Assembly (NCBI RefSeq): GCF_003367075.2
Contig: NZ_CP065936.1
Location: 1,710,001-1,742,000, forward strand
DNA length: 32,000 bases
Direction of reading: 5' to 3'
Source: Cylindrospermopsis raciborskii Cr2010
GTDB taxonomy: Bacteria; Cyanobacteriota; Cyanobacteriia; Cyanobacteriales; Nostocaceae
Shown: positions 1 to 32,000 of the stretch, in pieces
How the letters are laid out: each line of letters starts with the position of its first letter
How positions within the stretch are numbered: the stretch's first letter is position 1
The notes under the pieces: model-generated
Told to the model about the DNA's origin: nothing
Seen by the model: only the letters and a program-made list of their open reading frames with translations
Database searches by the model: none
Translations under genes and position numbers: made by a program

Positions 1-629
1 ATCTCCGGTATGGCATAGTGTCCTCGCATATTCGCCTTTATTTCTTTGTATCTTTTTCTCTCTAAATGATATACCTCTAGTGTACCCTTAAACCCATTAA
101 ATATGGCATAATATGGTATCTTTACCGCTTGTTCATACACCCAAAACTTCCCCGCTTTTTTTAGTTTCCCGGTTTCTGGATCTATTTCATCCCCTTCTGG
201 TGGAGGGGAACTGTCTTTTTCCTCCTTTCCATTTTTAGACGCGAATTCTATCACTATGAAGGGAGGTACTTTTTCCTTCCATAGCACATATGACCTTCTC
301 AATTGCCCATTTAGTCTGGATGGCACTCCGGGAACATAGAACCAGTCTGGTGCTTCTACCCCTTTTTCTGGAGGATCTGTGAATCGCCAATATATGCCAC
401 TATCCTGTCCTATACAATAGTCTCCGTTGGGATGGATTTTTTTCAGTAATGGTTCAATTGATGTGGTTAATATTATGCTTTGTGGGTGTTCTTGGAAATT
501 TTTCACAAAATCGTCATCGGAGTCCGGTAACTGGGTATGGTCTGGTAGGTCCAGGGGTTCCTCAGGGAGGGTTACATTTTGGGTGGTGGTTGAAGATTGG
601 GGCACGGTAAGAGGGGGTACGGGGTTCAT
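1..629 (-). CDS. Uma2-family (DUF820, PD-(D/E)xK-like) putative endonuclease, tandem copy 1; the 3' part runs off the window
   Basis: Bases 1-629 are colinear with 1043-1677 of copy 2. The start ATG (CAT on + strand) is at 627-629, behind the same GAGGG ribosome-binding site. There is one in-frame 6-nt deletion near 570 and a few substitutions. It is absent from the ORF track, presumably because no stop lies inside the window. Confidence 0.7.
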   Translation of the reverse strand, partial: MNPVPPLTVPQSSTTTQNVTLPEEPLDLPDHTQLPDSDDDFVKNFQEHPQSIILTTSIEPLLKKIHPNGDYCIGQDSGIYWRFTDPPEKGVEAPDWFYVPGVPSRLNGQLRRSYVLWKEKVPPFIVIEFASKNGKEEKDSSPPPEGDEIDPETGKLKKAGKFWVYEQAVKIPYYAIFNGFKGTLEVYHLERKRYKEIKANMRGHYAIPE

Positions 630-756
630 TTTTGCCCTCAGCTAGGGGGATTTAACCTAATTTTAGCAACTGTTTTTGGTTTCGTGTTGTTTTTTTTGAC
701 CGGTGAAATATCTGATAGTTTAGAACCCAACCCGCATTATATTTAGCATAAGGATT

Positions 757-1677
757 TTATATTTTCTCCGGGTCAATCCCAAGAGAACGTAGATAAGCAG
801 CTAGTTTTTCTTTTTGTTGGCGCTCCTGAGATGCGATAGTTTCTGCTTGCTCTCTAGCCAGACGCTCCTGAGATGCGATAGTTTCTGCTTGCTCTTTAGC
901 CAGACGCTCACGAATAGCGATCGCTTCCGCTTGTTCCGCAAGCTCATTTCCTGTCAATAAGAGATTCCCCTTATTATCCCACCATCTTAACCACTGTGTG
1001 GGTGGTTTCTGGTTGTCATACAGTATTCCCAATTCTATACCCATCTCCGGTATGGCATAGTGTCCTCGCCTATTCGCCTTTATTTCTTTGTATCTTTTTC
1101 TCTCTAAATGATATACCTCTAGTGTACCCTTAAAACCATTAAATATGGCATAATATGGTATTTTTACCGCTTGTTCGTACACCCAAAACTTCCCCGCTTT
1201 TTTTAGTTTCCCGGTTTCTGGATCTATTTCATCCCCTTCTGGTGGAGGGGAACTGTCTTTTTCCTCCTTTCCATTTTTAGACGCAAATTCTATCACTATG
1301 AAGGGAGGTACTTTTTCCTTCCATAGCACATATGACCTTCTCAATTGCCCATTTAGCCTGGATGGTACTCCGGGAACATAGAACCAGTCTGGTGCTTCTA
1401 CCCCTTTTTCTGGAGGTTCTGTGAATCGCCAATATATGCCACTATCCTGTCCTATACAATAGTCTCCGTTGGGATGGATTTTTTTCAGTAATGGTTCAAT
1501 TGATGTGGTTAATATTATGCTTTGCGGGTGTTCTTGGAAATTTTTCACAAAATCGTCATTGGAGTCCGGTAACTGGGTATGGTCTGGTAGGTCCAGGGGT
1601 TCCTCAGGGAGGGAAGTGGTTACATTTTGGGTGGTGGTTGAAGATTGGGGCACGGTAAGAGGGGGTACGGGGTTCAT
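757..1677 (-). CDS. Uma2-family putative endonuclease with C-terminal coiled-coil repeat tail (copy 2, 306 aa)
   Basis: The N-terminal LPDHTQLPDS..FVKNFQEHPQSIILTTSIEPLL, the PDWFYVPG ... FIVIEFASK core and KFWVYEQAVKIPYYAIFN...LEVYHLERKRY match my memory of the cyanobacterial Uma2/DUF820 pattern. The tail contains ERLAKEQAETIASQ repeats and ends KLAAYLRSLGIDPEKI. Confidence 0.85.
   Translation of the reverse strand: MNPVPPLTVPQSSTTTQNVTTSLPEEPLDLPDHTQLPDSNDDFVKNFQEHPQSIILTTSIEPLLKKIHPNGDYCIGQDSGIYWRFTEPPEKGVEAPDWFYVPGVPSRLNGQLRRSYVLWKEKVPPFIVIEFASKNGKEEKDSSPPPEGDEIDPETGKLKKAGKFWVYEQAVKIPYYAIFNGFKGTLEVYHLERKRYKEIKANRRGHYAIPEMGIELGILYDNQKPPTQWLRWWDNKGNLLLTGNELAEQAEAIAIRERLAKEQAETIASQERLAREQAETIASQERQQKEKLAAYLRSLGIDPEKI
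821..946 (-). repeat. Intragenic 42-bp (14-aa, two-heptad) tandem repeat block, 3 units (copy 2)
   Basis: The units are 821-862, 863-904 and 905-946. The first two differ by one base and the third is degenerate and contains HIP1 at 917-924. They encode ERLA[KR]EQAETIASQ. Confidence 0.9.
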
Positions 1678-1804
1678 TTTTGCCCTCAGCTAAGGGGATT
1701 TAACCTAATTTTAGCAACTATTTTTGGTTTCGTGTTGTTTTTTTTGACCGGGGAAATATCTGATAGTTTGGAACCCAACCCGCATTATATTTAGCATAAG
1801 GATT

Positions 1805-2893
1805 TTATATTTTCTCTGGGTCAATCCCAAGGGAACGTAGATAAGCAGCTAGTTTTTCTTTTTGTTGGCGCTCCTGTTCTTTAGCTTCTCGTTCCTGTTC
1901 TTTAGCTTCTCGTTCCTGTTCTTTAGCCATGCGTTCCTGAGATGCAATAGTTTCTGCTCGCTCTTTAGCTTCTCGTTCCTGTTCTTTAGCCATGCGTTCT
2001 TGAGATGCAATAGTTTCTGCTCGCTCTTTAGCTAGACGCTCTTGAGATGCAATAGTTTCTGCTTGCTCTCTAGCCAGACGCTCTTGAGATGCGATAGTTT
2101 CTGCTTGCTCTTTAGCCAGACGCTCACGAATAGCGATCGCTTCCGCTTGTTCCGCAAGCTCATTTCCTGTCAATAAGAGATTCCCCTTATTATCCCACCA
2201 TCTTAACCACGGTGTGGGTGGTTTCTGGTTGTCATACAGTATTCCCAATTCTATACCCATCTCCGGTATGGCATAGTGTCCTCGCCTATTCGCCTTTATT
2301 TCTTTGTATCTTTTTCTCTCTAAATGATATACCTCTAGTGTACCCTTAAAACCATTAAATATGGCATAATATGGTATCTTTACCGCTTGTTCATACACCC
2401 AAAACTTCCCCGCTTTTTTTAGTTTCCCGGTTTCTGGATCTATTTCATCCCCTTCTGGTGGAGGGGAACTGTCTTTTTCCTCCTTTCCATTTTTAGACGC
2501 AAATTCTATCACTATGAAGGGAGGTACTTTTTCCTTCCATAGCACATATGACCTTCTCAATTGCCCATTTAGCCTGGATGGTACTCCGGGAACATAGAAC
2601 CAGTCTGGTGCTTCTACCCCTTTTTCTGGAGGTTCTGTGAATCGCCAATATATGCCACTATCCTGTCCTATACAATAGTCTCCGTTGGGATGGATTTTTT
2701 TCAGTAATGGTTCAATTGATGTGGTTAATATTATGCTTTGCGGGTGTTCTTGGAAATTTTTCACAAAATCGTCATTGGAGTCCGGTAACTGGGTATGGTC
2801 TGGTAGGTCCAGGGGTTCCTCAGGGAGGGAAGTGGTTACATTTTGGGTGGTGGTTGAAGATTGGGGCACGGTAAGAGGGGGTACGGGGTTCAT
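1805..2893 (-). CDS. Uma2-family putative endonuclease with expanded coiled-coil tail (copy 3, 362 aa)
   Basis: Residues 1-236 match copy 2 except one substitution (P vs Q in PTPWLRWW). The tail carries 7 units of the 42-bp repeat, against 3 in copy 2. Confidence 0.85.
   Translation of the reverse strand: MNPVPPLTVPQSSTTTQNVTTSLPEEPLDLPDHTQLPDSNDDFVKNFQEHPQSIILTTSIEPLLKKIHPNGDYCIGQDSGIYWRFTEPPEKGVEAPDWFYVPGVPSRLNGQLRRSYVLWKEKVPPFIVIEFASKNGKEEKDSSPPPEGDEIDPETGKLKKAGKFWVYEQAVKIPYYAIFNGFKGTLEVYHLERKRYKEIKANRRGHYAIPEMGIELGILYDNQKPPTPWLRWWDNKGNLLLTGNELAEQAEAIAIRERLAKEQAETIASQERLAREQAETIASQERLAKERAETIASQERMAKEQEREAKERAETIASQERMAKEQEREAKEQEREAKEQERQQKEKLAAYLRSLGIDPEKI
1869..2162 (-). repeat. Intragenic 42-bp tandem repeat block, 7 units (copy 3)
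   Basis: 294 bp equals 7 x 42. The block includes 21-bp EREAKEQ subunits and ERAETIASQERMAKEQ variants. The 56-aa length difference from copy 2 is fully explained by 4 extra units. Confidence 0.9.
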
Positions 2894-3020
2894 TTTTGCC
2901 CTCAGCTAAGGGGATTTAACCTAATTTTAGCAACTATTTTTGGTTTCGTGTTGTTTTTTTTGACCGGGGAAATATCTGATAGTTTGGAACCCAACCCGCA
3001 TTATATTTAGCATAAGGATT

Positions 3021-4067
3021 TTATATTTTCTCTGGGTCAATCCCAAGGGAACGTAGATAAGCAGCTAGTTTTTCTTTTTGTTGGCGCTCCTGTTCTTTAG
3101 CTTCTCGTTCCTGTTCTTTAGCCATGCGTTCCTGAGATGCAATAGTTTCTGCTCGCTCTTTAGCTAGACGCTCTTGAGATGCAATAGTTTCTGCTCGCTC
3201 TTTAGCTAGACGCTCTTGAGATGCAATAGTTTCTGCTTGCTCTCTAGCCAGACGCTCTTGAGATGCGATAGTTTCTGCTTGCTCTTTAGCCAGACGCTCA
3301 CGAATAGCGATCGCTTCCGCTTGTTCCGCAAGCTCATTTCCTGTCAATAAGAGATTCCCCTTATTATCCCACCATCTTAACCACGGTGTGGGTGGTTTCT
3401 GGTTGTCATACAGTATTCCCAATTCTATACCCATCTCCGGTATGGCATAGTGTCCTCGCCTATTCGCCTTTATTTCTTTGTATCTTTTTCTCTCTAAATG
3501 ATATACCTCTAGTGTACCCTTAAAACCATTAAATATGGCATAATATGGTATTTTTACCGCTTGTTCGTACACCCAAAACTTCCCCGCTTTTTTTAGTTTC
3601 CCGGTTTCTGGATCTATTTCATCCCCTTCTGGTGGAGGGGAACTGTCTTTTTCCTCCTTTCCATTTTTAGACGCAAATTCTATCACTATGAAGGGAGGTA
3701 CTTTTTCCTTCCATAGCACATATGACCTTCTCAATTGCCCATTTAGCCTGGATGGTACTCCGGGAACATAGAACCAGTCTGGTGCTTCTACCCCTTTTTC
3801 TGGAGGTTCTGTGAATCGCCAATATATGCCACTATCCTGTCCTATACAATAGTCTCCGTTGGGATGGATTTTTTTCAGTAATGGTTCAATTGATGTGGTT
3901 AATATTATGCTTTGTGGGTGTTCTTGGAAATTTTTCACAAAATCGTCATTGGAGTCCGGTAACTGGGTATGGTCTGGTAGGTCCAGGGGTTCCTCAGGGA
4001 GGGAAGTGGTTACATTTTGGGTGGTGGTTGAAGATTGGGGCACGGTAAGAGGGGGTACGGGGTTCAT
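3021..4067 (-). CDS. Uma2-family putative endonuclease with coiled-coil tail (copy 4, 348 aa)
   Basis: The core matches copy 3. The tail carries 6 units of the 42-bp repeat. Confidence 0.85.
   Translation of the reverse strand: MNPVPPLTVPQSSTTTQNVTTSLPEEPLDLPDHTQLPDSNDDFVKNFQEHPQSIILTTSIEPLLKKIHPNGDYCIGQDSGIYWRFTEPPEKGVEAPDWFYVPGVPSRLNGQLRRSYVLWKEKVPPFIVIEFASKNGKEEKDSSPPPEGDEIDPETGKLKKAGKFWVYEQAVKIPYYAIFNGFKGTLEVYHLERKRYKEIKANRRGHYAIPEMGIELGILYDNQKPPTPWLRWWDNKGNLLLTGNELAEQAEAIAIRERLAKEQAETIASQERLAREQAETIASQERLAKERAETIASQERLAKERAETIASQERMAKEQEREAKEQERQQKEKLAAYLRSLGIDPEKI
3085..3336 (-). repeat. Intragenic 42-bp tandem repeat block, 6 units (copy 4)
   Basis: 252 bp equals 6 x 42. The 42-aa excess over copy 2 equals 3 extra units. 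Confidence 0.9.
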
Positions 4068-4194
4068 TTTTGCCCTCAGCTAAGGGGATTTAACCTAATT
4101 TTAGCAACTGTTTTTGGTTTCGTGTTGTTTTTTTTGACCGGGGAAATATCTGATAGTTTGGAACCCAACCCGCATTATATTTAGCATAAGGATT

Positions 4195-5079
4195 TTATAT
4201 TTTCTTCGGGTCAATCCCAAGGGAACGTAGATAAGCAGCTAGTTTTTCTTTTTGTTGGCGCTCCTGTTCTTTAGCTTCTCGTTCCTGAGACGCGATCGCT
4301 TCTGCTCGCTCTTTAGCTTCTCGTTCCTGTTCTTTAGCTAGACGCTCACGAATAGCGATAACTTCCGCTTGTTCTGCACGCTCATTTCCTGTCAATAACA
4401 AGTCCCCCTTATTATCCCACCATCTTAACCACGGTGTGGGTGGTTTCTGGTTGTCATACAGTATTCCCAATTCTATGCCCATCTCCGGTATGGCATAGTG
4501 TCCTCGCCTATTCGCCTTTATTTCTTTGTATCTTTTTCTCTCTAAATGATATACCTCTAGTGTACCCTTAAAACCATTAAATATGGCATAATATGGTATT
4601 TTTACCGCTTGTTCGTACACCCAAAACTTCCCCGCTTTTTTTAGTTTCCCGGTTTCTGGATCTATTTCATCCCCTTCTGGTGGAGGAGAACTGTCTTTTT
4701 CCTCCTTTCCATTTTTAGACGCAAATTCTATCACTATGAAGGGAGGTACTTTTTCCTTCCATAGCACATAAGACCTTCTCAATTGCCCATTTAGTCTGGA
4801 TGGCACTCCGGGAACATAGAACCAGTCTGGTGCTTCTACCCCTTTTTCTGGAGGTTCTGTGAATCGCCAATATATGCCACTATCCTGTCCTATACAATAG
4901 TCTCCATTGGGATGGATTTTTTTCAGTAATGGTTCAATTGATGTGGTTAATATTATGCTTTGCGGGTGTTCTTGGAAATTTTTCACAAAATTGTCATCAG
5001 AGTCTGGTAACTGGGTATGGTCTGGTAGGTTGAAAGGTTCCCTAGGGGGAGTTACATTTTGGGTTGAAGGTTGGGACAC
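4195..5079 (-). CDS. Uma2-family putative endonuclease (copy 5, 294 aa, divergent N-terminus)
   Basis: The core is the same from LPDHTQLPDSD onward. The N-terminus is shorter and different (MSQPSTQNVTPPREPFN), and the tail has 3 repeat units with a different unit composition. Confidence 0.85.
   Translation of the reverse strand: MSQPSTQNVTPPREPFNLPDHTQLPDSDDNFVKNFQEHPQSIILTTSIEPLLKKIHPNGDYCIGQDSGIYWRFTEPPEKGVEAPDWFYVPGVPSRLNGQLRRSYVLWKEKVPPFIVIEFASKNGKEEKDSSPPPEGDEIDPETGKLKKAGKFWVYEQAVKIPYYAIFNGFKGTLEVYHLERKRYKEIKANRRGHYAIPEMGIELGILYDNQKPPTPWLRWWDNKGDLLLTGNERAEQAEVIAIRERLAKEQEREAKERAEAIASQEREAKEQERQQKEKLAAYLRSLGIDPKKI
4259..4384 (-). repeat. Intragenic 42-bp tandem repeat block, 3 units (copy 5)
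   Basis: 126 bp. The unit order (EREAKE-rich) differs from copy 2. HIP1 lies at 4292-4299. Confidence 0.85.
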
Positions 5080-5181
5080 GGTTGGTAAGAGGGGGTTTTC
5101 CCCTCAGCTCAGGGGGATTTAACCTAATTTTAGCAACTTTTTTTAGTTTGGTAATCAGGGGATCTCATTGATCTTCGGGGG

Positions 5182-5205
5182 TTGGGTTGAGAAAACCCAG
5201 CCTAC
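5182..5205. repeat. Variant of the GTTGGGTT..AACCCA..CCTAC hairpin repeat
   Basis: The sequence gTTGGGTTgagaaAACCCAgCCTAC contains a 6-bp stem (TGGGTT/AACCCA). It resembles the core of the dispersed repeat at 18126 and 22491, and lies between the vWA gene stop and the Uma2 array. Confidence 0.4.
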
Positions 5206-5324
5206 AAAGGGGGCTGAAATGTCTTTATCAAGATTAGAACGGACGATTGCGAAGCACTCCCTAGGAGAGATCCCACGGTGTTCAGATTTTAAAAACTATA
5301 TATAAAAACTATATATTAATTTTT

Positions 5325-6731
5325 CTAATCTTTCTGAATCGCATAGCATAAGCTACCAATAAACCATCCTGAATGCTGAGGACTTTTGGCAATTTCGGAT
5401 TGCATAGTTTCCGTTCTAACTTTTAGGGCGGTAAAAAATTCTTGTAAATTATAGGTTTTGGAACCGTCTTCCTCTCCGGTTCTGGTTTGCCAATCCCATT
5501 CTTTCCACCAATTGGGAACCGCTAAGGAAGGAGTATTTAGATCAAACTGTAAGTTATAAATACCCGGTTCAGATAATTTATCAGGTTGGATCACTGCTGC
5601 AAATTTGGCTTGATTTTCTTTGGGCAGAATTTGCCAATCTTTTAATTCTATGGCTGAAATTATTTCTGAATTGCTATCTACCTCTACAAACTTACGATTA
5701 AACCTATCTAACTTTTTACCTTTTATCTGGGCTTGAATCATACTTAGATCTACCAGTAAACTATATTCTGAATGGAGTAAATTCACTGTATAGTTAATGG
5801 TTGAACTCTGCTTTAAAGAAGAATTCAATTTTAGCATTTCCTGGTTGCCTTTGCTAACCGTAACCCCCTCCTTCGCTAGGGCAAAAACTTCAGTAATCCC
5901 CTGTGGTAAGGATATGGGTGTCCCATCTAAAACAGAGATTTTATCCAATACATGATCGGGATGAAAGATCATTAAGTTGCTGTTATCACTATTTAGTAAA
6001 TCCTGGTTTGTATTGTATTTTTTGAGCTGACTAAAGTAGTGCTTAATATCCCCATAGGGTCCGATAAATAATACATAAAATGGACGAAACTTTGCTGGTT
6101 CTTGACCTGTGCTGTAGTTAAAACTTCTTGGATTGTTACCTTCTAAATAAATCTTACCATCAAAGTCACTTTTAATAGCCCAAATTCCTACCGCATAATC
6201 TCGATTCTCAATATTATAATAAGTGTCATTAATTACTTTATTTAGTTTGGTTACGTCTCCACTATTTTGCTGCAAATCAGTAATAATGACAGTCATTTTT
6301 TTCTGCTCCTTTTCTGGGGGAACAATAGCAGCATCTATGGGACTGGAAACTTCTGGAAACTGGTTACTACTGCCATCATAAAATACGGAACTAATTCCAG
6401 AATTGTAGTATTCACTACTGGTAATTTTTTGCATGGGACTACCAATTCGATAATATTCAACTGGTAATTTATCACTTAACTCAAATACATTTCTGATAGA
6501 TCTAAGAGTCTTAACATAATTGGTTTCTCCGCCCTTCACATATCCTAACATGGAGCCACTACCATCTAGGTAAATGCTCACATTGAGATTATTTGATTTA
6601 CTAGTATTAGTATTCTCCACAGGAGTATGGGGAAGTTCGCATTTTAGCTCTTCTTCCTTGTTACAAGCTACTATAAAAAGACTAAGTAACAAGACAATCA
6701 AGCCTTTGCGGAAGTATACTTTGTGTATCAT
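5325..6731 (-). CDS. Predicted lipoprotein with von Willebrand factor A (vWA)-like domain
   Basis: The N-terminus MIHKVYFRKGLIVLLLSLFIVAC has a signal peptide plus a lipobox Cys23 (codon 6663-6665). A MIDAS-like DGSGSM (DxSxS) is encoded at 6549-6566. A downstream MTVIITDLQQ sits in the position of the vWA TDG strand. Confidence 0.7.
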   Translation of the reverse strand: MIHKVYFRKGLIVLLLSLFIVACNKEEELKCELPHTPVENTNTSKSNNLNVSIYLDGSGSMLGYVKGGETNYVKTLRSIRNVFELSDKLPVEYYRIGSPMQKITSSEYYNSGISSVFYDGSSNQFPEVSSPIDAAIVPPEKEQKKMTVIITDLQQNSGDVTKLNKVINDTYYNIENRDYAVGIWAIKSDFDGKIYLEGNNPRSFNYSTGQEPAKFRPFYVLFIGPYGDIKHYFSQLKKYNTNQDLLNSDNSNLMIFHPDHVLDKISVLDGTPISLPQGITEVFALAKEGVTVSKGNQEMLKLNSSLKQSSTINYTVNLLHSEYSLLVDLSMIQAQIKGKKLDRFNRKFVEVDSNSEIISAIELKDWQILPKENQAKFAAVIQPDKLSEPGIYNLQFDLNTPSLAVPNWWKEWDWQTRTGEEDGSKTYNLQEFFTALKVRTETMQSEIAKSPQHSGWFIGSLCYAIQKD

Positions 6732-6933
6732 TTTTAACTCCTATTTGTCAAAACTATTTTATTACTAATTCTATTCTGTCAGCAATATTATTACTGATTA
6801 TAAAATAATATTAAGTAACTTTACCACCAGTTCTATTGCAAATCATAGAGTAGTATGTTAGCATAAGGAAAAATAACCATACTGAGTTTCAACCAAACGA
6901 CAACAGGAACACTACAAAAAATAAGGGGGGTCA
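6732..6933. promoter_or_regulatory. AT-rich divergent intergenic region between the vWA lipoprotein gene (-) and the 4-TM/tubulin-like operon (+)
   Basis: A 202-bp gap separates divergent starts. The direct repeat TTATTACT[AG]ATT occurs at 6759-6770 and 6788-6799. A strong AAGGGGGG Shine-Dalgarno lies at 6923-6930, before the ATG at 6934. No confident -10/-35 assignment was possible. Confidence 0.3.
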
Positions 6934-7407
6934 ATGAGATCGAGGGAAATGATTACAATTATTGTACTCTTCTTAGTTGGTGGCATAGCAATGTTTTGGG
7001 GACAAAAGCTGCTCTATGAGAATCAAATTGTACCTATTCAGCAAATACCAGTAGGTTCTTGGCTGGCTAGTGACTATAATACTGCCGCTATCGTCATGTT
7101 TCTTGCTTGTTTTATTCCAACAGTTATTTGGTGTGCACTAGCAGTTAGGAATCGCTTTAATGATGGAGCTGCTACACTTCGATGGAGATTACTGTGGTGG
7201 TTATTGGGGATAATACCAATGCTGACCATTGCGATCGCGGTTTTTTACATTAATCGGAGTAGCGAAGCCCAACTTTCACTGATTTTCTTTTTTCTGCTGG
7301 ATGCCATCTGGCTATACTGGTTACCAACAGCAACCAGTTCCCCGGAAGCGGTAAAATACATTCCACCTTTCGCCTTTTTCTTGCGTCATAAAATAATGGG
7401 AGACTGA
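6934..7407 (+). CDS. Small integral membrane protein (about 4 TM segments)
   Basis: There are four hydrophobic stretches (ITIIVLFLVGGIAMFW, AAIVMFLACFIPTVIWCALAV, LLWWLLGIIPMLTIAIAVFYI, LSLIFFFLLDAIWLYWL). The stop TGA at 7405-7407 is 6 nt before the next ATG, which suggests translational coupling. An alternative start is the ATG at 6949. Confidence 0.7.
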   Translation: MRSREMITIIVLFLVGGIAMFWGQKLLYENQIVPIQQIPVGSWLASDYNTAAIVMFLACFIPTVIWCALAVRNRFNDGAATLRWRLLWWLLGIIPMLTIAIAVFYINRSSEAQLSLIFFFLLDAIWLYWLPTATSSPEAVKYIPPFAFFLRHKIMGD

Positions 7408-7413
7408 GGATAG

Positions 7414-8910
7414 ATGTCAACTTATATAATTGGAATTGGTGGTACTGGGGCTAAATCCATTGAAGCAATCATTCAATTAACCTCCATTGGGCTCTTTGGG
7501 GAAGAGTCCCTAAAGTTATTGTTTGTGGACACTGATGAAACCAATGGGAATGTCAACAGAGCTTTAGAGAGTTTAGACATATATAATAAATGTTATGAAC
7601 TGGGTTTACAAGGTAAACACCCGTGGATGAAAACAGCGATTCAATCCTTGCCTGTATGGTCACCATTTGCTGATAATGACAATGTTACCAACAAAAACCT
7701 GGCAGTTATTTTTAAATACAATCTGATTAAAGAAAATGATGCACCTCTAGGTAACTTGTTTGATGTACTTTATACATCAAAAGAGCGAGAAGCCAGCTTG
7801 GATGTGGGTTTTAGGGGAAGACCTAGCATTGGGGCGGCGGTGATGAGCCAAGTAAGAATGGATACTGCTGATAATGGTTTTTGGGGAAATTTGATGGGGC
7901 AAATTCAACGGGATGCTGGGGGAGGAAGGCGACCAAAAATCTTTTTATGTGGTTCAATTTTTGGCGGAACAGGAGCTTCAGGACTACCAACCATTGGCAG
8001 ATTAATTCATAATAGACTGGAAACACTAAAAATTAGGGATAACGTAGATTTAGGTTGTCTATTTGTCTTACCTTATTTCAGCTTTACGCCTGAAGAGAAT
8101 CCAGAGGAAGTTTATGCTCGTTCTGAACAGTTTCTTTTAAATACAGAGGCGGCACTCCGTTATTATGGCGGTCAACCTCAGGAAACATTTGACGTAGTCT
8201 ATCTATTGGGCAATCAACAATTATCCCCAGTTAGGAAATTTAGTATAGGTAAAAACACTCAATGTAATGATCCTCACTTTATTGAACTCTATGCTGCATT
8301 GGCTGGGAGAGAATTTTTATTAAACCCCCTAACGGGTGAAAAAAAAGTGGTGTTAATGAACCGAGAAAATCCAAAAATCCTAAACTGGGGGGATATTCCA
8401 GACGATGAGAAAGTACGTGCAGAAATGTTGAAAGCCACCCGTTTTGCCTTTGCTTGGTTATCTAATATTGCCCCAGAATTAAAAAAAGCTAAGGACCTGG
8501 GAGAAAAGGAATTTAGACATCGTGCTGGTACGAGTTGGTTTGTGAAATTCTTCCCAGCTCCCAGAGGAATTTTGGGGGGAGGTAATAAGTCAAATGTTGA
8601 TTTTAATGATGCTGAACAACAAAGAGCAATAGAAAAAATTACCGCTTGGTGTAAGGACTATTTGCGCTGGTTAGGGCATATTCATGAATCGCCAGGGGAA
8701 ACTATTCAATTATTTCACGGAGATCACCTTAGAAATTTGAACGATTATAATTTAGCAAATTTAATATTTGCACAGGCTGACCCTCGAGATAGAAATAAAA
8801 AATCTGAGGACACAATTCAGAAACTCAAAGAAAGTTTAAAACCTGAAAAAATAGACCCTCCAAATTTGGGAACTATTGGTCTAGCCAAATCTTTATATCA
8901 TGTTTGTTGA
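7414..8910 (+). CDS. Tubulin/FtsZ-superfamily-like GTPase (Tubulin_2-type), not housekeeping FtsZ
   Basis: An N-terminal glycine-rich loop IIGIGGTGAK is encoded at 7432-7455. LDVGFRGRPSIGAA sits where a T3-like loop would be. SIFGGTGASGLP is encoded at 7963-7983 and resembles the tubulin/FtsZ signature GGGTG[ST]G, with one G missing at the front and an extra Ala. Confidence 0.7.
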   Translation: MSTYIIGIGGTGAKSIEAIIQLTSIGLFGEESLKLLFVDTDETNGNVNRALESLDIYNKCYELGLQGKHPWMKTAIQSLPVWSPFADNDNVTNKNLAVIFKYNLIKENDAPLGNLFDVLYTSKEREASLDVGFRGRPSIGAAVMSQVRMDTADNGFWGNLMGQIQRDAGGGRRPKIFLCGSIFGGTGASGLPTIGRLIHNRLETLKIRDNVDLGCLFVLPYFSFTPEENPEEVYARSEQFLLNTEAALRYYGGQPQETFDVVYLLGNQQLSPVRKFSIGKNTQCNDPHFIELYAALAGREFLLNPLTGEKKVVLMNRENPKILNWGDIPDDEKVRAEMLKATRFAFAWLSNIAPELKKAKDLGEKEFRHRAGTSWFVKFFPAPRGILGGGNKSNVDFNDAEQQRAIEKITAWCKDYLRWLGHIHESPGETIQLFHGDHLRNLNDYNLANLIFAQADPRDRNKKSEDTIQKLKESLKPEKIDPPNLGTIGLAKSLYHVC

Positions 8911-8970
8911 TTAGATTCGCAGACTAAAAATGCTTGATTTAACATAATTCACAAGGTAAGTAATTTAGAT

Positions 8971-11900
8971 ATGGCTCATTTATTGTTACCCCAACTCAAA
9001 GATGATTGCGATGTTAAATCTGGAACTGCTGGTGTGTGGGATGCCCAAGCACCAACTACCTTTGATCAAGTTGGCACAAGTTTAGATTACGCGGCGCCAG
9101 GGGAAATCAAAAATATAAGTTCTGTGCCTACTATTTGGGCCCGTCCTTTATCAGTAGAAATGGCATTACATAATGATAAATATCCCATTCGGGAACAAAT
9201 TATTGTCCAGTGGCAAGGAATGTTAACAGTTTTGGCTCTAGCTGAAGTGCGGGCATTTCCTATTAAGGCTCAACCTTTAGAATTGGGAGCTAGGAAAGAT
9301 AAAAATCTTTTTGCTCGTTCTCTGTATGAGCTGTTACCAGATGACAGAAATAGTATTTACCAGCTCAATAATAATAAAAATCCCTGGGAAGATTTATATA
9401 TTTTCACCTGGAATAATAACCCTGTGGGGATGACTTCTCCCAGCACCTTAGTTGTCCCATCAGAAGAAGGTATTTGGGATGGTTTACCTTGGTGGAATCC
9501 AATTAAAATGGGATTTGAACCTGTACATGGGTATTTGAATAGCACTGAAAAAGCCCAGTTAGTTTTTTGGTTAAACAACCTCAAAGAGGAAATTGGCAGA
9601 GCTAATGATGGAGAAAGAGATAATACTAAAAAAGCAGTAAATATCATATTTGGACTAATCAATGATTTTATTCGCAGTTTGGGAGTAACATCGGGACTTG
9701 ATTTCCAATTAACCAATAATCAAACATTTTTCGATGTTTCCTTAAACAAGGGAGCTTTATGGGGACTAAATTTTCCCGTAAAGGTGCAACCAAGAGAATC
9801 TAATATTCGGGTTGTTCCTAGCATCAATAAACCCCATGTTAAACCCCTGTTAATCATCGATAGAGATATAGCTAACAGTTGGAATGAGCCATCCCAAAAT
9901 ATTTGGGTTCATGAAGGTAAAACCTTAGCTGCTTTACGCCCTGAAGATATAGAAAAATGGAATAAAAGTAGAGAAGTAATTTGTGTCAAGTCACAAGAGC
10001 TGTTTTTACCCGAATTGAAATTTATTGACCAGGGGGGAATATTACCTAATGCTCTACTTCCTGAAGGTGCCCAATCCCTAACATTTAAAAGTGCGCCTAT
10101 TACACCCTTAATTCCCATTAATCCGATTCTATTGGATTACTTTACTCCAGAATATTTATCTAGCAAAATAGTCGGGTTTCAGATCAATAGAAATGGTGGT
10201 GGCACATCCTTAGTCAAAGTTACATTAACCATACCCTTGTATGGAATTAAGGAAGGGAGAACACCTCAGAATTTCTATGTTTACAAAGAATATCCTCTTT
10301 TAGAGGAAAATATCATTTCCGAAGTTCCTGTGTTAGAAATATGGCCTAATTTCCAGGTGCAGGGATGGAAAGAATACTACGGCTTTTACTACGATGCTGG
10401 TTTAGGAGAAGAAACATTTCAAGTCAGTTTTCCTACTGCTGAAAAAACCCATAGTTTTTCAGAAAAAAATGAAATTTATCAAGTAGCTAAATTGAATGAG
10501 TTTCCATCTTTTCTTAAATGTAAAGATAATTACAAAAACACCATTGGTCTAATTTTATTACCAACTCCACAACCTATCAACCTAGGGGGTCAATGGGTAG
10601 TTGGTGTTGATTTTGGCACATCTTTTACCAATGTCTATGTCAATAAAAATGACAGATTGGTAGAACGTTTAGATCTAGAAAATCTCCACTGTCAAGTTAC
10701 TGATGTTTCTATTGATACTAGATTCCCTGCCTTATTTGAATTTTTCATTCCCGAAAATTTTATCCCTGAAGATAAGCCTTTTCCCCTTTCTACTGTGCTG
10801 ACAACTAAGGGTAAAACTAATGCTGGGGAAGACCAGGTAAGTCCAATTTTGGATGGTCGTATTTATATTCCTGATCTCCAATCGTTTGATCCTGAACAAC
10901 CATGGATAAAAACTAACCTGAAATGGACAACTACTAACCTGACCGCTAACGAACTGTTTCTCAAACATTTGGCATTGCATATTACAGCTTTAGCGGCTAA
11001 GAATGGTGTAAGAGAGATTCAATGGTCTTTATCATTCCCCTCCGCCTTTTCTTCAACAGAACAGAATAGATATATTAAGAGGTGGAGTTTATTAACTGGA
11101 GCATTAGTAGATACTACGGGAATTATCCATAAGACTCCCACAAGAGATGATCCTAATTATTTTAAGACTGAAAGTCTAGCAGTTGGACAATACTTTGCTG
11201 AACAAGAAGGATATGATTTAGTTGGTAGTACTTGTATTGATATGGGCGGTGGGACTTCAGACATTTCTATTTGGCAAGATGATCAACTGCTAGATCAGTG
11301 TTCTATTTTGTTAGCGGGTAGGGAGTTATTTTCCCAGTTTATAGAAATGAACCCTGATTTTTTGAAAAAATTAGATCCAAATATCAAAGACATTAAGGGT
11401 AAGCTCAAGGGTGCTGCTTTCTATGCTAAATTGGATGTTTGGATGCGTTTAGAATCAGCCAATTGGCTAGAAAAGAAAAGAGACAGATTTGAAGAAGATA
11501 GGGAATTTCAAGGACTTATACGTCTGATGGCAATTGGTATTTCTGGGTTATACTTCTATATAGGTCAAATTCTCTCTGTTTTGTCTCAAGAGCAAAAATA
11601 CTCTAGAGATGAAATTACATCGGTTTATATTGGTGGCAATGGCTCTCGTTTATTACACTGGTTAGCAGAAGGTGGTGAATTTAATCGCCATTCAGAAATT
11701 AATGCTTTGTTTAATAAAATGATGAGTATTGCTGCCAAATTACCTCAGACAGACCAACCCACACTTCTAAGTCAAAACCCCAAGGATGAAGCTGCTTGTG
11801 GTTTGGTTTTAAGAGAGAGAAGATTAAGAGGTTTGGGTAGGAATGATAGAGATCCGATTATTGCTGGTGAGGACTGTATTATTAATGGTCAAACTTTTGA

Positions 11901-12231
11901 CTATCACGATCGTTTAAATTTCAGAAGTGATATTAGTACATATCAAATCTCTTTCAATCAGTTGAAATTGTTTTTAAATTCCTTTCATACCAGCCTAGAT
12001 GAACTACGTATTGAGGGTGTGAAACCATTAGAAACCTACCAGGTTAAGGAAAATTTAGATGACCCAGATCCAGACTACAATGCAAAATTGTGGCGTGCAA
12101 CAGAAAGAGAATTGAGAAATGATCTTAATAGTATCCGAGGTAGTATTGAAGATATTAGGCAAGAACCACCTTTTATAATGGCATTAAAAGCTCTTTTGAG
12201 GGTTCTAGGCAAAGAATGGGCCGGAAAGTAA
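8971..12231 (+). CDS. 1086-aa protein: unrecognised N-terminal half plus C-terminal Hsp70/actin-fold (ASKHA) ATPase module
   Basis: Phosphate-1-like VVGVDFGTSFTNV (DFGTS at 10609-10623). Phosphate-2-like CIDMGGGTSDISIW (11239-11262; compare Hsp70 DLGGGTFDVS). Adenosine-motif-like VYIGGNGSRLL (11629-11646; compare Hsp70 LVGGSTRIP). The order and spacing fit the ASKHA fold. Residues 1 to about 540 carry no motif I recognise. Confidence 0.8.
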   Translation: MAHLLLPQLKDDCDVKSGTAGVWDAQAPTTFDQVGTSLDYAAPGEIKNISSVPTIWARPLSVEMALHNDKYPIREQIIVQWQGMLTVLALAEVRAFPIKAQPLELGARKDKNLFARSLYELLPDDRNSIYQLNNNKNPWEDLYIFTWNNNPVGMTSPSTLVVPSEEGIWDGLPWWNPIKMGFEPVHGYLNSTEKAQLVFWLNNLKEEIGRANDGERDNTKKAVNIIFGLINDFIRSLGVTSGLDFQLTNNQTFFDVSLNKGALWGLNFPVKVQPRESNIRVVPSINKPHVKPLLIIDRDIANSWNEPSQNIWVHEGKTLAALRPEDIEKWNKSREVICVKSQELFLPELKFIDQGGILPNALLPEGAQSLTFKSAPITPLIPINPILLDYFTPEYLSSKIVGFQINRNGGGTSLVKVTLTIPLYGIKEGRTPQNFYVYKEYPLLEENIISEVPVLEIWPNFQVQGWKEYYGFYYDAGLGEETFQVSFPTAEKTHSFSEKNEIYQVAKLNEFPSFLKCKDNYKNTIGLILLPTPQPINLGGQWVVGVDFGTSFTNVYVNKNDRLVERLDLENLHCQVTDVSIDTRFPALFEFFIPENFIPEDKPFPLSTVLTTKGKTNAGEDQVSPILDGRIYIPDLQSFDPEQPWIKTNLKWTTTNLTANELFLKHLALHITALAAKNGVREIQWSLSFPSAFSSTEQNRYIKRWSLLTGALVDTTGIIHKTPTRDDPNYFKTESLAVGQYFAEQEGYDLVGSTCIDMGGGTSDISIWQDDQLLDQCSILLAGRELFSQFIEMNPDFLKKLDPNIKDIKGKLKGAAFYAKLDVWMRLESANWLEKKRDRFEEDREFQGLIRLMAIGISGLYFYIGQILSVLSQEQKYSRDEITSVYIGGNGSRLLHWLAEGGEFNRHSEINALFNKMMSIAAKLPQTDQPTLLSQNPKDEAACGLVLRERRLRGLGRNDRDPIIAGEDCIINGQTFDYHDRLNFRSDISTYQISFNQLKLFLNSFHTSLDELRIEGVKPLETYQVKENLDDPDPDYNAKLWRATERELRNDLNSIRGSIEDIRQEPPFIMALKALLRVLGKEWAGK

Positions 12232-12312
12232 GACCGCAGATTACAAGTGGGCAAACTAAATTGCCCGCTCCCTTGCCCAAAGTTTATCATTTATATAATG
12301 TGGAGGTTAAAG

Positions 12313-13110
12313 ATGCAAGATTGTCCTGTATGTGGGTGGAAATATAACAAGTATAATATAAGTATAGAAACAGGTGAGTTTTGTCCACAATGTGGTTGGC
12401 ATTTGTTCCCAGCTCCTCATAATATGAGAGCAGTATCAGGTGAACTACAAACAGTAAAGTGGGCCAGAAAAACCTGGGACAGATTATCTCAATTGCAGAA
12501 GGAATGTTCACTTTTACAGGAAAGAAATCATTCATTACTAAAACAATATTTGGCAAAAATAGAGGATATCCAGGCTAATACTCAGAATTTGCCAGAAATG
12601 CTCAGTATTCTACGGCAAATTAATGAAAAAAGCCAAGAAAAAGACTCTTTCGGTAATCAAACACAAACAACTAGGCCTGGGGATTATGAGGAGGATAAAC
12701 AAGTAAGTAACTATGAAATTGATGACCCAGAAATAACTAGTTTGGTGGAGAATTATAATAATCACGCGGAATTTACAGATAAGATAGATGTTTCTGAAAC
12801 GGAAGAAAGCAAGTCTCATCGTTGGTCTGGTGGCAAAGATCCAGCAATTTTTGAGTTGAATTCCAGAGGTAGGGGAGACTATTGGATTATTGCTAATCAA
12901 TATTTGGTGCCAAAACTCAAGCATAAAATTAATCAGCACAGTTATAAAACTATATCAGTGTTATTTGATTTCCGGAATTATGACGACAATGAGCATGTAA
13001 GTTTAGATGATATGATGCTGGTTAAACCTGCTAAGGTTATCCCTATTCCTAATCAAGAAAAATGGCAATTACAAGACACTGGAATCTTAGAGTTTAAAAC
13101 ACAAATATAA
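12313..13110 (+). CDS. Zinc-ribbon protein with coiled-coil linker and C-terminal shared G-x-LEF domain (paralog 1)
   Basis: I prefer the ATG at 12313, which follows a GGAGG 7 nt upstream, over the track's GTG at 12247. CPVCGW...CPQCGW (12322-12399) gives four Cys in a zinc-ribbon arrangement. The C-terminal domain at 12730-13095 aligns with the three downstream paralogs. Confidence 0.7.
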   Translation: MQDCPVCGWKYNKYNISIETGEFCPQCGWHLFPAPHNMRAVSGELQTVKWARKTWDRLSQLQKECSLLQERNHSLLKQYLAKIEDIQANTQNLPEMLSILRQINEKSQEKDSFGNQTQTTRPGDYEEDKQVSNYEIDDPEITSLVENYNNHAEFTDKIDVSETEESKSHRWSGGKDPAIFELNSRGRGDYWIIANQYLVPKLKHKINQHSYKTISVLFDFRNYDDNEHVSLDDMMLVKPAKVIPIPNQEKWQLQDTGILEFKTQI

Positions 13111-13147
13111 GCCCAAACATAAAAATTAAAAAAACTTATAAAAAACT

Positions 13148-14578
13148 ATGAATAAACTTATGAAACACCACTTTTACCTGACCCTCACATTATCTAGTAT
13201 ATTGCTCTTGGTTTCTCCCGTTCGTGCTGTAGATGATCTGGTGCAAGATCCACCACCGGGTAATATAACTAATATTGCCATAGGTGTCAATCAGCAACAG
13301 AATATCCCAGAAAAATTTGCAGGGTTAAAAAATGCGGTAAGATCCTTCAATCGGAATTTAAAGAATTTTGTTCAAGATAAAAAAGATACTGGAAATTTGA
13401 ACTCTCGTGCGGTTCTTGCCCAAATTAATGACCTAAAGCAGGAGATTGCTACCTTACCTCAAACTCCCCTCTTATCTCCCCCGGTTGCTAGGAGTAATGC
13501 TATCCTTAAAGAACTTGACCGTGCTACCAAATACTTGGAAAATGGATTAGAACCGAAAGGAGTAACTGGAATACAAAAATATTTGGGGTTTTTTGCCAAA
13601 AAAAAAGTAAACAAAAAATATTATGGAAACTTTGGCAAAACAACACAGGAAGAAATAGAGAAATTTACTAATGCAAAAATCCAACAGTTAGAAAAGGAGA
13701 TTACAACCATTCAATCTTTGACTGGTAAAACTGGGATAAAATCAGTAGCAGTATTAAGTACTAACAGTATTAGCAATATCCCAATTTCCTCCACCAAAGT
13801 GGATCCTAAGTCAAATAATAATGAACCCAATAATAATGCGAAAGAACTCGCAGCACTCAAAAGTAGATTAGATGGAATGGAGAAAACAGCAATAATCATA
13901 GGTTTGATCTTTTTCATCGGTATTTTTGTTTGTATATATGTATTGTCTCAAATCATAGGAAATCCAGAAATGATCAAACGACTTAACAGACTTGATCAAT
14001 CTAACAATAATACTATGAAAAAGTTCAATTATTTAGAAACCCAGTTAGAGGTCATACGAGATAAGCAAAAAACTTTAATTGAGAAAATCAATAACTTAAG
14101 TAAATTAGATAGGTTTAATGGTGAGCAAGTTTCAATTCCCGAACCTCCTAAACTACCAGTAGATAAACGTTATCAATCACAAAAATTACCATTCATACCC
14201 AATAATTTGGAAAATCCTATCATTGTACTCTATAACAACAAGGCTAATGTGCTAATTGATAGAGCAATTCCAGTGTCGGAGGCTAAACTTACAGCTTATG
14301 AGCGTCGCTTGGGTCGTTATACTCAACCTGTTTTAGAGGAAACTAGACGGGGTAATTATTGGGTTATCATCGAAGGTACTGTGAACTATCTTGTTCCTAA
14401 ATTTGACATCAGAATTAATAGTCATAATTATAGTACAATATCTCTATTTTTTGAGTGTTTTAAATATGATCACAAGAGCATAAATGATTTTAAGGATTTT
14501 AGACTGATTAGTCCGGCAATAGTTTCCTCAACCGGTGACAAATGGGAGTTAGTTGAACGGGGAGAGTTGGAATTTTAA
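13148..14578 (+). CDS. Single-pass membrane protein: signal peptide, about 210-aa ectodomain, TM, coiled coil and C-terminal shared domain (paralog 2)
   Basis: The signal peptide is MNKLMKHHFYLTLTLSSILLLVSPVRA|VDD and the TM segment is AIIIGLIFFIGIFVCIYVLSQII. The shared domain at 14213-14575 ends in ERGELEF. Confidence 0.75.
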   Translation: MNKLMKHHFYLTLTLSSILLLVSPVRAVDDLVQDPPPGNITNIAIGVNQQQNIPEKFAGLKNAVRSFNRNLKNFVQDKKDTGNLNSRAVLAQINDLKQEIATLPQTPLLSPPVARSNAILKELDRATKYLENGLEPKGVTGIQKYLGFFAKKKVNKKYYGNFGKTTQEEIEKFTNAKIQQLEKEITTIQSLTGKTGIKSVAVLSTNSISNIPISSTKVDPKSNNNEPNNNAKELAALKSRLDGMEKTAIIIGLIFFIGIFVCIYVLSQIIGNPEMIKRLNRLDQSNNNTMKKFNYLETQLEVIRDKQKTLIEKINNLSKLDRFNGEQVSIPEPPKLPVDKRYQSQKLPFIPNNLENPIIVLYNNKANVLIDRAIPVSEAKLTAYERRLGRYTQPVLEETRRGNYWVIIEGTVNYLVPKFDIRINSHNYSTISLFFECFKYDHKSINDFKDFRLISPAIVSSTGDKWELVERGELEF

Positions 14579-14584
14579 CCCATA

Positions 14585-14613
14585 TTTCATACTTCAACCC
14601 AACCTACGTTCAT
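14585..14613. repeat. 3' fragment of the dispersed hairpin repeat
   Basis: TTTCATACTTCAACCCAACCTACGTTCAT is identical to the 3' portion of the copies at 18126-18215 and 22491-22575. The 5' arm (GTTGGG) is missing. Confidence 0.75.
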
Positions 14614-14684
14614 ATTATATTTAATTCCACCCACCCACTTATATATAAACCCAAACATAAAAATGACCAATATGGAACTAACTT

Positions 14685-15644
14685 ATGAAGTACCGTTTGA
14701 AGTACCATTTTTACCTCACCCTCACATTATCTAGCATATTACTGTTGTTTCCCCATGTTCGTGCTGTGGATGATTGGGTGGAATATTTTGACCTAAAGCA
14801 GCGGATTTCTACTTTAAGTAGTAAGATTATTAATAGTAATACTCCAGCACCTGAATCCTTACCCACCAAGGTAGATCCTAAGCCAAATAATAATGCGAAG
14901 GAACTTGCGGAAATTAAAAGTAGATTAGATGAAATGGAAAAAGTCATAATAATGGTGGCTGTGCTATGTTGTGCTGGTATGTTTATTTGTTTATTTGTAT
15001 TATTTCAAGTCACAGAAAATCCAAATTTGATTAAAGACTTTAACATAATTTATCGCTACCATAAGAGTAGTGTGATAAGACTCGATGCTTTGGAAAATCA
15101 ATTACAGGTGGTGCTAGTTAGACAAAAAACCTTAACGGACACAATCAATAACTTAACTAACTCGGATAAGTCTGATGGTGAGCAAGTCTCCCCAATTCCT
15201 CAGCAAATCCCACAAGAAATTCCTCAACCTAAACCACCAACAGATCAACCATATCAAACACCAAAATTAGGACCCAATATTTTTGATAATCCTATAATAG
15301 CACTGTATAATGGCAAAGTTAAGTTGCTAGCTGATATGGTAATTAGAGTATCAGAGGTTAAACTTACAGCTCGCGACCGTCGTTCTGGTCGTTACACTAG
15401 GCCTGTTTTAGAAGAAAACAGACAGGGTAATTATTGGATTATCAATCAACGAAATATGATCTATCTTGTTCCTAAATTTAACATGAGAGTTACTAGTCGT
15501 AATTATGATGCTATATCTGTGTTTTTTGAATGTATTAAATATGATCCCAATAGTAGGAAAAGTTTTAAGTTGATTAATCCAGCAATCGTTTTCTTAAAGG
15601 GTAGTAAATGGGAGCTATTTCAACGGGGAGAGTTAGAATTTTAA
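14685..15644 (+). CDS. Single-pass membrane protein, short-ectodomain paralog of the previous gene (paralog 3)
   Basis: It has the same signal peptide (HFYLTLTLSSILLLFPHVRA|VDD), the same juxtamembrane TKVDPKPNNNAKELAEIKSRLDEMEK and a TM segment VAVLCCAGMFICLFVLFQV. The shared domain at 15288-15641 ends in QRGELEF. Confidence 0.75.
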   Translation: MKYRLKYHFYLTLTLSSILLLFPHVRAVDDWVEYFDLKQRISTLSSKIINSNTPAPESLPTKVDPKPNNNAKELAEIKSRLDEMEKVIIMVAVLCCAGMFICLFVLFQVTENPNLIKDFNIIYRYHKSSVIRLDALENQLQVVLVRQKTLTDTINNLTNSDKSDGEQVSPIPQQIPQEIPQPKPPTDQPYQTPKLGPNIFDNPIIALYNGKVKLLADMVIRVSEVKLTARDRRSGRYTRPVLEENRQGNYWIINQRNMIYLVPKFNMRVTSRNYDAISVFFECIKYDPNSRKSFKLINPAIVFLKGSKWELFQRGELEF

Positions 15645-15712
15645 CCTATAATAATTTTAGCTGGTCTAATTAGTTTTAGTTACGTGGTAATTTAAATAAC
15701 TGGAGTTGGAAA

Positions 15713-16690
15713 ATGGTTAATTCAGATGATATCCTCGCTAGAATTCAAAAGATAGAAAGCTACCTATCTACAGCTGATGCAAGAAACAATGGCCCGGTCA
15801 TGGTTACTGGTGCTTGTAATATGGAAAAAATTATTCCCGTAAATATCTCGGAAGAGGAAATAATAGAAGTTTATAATGAAGTACCCGGGGTTTTACTCAG
15901 AAACTCAATTGTTACACAGTTAACTGATGCAAGTTATCGGGATGGAGACCAGCCCATTATTTTACAACCCGATGACTATGGTAAGTATTGGTTAATTGTC
16001 TCGGATGAAGATAACATTTTTGTTATACCCTCTATTGAGGTTAAGTCTTATATTTATAGACTAAAAAGCATGGCTAAAGTATTTGATTTTCAGGGTGGTA
16101 GTCCTTCTACAGATAATCATTATTTATTAATTAAACCCGCAAGATTCCAGACTTTACCCAGTGGAAGGGAATGGAAAATGGAGGAAAAGGGGATTTTAGA
16201 GTTTACTAATCATGGTGGAAAAGATTCACTGGCTAAATCTTTGCACAAGTCTATACAGAATAATCAGACAAATACCAATTCGGAAATCTCGAAAATTCAT
16301 CAGGAGTTAAATAAGATAAAATCTCAATTAGAACATATTTCTTCCCAGGGAGACTGGCAAGCTTCTATATCCGAAATAAGAGACAATCAAGCAAATACCA
16401 ATTTGGAACTCATGAGAGCTAATCAACAATTAGACCGACAGTTAAATGAGATAAAATCTCAATTAGAACAAGTTACCCCCCAGGAAGATTGGCAATCTCT
16501 TATTTGGGAAATAAGAGATAATCAAGCAAATACCAATTTGGAACTCAGGAGAGCTAATCGACAGTTAGACCGTCAATTAAATGATATTAGCTCCCAACTG
16601 GAGCAGTTGAGATCCCAAGATATTAGACTCCAAATAGATTTACTCAGGGTACGCTTAGAATCTTTAGAGAGCAGGTCAAGTAGAGATTAA
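15713..16690 (+). CDS. Soluble protein with N-terminal shared domain followed by 45-aa coiled-coil repeats (paralog 4)
   Basis: The shared domain at 15851-16204 (…GKYWLIVSDEDNIFVIPS…LLIKPARF…EWKMEEKGILEF) aligns with the C-termini of paralogs 1-3. A Q/N/L-rich repeat region follows. Confidence 0.75.
   Translation: MVNSDDILARIQKIESYLSTADARNNGPVMVTGACNMEKIIPVNISEEEIIEVYNEVPGVLLRNSIVTQLTDASYRDGDQPIILQPDDYGKYWLIVSDEDNIFVIPSIEVKSYIYRLKSMAKVFDFQGGSPSTDNHYLLIKPARFQTLPSGREWKMEEKGILEFTNHGGKDSLAKSLHKSIQNNQTNTNSEISKIHQELNKIKSQLEHISSQGDWQASISEIRDNQANTNLELMRANQQLDRQLNEIKSQLEQVTPQEDWQSLIWEIRDNQANTNLELRRANRQLDRQLNDISSQLEQLRSQDIRLQIDLLRVRLESLESRSSRD
16253..16645 (+). repeat. Intragenic tandem repeat, about three units (41, 45 and 45 aa; 135-bp period)
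   Basis: The units start at 16253, 16376 and 16511. Units 2 and 3 both begin IRDNQANTNLEL[MR]RAN[QR]QLDRQLN[ED]I and are highly similar at the nucleotide level. Confidence 0.85.
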
Positions 16691-16725
16691 CTAGAGTATT
16701 AAGTCTTCACGGATTAAAATGCCTA

Positions 16726-17427
16726 TTGTATACTACTATGAAGACTTTTGATCCTGTCCACTCAACAATTTCTTCCATGAAACCACAACTCCTTGTTTAT
16801 GTCCCACCCCATCCCTTAATTAAACACTGGTTGTCTGTAGCTCGTGAAGCAGCTACCCCTTCAGTGCTATTCCGCTCTGCTATTACCGAATTAGGAAGGT
16901 GGTTAACCTATGAAGCCACTAGAGAATGGCTACCTACTCAAGAAAGCGTAGTTCAAACACCTTTAGCTCCATGCTCAGCTACTTTTATCAATTCACAAGT
17001 ACCCTTAGCAGCTGTCCCCGTTCTCCGTGGGGGATTGGGTTTATGGGAAGGAGCACAAACTGTGTTACCCTTAGCTAGTGTTTATCATTTGGGATTAACC
17101 CGAGATGAAAAAACCCTGGAACCATCCTGTTATCTCAATAAGTTACCGGAAAAATTTGCCCCCGACACTAGGGTCTTAATTGTCGATCCTATGTTGGCCA
17201 CAGGAGGATCTATAATGGCAACAATGGCAGAATTGACACAAAGAGGTGTGGAACCAGCATTAACTCGAATTGTTTGTGTAATCGCGGCAAAACCTGCTTT
17301 GCAAAGACTAAATGCTGCTTATCCTCAATTGGTCGTCTACAGTGCCACTATTGATGAAAATCTAGATGACCAAGGATTCATTGTGCCGGGACTAGGAGAT
17401 GCAGGCGATCGCATTTTTGGTACTTAA
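16726..17427 (+). CDS. upp: Uracil phosphoribosyltransferase
   Basis: HPLIKHWLSVAR near the N-terminus, the PRPP-binding loop VLIVDPMLATGGS and the C-terminal IVPGLGDAGDRIFGT are all present. The true start may be an internal ATG at 16738 or 16777. Confidence 0.9.
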   Translation: MYTTMKTFDPVHSTISSMKPQLLVYVPPHPLIKHWLSVAREAATPSVLFRSAITELGRWLTYEATREWLPTQESVVQTPLAPCSATFINSQVPLAAVPVLRGGLGLWEGAQTVLPLASVYHLGLTRDEKTLEPSCYLNKLPEKFAPDTRVLIVDPMLATGGSIMATMAELTQRGVEPALTRIVCVIAAKPALQRLNAAYPQLVVYSATIDENLDDQGFIVPGLGDAGDRIFGT

Positions 17428-17469
17428 AAGCTACCATATTAGCTACTACTTATTGAAGGCGGTGAAAGT

Positions 17470-17808
17470 ATGAGTCAGAAAGATGGGTTTGGCAGTGGGT
17501 TTCTACTGGGGACAATTGTTGGAGGTGTGGTAGGTGGCATTTTGGGCACGGTATTAGCATCGAGAAGGGAAAGAGCAGAAACGGAGGATGGAGGTAACAG
17601 TGATGATTTAGAAATGGGTAAAGGTGGGACGAGAAGAAAACACATGAAATCAGCAGTTAGTCAAGATCTCGCCATGGAAACAGCAAGGCGGTCTCTAGAA
17701 GACAAAATTGCCCAGCTCAATGCTACAATTGATGATGTGCGAGAACAATTAAACAGTGTTAATAGTAGTTCCCCTGGTTCTTCTCAATCCTCGTTAATTC
17801 AGGAATAA
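17470..17808 (+). CDS. Small glycine-rich membrane-anchored protein (YtxH-like)
   Basis: The N-terminus GFGSGFLLGTIVGGVVGGILGTVLASRRER resembles the YtxH-type helix. The C-terminus is predicted helical. Confidence 0.5.
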   Translation: MSQKDGFGSGFLLGTIVGGVVGGILGTVLASRRERAETEDGGNSDDLEMGKGGTRRKHMKSAVSQDLAMETARRSLEDKIAQLNATIDDVREQLNSVNSSSPGSSQSSLIQE

Positions 17809-17836
17809 TCATCTAAGGTAGAAACCTCTCCTAACT

Positions 17837-18115
17837 ATGTATTTACTTTTCCAAACTTTAGCCTCCTTTGTGGAAATTTATAGCTACGTGCTAATTGTCA
17901 GAGTTCTGCTAACCTGGTTCCCACAAATTAACTGGTACAATCAGCCATTTGCTGCATTAAGTCAGGTTAGTGACCCCTATCTCAATCTGTTCCGCAATAT
18001 CATTCCTTCCCTGGGAGGTATTGATATTTCGCCTATTTTGGCCTTCTTGGTGCTTAATATAGTCTCCAGTTTGTTGGAGAACCTTAGTAGTGCAACTTCT
18101 TTAGGGGGATTTTAG
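17837..18115 (+). CDS. YggT (Ycf19) family membrane protein
   Basis: LIVRVLLTWFPQINWYNQPF...VSDPYLNLFRNIIPSLGGIDISPILAFLVL is typical of the YggT family. Confidence 0.85.
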   Translation: MYLLFQTLASFVEIYSYVLIVRVLLTWFPQINWYNQPFAALSQVSDPYLNLFRNIIPSLGGIDISPILAFLVLNIVSSLLENLSSATSLGGF

Positions 18116-18125
18116 ACCTAAGTAG

Positions 18126-18215
18126 GGAGGCACAATTATTTGTAGGATGGGTCGAGGAACGAGACCCATGCAGGCGTTGGGTTTCATACTTCAACCCAAC
18201 CTACGTTCACCTTAT
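18126..18215. repeat. Dispersed intergenic repeat of about 90 bp (SDR/MITE-like), copy A
   Basis: GGAGGCACAATTATTTGTAGGATGGGT...GTTGGGTTtcatacttcAACCCAACCTACGTTCACCTTAT. An 8-bp stem is formed by 18176-18183 and 18193-18200. The central segment differs from copy B but itself folds (ATGGGTC/GACCCAT). Confidence 0.85.
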
Positions 18216-18308
18216 ATTTATACTTACACTCGGAAAACTAGGAAATACCTTGAGAACTTTCTAGCGAATACCTTTACCTGTGGGTATGATTTAAACAGGT
18301 ATTAGTAT

Positions 18309-18746
18309 CTATTTTCGGATCATGGCGCTAAATCCTGATGCTTTAAACTGTTTCAACTTGAGTGGAGTTGGTTGATTAGCTGGTACGGAAATTCTTAACT
18401 CAAAATTACTGATACCGGGTGGTACTTGGGCAATTGACCCCAAGCGGGAGCGATTTTGTAAGATGGGGTCATTATTCGCATCATAGATTCTACCATATAC
18501 GTCAGCATCATAAACAGTTTTGTAAGTGCCATTTTGTGCCTTACCTGTGATGATAAAACAGTTAGCGAATCTGGAACTACCACTGACTACAGCACCTTGA
18601 GCTAGGTCTGAAGGACAATCTTGATAGGATAAATCGAATAGTTTAATACTAGTTAATGCTAAAGCTGATGGAGTAATTATCAATCCAAGAAAACTAGTTA
18701 AACAAACAAAAAAGACTAGGATAACTGATTTTAAACGCATAAACAC
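18309..18746 (-). CDS. Secreted or periplasmic protein of unknown function
   Basis: The N-terminal signal-like segment is MFMRLKSVILVFFVCLTSFLGLIITPSALA. The gene lies 18 bp downstream of the SLH lipoprotein gene, so the two are probably co-transcribed. Confidence 0.6.
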   Translation of the reverse strand: MFMRLKSVILVFFVCLTSFLGLIITPSALALTSIKLFDLSYQDCPSDLAQGAVVSGSSRFANCFIITGKAQNGTYKTVYDADVYGRIYDANNDPILQNRSRLGSIAQVPPGISNFELRISVPANQPTPLKLKQFKASGFSAMIRK

Positions 18747-18764
18747 ACCTTGTATAAATCACTA

Positions 18765-20126
18765 TTACTCACTCTTTAACTTTAGTGCTTCCGTCGTTGA
18801 CACTCCCTCACCTTGAGAACCAAAATAGGATATAGTCAGAGCAGCTTCACCTCTGGTCACAGCTTTTTTAGGCTGAAATAGGGTTGTATATCCAAAAACC
18901 CTTCTAATATTTGATTGTTCCCCATTTTGAAAGTCAGCTAGGACTGGTCTAAGAGCTTTTAGGTCAATCTTTGCTGTATCCTGAAAGCCCCAGGTTTGCT
19001 TGACCGCTTCCGTACTAGCATTGGGGAGAGATTGACGAGTGTCTAAGGGAACTTTCCACATTAGGAGGTTTTCCCTGGTTAGAGGTGCATCGGGACGAAA
19101 CAAGAGTTCCGTTGCATCTCCTGAGAGAGGACTGGCAATTAGTCCAGCTTCTGCTAAACCCTGAATAAAGGGAAAATCAACATCAGTGGGTGGAACATCT
19201 TTAAAGATGGGTTGGGAACCTGGGGATGGTAAACGGATTTTTTTAGCCTGCTTATTAGCATAGATCACATTGTTACCAGTTACTAACCATCTAGCAAACT
19301 CTCGACGTGTAATTATTTTGTTGGGTTCCAGTTTTTGTGGTTGCCCAGAATAGTTTTTAGTCTGTTGATTATTCCCCAGCACTTTATTATCTATGGACAA
19401 AACTCCCAACTTGCCTAAATCCTCAATTGGTTTTCTCCATTCTAATGGTACTTGTGGTAAATCGGTAAATTCCAGAGGATGGAAATTTTGATTGTAGTCA
19501 ATTTGCGCTGTAGATTGTTGAGTGGTGTTGGTTGAATCAGTTATGGTCGGTGATGGCTCAGGTTGAGACGTTATAGTGGCTCCTAAATCAGTGTTGTTTA
19601 AGTTGTTATTCAACTGATATTCAATTGTTAATTCAGTGGAGCTTCCAGGTTGATTTGCACTGGTACTAGTGACCGTTGTAGGTTTAACAGTCACCTTCAA
19701 TAATAGATCGGTTTTTCGAGCTTCAAAAATCCCATCTCCATCACTTCCTGGCTTTTGTAAAATTTGCCAGTTCTCTGTTTGCAGTTTACTAGCATAAAAA
19801 CTGGCAATCATATTACTGGGATCAGAGCTTTCCCAGCGAGTTATTGAGTATTGTGAGTTATTTTGTGCCAGTTCAACTTCTATTAACTTAGCATTAGAAT
19901 ATAAGGGAATTATTTTAGGAAAATCACTAGGTAAACCAACAACAGGTGTCGGGGGTGTTTGTTGCTGCTGAGGAACACCAAAAAGTCCCGATCTCTCCTG
20001 TAGTCGCGAGTCCGCAGCCAAATTACGTTCCCAGTTTTTAGCACCGGGTGCGTTAGCACAGGCTGTTAAGGTAGATAGCGAAACAGCTATACTAATAAAA
20101 GTAGTGGAAAGTTTATAAATAACCAC
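18765..20126 (-). CDS. SLH (S-layer homology) domain-containing lipoprotein
   Basis: A GTG start is followed by a lipobox LSTLTAC. The C-terminal part has SLH-like motifs: ITRREFARWLV, FKDVPPTDVDFPFIQGLAEAGLI, LFRPDAPLTRENLLMW and VTRGEAALTI. Confidence 0.7.
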   Translation of the reverse strand: MVIYKLSTTFISIAVSLSTLTACANAPGAKNWERNLAADSRLQERSGLFGVPQQQQTPPTPVVGLPSDFPKIIPLYSNAKLIEVELAQNNSQYSITRWESSDPSNMIASFYASKLQTENWQILQKPGSDGDGIFEARKTDLLLKVTVKPTTVTSTSANQPGSSTELTIEYQLNNNLNNTDLGATITSQPEPSPTITDSTNTTQQSTAQIDYNQNFHPLEFTDLPQVPLEWRKPIEDLGKLGVLSIDNKVLGNNQQTKNYSGQPQKLEPNKIITRREFARWLVTGNNVIYANKQAKKIRLPSPGSQPIFKDVPPTDVDFPFIQGLAEAGLIASPLSGDATELLFRPDAPLTRENLLMWKVPLDTRQSLPNASTEAVKQTWGFQDTAKIDLKALRPVLADFQNGEQSNIRRVFGYTTLFQPKKAVTRGEAALTISYFGSQGEGVSTTEALKLKSE

Positions 20127-20333
20127 AGAAAATCACAAGTATGTTTAATATTAACTACTAGACTAGCATTCCTTAACTTACTCCTTACAACACCATCCCC
20201 GACCATAAATTTTAACTTATGGAATTTATGGACATCTGGAGTGCTAAACTAGAGATGAACAAAATAACTAGTCTAACTTAAACAATTCTACCCAAGTAAC
20301 TCAGTATTTTACTATTTCTCAGGCGTTGCCAGG

Positions 20334-21548
20334 TTGTTACCAGTGCTGAAACAAGATTACATGGAAGTTTCCCAGGATCAGCCTATTCATTTTGAGGCTC
20401 CACTCCAACTGTTGCTCTTTGTTGATGGAAGACCCAAGTCTCGCCAACAAGTGCAACGAATATGCGCGTACCTACAAGATCTGGAAGTAGACTATAGTTT
20501 TGATCTGCAAATCATTGATGTCGGGCAAGAACCCTATTTAGCAGAACATTTCAGACTGGTTGCAACACCAGCTTTAGTCAAAATCCATCCAGAACCGCAA
20601 CAAACTTTGGCTGGAAGTAATATCATTGCCCAATTACAAAATTGGTGGCCACGGTGGCAAACTGCCATAGATACATCTCTAGCTTTACAGAAAGACTTAC
20701 ACGAACTTCCAGAACCAGATATTTCTATGATTCACCCCCCATCTACTATACATTCTGTGGCCCTTTCTGCTGAGCTAATTAAGTTGTCAGACCAGATTTT
20801 TTACCTCAATCAGGAAAAAGCAAAACTTCAAGAACAGTTACAATTTAAGGAACGTATCATAGCCATGCTGGCTCATGACCTTCGTAACCCTTTAACTGCT
20901 GCTGCCATAGCTATAGACACTCTTCAATCTGATTATAATTCCGATTTGGGTCAGTTTCAACGCCTAAAACCAAACTTGACGGAAAATTTACTCAAACAGG
21001 CCCGTCATCAAACCCGGATTATTGATAGGATGATAGCCGATCTGTTGGAAATCGGACGCGAAAACGATAATGATTTTAACATAGCACCACAAAGGTTGGA
21101 ATTGGGCAAACTCAGTTTTGAGGTACTAGAAGAATTACGAGACCGTTATGTTGGTAAGTCTCAAACGGTAGAGACTGATCTTCCATCTGATCTGCCTTGT
21201 GTGTATGCAGACCCAGAGAGAATTCGTCAAGTTTTGATTAATCTGTTAGACAATGCTATCAAGTATACACCCAAGGAAGGTAAAATTAGTTTAGCAGGAC
21301 TGCATCGGACAACACAAAAGGTACAATTTAGTATTGGTGATACAGGTCCTGGTATTCCCCATGAAAACCGAGATCACATTTTTGAAAATCATTTCCGTCT
21401 AGAACGAGATCAAGCAGCGGATGGTTATGGTATTGGTTTGTCCCTATGTCAACGTATTATCCGTGCCCACTACGGTCAGATTTGGGTAGATTCTACCCCT
21501 AATGGTGGCGCTTGGTTTCATTTCACTTTACCAGTATATCCTTCTTAA
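20334..21548 (+). CDS. sasA: Adaptive-response sensor histidine kinase SasA (KaiC-interacting clock output kinase)
   Basis: The N-terminal KaiB-like domain is [20 protein letters not shown]...[17 protein letters not shown]. The H-box is [13 protein letters not shown], and the HATPase N/G boxes are LLDNAIKYT and GDTGPGIP...GYGIGLSL. The track start is a TTG; the ATG at 20361 is an equally plausible start. Confidence 0.9.
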
Positions 21549-21585
21549 TTTAGCCATTCTCAATCTTTCTAATCATTTCTTAACT

Positions 21586-21846
21586 ATGCCACACCCATTG
21601 ATGTATGAAGAGGAAAATTTTGTTGTTCTGGAAACTAACCAAGAAGAACAGTTTTTGACGAAGCTAGAATTGTTAGAAAAGTTGCAAAACACTTTAAGTC
21701 AAATGCCTATAGAAGATATACCTTTAGATGTGAGAAAAATTGGATCCTTGATAGAACAGGTGAACCATTTGATTGATACCACCTGCGAATTAGATTTGGG
21801 ACCAGGGCGATATTTACAATGGTATGCTGTCAGATTAGAAAAGTAA
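21586..21846 (+). CDS. Small conserved hypothetical protein (86 aa)
   Basis: I prefer the ATG at 21586 (MPHPLMYEEENF...) because the track ORF start at 21502 overlaps the sasA 3' end. No family was recognised with confidence. Confidence 0.5.
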   Translation: MPHPLMYEEENFVVLETNQEEQFLTKLELLEKLQNTLSQMPIEDIPLDVRKIGSLIEQVNHLIDTTCELDLGPGRYLQWYAVRLEK

Positions 21847-21864
21847 AAGCGTCTTGATATGAGA

Positions 21865-22419
21865 TTAATTAGAATGGTTGACAGTAATTAATTCCAATTC
21901 AATTTTATCTTCATTGGGCTGAGTGATTTTTACATGAACATTAGGTGCAAAATACTTAGTCATTTTCTCTTGTTTTTCCAACCATGTATCCAGAGGGATC
22001 AGGGGAGAGTCAAACTCTAGAATTAGACAATAAGCACCATCAAGGGAAGTTTCTCGCAGACTGGTGACTACGGGGCGTTCTTCATCCGTGGGATTTAAGC
22101 CTAAATATTCAAGGGCCCTATCTAAATGGGCTTGTTGTCCGTAGCAAAATCTTGTAATATCTTTACGGATTTTATTTTGGGTAATAGTAGCTTGCTGCTT
22201 CCTGAGTTCCAATACCGACTCTGTGGTAGGTTCACTAAAGGGTATTGGTTGGAGTTCATTAGCTTTGAGTGCTAAACCACCTAATAACAGGGGAAATCCA
22301 TAAAAAAACCCTACCAAATTCAAGGTCGCGTTATCCAACCCATAAGCTATAAAGCCCATAATGGTTAATATACTACCTACAGTTAAACCGAGTGTTCCCA
22401 AAGAGATTTTGCCGAACAT
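21865..22419 (-). CDS. Conserved cyanobacterial membrane protein (two N-terminal TM helices)
   Basis: ISLGTLGLTVGSILTIMGFIAYG and LVGFFYGFPLLLGGLALKA are followed by a soluble domain. The protein resembles a family widespread in cyanobacteria, but I cannot name the family with certainty. Confidence 0.6.
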   Translation of the reverse strand: MFGKISLGTLGLTVGSILTIMGFIAYGLDNATLNLVGFFYGFPLLLGGLALKANELQPIPFSEPTTESVLELRKQQATITQNKIRKDITRFCYGQQAHLDRALEYLGLNPTDEERPVVTSLRETSLDGAYCLILEFDSPLIPLDTWLEKQEKMTKYFAPNVHVKITQPNEDKIELELITVNHSN

Positions 22420-22490
22420 GATTTTAGATGCTGATCATTTATTGATATTGGCAAGTATTTTACACTATTTGGGCGCTATCTGAGATTTGC

Positions 22491-22575
22491 GGAGGCACAA
22501 TTATTTGCAGGATGGGTTAGCGAATCCATGGGGGTGTTGGGTTTCATACTTCAACCCAACCTACGTTCATCTTAT
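22491..22575. repeat. Dispersed intergenic repeat (SDR/MITE-like), copy B
   Basis: It shares both ends with copy A (GGAGGCACAATTATTTG[C/T]AGGATGGGT ... GTTGGGTTTCATACTTCAACCCAACCTACGTTCA[T/C]CTTAT). The stem is formed by 22536-22543 and 22553-22560. Confidence 0.85.
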
Positions 22576-22646
22576 CTAGCTTTTTCAGAAAATCTGTAAT
22601 AAGCTATAAATTTAACTGGTAGTATTTAAAAATACGAGGAAAACTT

Positions 22647-22829
22647 ATGGATCTGGAAACAATAAAGCAAAGAATCTCCTTAGTACAAACTAAGCGCGAA
22701 TACCTACTAGGGTTACTCGAACAGCCTAACTTGGGCACTCTTAGGGTTGATATCAATCAAGCTCTGGAAGAGTTAGATGATCTATTGGATGAGTTTAATC
22801 GTACATTTTCAAATGAAAATACGAATTAA
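22647..22829 (+). CDS. Small helical hypothetical protein (60 aa)
   Basis: The ORF is preceded by GAGGAAAA 5 nt upstream of the ATG. The sequence is helical and coiled-coil-like, with no recognised family. Confidence 0.45.
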   Translation: MDLETIKQRISLVQTKREYLLGLLEQPNLGTLRVDINQALEELDDLLDEFNRTFSNENTN

Positions 22830-22895
22830 ACTACCCACATAGAATAGAAATGGGGATATTATTTTTAGTTTATTTTGGCTTACTTGAACTTATTC

Positions 22896-25091
22896 TCAAT
22901 TCTGCATAAGCGGCTTTGGGTAATTATTTTGGCTCATGGACATAAGAATCGCTTGGGAGTTAGCTTCTGAACTGTTATCTTTGGGCGTTCTTTGAATGTA
23001 ATTGCCATCGGGTTGTAAATCCCAAGCTTGACGATTATCTGCTAACATAATCCCGAGGATTTCTTGTAGATCTTTGGCAATTTCTTGGTCTCTAATTGGT
23101 GTAATAACCTCCACTCTCCGATCTAAATTGCGACGCATCCAGTCCGCACTGCCAATATATATTTCTTCCTGACCATTGTTGTGGAAGTAAAAAATGCGAG
23201 AATGTTCTAGAAATCGCCCAATAATGCTCACAATGCGAATGTTATCACTAATGTCTTTCATTCCAGGTCTTAAACAGCATATACCTCTAACTATCAAGTC
23301 TATTTGCACCCCTGCACGGGAGGCGGTATATAGGGTGGCAATGATTTCAGGATCAACTAGCGCATTCATTTTGGCTACAATCCTTCCAGAGAATCCATTG
23401 TGTACGTTGGTAATTTCTCTGTGAATTAGTTCTAAAAAGCGGTTGCGCATATTCACCGGAGCAACTAATATCTCTCGATAGTTTTTTTGCAGAGAATAAC
23501 CTGTTAAGAAGTTAAATACATCGGTTAGATCTGCACCCAGTTCTTCCCGACAACTGAACAATCCCAGGTCTGTGTATAGTTTGGCTGTTTTTGGGTTATA
23601 ATTACCTGTGCCAATATGGACGTAACGACAGATTTTATCTTTTTCTCTCCTGACTACTAGCACTATTTTACTATGAGTTTTCAAACCCGCTAATCCGTAA
23701 ACTACATGAACTCCAACTTTTTCTAATCGTCTGGCCCAGTAGATATTATTTTCTTCATCAAAACGGGCTTTTAATTCCACTAAAACTGACACTTGTTTAC
23801 CATTTTCAGCTGCAGCAATTAAGGCATTTACTATGGGTGAATCCCCAGAAGTACGATATAATGTCATCTTAATCGCTAACACTTGAGGATCCCATGCTGC
23901 ATGGGTAATAAATTGCTCTACTGTACCGGAAAATGATTGATAGGGATGATGGACTAATAAATCTTTTTCTCTAATTATAGAAAAGAAATCTTTTCCATCT
24001 TCTGTTTCTAAAACATCGGGATCTAAACAGGGTTCTTTTAACCGCTGTAACCGGGAAGGAATGACTGATTGACGTGGAGGATCTTTCAGTTCTGGTAAGG
24101 ATAATCCCATAAAATACATTAGATCCCTCAAACCTAATAAACCATTTACTTGGTAAACATCATTAGCAGTCAATTCTAGGTCTTCTAATAACCGAGAACG
24201 TAAATTTTCCGGTGTTTGTGATTGTATTTCTAATCGAACCGGTGTCCCACCCATACGCCTTTTACGTAGTTCTTGTTCAATGGCTAGTAATAGGTCATCT
24301 GCTTCATCTTCTTCTAGCTCTAAGTCCGCATCTCGAGTGATCCGAAAAGGATGGCATTCTTGAATGTTCATCCCCGGAAATAATTGATCTAAATTATGGG
24401 CGATCGCCTGTTCTAAAGGTACACCAATCCAGTAAATTGGTTTACCATTATGACTTGCTAGTTCGGAAGGTAAGGGGATAAATCTTGGTAGAACTTTTGG
24501 TACTTTCACCCGGGCAAAATATTCTTCTTCTGTCTGTGGATTTTTGACCACTACAGCCAAATTCAGGCTGAGATTAGAAATGTAAGGAAAGGGATGACTA
24601 GGATCCACTGCTAAGGGGGTGAGAACGGGAAATATTTGTTCTTTAAAATATTCATCCAGATGCAATTTCTGTTGCTGATTCATATCTATATATTTTATAA
24701 TATGAATACCTTGATTAGCTAACAAAGGTTGTAGTATTTCTTCAAACTGTTGGTTCTGTTTTGCCACTAATGGGTTTAAATATAATCTGATATCATCTAA
24801 CTGCTGTTGTGGTGTGCGCCCATCAGGAGTAAGAAGGTCTACTTTTGCTTCTACCTGCTGTTTTAGTGCTGCAATACGCACCATAAAAAATTCATCCAGG
24901 TTAGAGCTAAAAATGGCTAGGAATTTGAGTCTCTCTAATAGTGGTGTGCGTTCATCGCATCCCTCATGTAGTACCCTGCTGTTAAACTGTAACCAACTTA
25001 ATTCTCTATTAATATAATATTCTGGGTCATTTAAATTAATTGGTTCATCTAAACTAACAACTGGAGGATTGTTTTTTTTGAGTTTGGCCAT
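22896..25091 (-). CDS. ppk: Polyphosphate kinase 1
   Basis: The 731-aa length, the N-terminal YINRELSWLQFNSRVL and the PLD-like motifs (KTHSKIVLVVRRE; FLEHSRIFYF) are characteristic of PPK1. Confidence 0.95.
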   Translation of the reverse strand: MAKLKKNNPPVVSLDEPINLNDPEYYINRELSWLQFNSRVLHEGCDERTPLLERLKFLAIFSSNLDEFFMVRIAALKQQVEAKVDLLTPDGRTPQQQLDDIRLYLNPLVAKQNQQFEEILQPLLANQGIHIIKYIDMNQQQKLHLDEYFKEQIFPVLTPLAVDPSHPFPYISNLSLNLAVVVKNPQTEEEYFARVKVPKVLPRFIPLPSELASHNGKPIYWIGVPLEQAIAHNLDQLFPGMNIQECHPFRITRDADLELEEDEADDLLLAIEQELRKRRMGGTPVRLEIQSQTPENLRSRLLEDLELTANDVYQVNGLLGLRDLMYFMGLSLPELKDPPRQSVIPSRLQRLKEPCLDPDVLETEDGKDFFSIIREKDLLVHHPYQSFSGTVEQFITHAAWDPQVLAIKMTLYRTSGDSPIVNALIAAAENGKQVSVLVELKARFDEENNIYWARRLEKVGVHVVYGLAGLKTHSKIVLVVRREKDKICRYVHIGTGNYNPKTAKLYTDLGLFSCREELGADLTDVFNFLTGYSLQKNYREILVAPVNMRNRFLELIHREITNVHNGFSGRIVAKMNALVDPEIIATLYTASRAGVQIDLIVRGICCLRPGMKDISDNIRIVSIIGRFLEHSRIFYFHNNGQEEIYIGSADWMRRNLDRRVEVITPIRDQEIAKDLQEILGIMLADNRQAWDLQPDGNYIQRTPKDNSSEANSQAILMSMSQNNYPKPLMQN

Positions 25092-25256
25092 GATTATCTA
25101 TCACCTAGTAGATGTTGCTATTTCCTTGGTAGTCAATTAATCCAATTATAATGTTAAGCTTTGGTTAAGAAAAAGTTAAGAACCCCTAATTATTTGTCTA
25201 AGTAGGTCGGTATAATTAAATATAAATTTTTAACTCCTTGTCATTATCCACTGTGT

Positions 25257-26675
25257 ATGTTCCAAGCTACTCGTCGTCGTCTTGCTCTTTGGTACACCGC
25301 TGTCACCGCTATTTTACTACTCTTGTTTGCCACTGGAGTGTATTGGTATGTCCGCAGCACATTAATTGAGAGAATTGATGATACTTTAAATCATGTAGTA
25401 GAGGTAGTAGAGCGTTCCTTAGTAATTGAAGACGTTAACTTGGAACCAAGTCAACTAAAATTAAGGCATCAAGGAGTTAAAATACCTCAACAAAACACAA
25501 TTAGTGTTAACATAGAAGCAAGTTTTCGCAATAATAAGAGTACAAATGAAGACGATCATATTGATTTAGAATGGTTTACCCCTACTGGTGAGTTAAGGTG
25601 GTCTACCTTTTCCGAACCCTTACACATTCCCATTCGTGGGAACACAAGTGAAACTGTGCGGGTGATGGGAGCATGGGGTAACTCAGAGCTATTACTGCGA
25701 CAGGTGACCCATAGAGTGGAAATAGGAAGACAAGTTTTAGGGTATTTGAGGGTCAGTCACCCCTGGTTTGAAGTCACTAAACCAAGTCGAAAGTTGGTTG
25801 TGGATCTAGGTTTAGGTATAGGGTTAATGGTGATTTCTGTGGGCGCTAGTGGTTGGTTTTTGTCTGGAAAAGCGATGGAACCTGTGGGTGATTCCTATCA
25901 ACGGTTGAAACAGTTTACTGCTGATGCTTCCCATGAATTAAGAAGTCCTATAGCGCTGATTCAAACCAATGTCCAAGTTGCATTAGCTGATTTGGAATCG
26001 GAAAATTCTTATACTGCTCATGACTATGAACACAATTATTCCCATTATCGCCAACAATTGCAGTTAGTTGAAAGATTAACCCAGCGTTTAGGTAGGTTGG
26101 TCAACGATTTGTTGTTTCTTGCTAGACAAGATAGTGGTATGAGTCCTAACTTGTTTTCACCTTGTCCCGTGGATGCTTTGTTAATGGAAGTGGTGGAAGA
26201 GCAGGAACTTGTAGCTACAGAAAAACAAATTTCCCTGAGTTTAATCCTTGTGGATCCTCCAGTGGAAACTGACTCCAGATTACGGGAAAACTGGTTCACT
26301 CTCATGGGAAACTGGGATCAACTGGGTAGATTATGCACTAATTTGATTAGTAACGCCCTACAATACACTCCCAGGGAAGGAAAAGTGCAAGTAGAATTGG
26401 CACGAGTTTTGACAATGCCTGGTCCCTGCTTACAAATTAAAGTGATTGACACGGGAGTAGGTATTCCTAGGGAATCTTTACCAAAACTATTCGATAGATT
26501 TTATCGCGTGGACCCAGCTCGCTCCCAACGAGACGCTACTACCGGATCGGGTTTAGGTTTAGCTATTGTTCATACCATTGTAGAACAACATCAAGGGGAA
26601 ATAGAAGTTCACAGTATTCTTAGTCAGGGGACTACTTTTGTCGTTCACTTACCTGTAAGTAGTGAATTTTACTAG
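25257..26675 (+). CDS. Membrane-bound sensor histidine kinase
   Basis: There are two TM segments (LALWYTAVTAILLLLFATGVYWY; LGLGIGLMVISVGASGWFL). The H-box is FTADASHELRSPI, and the N/G boxes are LISNALQYTP, DTGVGIP and GSGLGLAI. Confidence 0.9.
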   Translation: MFQATRRRLALWYTAVTAILLLLFATGVYWYVRSTLIERIDDTLNHVVEVVERSLVIEDVNLEPSQLKLRHQGVKIPQQNTISVNIEASFRNNKSTNEDDHIDLEWFTPTGELRWSTFSEPLHIPIRGNTSETVRVMGAWGNSELLLRQVTHRVEIGRQVLGYLRVSHPWFEVTKPSRKLVVDLGLGIGLMVISVGASGWFLSGKAMEPVGDSYQRLKQFTADASHELRSPIALIQTNVQVALADLESENSYTAHDYEHNYSHYRQQLQLVERLTQRLGRLVNDLLFLARQDSGMSPNLFSPCPVDALLMEVVEEQELVATEKQISLSLILVDPPVETDSRLRENWFTLMGNWDQLGRLCTNLISNALQYTPREGKVQVELARVLTMPGPCLQIKVIDTGVGIPRESLPKLFDRFYRVDPARSQRDATTGSGLGLAIVHTIVEQHQGEIEVHSILSQGTTFVVHLPVSSEFY

Positions 26676-26697
26676 TTTTTTTAGTATAATTTTTCTA

Positions 26698-27321
26698 TTA
26701 ATTTCTCCCATCTTCTAAATAAATATCTCGAATATCAGGGTCTAATTTTTCTTCTAACATCTGGTAGCTCTGTTGTAATAAATCGCTTACCTGTACTATA
26801 GAAATATTTTCTCCCTCTGCTTGTAAATAAGCGGCAATCCGGGTTTCACTCCAATGGAAGGTTCGCGCCATCAGTAAAACTACGCGTAGAACAGGTGGTA
26901 GTTTATCCAGTGCCTGCTGTAAATAGCACCAAAGCGGAGGTGAGGTTTCTTTTATGGAGTAATGAATTGCTTCTGCTGGTGGTACGCTGATTCGATTAAT
27001 GCAAAAGGCAGTCATGTTAATTAACCAGTTTTGCAGGCTTAATGCTTCTTTCTCGGTTATTGGTTGCTCTAGAGAAAGTTCCCTCATTTCATAGTATATC
27101 TGTTGCCAAGTCAGGGCAAATAAATAGTCTGCTTGAACGGGAGATTTCGCTGAGTGTTGAATCAGAGTGTAAACTATAGGATGATAACGGGCAAATATGG
27201 CTGTGAAGTACCGACCACTATCAGGATAGCGCTGAAATAGGTTTAATAGTTCTTGATCGGTTTGCTCAAATAAGGATTTCACCAAGGGGTGATTGGTTTC
27301 GGGAAAGGAGGGAATTTGCAC
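26698..27321 (-). CDS. Sigma-70/ECF-like sigma factor family protein (divergent)
   Basis: The N-terminus DQELLNLFQRYPDSGRYFTAIFARYHPIVYTLI is region-2-like. The C-terminus LRVVLLMARTFHWSETRIAAYLQAEGENISIVQVSDLLQQSYQMLEE resembles a region-4 helix-turn-helix. Confidence 0.5.
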   Translation of the reverse strand: MQIPSFPETNHPLVKSLFEQTDQELLNLFQRYPDSGRYFTAIFARYHPIVYTLIQHSAKSPVQADYLFALTWQQIYYEMRELSLEQPITEKEALSLQNWLINMTAFCINRISVPPAEAIHYSIKETSPPLWCYLQQALDKLPPVLRVVLLMARTFHWSETRIAAYLQAEGENISIVQVSDLLQQSYQMLEEKLDPDIRDIYLEDGRN

Positions 27322-27447
27322 AGGGGTTGTAAGGAGTTTAAATGTCAGCTCAAGTTGGTTAGAGTATAAACTATTAAAGAGATAGCGATATGCTAGTCTT
27401 TAGCAACAATACTAAAAACCTATTCACTATACAATCTAGATTTATTC

Positions 27448-28044
27448 ATGGTTATAGTAGCTAATGTGATACCTTTTTTGCATATTCCAGTGACAATTGC
27501 CTCTTTTTTACCCTCCCTACCCTTGGATAGTCTGTTTTCCACCCAGGGGATTATGATTATGCTATTGGCAGCTTATGCTGGTGCCATGTGGATGTTTCTC
27601 ACCAGCGCTCCCAAGGTCTATACTGTAATGGTCTCGGATTTGGAAATTGCCCGACAACTATATGAGGGTTTGTTGGATTTACCCGCTGCGGAAGTACCTC
27701 TACACTACTACTACAATTATGAACAAACTATAGGTGCTACGGCTATAGATCCGCTTTATATGTCTTCTGGTCCTAGTTTCTCTCATAGGACTATTAGTAA
27801 TGGCAATGATGGACTATGGTACCAATTAAAGAAAAATACCCAACTACACGTTATTACTGGTGCAAGTCTAGGTAGTAAAAGTCAACAACGTCATGTTTGT
27901 TTTGACCGGGATTGTTTAGACTTAATTTTAATGCGGGTGGAAACTAGAGGGTTAAAGTTTAAGATTCGTAATCAAAAACCTTTGAACTTTTTGGTAAAAG
28001 ATTACGAAGGGAGAATTATTGAAATGGCTGAGGTGACTGGTTAA
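27448..28044 (+). CDS. VOC (glyoxalase/bleomycin-resistance fold)-like protein with N-terminal hydrophobic segments
   Basis: VSDLEIARQLYEGLLDLPAAEV matches the first beta-alpha element typical of VOC proteins. The N-terminal 55 aa are hydrophobic. Confidence 0.45.
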   Translation: MVIVANVIPFLHIPVTIASFLPSLPLDSLFSTQGIMIMLLAAYAGAMWMFLTSAPKVYTVMVSDLEIARQLYEGLLDLPAAEVPLHYYYNYEQTIGATAIDPLYMSSGPSFSHRTISNGNDGLWYQLKKNTQLHVITGASLGSKSQQRHVCFDRDCLDLILMRVETRGLKFKIRNQKPLNFLVKDYEGRIIEMAEVTG

Positions 28045-28050
28045 GAAAAG

Positions 28051-29634
28051 TTGTTATGGGGTAAAAGACCTGTGATTGAGGCTGAGGTTCATTTGTCATT
28101 ACATAATTTCCTGCGCTCCCAGGTGGGTTTTCCAACTTGGCCTCATCACCTAACGATGGCAAGGTTGGTAGCTAGGGCTTTTCGTTTGGGACGTAGTGCT
28201 TTAATTCAAGTTGGAGCTCTTTGTGGTTATCAAGGAAGATACCGAACAAGTTTTATTGCCTCCGCTTTAATGTGGCCTGGTCCAGTAATTATCGTAGCAT
28301 TACCAGAAATCCAGCAAAGATTGCTCAAGATAGAAATACCTCGTCTTGAACAGTGGTTAGGAACAACTAAATCTATTAGAGTAGGTGATGTTTGGCCTGA
28401 TCCCGATTTTAAAGGTTTACTACTAACCTCTCCTCAAGCGTGGCTAAAAGAGCAGTTGAGTAATGAACATGTTGGTTTCCCTCCCCATATTCCTACTATT
28501 ATTGATGGTGTAGACGATCTAGAAGATTGGGTACGTAATCAGCTGACCCAAAACCTTGATCCCCAGTCCTGGGATCAGCTAATATGGGCTTGTCCCCACC
28601 AAGCGGATTTAATCCGGGAAGTGAGGGTAAAATTAACTCATGAATTGTTTCAGCATCCAGAAAATCCATACCACTGTTATCTAATTTGCCAACGGGAAAT
28701 TGAAATTTTACAAACTCTGTTTTCTGCTTTAAATCCTGACCATCTCCCAGCTATATGGCGTAGTTTTCAGGCATGTTTCTACAACGCTATTGATAATTCC
28801 GTAACACCTGTTGGTCTGACTTCTTCCCTTTTTTGGGCCACTGTTGCTCGTCGTCAAGGTCTATTTTATTTACATTGTGCACCCGTAGAATTAGCGACGA
28901 AATTAGCACCAATTTGGCAACGACAACCGGTGGTGTTAATTGGTAGTGCTTTGGAACCAGAAACGGAAGCACCCCTGTTTCGCCAGGGATTGGGTTTAGT
29001 AGATGTAACTTGTTTGAAGTTCTCCAGTGACAATCACAGTGAAGCTATTCAACTTTATGTACCCCATAAGTTACCTTTGCCCAATACACCGGAATTTCAA
29101 TCTTCGTTTATTCATCAAGTCCGCACCCTGATTTGTTTGAGTACCACGGCTTTGGGTCTAACTGTAGTGTTGGTCGGTGACGTACCTCTCAAAAGTAGAG
29201 TAGCAGCGATTTTGGCTGCTGACTTCGGTTCACGAGTTCAAGTGGAAAAAACTTGTTTGGATGATAATGGTATTCTGGTTAGTGGTTGGGAATTTTGGCG
29301 ATCGCACCAGAGTGTTTTGCCTGCACCCCAGTTATTGATTATTGCTACTTTACCCCTACCATCCTTAGAGAACCCTTTAGTAGCTGGTAGGGTGGCTTAT
29401 TACAAGCGATCGCACCAGGACTGGTTTAGACTGTACCTACTACCCACTGCGCTGAGTGAGTTACAACGGGCCCTAGCTCCGGTGAGAGAAAGTCAGGGGA
29501 TAGTGGCCTTATTAGATAGTCGTGTGGTCAATCGTAGTTATGGATCCCAGATTCTTGCTTGTCTTAGCCCTCGAGCACGCTTAGACTATCTTGATCCCAG
29601 TCTTTTTTCTTCCCATACTCCAGAAAACTATTGA
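28051..29634 (+). CDS. DinG/Rad3-like helicase-related protein with degenerate NTPase motifs
   Basis: The C-terminal block LLIIATLPLPSLENPLVAGRVAYYKRSHQDWFRLYLLPTALSELQRALAPVRESQGIVALLDSRV parallels DinG motifs V-VI. IIDGVDDL sits where the DEAH box would be. No GxxxxGK[ST] is present anywhere in the ORF. The start codon is TTG. Confidence 0.6.
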   Translation: MLWGKRPVIEAEVHLSLHNFLRSQVGFPTWPHHLTMARLVARAFRLGRSALIQVGALCGYQGRYRTSFIASALMWPGPVIIVALPEIQQRLLKIEIPRLEQWLGTTKSIRVGDVWPDPDFKGLLLTSPQAWLKEQLSNEHVGFPPHIPTIIDGVDDLEDWVRNQLTQNLDPQSWDQLIWACPHQADLIREVRVKLTHELFQHPENPYHCYLICQREIEILQTLFSALNPDHLPAIWRSFQACFYNAIDNSVTPVGLTSSLFWATVARRQGLFYLHCAPVELATKLAPIWQRQPVVLIGSALEPETEAPLFRQGLGLVDVTCLKFSSDNHSEAIQLYVPHKLPLPNTPEFQSSFIHQVRTLICLSTTALGLTVVLVGDVPLKSRVAAILAADFGSRVQVEKTCLDDNGILVSGWEFWRSHQSVLPAPQLLIIATLPLPSLENPLVAGRVAYYKRSHQDWFRLYLLPTALSELQRALAPVRESQGIVALLDSRVVNRSYGSQILACLSPRARLDYLDPSLFSSHTPENY

Positions 29635-29734
29635 TGAATTTGAGAGGAAACTAAGTACCTTAATAGCAAACCTTAAATATACTAGTAAGTGAAACGAAAT
29701 CAAACCTGAGATTAACTGAAATCAATTATTTGTT

Positions 29735-29950
29735 ATGGGTGAAGCAAAACGTCGGAAAAATACCATGGGGGAGAACTATGGACAAGAAACCCCCATATTG
29801 CCATGGGTTCCCATTACTAAGTCTCAAGCAGAACTTTTTGTGAAAATAACCACTCGCGGAGCATGGATTGGTATTGGAACTATGGTAGCTATATGGGTGA
29901 CTATCCGTTTTATCGGACCCGCTTTTGGATGGTGGCAAGTAGTGGATTAG
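29735..29950 (+). CDS. Small membrane protein (71 aa), conserved-hypothetical type
   Basis: MGEAKRRKN... is followed by a C-terminal TM segment AWIGIGTMVAIWVTIRFIGPAF. I prefer it over the fully overlapping minus-strand ORF at 29726-29938, whose product is Cys/His/Ser-rich and low-complexity. Confidence 0.55.
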   Translation: MGEAKRRKNTMGENYGQETPILPWVPITKSQAELFVKITTRGAWIGIGTMVAIWVTIRFIGPAFGWWQVVD

Positions 29951-30082
29951 GTTAATGAGTATGATTTAATTTAAGCTAGCTGGAAATATCTTAGTGGGAG
30001 CTATAGTTAAGAAATAATGCTAGGTCCTCTCAAAATTGCCTATGGAGGTGTAATATCCAACTATTGCCAATTTGACTAAGAT

Positions 30083-30108
30083 TTAGGTTAGGCTAATTGC
30101 TAACCTAA
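30083..30108. other. Perfect 9-bp inverted repeat (hairpin) in a 262-bp intergenic region
   Basis: TTAGGTTAG (30083-30091) pairs with CTAACCTAA (30100-30108) across an 8-nt loop. No adjacent U-run is present, so the role is unknown. Confidence 0.3.
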
Positions 30109-30212
30109 GCATTTATCCAAAACTTTTAGAGATAGAGTACAATAACAAGGGACAGGAAAATCTAAAGAAAATATAAAACATTCTCAAATGACCGTGGTGT
30201 CTGGAGGAAAAA

Positions 30213-30554
30213 ATGTTTCTGAGACTAGCATACGAACATAGACAATTTGTGCAAGAGTTGGTAATGAACTTACAAGCTCTGGCCATGGTTCTAGAACGCA
30301 AGGGTTACCCAGCTTCTTGCTACACCTGTGGGGATCAAATGAACAGTGCTTCATTTATGGTGGGTTTGGGGAATAATCACCTCATCCGCTTTCTGGTGTC
30401 TGACTATGGGATTACCTGGACCGAAATGAGGGATGACCGGGAATTGATGAAGTTAGAAGGAGCGGAAGCAATCCAACAATTACAAGAACTAGCTAATCTG
30501 GTTAAACAGTCTATAGAACCTTGTACAAATCAGAAAGCTCTAATTAGGAAGTAA
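30213..30554 (+). CDS. Conserved cyanobacterial hypothetical protein (113 aa)
   Basis: The ORF has GGAGGAAAAA immediately before the ATG. MFLRLAYEHRQFVQELVMNLQALAMVLERKGY...FLVSDYGITWTEMRD looks like a widely conserved cyanobacterial small protein. I cannot name the family. Confidence 0.6.
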   Translation: MFLRLAYEHRQFVQELVMNLQALAMVLERKGYPASCYTCGDQMNSASFMVGLGNNHLIRFLVSDYGITWTEMRDDRELMKLEGAEAIQQLQELANLVKQSIEPCTNQKALIRK

Positions 30555-30572
30555 GGAAGTTATTTTGTATAG

Positions 30573-31070
30573 ATGAGCAACACAACATCAGGTCAAGGAA
30601 CTTTACCACCAGCAAGTGCAATTGACAAGTTAACAAAGAATGAAGTTGATACCTGGTTTGACTATCCCATCAGAGTACAACCTCATCATACGGATTATGC
30701 AGGATTAGTTTGGCATGGTACATACTTAACTTGGATGGAGGAGGCACGAGTAGAGTGTTTACGCTCCTTTGGTGTTGATTATGCTGATTTGGTAGCCTTG
30801 GGGTGTGATCTACCAGTTGTAGAACTGTCTATACGCTATCATATATCACTACAATTAGGGAATATGGCTTTGGTCAAAACCCGCATGTTAGAAGTTACAG
30901 GTGTGCGAATCAACTGGGACTATAAAATTGTCTCCCTTGATAATCAGGAATTATGTGTAACTGCTCAAGTAAGTTTAGTAGCATTAGATAGGGAAAGGGG
31001 TAAAATTATGCGTCAGTTACCCGCCACATTCCAGGAGGTGATCGCTAAAATTGCGGCATCTTATAAGTAG
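30573..31070 (+). CDS. Hotdog-fold acyl-CoA thioesterase (YbgC/4HBT type)
   Basis: VQPHHTDYAGLVWHGTYLTWMEEARVECLRSFGVDYADL matches the catalytic Asp/His region and helix of 4HBT-class thioesterases. Confidence 0.75.
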   Translation: MSNTTSGQGTLPPASAIDKLTKNEVDTWFDYPIRVQPHHTDYAGLVWHGTYLTWMEEARVECLRSFGVDYADLVALGCDLPVVELSIRYHISLQLGNMALVKTRMLEVTGVRINWDYKIVSLDNQELCVTAQVSLVALDRERGKIMRQLPATFQEVIAKIAASYK

Positions 31071-31099
31071 TTATAAGTTTAAGAAAGTCAAGACACTTG

Positions 31100-31129
31100 C
31101 CTACACCATTTCGCTAAAACTGGTGTAGG
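31100..31129. terminator. Possible bidirectional terminator hairpin between convergent genes
   Basis: CCTACACCA (31100-31108) pairs with TGGTGTAGG (31121-31129) across a 12-nt loop. It lies between the thioesterase stop (31070) and the dxr stop (31153). There is no strong U-tract. Confidence 0.35.
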
Positions 31130-31152
31130 TATATGAGACAGAAATGTTACAG

Positions 31153-32000
31153 TTAGCGGACAGAAATAAATTGTGGTTGTATACTAAAATTTTCAGTGGC
31201 TTTAATTACTTCTTGTCTAGCCCACCTATCTGCTACCAGGATATCCTCTAAAGAAGGATGAGACTGGTTCTGATGGCGATCGCACACCAATTCAATACAG
31301 CGAGCAATATCCAAATAGCCAATTTTTTCTTCTAAAAATAGTGCTACAGCTTGTTCATTAGCTGCATTTAAAACAGCGGGCATAGATCCACCTGCTCTAC
31401 CAGCGGAATAAGCTAAACCCATACAAGGGTATTTGTGATGGTCTGGTTCGCGAAAAGTCAAAGTTCCGCATTTGACTAAATCCAGCCTTTGCCAATTGGT
31501 GTAAATTCTTTCTGGCCAAGACAAAGCATAAAGTAAAGGTAGGCGCATATCTGGCCAACCCAACTGAGCTAAAACAGAGGTATCTTGTAACTCAATTAAA
31601 GAATGAATAATACTTTGGGGATGAATAACAATTTCGATGTCATTGTAGTTCATACCAAATAAATAATGGGCCTCAATAACTTCCAACCCCTTATTCATCA
31701 AAGTTGCTGAATCCACAGTAATTTTTTTACCCATAGACCAGTTAGGATGTTTAAGAGCGTCTGCAACTTTAACTGTAGGTAATTGTTCCACTGGCCAATC
31801 TCTAAAAGCTCCCCCGGAAGCGGTCAACAAAATCTTTTTTAAACCAGCTGGGGGTACACCTTGTAAGCATTGAAAAATAGCGGAATGTTCCGAATCAGCA
31901 GGTAATAACTTGACCCCGTGTTTTTGTACTAGGGGTAAAACCACTGGGCCACCAGCAATTAAAGTTTCTTTATTTGCTAGAGCAATATCCTTACCCGCTT
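31153..32000 (-). CDS. dxr: 1-deoxy-D-xylulose 5-phosphate reductoisomerase, C-terminal about 280 codons (5' part is outside the window)
   Basis: [47 protein letters not shown] and NAANEQAV are hallmark DXR motifs. The reading frame stays open beyond the track's internal Met at 31944 to the window edge (…[12 protein letters not shown]). Confidence 0.9.

Follow-up and report, generated by a model that had tools for sequence, protein, structure and literature searches.

A long-lived tandem Uma2 array in Cylindrospermopsis raciborskii encoding one nuclease-like core with predicted helical tails of different lengths

Five head-to-tail Uma2 genes with uniform spacers

We analysed a 32,000-nucleotide stretch of DNA from Cylindrospermopsis raciborskii Cr2010, here called the window. 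Positions 1–5079 carry, on the minus strand, five head-to-tail genes of the Uma2 family (PF05685) with four spacers between them (Table 1). A repeat search of the window recovers the five copies at 98–99% identity, with start-to-start distances of 1042, 1216, 1174 and 1048 bp. The cores are 98–100% identical to each other, which agrees with a first-pass annotation that described a tandem array of genes with a near-invariant core. All of the length variation between copies maps to repeats of 42 bp and 21 bp within the 3′ portion of the genes. What mainly distinguishes the copies is how many 21-bp (seven-residue) modules a long C-terminal helix contains and how these are ordered.

Table 1 Features of the Uma2 array in the window
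Feature	Position	Strand	Details
Copy 1 upstream region	5080–5154	minus	Promoter-like TTACCA-16-TAAAAT (with TG) and GAGGGG
Uma2 copy 1	4195–5079	minus	294 aa, GTG start; edge copy
Copy 1 C-terminal helical tail and conserved end motif	4195–4431	minus	78 aa, heptad string BFIGC
127-bp spacer 1	4068–4194	minus	GTTGCTAAAATTAGG motif; GAGGG 5 nt ahead of ATG
Uma2 copy 2	3021–4067	minus	348 aa
Copy 2 tail	3021–3383	minus	120 aa, 11 heptad modules; 42-bp × 4.4 tandem repeat at 3115–3299
127-bp spacer 2	2894–3020	minus	
Uma2 copy 3	1805–2893	minus	362 aa
Copy 3 tail	1805–2209	minus	134 aa, 13 heptad modules; 21/42/63-bp tandem repeats at 1872–2149
127-bp spacer 3	1678–1804	minus	Same sequence as spacer 2
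Uma2 copy 4	757–1677	minus	306 aa
Copy 4 tail	757–993	minus	78 aa, 5 heptad modules; 42-bp repeat at 821–933
127-bp spacer 4	630–756	minus	
Uma2 copy 5	1–629	minus	3′ part lost at window edge; 3′-most gene seen

Copy 1, at the edge of the array, has diverged (93% amino acid identity) and has a distinct N-terminus; it is orthologous to the first array copy in other strains. At the opposite end, the gene cut by the window edge had been called the first of the series, but in minus-strand order it is the last. Indeed, this copy 5 is probably the terminal member of the array because it is 99.6% identical to the last array copy of strain GIHE 2018. The tail of copy 4 is identical to a GIHE 2018 tail, that of copy 5. 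The left end of the array lies beyond the window edge, and copy number in the window strain is given here as five or more.

As the first-pass annotation had also noted, the 127-bp spacers and their GAGGG element are conserved: all four are exactly 127 bp long, they are 0–4 bases apart and every one closes with GAGGG-CAAAA-ATG. Each of the five genes is preceded by a single occurrence of a 25-nt motif, GTTGCTAAAATTAGGTTAAATCCCC, against a chance expectation of 0. The 3′ ~65 nt of the copy 1 upstream region are homologous to the 3′ part of all spacers, with GAGGGG placed 22 nt from the GTG start of that gene. The unit that was duplicated head to tail comprised the ancestral gene and about 65 nt of upstream sequence.

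That each spacer holds a promoter, as first suggested from the sequence, is plausible because an extended −10-like motif, TGCTAAAAT, is conserved, although promoter-like matches are not commoner than in shuffled sequence. The coding strand of the array has no terminator-like sites, and the spacers contain no open reading frame, significant RNA structure or Rfam family.

The shared core resembles solved DUF820 structures

The four complete copies match the Pfam Uma2 family with 57.4–58.6 bits (cut-off 27, E about 1e-15). An AlphaFold2 model (pLDDT 83) predicts an alpha/beta core spanning residues 51–234 and a single uninterrupted helix spanning residues 243–340. Foldseek ranks 1–7 are all solved DUF820/Uma2-type structures (9Y1L, 6OKH, 3OT2 and 1WDJ), with probabilities of 0.84–1.0 and TM-scores on the target of 0.46–0.53. 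The predicted core has the restriction-endonuclease-like (PD-(D/E)xK) alpha/beta fold of these structures. The Pfam match and the seven best Foldseek matches thus agree on the Uma2/PD-(D/E)xK relationship that had been proposed from the translations.

Among 42 homologues, D97 and K163 never vary and E130 is kept in at least 90%, and the region around K163 aligns with the K-F-x-x-Y-E helix of 9Y1L. From family knowledge, we take D97, E130 and K163 to be the putative catalytic positions at the sequence level. The array proteins are alike in fold to other members of Uma2/DUF820/COG4636 (1WDJ, which is TT1808; 3OT2, which is Ava_3926; 6OKH; and 9Y1L), and the acidic and lysine positions of the putative active site appear to be conserved. 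Searches of PADLOC, NCBIfam and PHROGs with the Uma2 protein returned no match. In the literature searched, no function or biochemical activity is reported for Uma2/DUF820, and nuclease activity, expression, oligomeric state and phenotype are reported for no Uma2 protein.

Tails change in steps of one heptad

In contrast to the solved Uma2 proteins of ~150–190 aa, the array proteins add a heptad-periodic helix of 64–155 aa (3–16 heptad modules) and a terminal motif, KLAAYLRSLGIDPEKI, that is common to all copies. Of the 32 tails in the arrays compared, 30 are distinct, and no genome contains the same tail twice. Tail lengths differ by multiples of seven residues in 31 of the 32, and the heptad strings have conserved ends and a variable middle. 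The copy 1 tail keeps nearly the same short length in three of four strains, that of strain CS-505 being two heptads shorter.

Similar periodicity extends beyond this species. The best internal period is 7, 14, 21 or 28 residues in 94 of 99 tails from other genera, and G[IVL][DNS]P is found at the C-terminal end in 104 of 120 homologues. Furthermore, another cyanobacterium has an independent pair of adjacent genes with differing heptad number.

Comparison of the tails indicates that the 21-bp modules in the 3′ part of the genes expand, contract and reshuffle, and each copy thus carries the same core with a helix of differing heptad number. This pattern matches the family of length-variant isoforms envisaged in the first-pass annotation. 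The hydrophobic seam of the heptad repeat is weak, consisting mostly of Ala, Ile, Leu and Gln, so that instead of a coiled coil the tail could form a single charged helix; the predicted structure is of a monomer.

An old array that is reshaped quickly

We compared the array among four C. raciborskii genomes and that of C. curvispora. The same locus holds six copies in GIHE 2018 and eight in each of CS-505 and G7, the latter a complete genome. C. curvispora carries five copies as an array at a different locus. Copy number is therefore strain dependent, and an array is present in every genome examined, the second species included.

The cores of copies 2–8 differ within an array at 0–13 of 615 nt, or up to about 2%, which exceeds the housekeeping divergence of 0.03–0.9% between strains. 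Thus, the near-identity of the copies does not come from youth. The recent amplification proposed initially does not fit an array that is common to the four C. raciborskii genomes and C. curvispora; rather, the amplification is older than strain divergence and is quickly reshaped, probably by unequal recombination. The rate of change is evident from the window and GIHE 2018, which differ by 0.05% over 11.7 kb of housekeeping DNA, whereas their arrays differ in copy number and in tail heptad content and their matched cores are 0.5–1.3% apart.

Purifying selection on the 205-codon core is strong. Among 28 cores there are 47 variable sites, of which 37 are synonymous and 10 non-synonymous (pN/pS 0.07; binomial p = 3.5e-17). 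All four gametes are observed for 100 of 231 informative site pairs, and such pairs also occur inside single genomes (11 in CS-505 and 22 in G7). The inner copies have strain-specific variants in common, and the edge copy remains distinct. This mosaic, partly strain-specific pattern of core polymorphisms points to gene conversion and concerted evolution among the array copies. The near-identity of the copies reflects concerted evolution together with purifying selection.

A variable neighbourhood with local restriction-modification genes

Sequence comparison places the array in a hypervariable chromosomal island of C. raciborskii. Window positions 5095–13854 are only 86–95% identical to GIHE 2018, compared with 99.95% for positions 20300–32000, in line with the accessory region suspected at first reading. 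In GIHE 2018 and G7, the array is flanked by a tubulin-like gene cluster on one side and a Type I restriction-modification operon on the other, whose hsdM starts 29 nt past the last array copy on the same strand. No such operon is visible in the window, and the adjacency is known from those two strains. CS-505 keeps its eight copies beside a truncated hsdM.

We rejected the possibility that the array is a conserved accessory of Type I restriction-modification (hsdM/hsdS/hsdR), as the adjacency is local to GIHE 2018 and G7: the C. curvispora array has no adjoining restriction-modification genes, and hsdM is likewise absent beside the subfamily's genes at every other locus retrieved. Single paralogues adjoin C5 methylases and a SinI-like restriction-modification system. 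A search of PADLOC-DB 2.0 gave no match for the Uma2 protein or for the neighbouring 468-aa, 157-aa, tubulin-like and 1086-aa proteins.

Two other candidates were also rejected. A type II toxin-antitoxin module is contradicted by the lack of a small adjacent antitoxin and of any open reading frame in the spacers, and published work likewise regards Uma2 as a 'solo' gene (PMC2701414). Carriage by a mobile element, phage or plasmid found no support in viral, plasmid, tRNA or flanking-element evidence: no relative was found in IMG/VR contigs, plasmid Uma2 genes are only 25–37% identical, no tRNA is present and the IS607-like insertion in CS-505 is confined to that strain.

Discussion

Uma2/DUF820 is among the most abundant protein families in cyanobacteria. 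Its genes have been reported mostly as "cassettes of paralogous genes" (PMC2701414), and the array is a new, extreme form of this known habit. The first-pass view that Uma2 genes usually occur as scattered singles holds for the sampled relatives in this subfamily but not against that published description. Unlike the divergent paralogues of such cassettes, the 5–8 members of each array have cores that are 98–100% identical and undergo concerted evolution.

Tandem arrays of another protein family, RPN (recombination-promoting nuclease/transposase_31), have been reported in Thermosynechococcus sp. TA-1 with 11, 3 and 3 copies, together with an expansion of Uma2 genes (PMC9403480). Those arrays are similarly lineage-specific tandem genes of a nuclease family in a cyanobacterial chromosome, but neither concerted evolution nor repeat-length isoforms are described for them, and the TA-1 Uma2 copies are not reported as arrays.

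Variable helices are familiar from other proteins. HsdS of Type I restriction-modification systems (EcoR124I/EcoR124II) has length-variable coiled-coil spacers between two DNA-recognition domains, where repeat number alters target spacer length. The resemblance lies in short in-frame repeats within a helical spacer, the number of which in HsdS alters the geometry of a DNA-acting complex, and, in two strains, in an array directly upstream of a Type I system; however, the array helix follows a putative nuclease domain and adjoins no known DNA-recognition domain. In the streptococcal emm/mrp/enn genes, adjacent paralogues carry heptad-repeat regions that change length by repeat recombination, as in the array. 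In contrast to those secreted surface proteins under immune selection, the Uma2 array proteins have no signal peptide and possess an enzyme core.

We favour, with moderate confidence, a model in which a long-lived, fast-changing Uma2 array provides stalk-length isoforms of one nuclease-like core, likely with a defence or toxin-like role. Unequal homologous recombination between units of ~1.05–1.3 kb, together with slippage of the 21-bp modules, would drive the changes in the array. Each copy would be translated from its own GAGGG/ATG and probably transcribed from an extended −10 promoter internal to the unit and also by read-through, the latter because the coding strand lacks terminator-like sites. 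The tail may be a heptad-periodic, coiled-coil-type stalk that serves oligomerization, that sets the distance from the nuclease core to whatever the C-terminal motif contacts, or both. The cell would then make a set of stalk-length isoforms of one putative nuclease, which most likely act on DNA. We infer nuclease activity and any defence role of the array proteins; the defence or toxin-like role is suggested by the restriction-modification neighbourhood and by the published proposal that Uma2 is a solo toxin (PMC2701414).

The array could instead be a neutral by-product of RecA-type unequal exchange and 21-bp slippage, with selection on only one or more working genes and no functional meaning in copy number or tail differences. 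Because the DNA module is 21 bp, slippage automatically changes tail length in frame, and so tail diversity could be neutral. Furthermore, strains differ freely in copy number (5 or more, 6, 8 and 8) with no visible correlate, GIHE 2018 has one frameshifted copy and another with a damaged 3′ end, and the CS-505 array contains a strain-specific IS607-like element. However, 29 of 31 complete copies are intact, the low pN/pS applies across all copies rather than to one alone, and arrays persist in both species, whereas near-identical direct-repeat arrays are expected to vanish rapidly by deletion unless retained. We therefore judge this explanation unlikely. Amplification for dosage, in which a higher amount of one nuclease is beneficial and the variation between tails is a side effect, would suit the near-identical cores and the separate ribosome-binding site, ATG and conserved upstream motif of each copy. 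Selected amplifications are typically unstable and strain specific, whereas this array predates the strain splits, and dosage alone leaves the all-distinct tails of each genome unexplained. Of the two functions suggested initially, dosage selection or an isoform family, the length isoforms are borne out and dosage alone appears improbable.

We consider it very unlikely that copy 1 alone, with its unique upstream region, is an expression site and that the others are silent donors whose recombination alters its tail, as for pilE/pilS. Copy 1 is distinct, positionally conserved and preceded by the best promoter-like match, and exchange between copies is evident. Yet each inner copy is a whole gene that has an ATG and GAGGG of its own and shares the conserved upstream motif, and purifying selection acts on its N-terminal and core codons; the short copy 1 tail is also nearly constant, whereas a variable expression site would differ between strains. 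As for a collapsed or expanded repeat, which the first-pass annotation had allowed for, repeats of ~1.1 kb are hard for short reads, but no actual support for an assembly artefact was found. Each copy has unique polymorphisms and a unique tail, and 6–8 copies stand at the locus in three other strains, whose assemblies are independent and comprise megabase contigs as well as complete chromosomes. These arrays, along with that of C. curvispora, make such an artefact scarcely credible.

A bolder version of the favoured stalk-length model, which we regard as speculative and rather doubtful, is a selected library in which one nuclease core is held on coiled-coil stalks of graded length (3–16 heptads, very roughly 6–20 nm) for diversification in defence. 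Length might choose partners, since only equal-length helices would align both ends in register, and this would insulate paralogues as separate homo-oligomers. Alternatively, length might set the distance from the cutting site to an anchor at the invariant C-terminal KLAAYLRSLGIDP, whose contact is possibly on the neighbouring Type I restriction-modification machinery. An intracellular defence nuclease would then be diversified by the rapid gain and loss of heptads and by copy turnover. To our knowledge, nothing comparable has been reported for any PD-(D/E)xK enzyme.

The locus is a natural experiment, an isoform series in which a single core is presented with heptad number as nearly the sole difference. 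If tail length matters, the series offers a direct way to probe the action of Uma2 proteins. Otherwise, the array remains a clear case in bacteria of concerted evolution from which an edge copy escapes. Moreover, the array changes even between strains that are only 0.05% apart elsewhere, and it is a practical marker for distinguishing between strains that are close relatives in a harmful, bloom-forming species.

A conserved tandem array of Uma2 genes

The array comprises five Uma2 genes, all on the minus strand and numbered here in the direction of transcription. A repeat search recovers the five copies at 98–99% identity, with spacings of 1042, 1216, 1174 and 1048 bp. The four intergenic spacers are exactly 127 bp each, differ from one another by 0–4 bases and end in GAGGG-CAAAA-ATG. 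A 25-nt motif containing TGCTAAAAT, which resembles an extended -10 element and has no occurrences expected by chance, lies 5′ of all five genes; upstream of copy 1 the motif is likewise present, and the sequence farther upstream is unrelated to that of the other copies. The gene coordinates, spacers, upstream motif and repeat search therefore confirm, far beyond chance, the five-copy array with conserved GAGGG-bearing spacers that the first-pass annotation had described. That annotation mistook the copy cut by the window edge for the first gene, whereas, with all genes on the minus strand, it is the last (copy 5).

Coordinates of the array genes and associated features (window positions unless another locus is named)
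Feature	Position	Strand	Details
Uma2 array	1–5079	−	five genes
Uma2 copy 1	4195–5079	−	294 aa, GTG start
Uma2 copy 2	3021–4067	−	348 aa
Uma2 copy 3	1805–2893	−	362 aa
Uma2 copy 4	757–1677	−	306 aa
Uma2 copy 5	1–629	−	incomplete at window edge
Terminator-like hairpins, antisense to Uma2	190–225, 1232–1267, 2448–2483, 3622–3657, 4682–4705	+	
Genes adjoining the array	5095–13854		468-aa, 157-aa membrane, 498-aa tubulin-like, 1086-aa and 287-aa proteins
Tubulin-like gene, then gene for 1086-aa protein	7414–12231	+	
ORF for coiled-coil protein	15713–16690		
Tandem repeat inside this ORF	16305–16584		135 bp × 2.1, 86% matches
Housekeeping genes	20300–32000		
Longer spacer, strain G7 (L008)	10979–11134		156 bp
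IS607-like element, strain CS-505 (L007)	7164–8545		
Adjacent Uma2 pair, metagenome contig L071 (Ga0308414_1030632)	3–1756		
Uma2 genes of other C. raciborskii genomes (L015/L016)	8204–14135		

Rfam, a tRNA search and RNA folding (z = +1.3) all gave no result for the spacer, so it is not a known RNA element. In strain G7, one spacer exceeds 127 bp through a 29-bp duplication of ACGAAACCAAAAACAGTTGCTAAAATTAG, which contains the extended -10-like motif. Each copy has its own ribosome-binding site and ATG as well as the conserved upstream motif, and the coding strand of the array lacks terminator-like sites; each copy would thus be expressed from its own start signals. The proposed promoter in every spacer is plausible: the extended -10-like motif is conserved, but promoter-like matches are not enriched over shuffled sequence. 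Terminator-like hairpins do occur on the antisense strand within every Uma2 copy, in the insert coding for SPPPEG, and probably just reflect the coding sequence.

Family and predicted fold of the array proteins

All complete copies score 57–59 bits against Pfam Uma2 (PF05685), for which the cut-off is 27. An AlphaFold2 model of copy 2, a monomer based on 42 homologues (mean pLDDT 83), has three parts: a disordered N terminus, an alpha/beta core (residues 51–234) and a single uninterrupted helix (243–340), after which come the last eight residues. In a Foldseek comparison with the PDB, the seven best-ranked entries are without exception solved structures of the DUF820/Uma2 type (9Y1L, 6OKH, 3OT2, 1WDJ). 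The family alignment shows no variation at D97 and K163 and almost none at E130, and the K163 segment aligns with the corresponding helix of 9Y1L. The Pfam scores and Foldseek matches place the array proteins in Uma2 by sequence and by predicted fold, bearing out the earlier assignment. That assignment is in itself ordinary, as 'Uma2 family endonuclease' is the name they already carry in RefSeq.

The Uma2 structures were retrieved by fold comparison only, as PDB sequence searches with the single protein or the 42-sequence profile found nothing significant. Neither the Uma2 protein nor its neighbours had a match in PADLOC, NCBIfam or PHROGs. Pfam FAZ1_C matches on the tail, the C-terminal helical part of each protein, were rejected because they fall below the cut-off and are due to repeat composition. 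The searched literature contains no report of Uma2 catalytic activity.

Tails built from heptad modules

Copies other than copy 1 differ by a two-codon indel near the N terminus, a few SNPs and a 3′ repeat region composed of 21-bp and 42-bp units, which encodes seven-residue modules including ERLAKEQ, AETIASQ, EREAKE[QR], ERMAKEQ and ERQQKE. Counting from the start of the conserved WLRWWD motif would be misleading without its end point, the stop codon; over this stretch the tails of copies 1–4 are 78, 120, 134 and 78 aa long, and every tail ends in QQKEKLAAYLRSLGIDP[EK]KI. Distinct tails number 30 out of 32, with none shared within one genome, and length differences are multiples of seven residues in all but one (31/32). 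In the heptad strings, the modules at the two ends are constant and those in the middle vary, as expected from unequal exchange within repeats.

Relatives in other genera have the architecture core, WLRWWD..GNLLLTG.ERA, repeat-rich helix and KLAAYLRS[LI]G[IV][DN]P, with the end motif in 104 of 120 homologues. The best internal period is 7, 14, 21 or 28 residues in 94 of 99 tails from other genera, a periodicity that supports a structural, coiled-coil-type constraint on the tail. The tail would then act as a coiled-coil-type stalk on a putative nuclease core; alternatively, it may be a single stable helix, given that the hydrophobic seam is weak and the model monomeric.

The same locus in other genomes

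The closest protein matches are Uma2 proteins of Cylindrospermopsis (Raphidiopsis) raciborskii. The same locus carries six copies in strain GIHE 2018 (one of them frameshifted), eight in CS-505 and eight in the complete genome of G7, and C. curvispora has a five-copy array with 139–140-bp spacers in a different neighbourhood. Arrays in three further strains and in C. curvispora mean that the array is neither an assembly artefact nor a feature of one strain. In CS-505, an IS607-like element with serine resolvase and TnpB/Cas12f-like fragments lies between copies 1 and 2.

All three strains share with the window an upstream flank consisting of the 468-aa gene and the tubulin-like cluster. Downstream in GIHE 2018 and G7 is a Type I restriction–modification (R-M) operon, hsdM-hsdS-hsdR, on the same strand, with 29 nt between the last Uma2 stop and the hsdM ATG; CS-505 retains only an hsdM remnant (187 aa), the rest of the operon having been replaced. 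Copy 5 of the window shares 99.6% identity with the last GIHE 2018 copy and no more than 97.4% with any other copy of that strain, from which we infer that the window array has five copies and that hsdM would lie about 0.4 kb past the left edge. HsdS is just 47% identical between GIHE 2018 and G7, against 99% for HsdM, and this sequence divergence implies different Type I target specificities. A general Uma2–hsdM association was tested across the fetched loci of this Uma2 subfamily and rejected.

Subfamily genes are single in Tumidithrix, Pseudanabaena-like genomes and metagenome loci, as are the other C. raciborskii Uma2 paralogues. Two copies occur in only 3 of 80 metagenome loci and more in none, a count biased by short-read assemblies, which would break at arrays. 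Contig L071, from another cyanobacterium, holds two adjacent near-identical genes of the same subfamily whose tails contain unequal numbers of AEQEK[QH]R heptads; therefore, the phenomenon arose at least twice. This 2.5-kb contig begins inside the first copy, and further copies upstream are possible. In the other C. raciborskii genomes of L015/L016, two C5 DNA methylase genes on one side and a gene for a SinI-like restriction enzyme on the other enclose a single close paralogue, 89% identical in the core, together with a distant Uma2 gene. That Uma2 paralogues cluster is already known from Makarova et al. (PMC2701414), so the earlier statement that Uma2 genes are typically single describes the sampled relatives of this subfamily but not Uma2 at large. 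The literature searched contains no homogeneous 5–8-copy Uma2 array with heptad-length isoforms, and neither this array nor any Uma2 gene of Cylindrospermopsis/Raphidiopsis is described there.

Concerted evolution, age and genomic setting

Of the 47 variable sites in an alignment of 28 cores (615 nt), 37 are synonymous and 10 non-synonymous, giving a pN/pS of 0.07 (binomial p = 3.5e-17); taken over the whole array, purifying selection acts on the protein core. All four gametes are present in 100 of 231 informative site pairs, and such pairs occur within single genomes (11 in CS-505, 22 in G7), so variants have been exchanged between copies. Strain-specific variants are common to the inner copies, C. 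curvispora copies group together, and copy 1, orthologous from strain to strain, has a separate signature. Concerted evolution in which a copy at the edge escapes homogenisation classically leaves this pattern.

Over the housekeeping part of the window, identity is 99.95% with GIHE 2018 and 99.1–99.97% with the other nine loci retrieved (obtained via the DUF1815 protein and including two metagenome contigs). The arrays of the window and GIHE 2018 differ in copy number, in the heptads that make up at least two tails and by 0.5–1.3% in matched cores. Within an array, cores differ by up to about 2%, which is more than housekeeping DNA diverges between strains. The array is thus old relative to the strain splits and continually reshaped, which makes 'recent amplification' the wrong description.

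The suspected accessory region is real: the genes adjoining the array are only 86–95% identical to GIHE 2018 at the DNA level, against 99.95% in the housekeeping part. This contrast places the array in a hypervariable island and marks the island's sharp bounds. The 468-aa neighbour is lipoprotein-like with a DGSGS (vWA-type) motif. The tubulin-like protein matches Pfam Tubulin_2 exactly at the cut-off (27 bits), and the 1086-aa protein matches nothing in Pfam, PADLOC, NCBIfam or PHROGs; the pair keeps its gene order in all fetched C. raciborskii loci with very divergent sequence. Farther along the window, the coiled-coil protein encoded by the repeat-containing ORF has weak, sub-threshold similarity to JetC/LmuB-type models.

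Possible roles of the array

Our overall reading joins the anatomy and evolution of the array with a functional part, in which its proteins are putative nucleases that may act in a defence-like or toxin-like role. Taken as a whole, we consider this reading rather probable. Its descriptive and evolutionary part, spanning anatomy, family and fold, conservation across genomes, purifying selection, variant exchange, modular tails and a hypervariable, R-M-adjacent context, is close to certain, and the functional part much less so. We consider its main competitor unlikely, in which recombination-prone repeats generate the copy numbers and the diverse tails as neutral variation. Somewhat more doubtful still is a library of stalk lengths for one nuclease that is kept by selection and possibly cooperates with the neighbouring Type I R-M system.

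Other arrangements were rejected on specific features of the locus. The inner copies have their own ATG, GAGGG and conserved upstream motif, which argues against a silent-cassette system, and the 127-bp spacers contain no ORF for a toxin–antitoxin pair. A mobile element was discounted on finding no close relatives of the array Uma2 on viral contigs or plasmids. The finding is thus real and well delimited, and the dynamics of the array are more interesting than a reading of one sequence could see.

Follow-up and report, generated by a model that had tools for sequence, protein, structure and literature searches.

The window, the whole 32,000-nucleotide stretch analysed here, comes from Cylindrospermopsis raciborskii Cr2010 and holds a gene cluster whose products are all annotated as hypothetical by NCBI. 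Eight open reading frames (ORFs) were recovered (Table 1), one on the minus strand and then seven on the plus strand, the latter spanning 6934-16690 with spacings of 6, 60, 81, 37, 106, and 68 bp. These ORFs and spacings, as well as the motifs and the common domain described below, were each located where an earlier note, made from the letters of the DNA, had placed them. The 81-bp gap after the giant gene requires the A1 gene to start at the ATG at 12313, which matches the NCBI annotation exactly (265-aa product); an alternative GTG-start ORF from 12247 is probably an over-extension. Both promoters are presumed, from position only, to lie in the AT-rich divergent region.

Table 1. Features of the locus, with positions in the window.
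Feature	Position	Strand	Size	Description
Exported lipoprotein	5325..6731	-	468 aa	N-terminal vWA-like domain, C-terminal beta-rich region
Divergent intergenic region	6732..6933	.	202 bp	Separates the lipoprotein gene from the (+) array of seven genes; position only
TM4, small 4-TM membrane protein	6934..7407	+	157 aa	Four hydrophobic segments read from sequence
Tub, divergent tubulin/FtsZ-like GTPase	7414..8910	+	498 aa	Pfam Tubulin_2, motifs
Giant protein	8971..12231	+	1086 aa	N-terminal ~540 aa and C-terminal ~545 aa ASKHA ATPase
Adaptor A1	12313..13110	+	265 aa	Zinc ribbon (CPVCGW...CPQCGW) and coiled coil; adaptor domain at the C-terminus (about 12739-13095)
Adaptor A2	13148..14578	+	476 aa	Signal peptide; helical ectodomain of ~210 aa; single TM helix; cytoplasmic linker
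Adaptor A3	14685..15644	+	319 aa	A2 paralogue; one TM helix; C-terminal adaptor domain about 15294-15641
Adaptor A4	15713..16690	+	325 aa	Adaptor domain at the N-terminus (about 15851-16204), then long repeat-containing coiled coil

The exported lipoprotein has the lipobox FIVAC and a MIDAS-type motif (DGSGSM), with DGSGS at residues 56-60 and TD-L at residues 150-153. The lipobox Cys23, D56, S60, and D152 do not vary in a 13-sequence alignment including one distant locus, and the lipobox and the D-x-[ST]-x-S ... TD-L pattern are kept throughout the family. Some UniRef cluster members are named VWFA or VWA domain-containing, but Pfam and PDB sequence searches with the lipoprotein gave no vWA match. 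The motifs and the UniProt automatic name suggest a vWA-like protein: the lipobox, the MIDAS-type motif, and the divergent orientation that had been claimed all stand, whereas the vWA domain itself is absent from the Pfam and PDB sequence matches.

TM4, the predicted membrane anchor, is encoded with its stop codon 6 bp from the Tub start. Tub carries GIGGTGAK (residues 7-14; T1) and GGTGASG (residues 184-190; T4), further loop equivalents (T3-like LDVGFRGRPxIG and T5-like LPYF), and a conserved C-terminal peptide (G-x-x-G-L-A-K-x-L-Y); its motif residues are invariant in the homologue alignment. Pfam Tubulin_2 matches Tub at the gathering cut-off (27.0 bits, ~60 residues covered), PF13809 is precomputed on most Tub homologues among the 120 matches listed, and hhalign aligns residues 3-205 with FtsZl1 Npun_AF098 through loops T1-T4 (E = 2e-4). 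The family comprises 2092 representatives (50% clustering), some of them named 'FtsZ/tubulin family protein' by NCBI. The tubulin/FtsZ-like GTPase call is supported by these matches, which point to a distant kinship with tubulins, including the published FtsZl1/Tubulin_2 family.

The giant protein combines an N-terminal alpha/beta and beta-sandwich region, matching no recognised family, with a putative C-terminal ASKHA (actin/Hsp70-fold) ATPase region containing large inserts. Its nucleotide-binding motifs are VGVDFGTSFTNVY, CIDMGGGTSDISIW, and VYIGGNGSRL, and the phosphate-1, phosphate-2, and adenosine motifs are invariant across 16 homologues. The only PDB sequence matches are to FtsA, MreB, or actin, at those motifs (E = 0.15-2.3), while the AF2 model (pLDDT 65) finds Mbl, MreB, BiP, and Hsp70 NBDs as its best Foldseek PDB matches (E = 1.5e-3 to 0.1). 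The three Hsp70/actin motifs reported earlier are upheld, but the fold is weakly recovered; the invariant motifs, together with the weak MreB/Hsp70 structural matches, suggest ASKHA. Natural Tub-giant fusion proteins also exist (P0312, P0284, and P0339).

An HMM built from the window's four downstream proteins places their adaptor domain at residues 143-261 of A1 (sequence alignments agree), 357-476 of A2 (C-terminal, about 14216-14575), 204-319 of A3, and 47-164 of A4. According to the alignment, A3 has the signal peptide and juxtamembrane segment of A2, with a shorter ectodomain; A4 gives only weak, coiled-coil type matches in Pfam, PADLOC, and NCBIfam. The HMM finds 270 copies in 213 proteins (211 of them on the strand of the Tub gene) from 67 of 81 sources, made up of the window itself and 66 of 80 related loci. 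In these 66 loci, one to six adaptor genes lie downstream, with four architecture types, among which the zinc-ribbon type of A1 counts 45 proteins and the N-terminal type of A4 about 30. Adaptors are 25-50% identical where Tub and the giant protein are 62-73% identical. The AF2 model of 14186-14575 (the A2 domain) is confident (pLDDT 87.2, pTM 0.82), and Foldseek found no match for it in PDB or BFVD (best E = 0.69 and 0.45). The claim of four proteins with one unrecognised domain in common is confirmed, and this ~120-residue domain is predicted from the model to be an autonomous fold.

Conservation was assessed across 80 loci of cyanobacteria, taken from a set of at least 245 species genomes with a relative. 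The TM4 gene directly precedes the Tub gene in all 80, and the giant gene comes next in 77; in the other three (L029, L059, and L062), the locus sequence ends 0.2-1.8 kb past the Tub gene. The lipoprotein lies 5' of TM4 in 57 loci (family HMM). Its HMM also matches L081, L084, and six IMG/VR loci, the TM4 HMM matches L081 and L084 too, and the Prevotella and IMG/VR loci have a hydrophobic ORF of ~147-160 aa at the TM4 position. The four-gene core is found also in Prevotella (gut and oral), cyanobacterial plasmids, and integrative elements. In the stretch from the giant gene to the final adaptor gene, only five ORFs of at least 100 aa fall outside the system families (66 related loci plus the window). 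In R. brookii D9, which is closely related, homology with the window begins 21 bp past the lipoprotein stop and stops within A4, with unrelated flanks. The cluster is a conserved self-contained unit, and its arrangement is far beyond chance. The neighbourhood co-occurrence across cyanobacteria that the earlier note had asked about is found in these 80 syntenic loci.

The system is horizontally mobile. It is carried, with TIR and WD40 genes, by a 47.5-kb mobilizable Gloeothece plasmid, and also by Picosynechococcus plasmids, while it adjoins a relaxase and an integrase on an IMG/VR contig (L091). Its genomic position differs between genera and its flanks are not conserved; no upp or Uma2 neighbour occurs in the 80 loci, some genomes have two loci, and pseudogenised copies occur in Trichodesmium IMS101 and R. 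brookii D9. The system occurs in at least 245 species genomes out of a very large set, which suggests a patchy rather than universal distribution. Within the species, amino-acid identity is 76% for TM4, 82% for Tub, 78% for the giant protein, and 63% for A1, versus 95-100% for the lipoprotein, A2-A4, and flanks (99-100% for the flanks alone). TM4-Tub-giant-A1 is an allelic cassette whose members diverge together. All sampled C. raciborskii strains have the locus, and the two that were compared carry it at the same place in the chromosome; such retention would also suit a useful housekeeping accessory.

Several relatives are linked to conflict systems. One protein (P0224) has a Trypsin_2 + VMAP-M1 + giant architecture. 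In three loci (L031, L042, and L057), a trio of iSTAND, MoxR-like AAA, and CoxE-type vWA genes abuts or overlaps the giant gene, lying between Tub and giant in two of them, and the giant protein has an extra N-terminal helical domain; one of the iSTAND proteins matches bacterial Death-like domain 1 weakly, below threshold (E = 0.0058). In L081, the lipoprotein gene is preceded by a trypsin gene at a distance of 4 bp, with an HSP70 gene downstream, and in L013, inserted AAA_35/WD40 STAND-like genes separate TM4 from Tub. These links concern a minority of loci (iSTAND in 3 of 80, a single trypsin fusion cluster, and a single distant locus). PADLOC detected no known defence protein at the locus, and the window's own locus encodes no toxin, nuclease, or other recognised effector.

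The Tub-giant fusions, the trypsin + VMAP-M1 giant, the iSTAND-MoxR-vWA trios, and the divergent within-species cassette argue for a conflict-type function. With a probability of about one in two, the locus encodes one mobile, five-family, envelope-spanning system, functionally akin to the threshold-regulated conflict systems of Kaur et al. 2020. Most likely it is an immunity-type conflict machine at the membrane rather than a housekeeping cytoskeleton; between the conflict/defence and cytoskeleton-like options left side by side by the earlier note, the evidence leans to the former. The envelope-spanning anatomy is upheld in predicted topology by the lipobox, TM4, and the signal peptide and single TM helix of A2 and A3. 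The MIDAS-type vWA-like lipoprotein and the variable ectodomains of the single-pass adaptors would lie outside the cytoplasmic membrane, TM4 and the adaptor TM helices within it, and the Tub GTPase, the giant ASKHA ATPase, and the ~120-residue domain of every downstream protein inside the cell. The membrane-bound, zinc-ribbon, and coiled-coil adaptors may be interchangeable input or localisation modules, docking through their common domain on the Tub-giant pair, which TM4 would hold at the membrane through Tub, and which would act as one unit, like FtsZ with FtsA. A periplasmic cue, sensed by the vWA-like lipoprotein and/or the ectodomains, would switch nucleotide-dependent assembly of the pair at the membrane, presumably with GTP and ATP turnover and polymerisation. 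The system would belong functionally to the NTP-dependent, threshold-regulated conflict systems (anti-invader or programmed cell death), with an output that, in some relatives, may pass through the trypsin-like peptidase or the iSTAND-MoxR-vWA module.

A possible but clearly less probable explanation is a housekeeping or conditional membrane-remodelling or cytoskeletal apparatus, with a tubulin-like and an actin-like filament that TM4 would anchor and the adaptors would position, serving envelope shaping or repair, vesicles, or membrane-domain organisation; Makarova & Koonin proposed this function for FtsZl1-vWA operons (PMC2875224). The pairing of tubulin-fold and actin-fold NTPases, as in FtsZ-FtsA, the many membrane or periplasmic components, the OmpA/MotB-like genes ending distant variants, as in FtsZl1 operons, the retention in all sampled C. 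raciborskii strains (same site in the two compared), and the lack of a recognisable effector in the window's locus would all fit. Nevertheless, the TM4-Tub-giant-A1 cassette differs by 18-37% (amino acids) within the species versus 0-1% in the flanks, and such an apparatus is hard to reconcile with the changing position between genera, the plasmid and integrative-element copies, the doubled or decayed loci, the fusions or operonic ties to trypsin, VMAP-M1, and iSTAND-MoxR-vWA, and a distribution in at least 245 species genomes that suggests patchiness. In Myxococcus gliding, CglB, a vWA lipoprotein, connects through the envelope with MreB and with MglA, a GTPase of the cytoplasm. A surface adhesion or contact complex resembling this focal-adhesion machinery would account for the exported vWA-like lipoprotein with its intact MIDAS-type motif, the trans-envelope single-pass proteins, and the cytoplasmic GTPase plus actin-fold ATPase, but it is improbable, as the locus has no TolQR, ExbBD, or MotAB type motor or channel, Pfam, PADLOC, and NCBIfam searches showed no Glt/Agl homology, and the system occurs in planktonic, non-gliding, unicellular Microcystis, Crocosphaera, and Picosynechococcus, as well as in gut and oral Prevotella. 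Actin-like and tubulin-like NTPases drive type II and type III partition, so that both NTPases, along with the plasmid copies, would speak for a role in segregating DNA or maintaining plasmids, of the TubZ (tubulin) or ParM/AlfA (actin) kind. Such a module is highly improbable given that most copies are chromosomal, the Gloeothece plasmid already has ParA/ParB, the conserved set includes no DNA-binding adaptor or centromere-like repeat, the exported lipoprotein and periplasmic ectodomains would have no role, and the giant protein has no homologue in the phage records searched.

Compared with known systems, the conflict-type machine proposed here shares with the FtsZ-FtsA divisome adjoining genes for a GTPase of the tubulin fold and an ATPase of the actin (ASKHA) fold, and, as proposed, action at the membrane. 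FtsA and MreB are the giant's only family-level matches, and the Tub C-terminal peptide recalls the C-terminal tail of FtsZ, which binds FtsA. Nevertheless, the sequences are very distant, FtsA has a third of the giant ATPase's size, the window shows no dcw-cluster context, the flanks are not conserved between genera, and the present system is accessory, mobile, and variable.

As the earlier note had supposed, no named system for this gene set was found by PADLOC or by literature searches, the latter turning up related classes only. Since predicted tubulin/vWA and HSP70 systems are already in print (PMC2875224 and PMC7159879), the word 'undescribed' applies to the gene set, not to the theme. 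The FtsZl1-vWA-(B7)-OmpA/MotB operons, predicted to act in membrane remodelling (Makarova & Koonin 2010), likewise place a highly diverged tubulin/FtsZ-like GTPase gene beside vWA-type and membrane-protein genes, are patchy in bacteria, including cyanobacteria, and end with OmpA/MotB-like genes, as do distant variants of the present system; both are predicted only. However, FtsZl1 proteins are ~900-1130 aa long (Tub, 498 aa), carry a coiled coil plus a helical domain at the C-terminus, and match the full length of Tubulin_2 (Npun_AF098, 385 bits), unlike Tub with its 27 bits over ~60 residues and its alignment to Npun_AF098 limited to T1-T4. In Trichodesmium, the 2010 list has a single FtsZl1 protein, Tery_1707, at 2.60 Mb, whereas the present family's locus lies at 1.85-1.87 Mb, and the FtsZl1 description includes no giant ASKHA protein, TM4, or adaptor domain.

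The iSTAND/VMAP MoxR-vWA ternary systems (Kaur et al. 2020) are approached through the trio operonic with the giant gene in 3 of 80 loci, and through the giant homologue whose N-terminus bears Trypsin + VMAP-M1, as VMAP proteins typically do. This tie consists in association and shared domains and does not amount to membership: the window's locus lacks MoxR, iSTAND, and VMAP-C, and the vWA of those systems is a cytoplasmic co-chaperone, whereas the vWA-like protein here is an exported lipoprotein. The conflict systems centred on GAP1-N2/DO-GTPases, which pair tubulin with vWA or HSP70 with GrpE (Kaur, Burroughs, Iyer & Aravind 2020, PMC7159879), resemble the present one in their predicted multimerising tubulin-family and HSP70-fold NTPases, extracellular vWA, many TM components, variable linked arrays, and proposed near-membrane action. 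They are defined by a TRAFAC GTPase and a GAP1 protein with FNIII repeats, both absent here, and the text of that paper mentions neither ASKHA nor actin nor anything MreB-like. The two themes of those systems, tubulin and HSP70, do not overlap and are found in Firmicutes and Actinobacteria, whereas Tub and the ASKHA giant always co-occur in the present system, in Cyanobacteria and Bacteroidota.

The best-supported reading of this locus is that of an accessory, mobile and envelope-spanning system, the biochemical steps of which we infer. All open reading frames described in the earlier note are present at the positions listed in the table, and the gaps between the seven forward-strand genes (6, 60, 81, 37, 106 and 68 bp) were recovered, the third of them presupposing the annotated ATG of A1, the first of the four adaptor-domain genes (A1-A4). 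The longest A1 frame opens at an upstream GTG and adds the residues MGKLNCPLPCPKFIIYIMWRLK; because NCBI records carry verbatim the 265-aa form that starts at the ATG, this extension is probably untranslated. NCBI lists products UJL35046-UJL35052, and all eight locus products are named 'hypothetical protein'. Exceptions among cluster members are some 498-aa copies, called 'FtsZ/tubulin family protein' by NCBI, and some copies of the lipoprotein, called 'VWFA/VWA domain-containing protein' (UniRef name). An NCBIfam scan of all eight proteins returned coiled-coil noise only, and the PADLOC check proposed earlier (PADLOC-DB v2) detected no known anti-phage component in any of the eight, with noise on the A4 coiled coil (JetC and LmuB, E at least 4e-4). 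The G+C content of the cluster is 0.34-0.41, versus 0.42-0.44 in the DNA upstream.

Features of the locus and its surroundings (window coordinates)
Feature	Position	Strand	Basis or remark
Uma2-family array	757-5079	-	four tandem genes
Uma2 gene	757-1677	-	PF05685
Uma2 gene	1805-2893	-	PF05685
Uma2 gene	3021-4067	-	PF05685
Uma2 gene	4195-5079	-	PF05685
Lipoprotein	5325-6731	-	lipobox, MIDAS-like motif
TM4	6934-7407	+	four hydrophobic segments; stop codon 6 bp ahead of Tub
Tub	7414-8910	+	Tubulin_2 match, T1/T3-like/T4/T5-like loops
Giant	8971-12231	+	phosphate-1, phosphate-2 and adenosine motifs
A1 longest-frame extension	12247-12312	+	GTG at 12247, 66 bp 5' of the annotated ATG
A1	12313-13110	+	adaptor domain; start ATG 12313
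A2	13148-14578	+	adaptor domain
A2 signal peptide	13148-13240	+	near-identical to that of A3
A2 juxtamembrane segment	13840-13930	+	near-identical to that of A3
A3	14685-15644	+	adaptor domain
A3 signal peptide	14685-14777	+	near-identical to that of A2
A3 juxtamembrane segment	14860-14950	+	near-identical to that of A2
A4	15713-16690	+	adaptor domain
A4 coiled coil	16250-16600	+	part of the coiled coil that contains two direct repeats
KaiB-domain histidine kinase (SasA-like)	20334-21548		downstream housekeeping context
Polyphosphate kinase	22896-25091		downstream housekeeping context

The Uma2 paralogues upstream have near-identical cores, and their C-terminal tails carry differing counts of 'ERLAKEQAETIASQ'-type repeats; the same site holds four to five or more Uma2 copies in other C. 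raciborskii genomes (L100 and L101). On the downstream side, upp, a YGGT-family gene and a gene for an SLH-domain protein lie closer to the cluster than the two housekeeping genes of the table.

Synteny was assessed by scanning one genome per species, which yielded 245 loci with a relative of the tubulin-like protein (Tub), the best 80 of which were compared by tblastn with the window proteins. All 80 are cyanobacterial (Nostocales, Oscillatoriales, Chroococcales, Pleurocapsales and Thermosynechococcaceae/Acaryochloridaceae). The co-occurrence across cyanobacteria that the earlier note had wished to see probed is found in most of these loci: the four-helix membrane protein TM4 and Tub occur in 80/80 loci, adjoining in most, and the gene of the giant ASKHA-type protein follows in 77/80, the other three loci stopping shortly past Tub. 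A divergently oriented lipoprotein gene precedes the array in 57/80, and about 60/80 have adaptor matches downstream of it. Over 66 related loci and the window, the stretch from the giant gene to the last adaptor gene contains only five ORFs of at least 100 aa that are foreign to the system. A chance gene neighbourhood is ruled out by this synteny. Neither upp nor Uma2 neighbours the cluster in any of the 80 loci, and DNA homology to Raphidiopsis brookii D9 is restricted to 5304-16432; the cluster, therefore, moves as a module.

Beyond these loci, HMMs built from cyanobacterial sequences recover the lipoprotein, TM4, Tub and giant genes, all co-directional, in a distant genome (L081), with a trypsin gene 4 bp upstream and an HSP70 gene downstream. 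Directly upstream in the same genome (L081 2262-6825), a ResIII/DEAD helicase, two DUF488 proteins and a sub-threshold dual-OB (DuOB) match are encoded, which may constitute another conflict module. The same four proteins are recovered from a Picosynechococcus PCC 7003 plasmid (L084), and Tub and giant from Prevotella sp. oral taxon 299, where one flanking ORF encodes a lipobox protein bearing ERSGS, another a TM protein of 147 aa, and a third a small protein whose C-terminus is adaptor-like. In IMG/VR, the same ordered core is found on twelve contigs, on one of which (L091) genes for a relaxase and a tyrosine integrase closely precede it. In Gloeothece verrucosa PCC 7822, a mobilizable plasmid of 47.5 kb bears a complete system, together with TIR-domain, WD40, HEPN/MNT, TnpB and Tn7 genes. 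No giant homologue was found in phage genome records. Some genomes harbor two loci, and in two instances the system appears decayed. The giant gene of Trichodesmium erythraeum IMS101 (L026, 1.85-1.87 Mb) is interrupted by an in-frame stop (706 + 382 aa), and TM4 there is split by ~1.4 kb; in R. brookii D9 (L014, a draft in which sequencing errors are possible), the Tub and giant genes are each in two frames.

Assigning Tub to the tubulin superfamily requires some care. It scores 27.0 bits against Pfam Tubulin_2, exactly the 27-bit gathering cut-off and over residues 168-231 only, and 14 bits against PF00091; of its 120 best homologues, most have a precomputed PF13809 assignment. Its loops follow the tubulin order, with GIGGTGAK (T1, 7-14), LDVGFRGRPxIG (T3-like, 129-140), GGTGASG (T4, 184-190) and LPYF (T5-like, 219-222), all of which show little or no variation among 13 diverse homologues. 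The invariant segment N285...E291 is a candidate T7 loop. The tubulin/FtsZ-like character claimed in the earlier note is supported by the ordered T1, T3-like, T4 and T5-like loops; the Tubulin_2 match stands right at the cut-off, and a profile search of PDB sequences gave no tubulin, no FtsZ and nothing relevant. With hhalign, the Tub alignment meets the E. coli FtsZ sequence at T4 only (T4 on T4, probability 2%). A genuine FtsZl1, the 1109-aa Npun_AF098 of N. punctiforme, reaches 385 bits over Tubulin_2 profile positions 1-355, and its hhalign match with Tub is limited to T1-T4 (E = 2e-4, probability 47%). Together with the lack of a detectable PDB sequence, this points to Tub as a separate, distant branch of Tubulin_2-like proteins, as judged from sequence. 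FtsZl1 proper can be ruled out, as Tub has 498 aa and matches over ~60 residues at 27 bits, in contrast to a family of ~1000-aa proteins with a coiled coil and a helical C-terminal domain that match over the full length; the Tub family is not on the list given for Trichodesmium by Makarova & Koonin 2010 (PMC2875224). An exhaustive profile search retrieved 2092 representatives of the Tub family at 50% clustering, of which 899 score E <= 1e-30, nearly all of ~500 aa.

The 1086-aa giant protein carries its motifs in canonical ASKHA order (D547/G549/T550, D757/G759-G761/T762, G888/G889), invariant across 16 homologues of 50-69% identity. HMMER aligns them with the equivalent motifs of FtsA and MreB, and FtsA, MreB and actin are the sole matches among PDB sequences, all at those motifs and all sub-threshold. 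The AF2 model has a mean pLDDT of 65, with several stretches of residues 549-960 below 50. As regards the duplicated RNase-H-like fold of ASKHA proteins, its top Foldseek matches in PDB are mostly Mbl, MreB, BiP, Hsp70, DnaK NBDs, glucokinase and TsaB (best E 1.5e-3, target-normalised TM-scores 0.3-0.37, at this model confidence). The C-terminal half is, therefore, accepted as a predicted ASKHA ATPase core with large inserts, and no match was found for the ~540 N-terminal residues (alpha/beta and beta-sandwich-like parts). Of the Hsp70/actin assignment made earlier, the three invariant motifs stand, but Hsp70 proper does not: the giant protein is not an Hsp70 chaperone, because it has no PF00012 match (the genuine HSP70 in L081 scores 268 bits) and no substrate-binding domain. 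A second giant paralogue, N-terminally truncated, sits amid the adaptor genes of six loci (L009, L010, L037, L051, L053 and L063). These paralogues (730-994 aa) correspond to ~ residues 340-1086, or from ~137 in L051, and keep at least the beta-rich middle and the ASKHA part.

Fusions of Tub to giant are found in three representative clusters (P0312, P0284 and P0339), for example, in P0312 (1605 aa), with Tub at 1-489 and giant at 504-1597, which argues for a physical pair. Either partner can also be fused to a helical N-terminal domain of ~250 residues with the motif DLACHAAFPLxLTPDLLYQIW (on Tub in P0246, P0251 and P0340; on giant in L031, L042 and L057).

The lipoprotein matches nothing in Pfam, NCBIfam or a profile search of PDB sequences. 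In an alignment of 13 sequences, one of them at 19% identity, the lipobox cysteine is kept, a D-x-[ST]-x-S motif is conserved with D56 and S60 invariant, and a hydrophobic strand ends in T-D-L with D152 invariant. At motif level, with the UniProt automatic name as further support, these features match the MIDAS signature of vWA domains. The vWA domain named in the earlier note is thus a putative one, backed by the conserved motif and the UniRef name; neither a Pfam VWA model nor a PDB sequence matches.

The domain said to be common to the four downstream proteins is confirmed by alignments of A1-A4, over ~120 residues. A model built from a 10-sequence alignment (pLDDT 87.2, pTM 0.82) has three helices and nine strands, and Foldseek found no neighbour for it in PDB (best E = 0.69) or BFVD (best E = 0.45). 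Across the related loci and the window, the adaptor HMM detects 270 domains in 213 proteins, 211 of them encoded on the Tub strand, with one to six adaptor genes per locus. Their architectures are diverse: in about 76 proteins the domain is C-terminal and accompanied by a TM helix, and in 45 it is C-terminal and accompanied by a zinc ribbon; about 50 carry two to four tandem copies, and about 30 have it at the N-terminus, ahead of a coiled coil. A2 and A3 share a near-identical signal peptide (HFYLTLTLSSILLL...VRAVDD) and juxtamembrane segment (TKVDPK..NNNAKELA..KSRLD.MEK), which points to a recent tandem duplication; their ectodomains differ by a deletion or insertion of ~160 residues. The A4 coiled coil contains two ~55-residue direct repeats, QGDWQ..I.EIRDNQANTNLEL.RANQQLDRQLNEIKSQLEQ, 83% identical in DNA.

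Comparison within the species reveals a further feature. In a second C. raciborskii genome (L100), the locus lies at the corresponding site, again flanked by the Uma2 array on the upstream and by upp on the downstream side. Amino-acid identity to the window is 99% for Uma2 and 96% for the lipoprotein, then 76% for TM4, 82% for Tub, 78% for giant and 63% for A1, rising again to 95%, 96% and 100% for A2, A3 and A4, and to 99.5%, 100% and 100% for upp, YGGT and the SLH protein. Nucleotide identity is 58-95% (mostly 76-90%) over 6750-13000 and mostly 96-100% from 13250, which suggests a sharp right-hand boundary within the A1 gene, just 5' of its adaptor domain. TM4, Tub, giant and A1, of low identity amid near-identical flanks, thus form a co-varying allelic cassette. 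Such a cassette is compatible with mutual physical dependence among its four products, and also with selection, diversifying or balancing, or with the replacement of alleles through transfer.

In the proposed mechanism, the membrane-anchored tubulin-like GTPase and the giant actin-fold ATPase would work as one unit, addressed by exchangeable proteins with a common docking domain. Many of the latter would be single-pass receptors with variable periplasmic parts, and the periplasmic MIDAS lipoprotein would add a further extracytoplasmic component. We place the whole, with a probability of about one half, among conflict-type systems, akin to the NTP-dependent threshold-regulated systems of Kaur et al. 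2020 (PMC7159879), each biochemical step being conjectural. The placement derives from the sharing of VMAP domains and operonic linkage to iSTAND genes, from mobility, from copy multiplicity and decay, and from the hypervariable cassette. In one giant homologue (P0224), the first 32 residues are swapped for Trypsin_2 + VMAP-M1, an N-terminal module of a type that occurs on VMAP and iSTAND proteins (Kaur et al. 2020, PMC7159879). The trio of iSTAND, MoxR-like AAA and CoxE-type vWA genes, the 'iSTAND ternary system' of the same study, lies beside a giant homologue in 3/80 related loci, between Tub and giant in two of them (L031 and L042). The iSTAND of the third (L057) weakly resembles a bacterial Death-like domain, at a score below threshold (E = 0.0058). 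The helical N-terminal domain was considered as an EAD common with the adjacent iSTAND proteins and rejected, as its HMM matches none of them, so homotypic coupling lacks support. In a Coleofasciculaceae MAG (L013 2709-8452), a STAND-like AAA_35 (402 aa) and an AAA_35-WD40 protein (1518 aa) are encoded between TM4 and Tub; this insert places 7 kb between the lipoprotein-TM4 pair and Tub-giant.

The main rival is a housekeeping role in membrane remodelling, the function first suggested for FtsZl1 operons (Makarova & Koonin 2010, PMC2875224). It gains from the lack of a recognisable effector encoded at the window locus and from the origin of the conflict links in a minority of loci; set beside the mobility, decay and allelic divergence listed for the conflict-type placement, it is plausible but the less probable of the two. 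Models of adhesion or DNA partition are each highly improbable.

A bolder version of the conflict-type reading can be put forward tentatively, with the odds against it. Tub and giant would co-assemble at the inner membrane as part of an unrecognised, widespread immune or self-protection machinery, exchangeable TM receptors with a new-fold docking domain and the MIDAS lipoprotein would control this assembly, and conflict-driven selection would keep the cassette alleles divergent. If the conflict-type reading is true, the locus would offer the first tractable pair of tubulin- and actin-fold NTPases outside cell division and DNA segregation, linked to periplasmic sensing, and what Makarova & Koonin 2010 and Kaur et al. 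2020 predicted would become a testable case. The adaptor domain would then count as a new fold, and the giant protein as a new ASKHA architecture. In C. raciborskii, which forms blooms and produces toxins, the hypervariable locus could influence phage-host dynamics. The compact plasmid-borne versions (Gloeothece, Picosynechococcus) belong to kin of genetically tractable cyanobacteria.

A survey of PubMed Central and bioRxiv on FtsZl1/PF13809/Tubulin_2, and on tubulin-like proteins with vWA, Hsp70 or anti-phage functions, yielded only the two comparative-genomics studies cited here, a 2023 phylogeny that leaves Tubulin_2 proteins aside, and unrelated work. No ASKHA, actin or MreB-like partner is named in the text of Kaur et al. 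2020 (PMC7159879). Within the reach of this survey, there is no prior description of the gene set, of the 500-aa Tub proteins as a family of their own, of the architecture of the giant ASKHA protein, of the adaptor domain, of the iSTAND link or of the within-species cassette. Two known classes can be set aside. GAP1-N2/DO-GTPase systems are defined by a TRAFAC-class GTPase with zinc ribbons and an FNIII-repeat GAP1 (Kaur et al. 2020, PMC7159879), whereas the locus ORFs have no P-loop GTPase, GAP1 or FNIII match. MoxR-vWA ternary systems combine a MoxR AAA+ ATPase and a cytoplasmic vWA with VMAP-C or iSTAND, while MoxR, VMAP-C and iSTAND are absent from the window locus. There are also likenesses: the OmpA/MotB-like genes ending the L091 contig recall the vWA-FtsZl1-B7-OmpA operons of Makarova & Koonin 2010 (PMC2875224), and diverged tubulins and HSP70-fold proteins have been predicted to form regulated membrane-proximal conflict assemblies (PMC2875224, PMC7159879). 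The theme of a diverged tubulin, an extracellular vWA protein and an HSP70-fold NTPase in predicted membrane-proximal conflict systems is already known.

Follow-up and report, generated by a model that had tools for sequence, protein, structure and literature searches.

A previously unannotated domain common to neighbouring genes of a cyanobacterial operon encoding tubulin-like and actin-like proteins

Four neighbouring genes of Cylindrospermopsis raciborskii encode products, here called A, B, C and D, that have in common a previously unannotated domain of ~120 amino acids. This domain, for which the working name X is used, constitutes a genuine protein family. The genes lie within a 32,000-nucleotide stretch of the Cylindrospermopsis chromosome (the window), and all four X-bearing open reading frames (ORFs) were confirmed on its + strand.

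RESULTS

One domain in four gene products

X is C-terminal in protein A (aa 140–261, nt 12730–13095, + strand; profile E 1.5e-51), protein B (aa 356–476, nt 14213–14575, +) and protein C (aa 202–319, nt 15288–15641, +), and lies near the N-terminus of protein D (aa 47–164, nt 15851–16204, +). Each copy is supported by alignment, profile and leave-one-out comparison, those of C and D additionally by BLASTP and that of B by an AF2 model. A sequence-only reading of the window had claimed one domain of this size in the four products, and the profile envelopes give the same boundaries. In a MAFFT alignment of the four copies, 18 columns are invariant, among them Y-N, G-x-Y-W, P, F, L..PA, W and G-x-LEF. 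In BLASTP comparisons between the X domains, the B/C pair scored 149 bits and the cross-pairs among A, B, C and D 36.6–62 bits. The copies of B and C are 61–62% identical with a dS of 0.52, the latter pointing to a fairly recent duplication; that of D is the most divergent of the four. A profile search of the window ORFs detected X in no further ORF.

The region is AT-rich (GC 0.34–0.37) and its proteins include polar linkers of low complexity, which might raise the suspicion that chance or composition accounts for the likeness, or that the ORFs are not genes. However, when a profile of three copies was run against the fourth, the scores were 72 (A), 119 (B), 120 (C) and 35 (34.9; D) bits, as compared with 15, 8, 9 and 6 (5.9) bits for the best of 1000 composition-matched shuffles. 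Since the leave-one-out scores (35–120 bits) exceed all shuffle scores (≤15 bits), compositional bias, which the sequence-only reading had itself named as an alternative, is ruled out. An artefact of any of these kinds is further refuted by hundreds of independent X homologues, by the confident AF2 fold, by the annotation of the exact proteins in many Cylindrospermopsis and Raphidiopsis genomes and by a dN/dS below 1 among orthologues, so that its probability is negligible.

Architecture of the X-bearing proteins

Gene A (nt 12313–13110, +) encodes a zinc ribbon, a polar linker and then X. The ribbon, CPVC...CPQC (aa 4–27, nt 12322–12393), is recognized by its Cys pattern, and a CxxC...CxxC N-terminus is also found in A-type orthologues and library matches; the Pfam zinc-ribbon matches of the gene A product are weak. 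According to hydropathy and heptad scans, the product of gene B (nt 13148–14578, +) comprises a signal peptide or anchor (aa 10–28), an outer region predicted to be periplasmic, a predicted transmembrane (TM) helix (aa 248–266, nt 13889–13945), a coiled coil and X; the equivalent outer region of a B-type relative, P0302, contains PG_binding_1. Gene C (nt 14685–15644, +), which is missing from the Raphidiopsis brookii locus, is a shorter paralogue of B (50% identity over 292 aa), its product displaying by hydropathy a signal peptide and a TM helix (aa 87–105), followed by a coiled coil and X. In the product of gene D (nt 15713–16690, +), a short N-terminus and X precede a long coiled coil, supported by a heptad scan and weak coiled-coil Pfam matches, in which 45 aa are tandemly duplicated (nt 16305–16584, period 135 nt, 86% matches). 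The earlier description had X fused to a zinc ribbon, to signal-peptide/TM proteins (twice) and to coiled-coil repeats. The ‘four different architectures’ of that description reduce to three, because B and C are paralogues with the same layout. The X domains are predicted to lie in the cytoplasm.

Conservation, fold and spread of X

Among 1.84 billion proteins, X is represented by 981 cluster representatives at E ≤ 1e-3 and by 596 at E ≤ 1e-10, and the named family members belong almost exclusively to cyanobacteria. Invariance across 66 diverse copies is confined to Y7 and G117; conservation reaches at least 90% at G47, L60, F80, W111 and F121. Several of the conserved positions proposed earlier are invariant in the window copies; the E of ‘LEF’, however, is variable in the family, whose terminal motif is G-x-L-x-F, with the G invariant and the F at least 90% conserved. 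Conservation is highest mainly at glycines and at positions with large hydrophobic or aromatic side chains, the pattern to be expected for a structural core, and no catalytic-type residue is conserved in the 66 copies.

The domain had been called unrecognized, and indeed neither the four proteins nor the 66 copies provided a match for it in Pfam-A, NCBIfam, PADLOC or the PDB. No Pfam family was consistently matched over the 66 copies, and the newer precomputed Pfam annotation is blank (‘-’) for the X genes of related loci. The best candidate, YcxB, was rejected, having matched just 3 of 66 copies (E 0.018), as was a PF26755 flag on the X protein P0331, a single case of a weak, spurious PTPRO_N match. 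PDB profile searches with the X alignments A1 and A3 gave 0 matches at E ≤ 10. The AF2 model of X from protein B, computed from the 66-sequence alignment, has an alpha/beta (alpha+beta) fold with a pLDDT of 94.6 and a pTM of 0.87; Foldseek found no match for it in the PDB (best E 1.1, TM ≤ 0.27), and the best E against BFVD was 0.5.

About 40% of the 149 best X matches carry 2–4 copies per chain. Across the family, the partners of X are a zinc ribbon, a TM helix with a periplasmic region, a coiled coil, WD40, an actin-like protein termed ASKHA2 and, in an ‘E’ type not present in this window, further X copies. ASKHA2 is a paralogue of the main actin-like protein of the operon described below and is without the N-terminal ~275–330 aa of the latter. 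In locus L005 only, X is fused to ASKHA2 at the missing N-terminal position, and in L004 and L024 an X protein is encoded just upstream of ASKHA2, in L024 overlapping it.

In L005, L006, L020, L021, L022, L023 and the B/C pair of the window, adjacent X copies are closest to each other, with 61–87% identity and a dS of about 0.13–0.5; in L005, for example, E2 shares 87% identity with A and E3 70% with B (dS 0.13–0.5). This repeated homogenization within genomes implies that exchange of X between subunits is tolerated. The homogenized segments reach into the flanking coiled-coil linkers and could be products of neutral segmental duplication, with no selection for matched pairs involved; dN/dS of recently exchanged copies is 0.4–0.5. 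The X copies of Nostocales behave as old orthologous types A, B, D and E, in which adjacent copies are not the closest to each other, with within-genome identities of 28–51%.

Linkage to one operon

The sequence-only reading had suggested that the neighbours of profile matches be recorded, and these place X beside a tubulin-like/actin-like set in 20 distinct operon loci of other species. Each locus contains a run of 2–7 paralogous X genes, directly adjoined upstream by genes for a divergently oriented lipoprotein (−), a 4-TM protein, a ~500-aa tubulin-like protein and a ~1090-aa actin/Hsp70-fold protein; the set is incomplete in three loci (L007, L015 and L016). The collection combines tubulin-first fetches (L001–L006, L022 and L023), one locus reached by way of an X protein (L007), a domain-first scan of GTDB genomes, in which 12 of 12 matches lay in the operon context, and a plasmid copy, after removal of the fetches L002, L017 and L019 as duplicates (of L001, L004 and P0171's contig, respectively). 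The operon is kept across filamentous and unicellular cyanobacteria, and one copy lies on a mobilizable plasmid, next to TIR-domain and WD40 genes. L007 and L016 have lost the tubulin-like gene together with the N-terminal half of its actin-like neighbour but retain intact X genes, which speaks against docking on the tubulin-like protein being obligatory. Upstream of one metagenomic X protein (L008/L009), the available 10 kb includes neither a tubulin-like nor an actin-like gene. Some operons have gained a Peripla_BP_6 periplasmic-binding-protein gene, and the window contains four Uma2-family genes upstream.

In the window, the + strand operon begins with the four-TM protein (nt 6934–7407, 157 aa, by hydropathy), whose position is kept in related loci. 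The tubulin-like protein (nt 7414–8910, +, 498 aa) has a GGTG-type motif and matches Pfam Tubulin_2 with 27.0 bits, exactly the cut-off, over aa 168–231 only; some sources call it ‘FtsZ/tubulin family protein’, and it has >1200 homologues. Identity to it is 70% in Sphaerospermopsis and ~54% in Merismopedia, roughly tracking taxonomic distance, which suggests vertical inheritance. Its C-terminal peptide, with P483, G486, G489, L490, A491, Y495 and C498 invariant (alignment A6), follows a variable charged linker and may be comparable to the C-terminal peptide of FtsZ. Next comes a giant actin/Hsp70-fold (ASKHA-like) protein (nt 8971–12231, +, 1086 aa), identified by motifs and weak FtsA/MreB matches (aa 751–789); no PDB sequence matched it. 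DFGTS, DMGGGTSD and GGNGS are invariant in alignment A5 and are, in our reading, probably the ASKHA phosphate-1, phosphate-2 and adenosine motifs. The divergently transcribed lipoprotein (nt 5325–6731, −, 468 aa), whose orthologue adjoins the operon in the loci examined, carries a DxSxS-like motif (DGSGSM) and the invariant residues D56, S60, T151 and D152 (alignment A7). It may be vWA-like; it yielded no Pfam, vWA-profile or PDB match. Alignments of the actin-like protein, the tubulin-like protein and the lipoprotein contain no X-like module (hhalign probabilities ≤0.4%), and no P-loop GTPase (DO-GTPase) or GAP1-matching family was found among the operon products.

DISCUSSION

The homology of the X copies, their confident fold, the operon linkage, the range of fusions and the predicted cytoplasmic location lead us to infer that X mediates protein–protein assembly by X–X contacts. 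We tentatively favour, at somewhat less than even confidence, the view that X is a non-enzymatic cytoplasmic assembly module of one cyanobacterial operon that unites subunits through such contacts. The attached module would differ by subunit: a zinc ribbon in A, a periplasmic region with one TM helix in B and C, a coiled coil, a WD40 propeller or a second actin-like protein in the D type, and further X in the ‘E’ type. X domains of different subunits would bind one another, homotypically or heterotypically, forming under the inner membrane a scaffold that joins the subunits and that the upstream-encoded actin-like ATPase and tubulin-like GTPase might engage or remodel. This assembly role is suggested because X is a real family that lacks catalytic residues, is linked to one operon, has variable partners, occurs as multiple paralogues and tandem copies, persists where the tubulin-like gene is absent and is homogenized between copies. 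Indeed, multiple paralogues and tandem copies are typical of co-assembling domains, for example, microcompartment shell proteins. The old A, B and D types of Nostocales would also suit distinct heterotypic partners. The metagenomic X protein without a neighbouring core gene and the possibly neutral origin of the homogenized segments speak against this view.

Alternatively, each X may bind the same site on a core protein, as the sequence-only reading proposed, candidate sites being the tubulin-like C-terminal peptide or the actin-like N-terminal ~275 aa. A tubulin-like/actin-like polymer would in this case bear the zinc-ribbon, membrane, coiled-coil and WD40 modules, tandem X serving for multivalent filament binding. 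This docking is possible, though on the doubtful side. It would account for the strict adjacency of X to the tubulin-like/actin-like pair, for a conserved tubulin-like peptide behind a variable charged linker, for X being fused (L005) or encoded upstream (L004 and L024) where ASKHA2 lacks its N-terminus and for the persistence of old orthologous X types in Nostocales; operon linkage as such fits docking on the core NTPases and X–X assembly equally well. Yet X is intact in L007 and L016, where the tubulin-like gene and the actin-like N-terminal half are deleted, and profile–profile comparison revealed in the core proteins no X-like module that would hint at a matching surface. The adaptor idea is partly supported: operon adjacency and the varied non-enzymatic fusions fit it, whereas tandem X and the tubulin-less loci fit X–X contacts at least as well. 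A ligand-binding or sensor role, in which a small molecule, nucleic acid or lipid head group would be an input common to several subunits and X would not join them, could be read from the conservation of aromatic and basic residues (Y-N, G-x-Y-W, P-K, K-I-N, K-P-A and W), and the Peripla_BP_6 gene of some operons hints at sensing somewhere in the system. We regard this as improbable, given the core-like nature of the conserved residues, mainly glycine and large hydrophobic or aromatic, the lack of likeness to known ligand-binding families or folds, and tandems of 2–4 copies with purely structural fusion partners, which are unusual for sensors.

It is also unlikely that the operon is a conflict system of the anti-phage or abortive-infection type, in which X would act like the effector-associated domains (EADs) in coupling variable modules to an NTPase core. 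EAD1–10 of NTPase-centred conflict systems have been proposed to be coupling adaptors (Kaur, Burroughs, Iyer & Aravind 2020, eLife, PMC7159879), and their logic of a small non-enzymatic terminal domain in adjacent genes with variable partners resembles that of X. The plasmid copy beside TIR-domain and WD40 genes, the variable X gene set, the dN/dS of 0.4–0.5 in recently exchanged copies and the Uma2-family genes upstream in the window could be viewed in the same light. On the other hand, PADLOC and phage collections gave no match, no operon has a recognizable toxic effector (the partners being zinc ribbon, TM, coiled coil, WD40 and ASKHA2), X is present on none of the core components in the window, the tubulin-like identities suggest vertical inheritance, and the tubulin/HSP70 conflict systems of that study need DO-GTPase and GAP1.

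It is tempting to speculate that X is the new-fold building block of a cyanobacteria-specific envelope-spanning machine, combining a tubulin and actin cytoskeleton with its own adaptor family, a picture that we consider possible but rather doubtful. X-bearing zinc-ribbon, bitopic-membrane, coiled-coil or WD40 subunits would assemble together beneath the inner membrane and be acted upon by the short tubulin-like GTPase and the giant membrane-associated actin-fold ATPase, while the B/C ectodomains and the vWA-like lipoprotein might link the assembly to the periplasm and peptidoglycan. Few bacterial systems are known in which the genes for a tubulin-like and an actin-like NTPase come with a dedicated accessory set, and none of the roughly eight operon products has a solved or characterized relative. 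Defining X provides a marker by which the system can be searched for (about 1000 representative proteins), a list of its parts with their predicted topology and a binary question, X–X or X–core binding; for curators, it is a new domain family by which hundreds of ‘hypothetical proteins’ could be renamed.

Comparison with known systems

Like X (~120 aa), the EADs are small, without enzymatic features and located at the N- or C-terminus, and several copies occur in adjacent genes of one operon with diverse partner modules. In some genomes, one X copy resides on a core NTPase paralogue (X–ASKHA2), and neighbouring X copies are sometimes more alike than orthologues. Unlike the EADs, X is absent from the core component in this window and in most operons, has structural partners rather than enzymatic effectors or signalling domains, matches no Pfam family in sequence and is limited to a single operon type, its Nostocales copies being old orthologous types and not lineage-specific. 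The DO-GTPase/GAP1 tubulin/HSP70 systems are described as ‘nearly completely absent in cyanobacteria’ (PMC7159879).

For the FtsZl1/vWA operons (Pfam Tubulin_2, PF13809), a membrane-remodelling role has been proposed from context only (Makarova & Koonin 2010, Biol Direct, PMC2875224). The cyanobacterial FtsZl1 proteins in the list of that paper have 900–1130 aa, with vWA (COG2304), B7 and OmpA as neighbours, whereas the present tubulin-like protein, at ~500 aa, precedes a 1086-aa actin-fold protein and the X genes. For Trichodesmium, the list names only Tery_1707 and not the orthologue from the present operon, and the X domain is not described in the paper (PMC2875224). Both operons encode a divergent tubulin/FtsZ-superfamily protein coexisting with normal FtsZ, an adjoining membrane-associated protein with a DxSxS or, in the present case, DxSxS-like motif and further uncharacterized, lineage-specific membrane proteins.

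Cytoskeletal adaptors and anchors include FtsA, ZipA and SepF, which act on the FtsZ C-terminal peptide, and MamJ, which acts on MamK. Like the X proteins, these accessory proteins feature membrane anchors or coiled coils and go with a tubulin-like or actin-like NTPase, as genomic neighbours or by acting on it; the present tubulin-like protein, too, ends in a conserved peptide behind a variable linker. To our knowledge, the adaptors have no single domain in common, whereas here 3–7 paralogues carry one domain, often in tandem. Finally, BMC-domain shell proteins co-assemble and have tandem BMC-T forms. X shows no sequence or Foldseek similarity to them and is usually attached to long non-X regions, but in both cases an operon encodes several paralogues of one domain, of ~100 aa in BMC proteins, together with tandem-fused versions.

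One domain in four adjacent genes

Genes A, B, C and D encode one common domain of about 120 aa, here termed X, located at 12730–13095, 14213–14575, 15288–15641 and 15851–16204, respectively. The sequence-only reading had placed a shared domain in precisely these stretches, and a MAFFT alignment of the four copies, with 18 invariant columns, bears this out. In pairwise BLASTP of the domains, B and C scored 149 bits against each other and the cross-pairs 36.6–62 bits. Whichever three copies a profile was built from, it scored the fourth at 35–120 bits, as compared with a best score of at most 15 bits for 1000 shuffles of the same composition; X is therefore real and not an effect of compositional bias. 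A profile search of the window ORFs found no other copy. The four different architectures originally proposed are, however, better counted as three, since C is a paralogue of B over 292 aa and the two have the signal peptide, TM helix, coiled coil and X in common.

The subunits differ in predicted location and partner modules, and X is the sole element that they have in common. In the product of gene A, aa 4–27 form a zinc ribbon (CPVC...CPQC). Those of B and C each have a hydrophobic N-terminal leader, which passes the hydropathy threshold in B only, and one strong TM helix apiece. With the leader outside and a single TM helix, X would be cytoplasmic in both proteins; A and D, which contain no hydrophobic segment, are presumably cytoplasmic as well. 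In the product of gene D, X lies near the N-terminus and is followed by a coiled coil with a 45-aa tandem duplication (135 nt, 16305–16584, 2.1 copies, 86% identity).

The operon and its core

The four genes (A, zinc ribbon plus X, 12313–13110; B, 13148–14578; C, 14685–15644; D, 15713–16690) close a + strand operon that also encodes a four-TM protein (6934–7407), a tubulin-like protein of 498 aa (7414–8910) matching Pfam Tubulin_2 at its cut-off, and a 1086-aa protein (8971–12231) to which FtsA/MreB models match weakly. A 468-aa lipoprotein is encoded divergently (5325–6731, − strand). Intergenic gaps on the + strand are 6–106 bp. A promoter/terminator scan, otherwise uninformative, found no terminator-like site on this strand between 7515 and 17015, so that co-transcription is plausible. 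All six window proteins looked up have identical sequences in Cylindrospermopsis/Raphidiopsis raciborskii-type genomes, each annotated as hypothetical.

The C-terminus of the tubulin-like protein (8730–8910) consists of a variable charged linker and a conserved terminal peptide, PPNLGTIGLAKSLYHVC. This layout recalls that of FtsZ, in which a linker precedes a C-terminal peptide that binds partners. Although the 1086-aa protein scored below every family threshold and lacks a relative in the PDB, its actin/Hsp70-type phosphate-1, phosphate-2 and adenosine motifs (DFGTS, DMGGGTSD and GGNGS) are intact. The final ~22 aa of this protein (EPPFIMALKALLRVLGKEWAGK) hardly vary and are mildly amphipathic, and may for this reason form a membrane-binding helix. 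The lipoprotein, kept divergently beside the operon in related loci, has no Pfam or PDB match; it contains a DGSGSM (DxSxS, MIDAS-like) motif and may be a very divergent vWA domain. Sequence and profile searches of the PDB with these three proteins yielded nothing useful. Beyond the lipoprotein gene, the − strand (757–5079) has four paralogous genes in tandem, spaced 128 bp apart, whose products (306, 362, 348 and 294 aa) all include a Uma2-family restriction-endonuclease-like domain; in three (757–1677, 1805–2893 and 3021–4067), 42-nt (14-aa) repeats of variable copy number occur near the 3′ end.

Family, distribution and predicted fold

The domain had been considered unrecognised, and so it proved. 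The X region of the four proteins matched nothing in Pfam-A, NCBIfam or PADLOC, profile searches of PDB sequences gave no match, and 66 diverse copies compared with Pfam pointed to no consistent family. Newer precomputed Pfam annotation likewise assigned no family to the X genes of related loci; a PF26755 flag on one X-bearing protein (P0331) is a weak PTPRO_N match in a coiled-coil-rich protein and is irrelevant. X is nevertheless no orphan, as a word-indexed search with the four-copy profile, which returned one fragment, could have suggested: an exhaustive HMMER search recovered 981 cluster representatives at E≤1e-3, of which 596 reach E≤1e-10 and 80 reach E≤1e-30. Named members are cyanobacterial, except for a 2.2-kb contig binned as Poribacteria, and X was absent from phage collections. 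Among the best 149 matches, the recurring forms are zinc ribbon plus X, leader/TM plus X, X-linker-X with up to four copies, and a short N-terminus followed by X and a long C-terminal region; about 40% are multi-copy. X is always terminal or tandem.

AlphaFold modelling of X was mediocre with four sequences (pLDDT 78.6) and very confident with 66 (pLDDT 94.6, pTM 0.87). In the latter model, a helix, a strand, a second helix, three strands, another helix and a strand are followed by a four-stranded C-terminal meander. Foldseek detected nothing alike among PDB chains (best E 1.1, TM≤0.27) or viral models. A PH-like (YcxB) kinship was discarded, being suggested by 3 of the 66 copies at E 0.018 and not by Foldseek. 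The alpha-beta-beta-beta-alpha-beta core also invites a PD-(D/E)xK-like reading, but the acidic and lysine positions vary across the family and Foldseek again gave no match. The 66 copies share no conserved polar residues suggestive of catalysis.

Genomic context in related loci

Eight loci of tubulin-like relatives, from Sphaerospermopsis to Merismopedia, Symploca, Aphanothece and Calothrix, represent seven distinct operons, L002 being the same Sphaerospermopsis operon as L001. All seven encode the lipoprotein (− strand), the four-TM, tubulin-like and actin-like proteins and then three to six X genes, and within these 20-kb loci X is confined to that run. A GTDB genome scan starting from X, biased towards B-type copies by its narrower, B-type alignment pattern, picked up 12 loci from 12 cyanobacterial records, and each lies within the same operon type. 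Leaving uncounted the duplicates L002, L017 (the L004 contig) and L019 (the contig of P0171, already listed), there are 20 distinct operon loci from other species (L001, L003–L007, L010–L016, L018, L020–L023 and the plasmid operon L024/L025).

Most often A (zinc ribbon) comes first, followed by B (membrane), E (X-linker-X), in some cases ASKHA2 (a second actin-like paralogue, matching residues ~277/330–1086 of the main protein) and finally a D-type gene; the window operon has C instead of E. D-type genes combine an N-terminal X with a variable C-terminus: Nostocales have a coiled coil here, Microcoleus, Calothrix UHCC 0171 and Gloeothece a WD40 propeller, and Merismopedia ASKHA2 itself. In Aphanothece this part is probably WD40, the gene being cut by the locus end and the call coming from precomputed annotation only. 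Gloeothece has a separate X gene that runs into the start of ASKHA2, and in Richelia only 3 bp lie between the end of E and ASKHA2.

The operon is complete on a mobilizable plasmid of Gloeothece verrucosa PCC 7822 (NC_014503.1, Cy782204, 47.5 kb), where it spans the record origin (37627–47534 and 8–8020), includes ASKHA2, a periplasmic-binding-protein gene and an X-WD40 gene, and adjoins TIR-domain and WD40 genes, an integrase and TnpB. In Limnofasciculus (L007, 3719–10594) and Aulosira (L016, 6826–12368), a deletion has taken out the tubulin-like gene together with part of the actin-like gene, whereas the X genes are intact. On a JGI metagenome contig (L008, 1–10489), which stops at the X gene, a 162-aa X protein follows a 204-aa ORF, with no tubulin-like or actin-like gene in the 10 kb present upstream; its neighbours include DEAD/MZB and UvrD-like helicases. 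In the close relative Raphidiopsis brookii D9 (L011, 2993–7801), which has no gene C, the tubulin-like and actin-like genes are each broken into two ORFs; these breaks could reflect pseudogenes or errors of an old assembly.

Evolution of the X copies

In Nostocales, each X copy is nearest to the same type in other genomes (57–95% identity) and only 28–51% identical to its neighbours in the same operon. Within-operon copies are, however, 61–87% identical in Merismopedia, Symploca, Microcoleus, Calothrix UHCC 0171, Aphanothece and Trichodesmium, and the B/C pair of the window falls in this range. In Merismopedia glauca (L005, 14845–21487), the three X copies of the E protein are, in order, 53% identical to that of the ASKHA2 fusion encoded by the next gene, 87% to that of A and 70% to that of B. 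High-identity pairs have dS of 0.13–0.5 and dN/dS of 0.3–0.5, the 53% pair being an exception (dS ~2.0, dN/dS 0.17), and the likeness runs on into the adjacent coiled-coil linkers. Such low dS and linker-wide similarity argue against long-term co-evolution of matched X pairs; the high-identity copies are best read as recent segmental duplications or gene conversions. They do show that copy swapping between subunits is tolerated.

Discussion

X is a genuine, unannotated and essentially cyanobacterial family that marks the accessory subunits of a tubulin-like/actin-like operon. The best-supported reading of the sequence data is that it would be a protein–protein assembly module dedicated to this operon. 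The adaptor role proposed in the sequence-only reading is partly supported and fits the operon context. In the version put forward there, each X would dock on the tubulin-like or actin-like core; this version draws support from the conserved C-terminal peptide of the tubulin-like protein, the presence of X in place of the actin-like N-terminal region in ASKHA2 and the old orthologous X types, and we rate it less likely than not. The many paralogues and tandem arrays, the tolerated exchange of copies and the survival of X genes where the tubulin-like gene is lost tilt us slightly towards the alternative that X domains may bind one another and form a scaffold, a proposal that we nonetheless hold tentatively. 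A sensor role for X has little support and seems improbable. That X belongs to a truly new envelope-spanning cytoskeletal machine appears less likely than not.

No experimental study of this operon turned up in our literature searches. The closest analogue of X in logic is provided by the effector-associated domains (Kaur et al. 2020, PMC7159879), and X might act like one of them in a conflict-system setting, although the case is circumstantial and we judge it quite unlikely. Effector-associated domains are recognized in the first place by a copy on a core component, whereas hhalign of X against the core alignments found no cryptic copy there; they join effectors, while the partners of X are not effectors. 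The tubulin/HSP70 systems described in that work, which depend on DO-GTPase and GAP1, hardly occur in cyanobacteria. The FtsZl1/vWA operons (Makarova and Koonin 2010, PMC2875224) share a theme with the X operon, but the cyanobacterial proteins listed there are different and much longer, with vWA/B7/OmpA neighbours, and the list does not include the Trichodesmium orthologue of the X operon. We file X among the shared adaptor domains of NTPase-centred operons.
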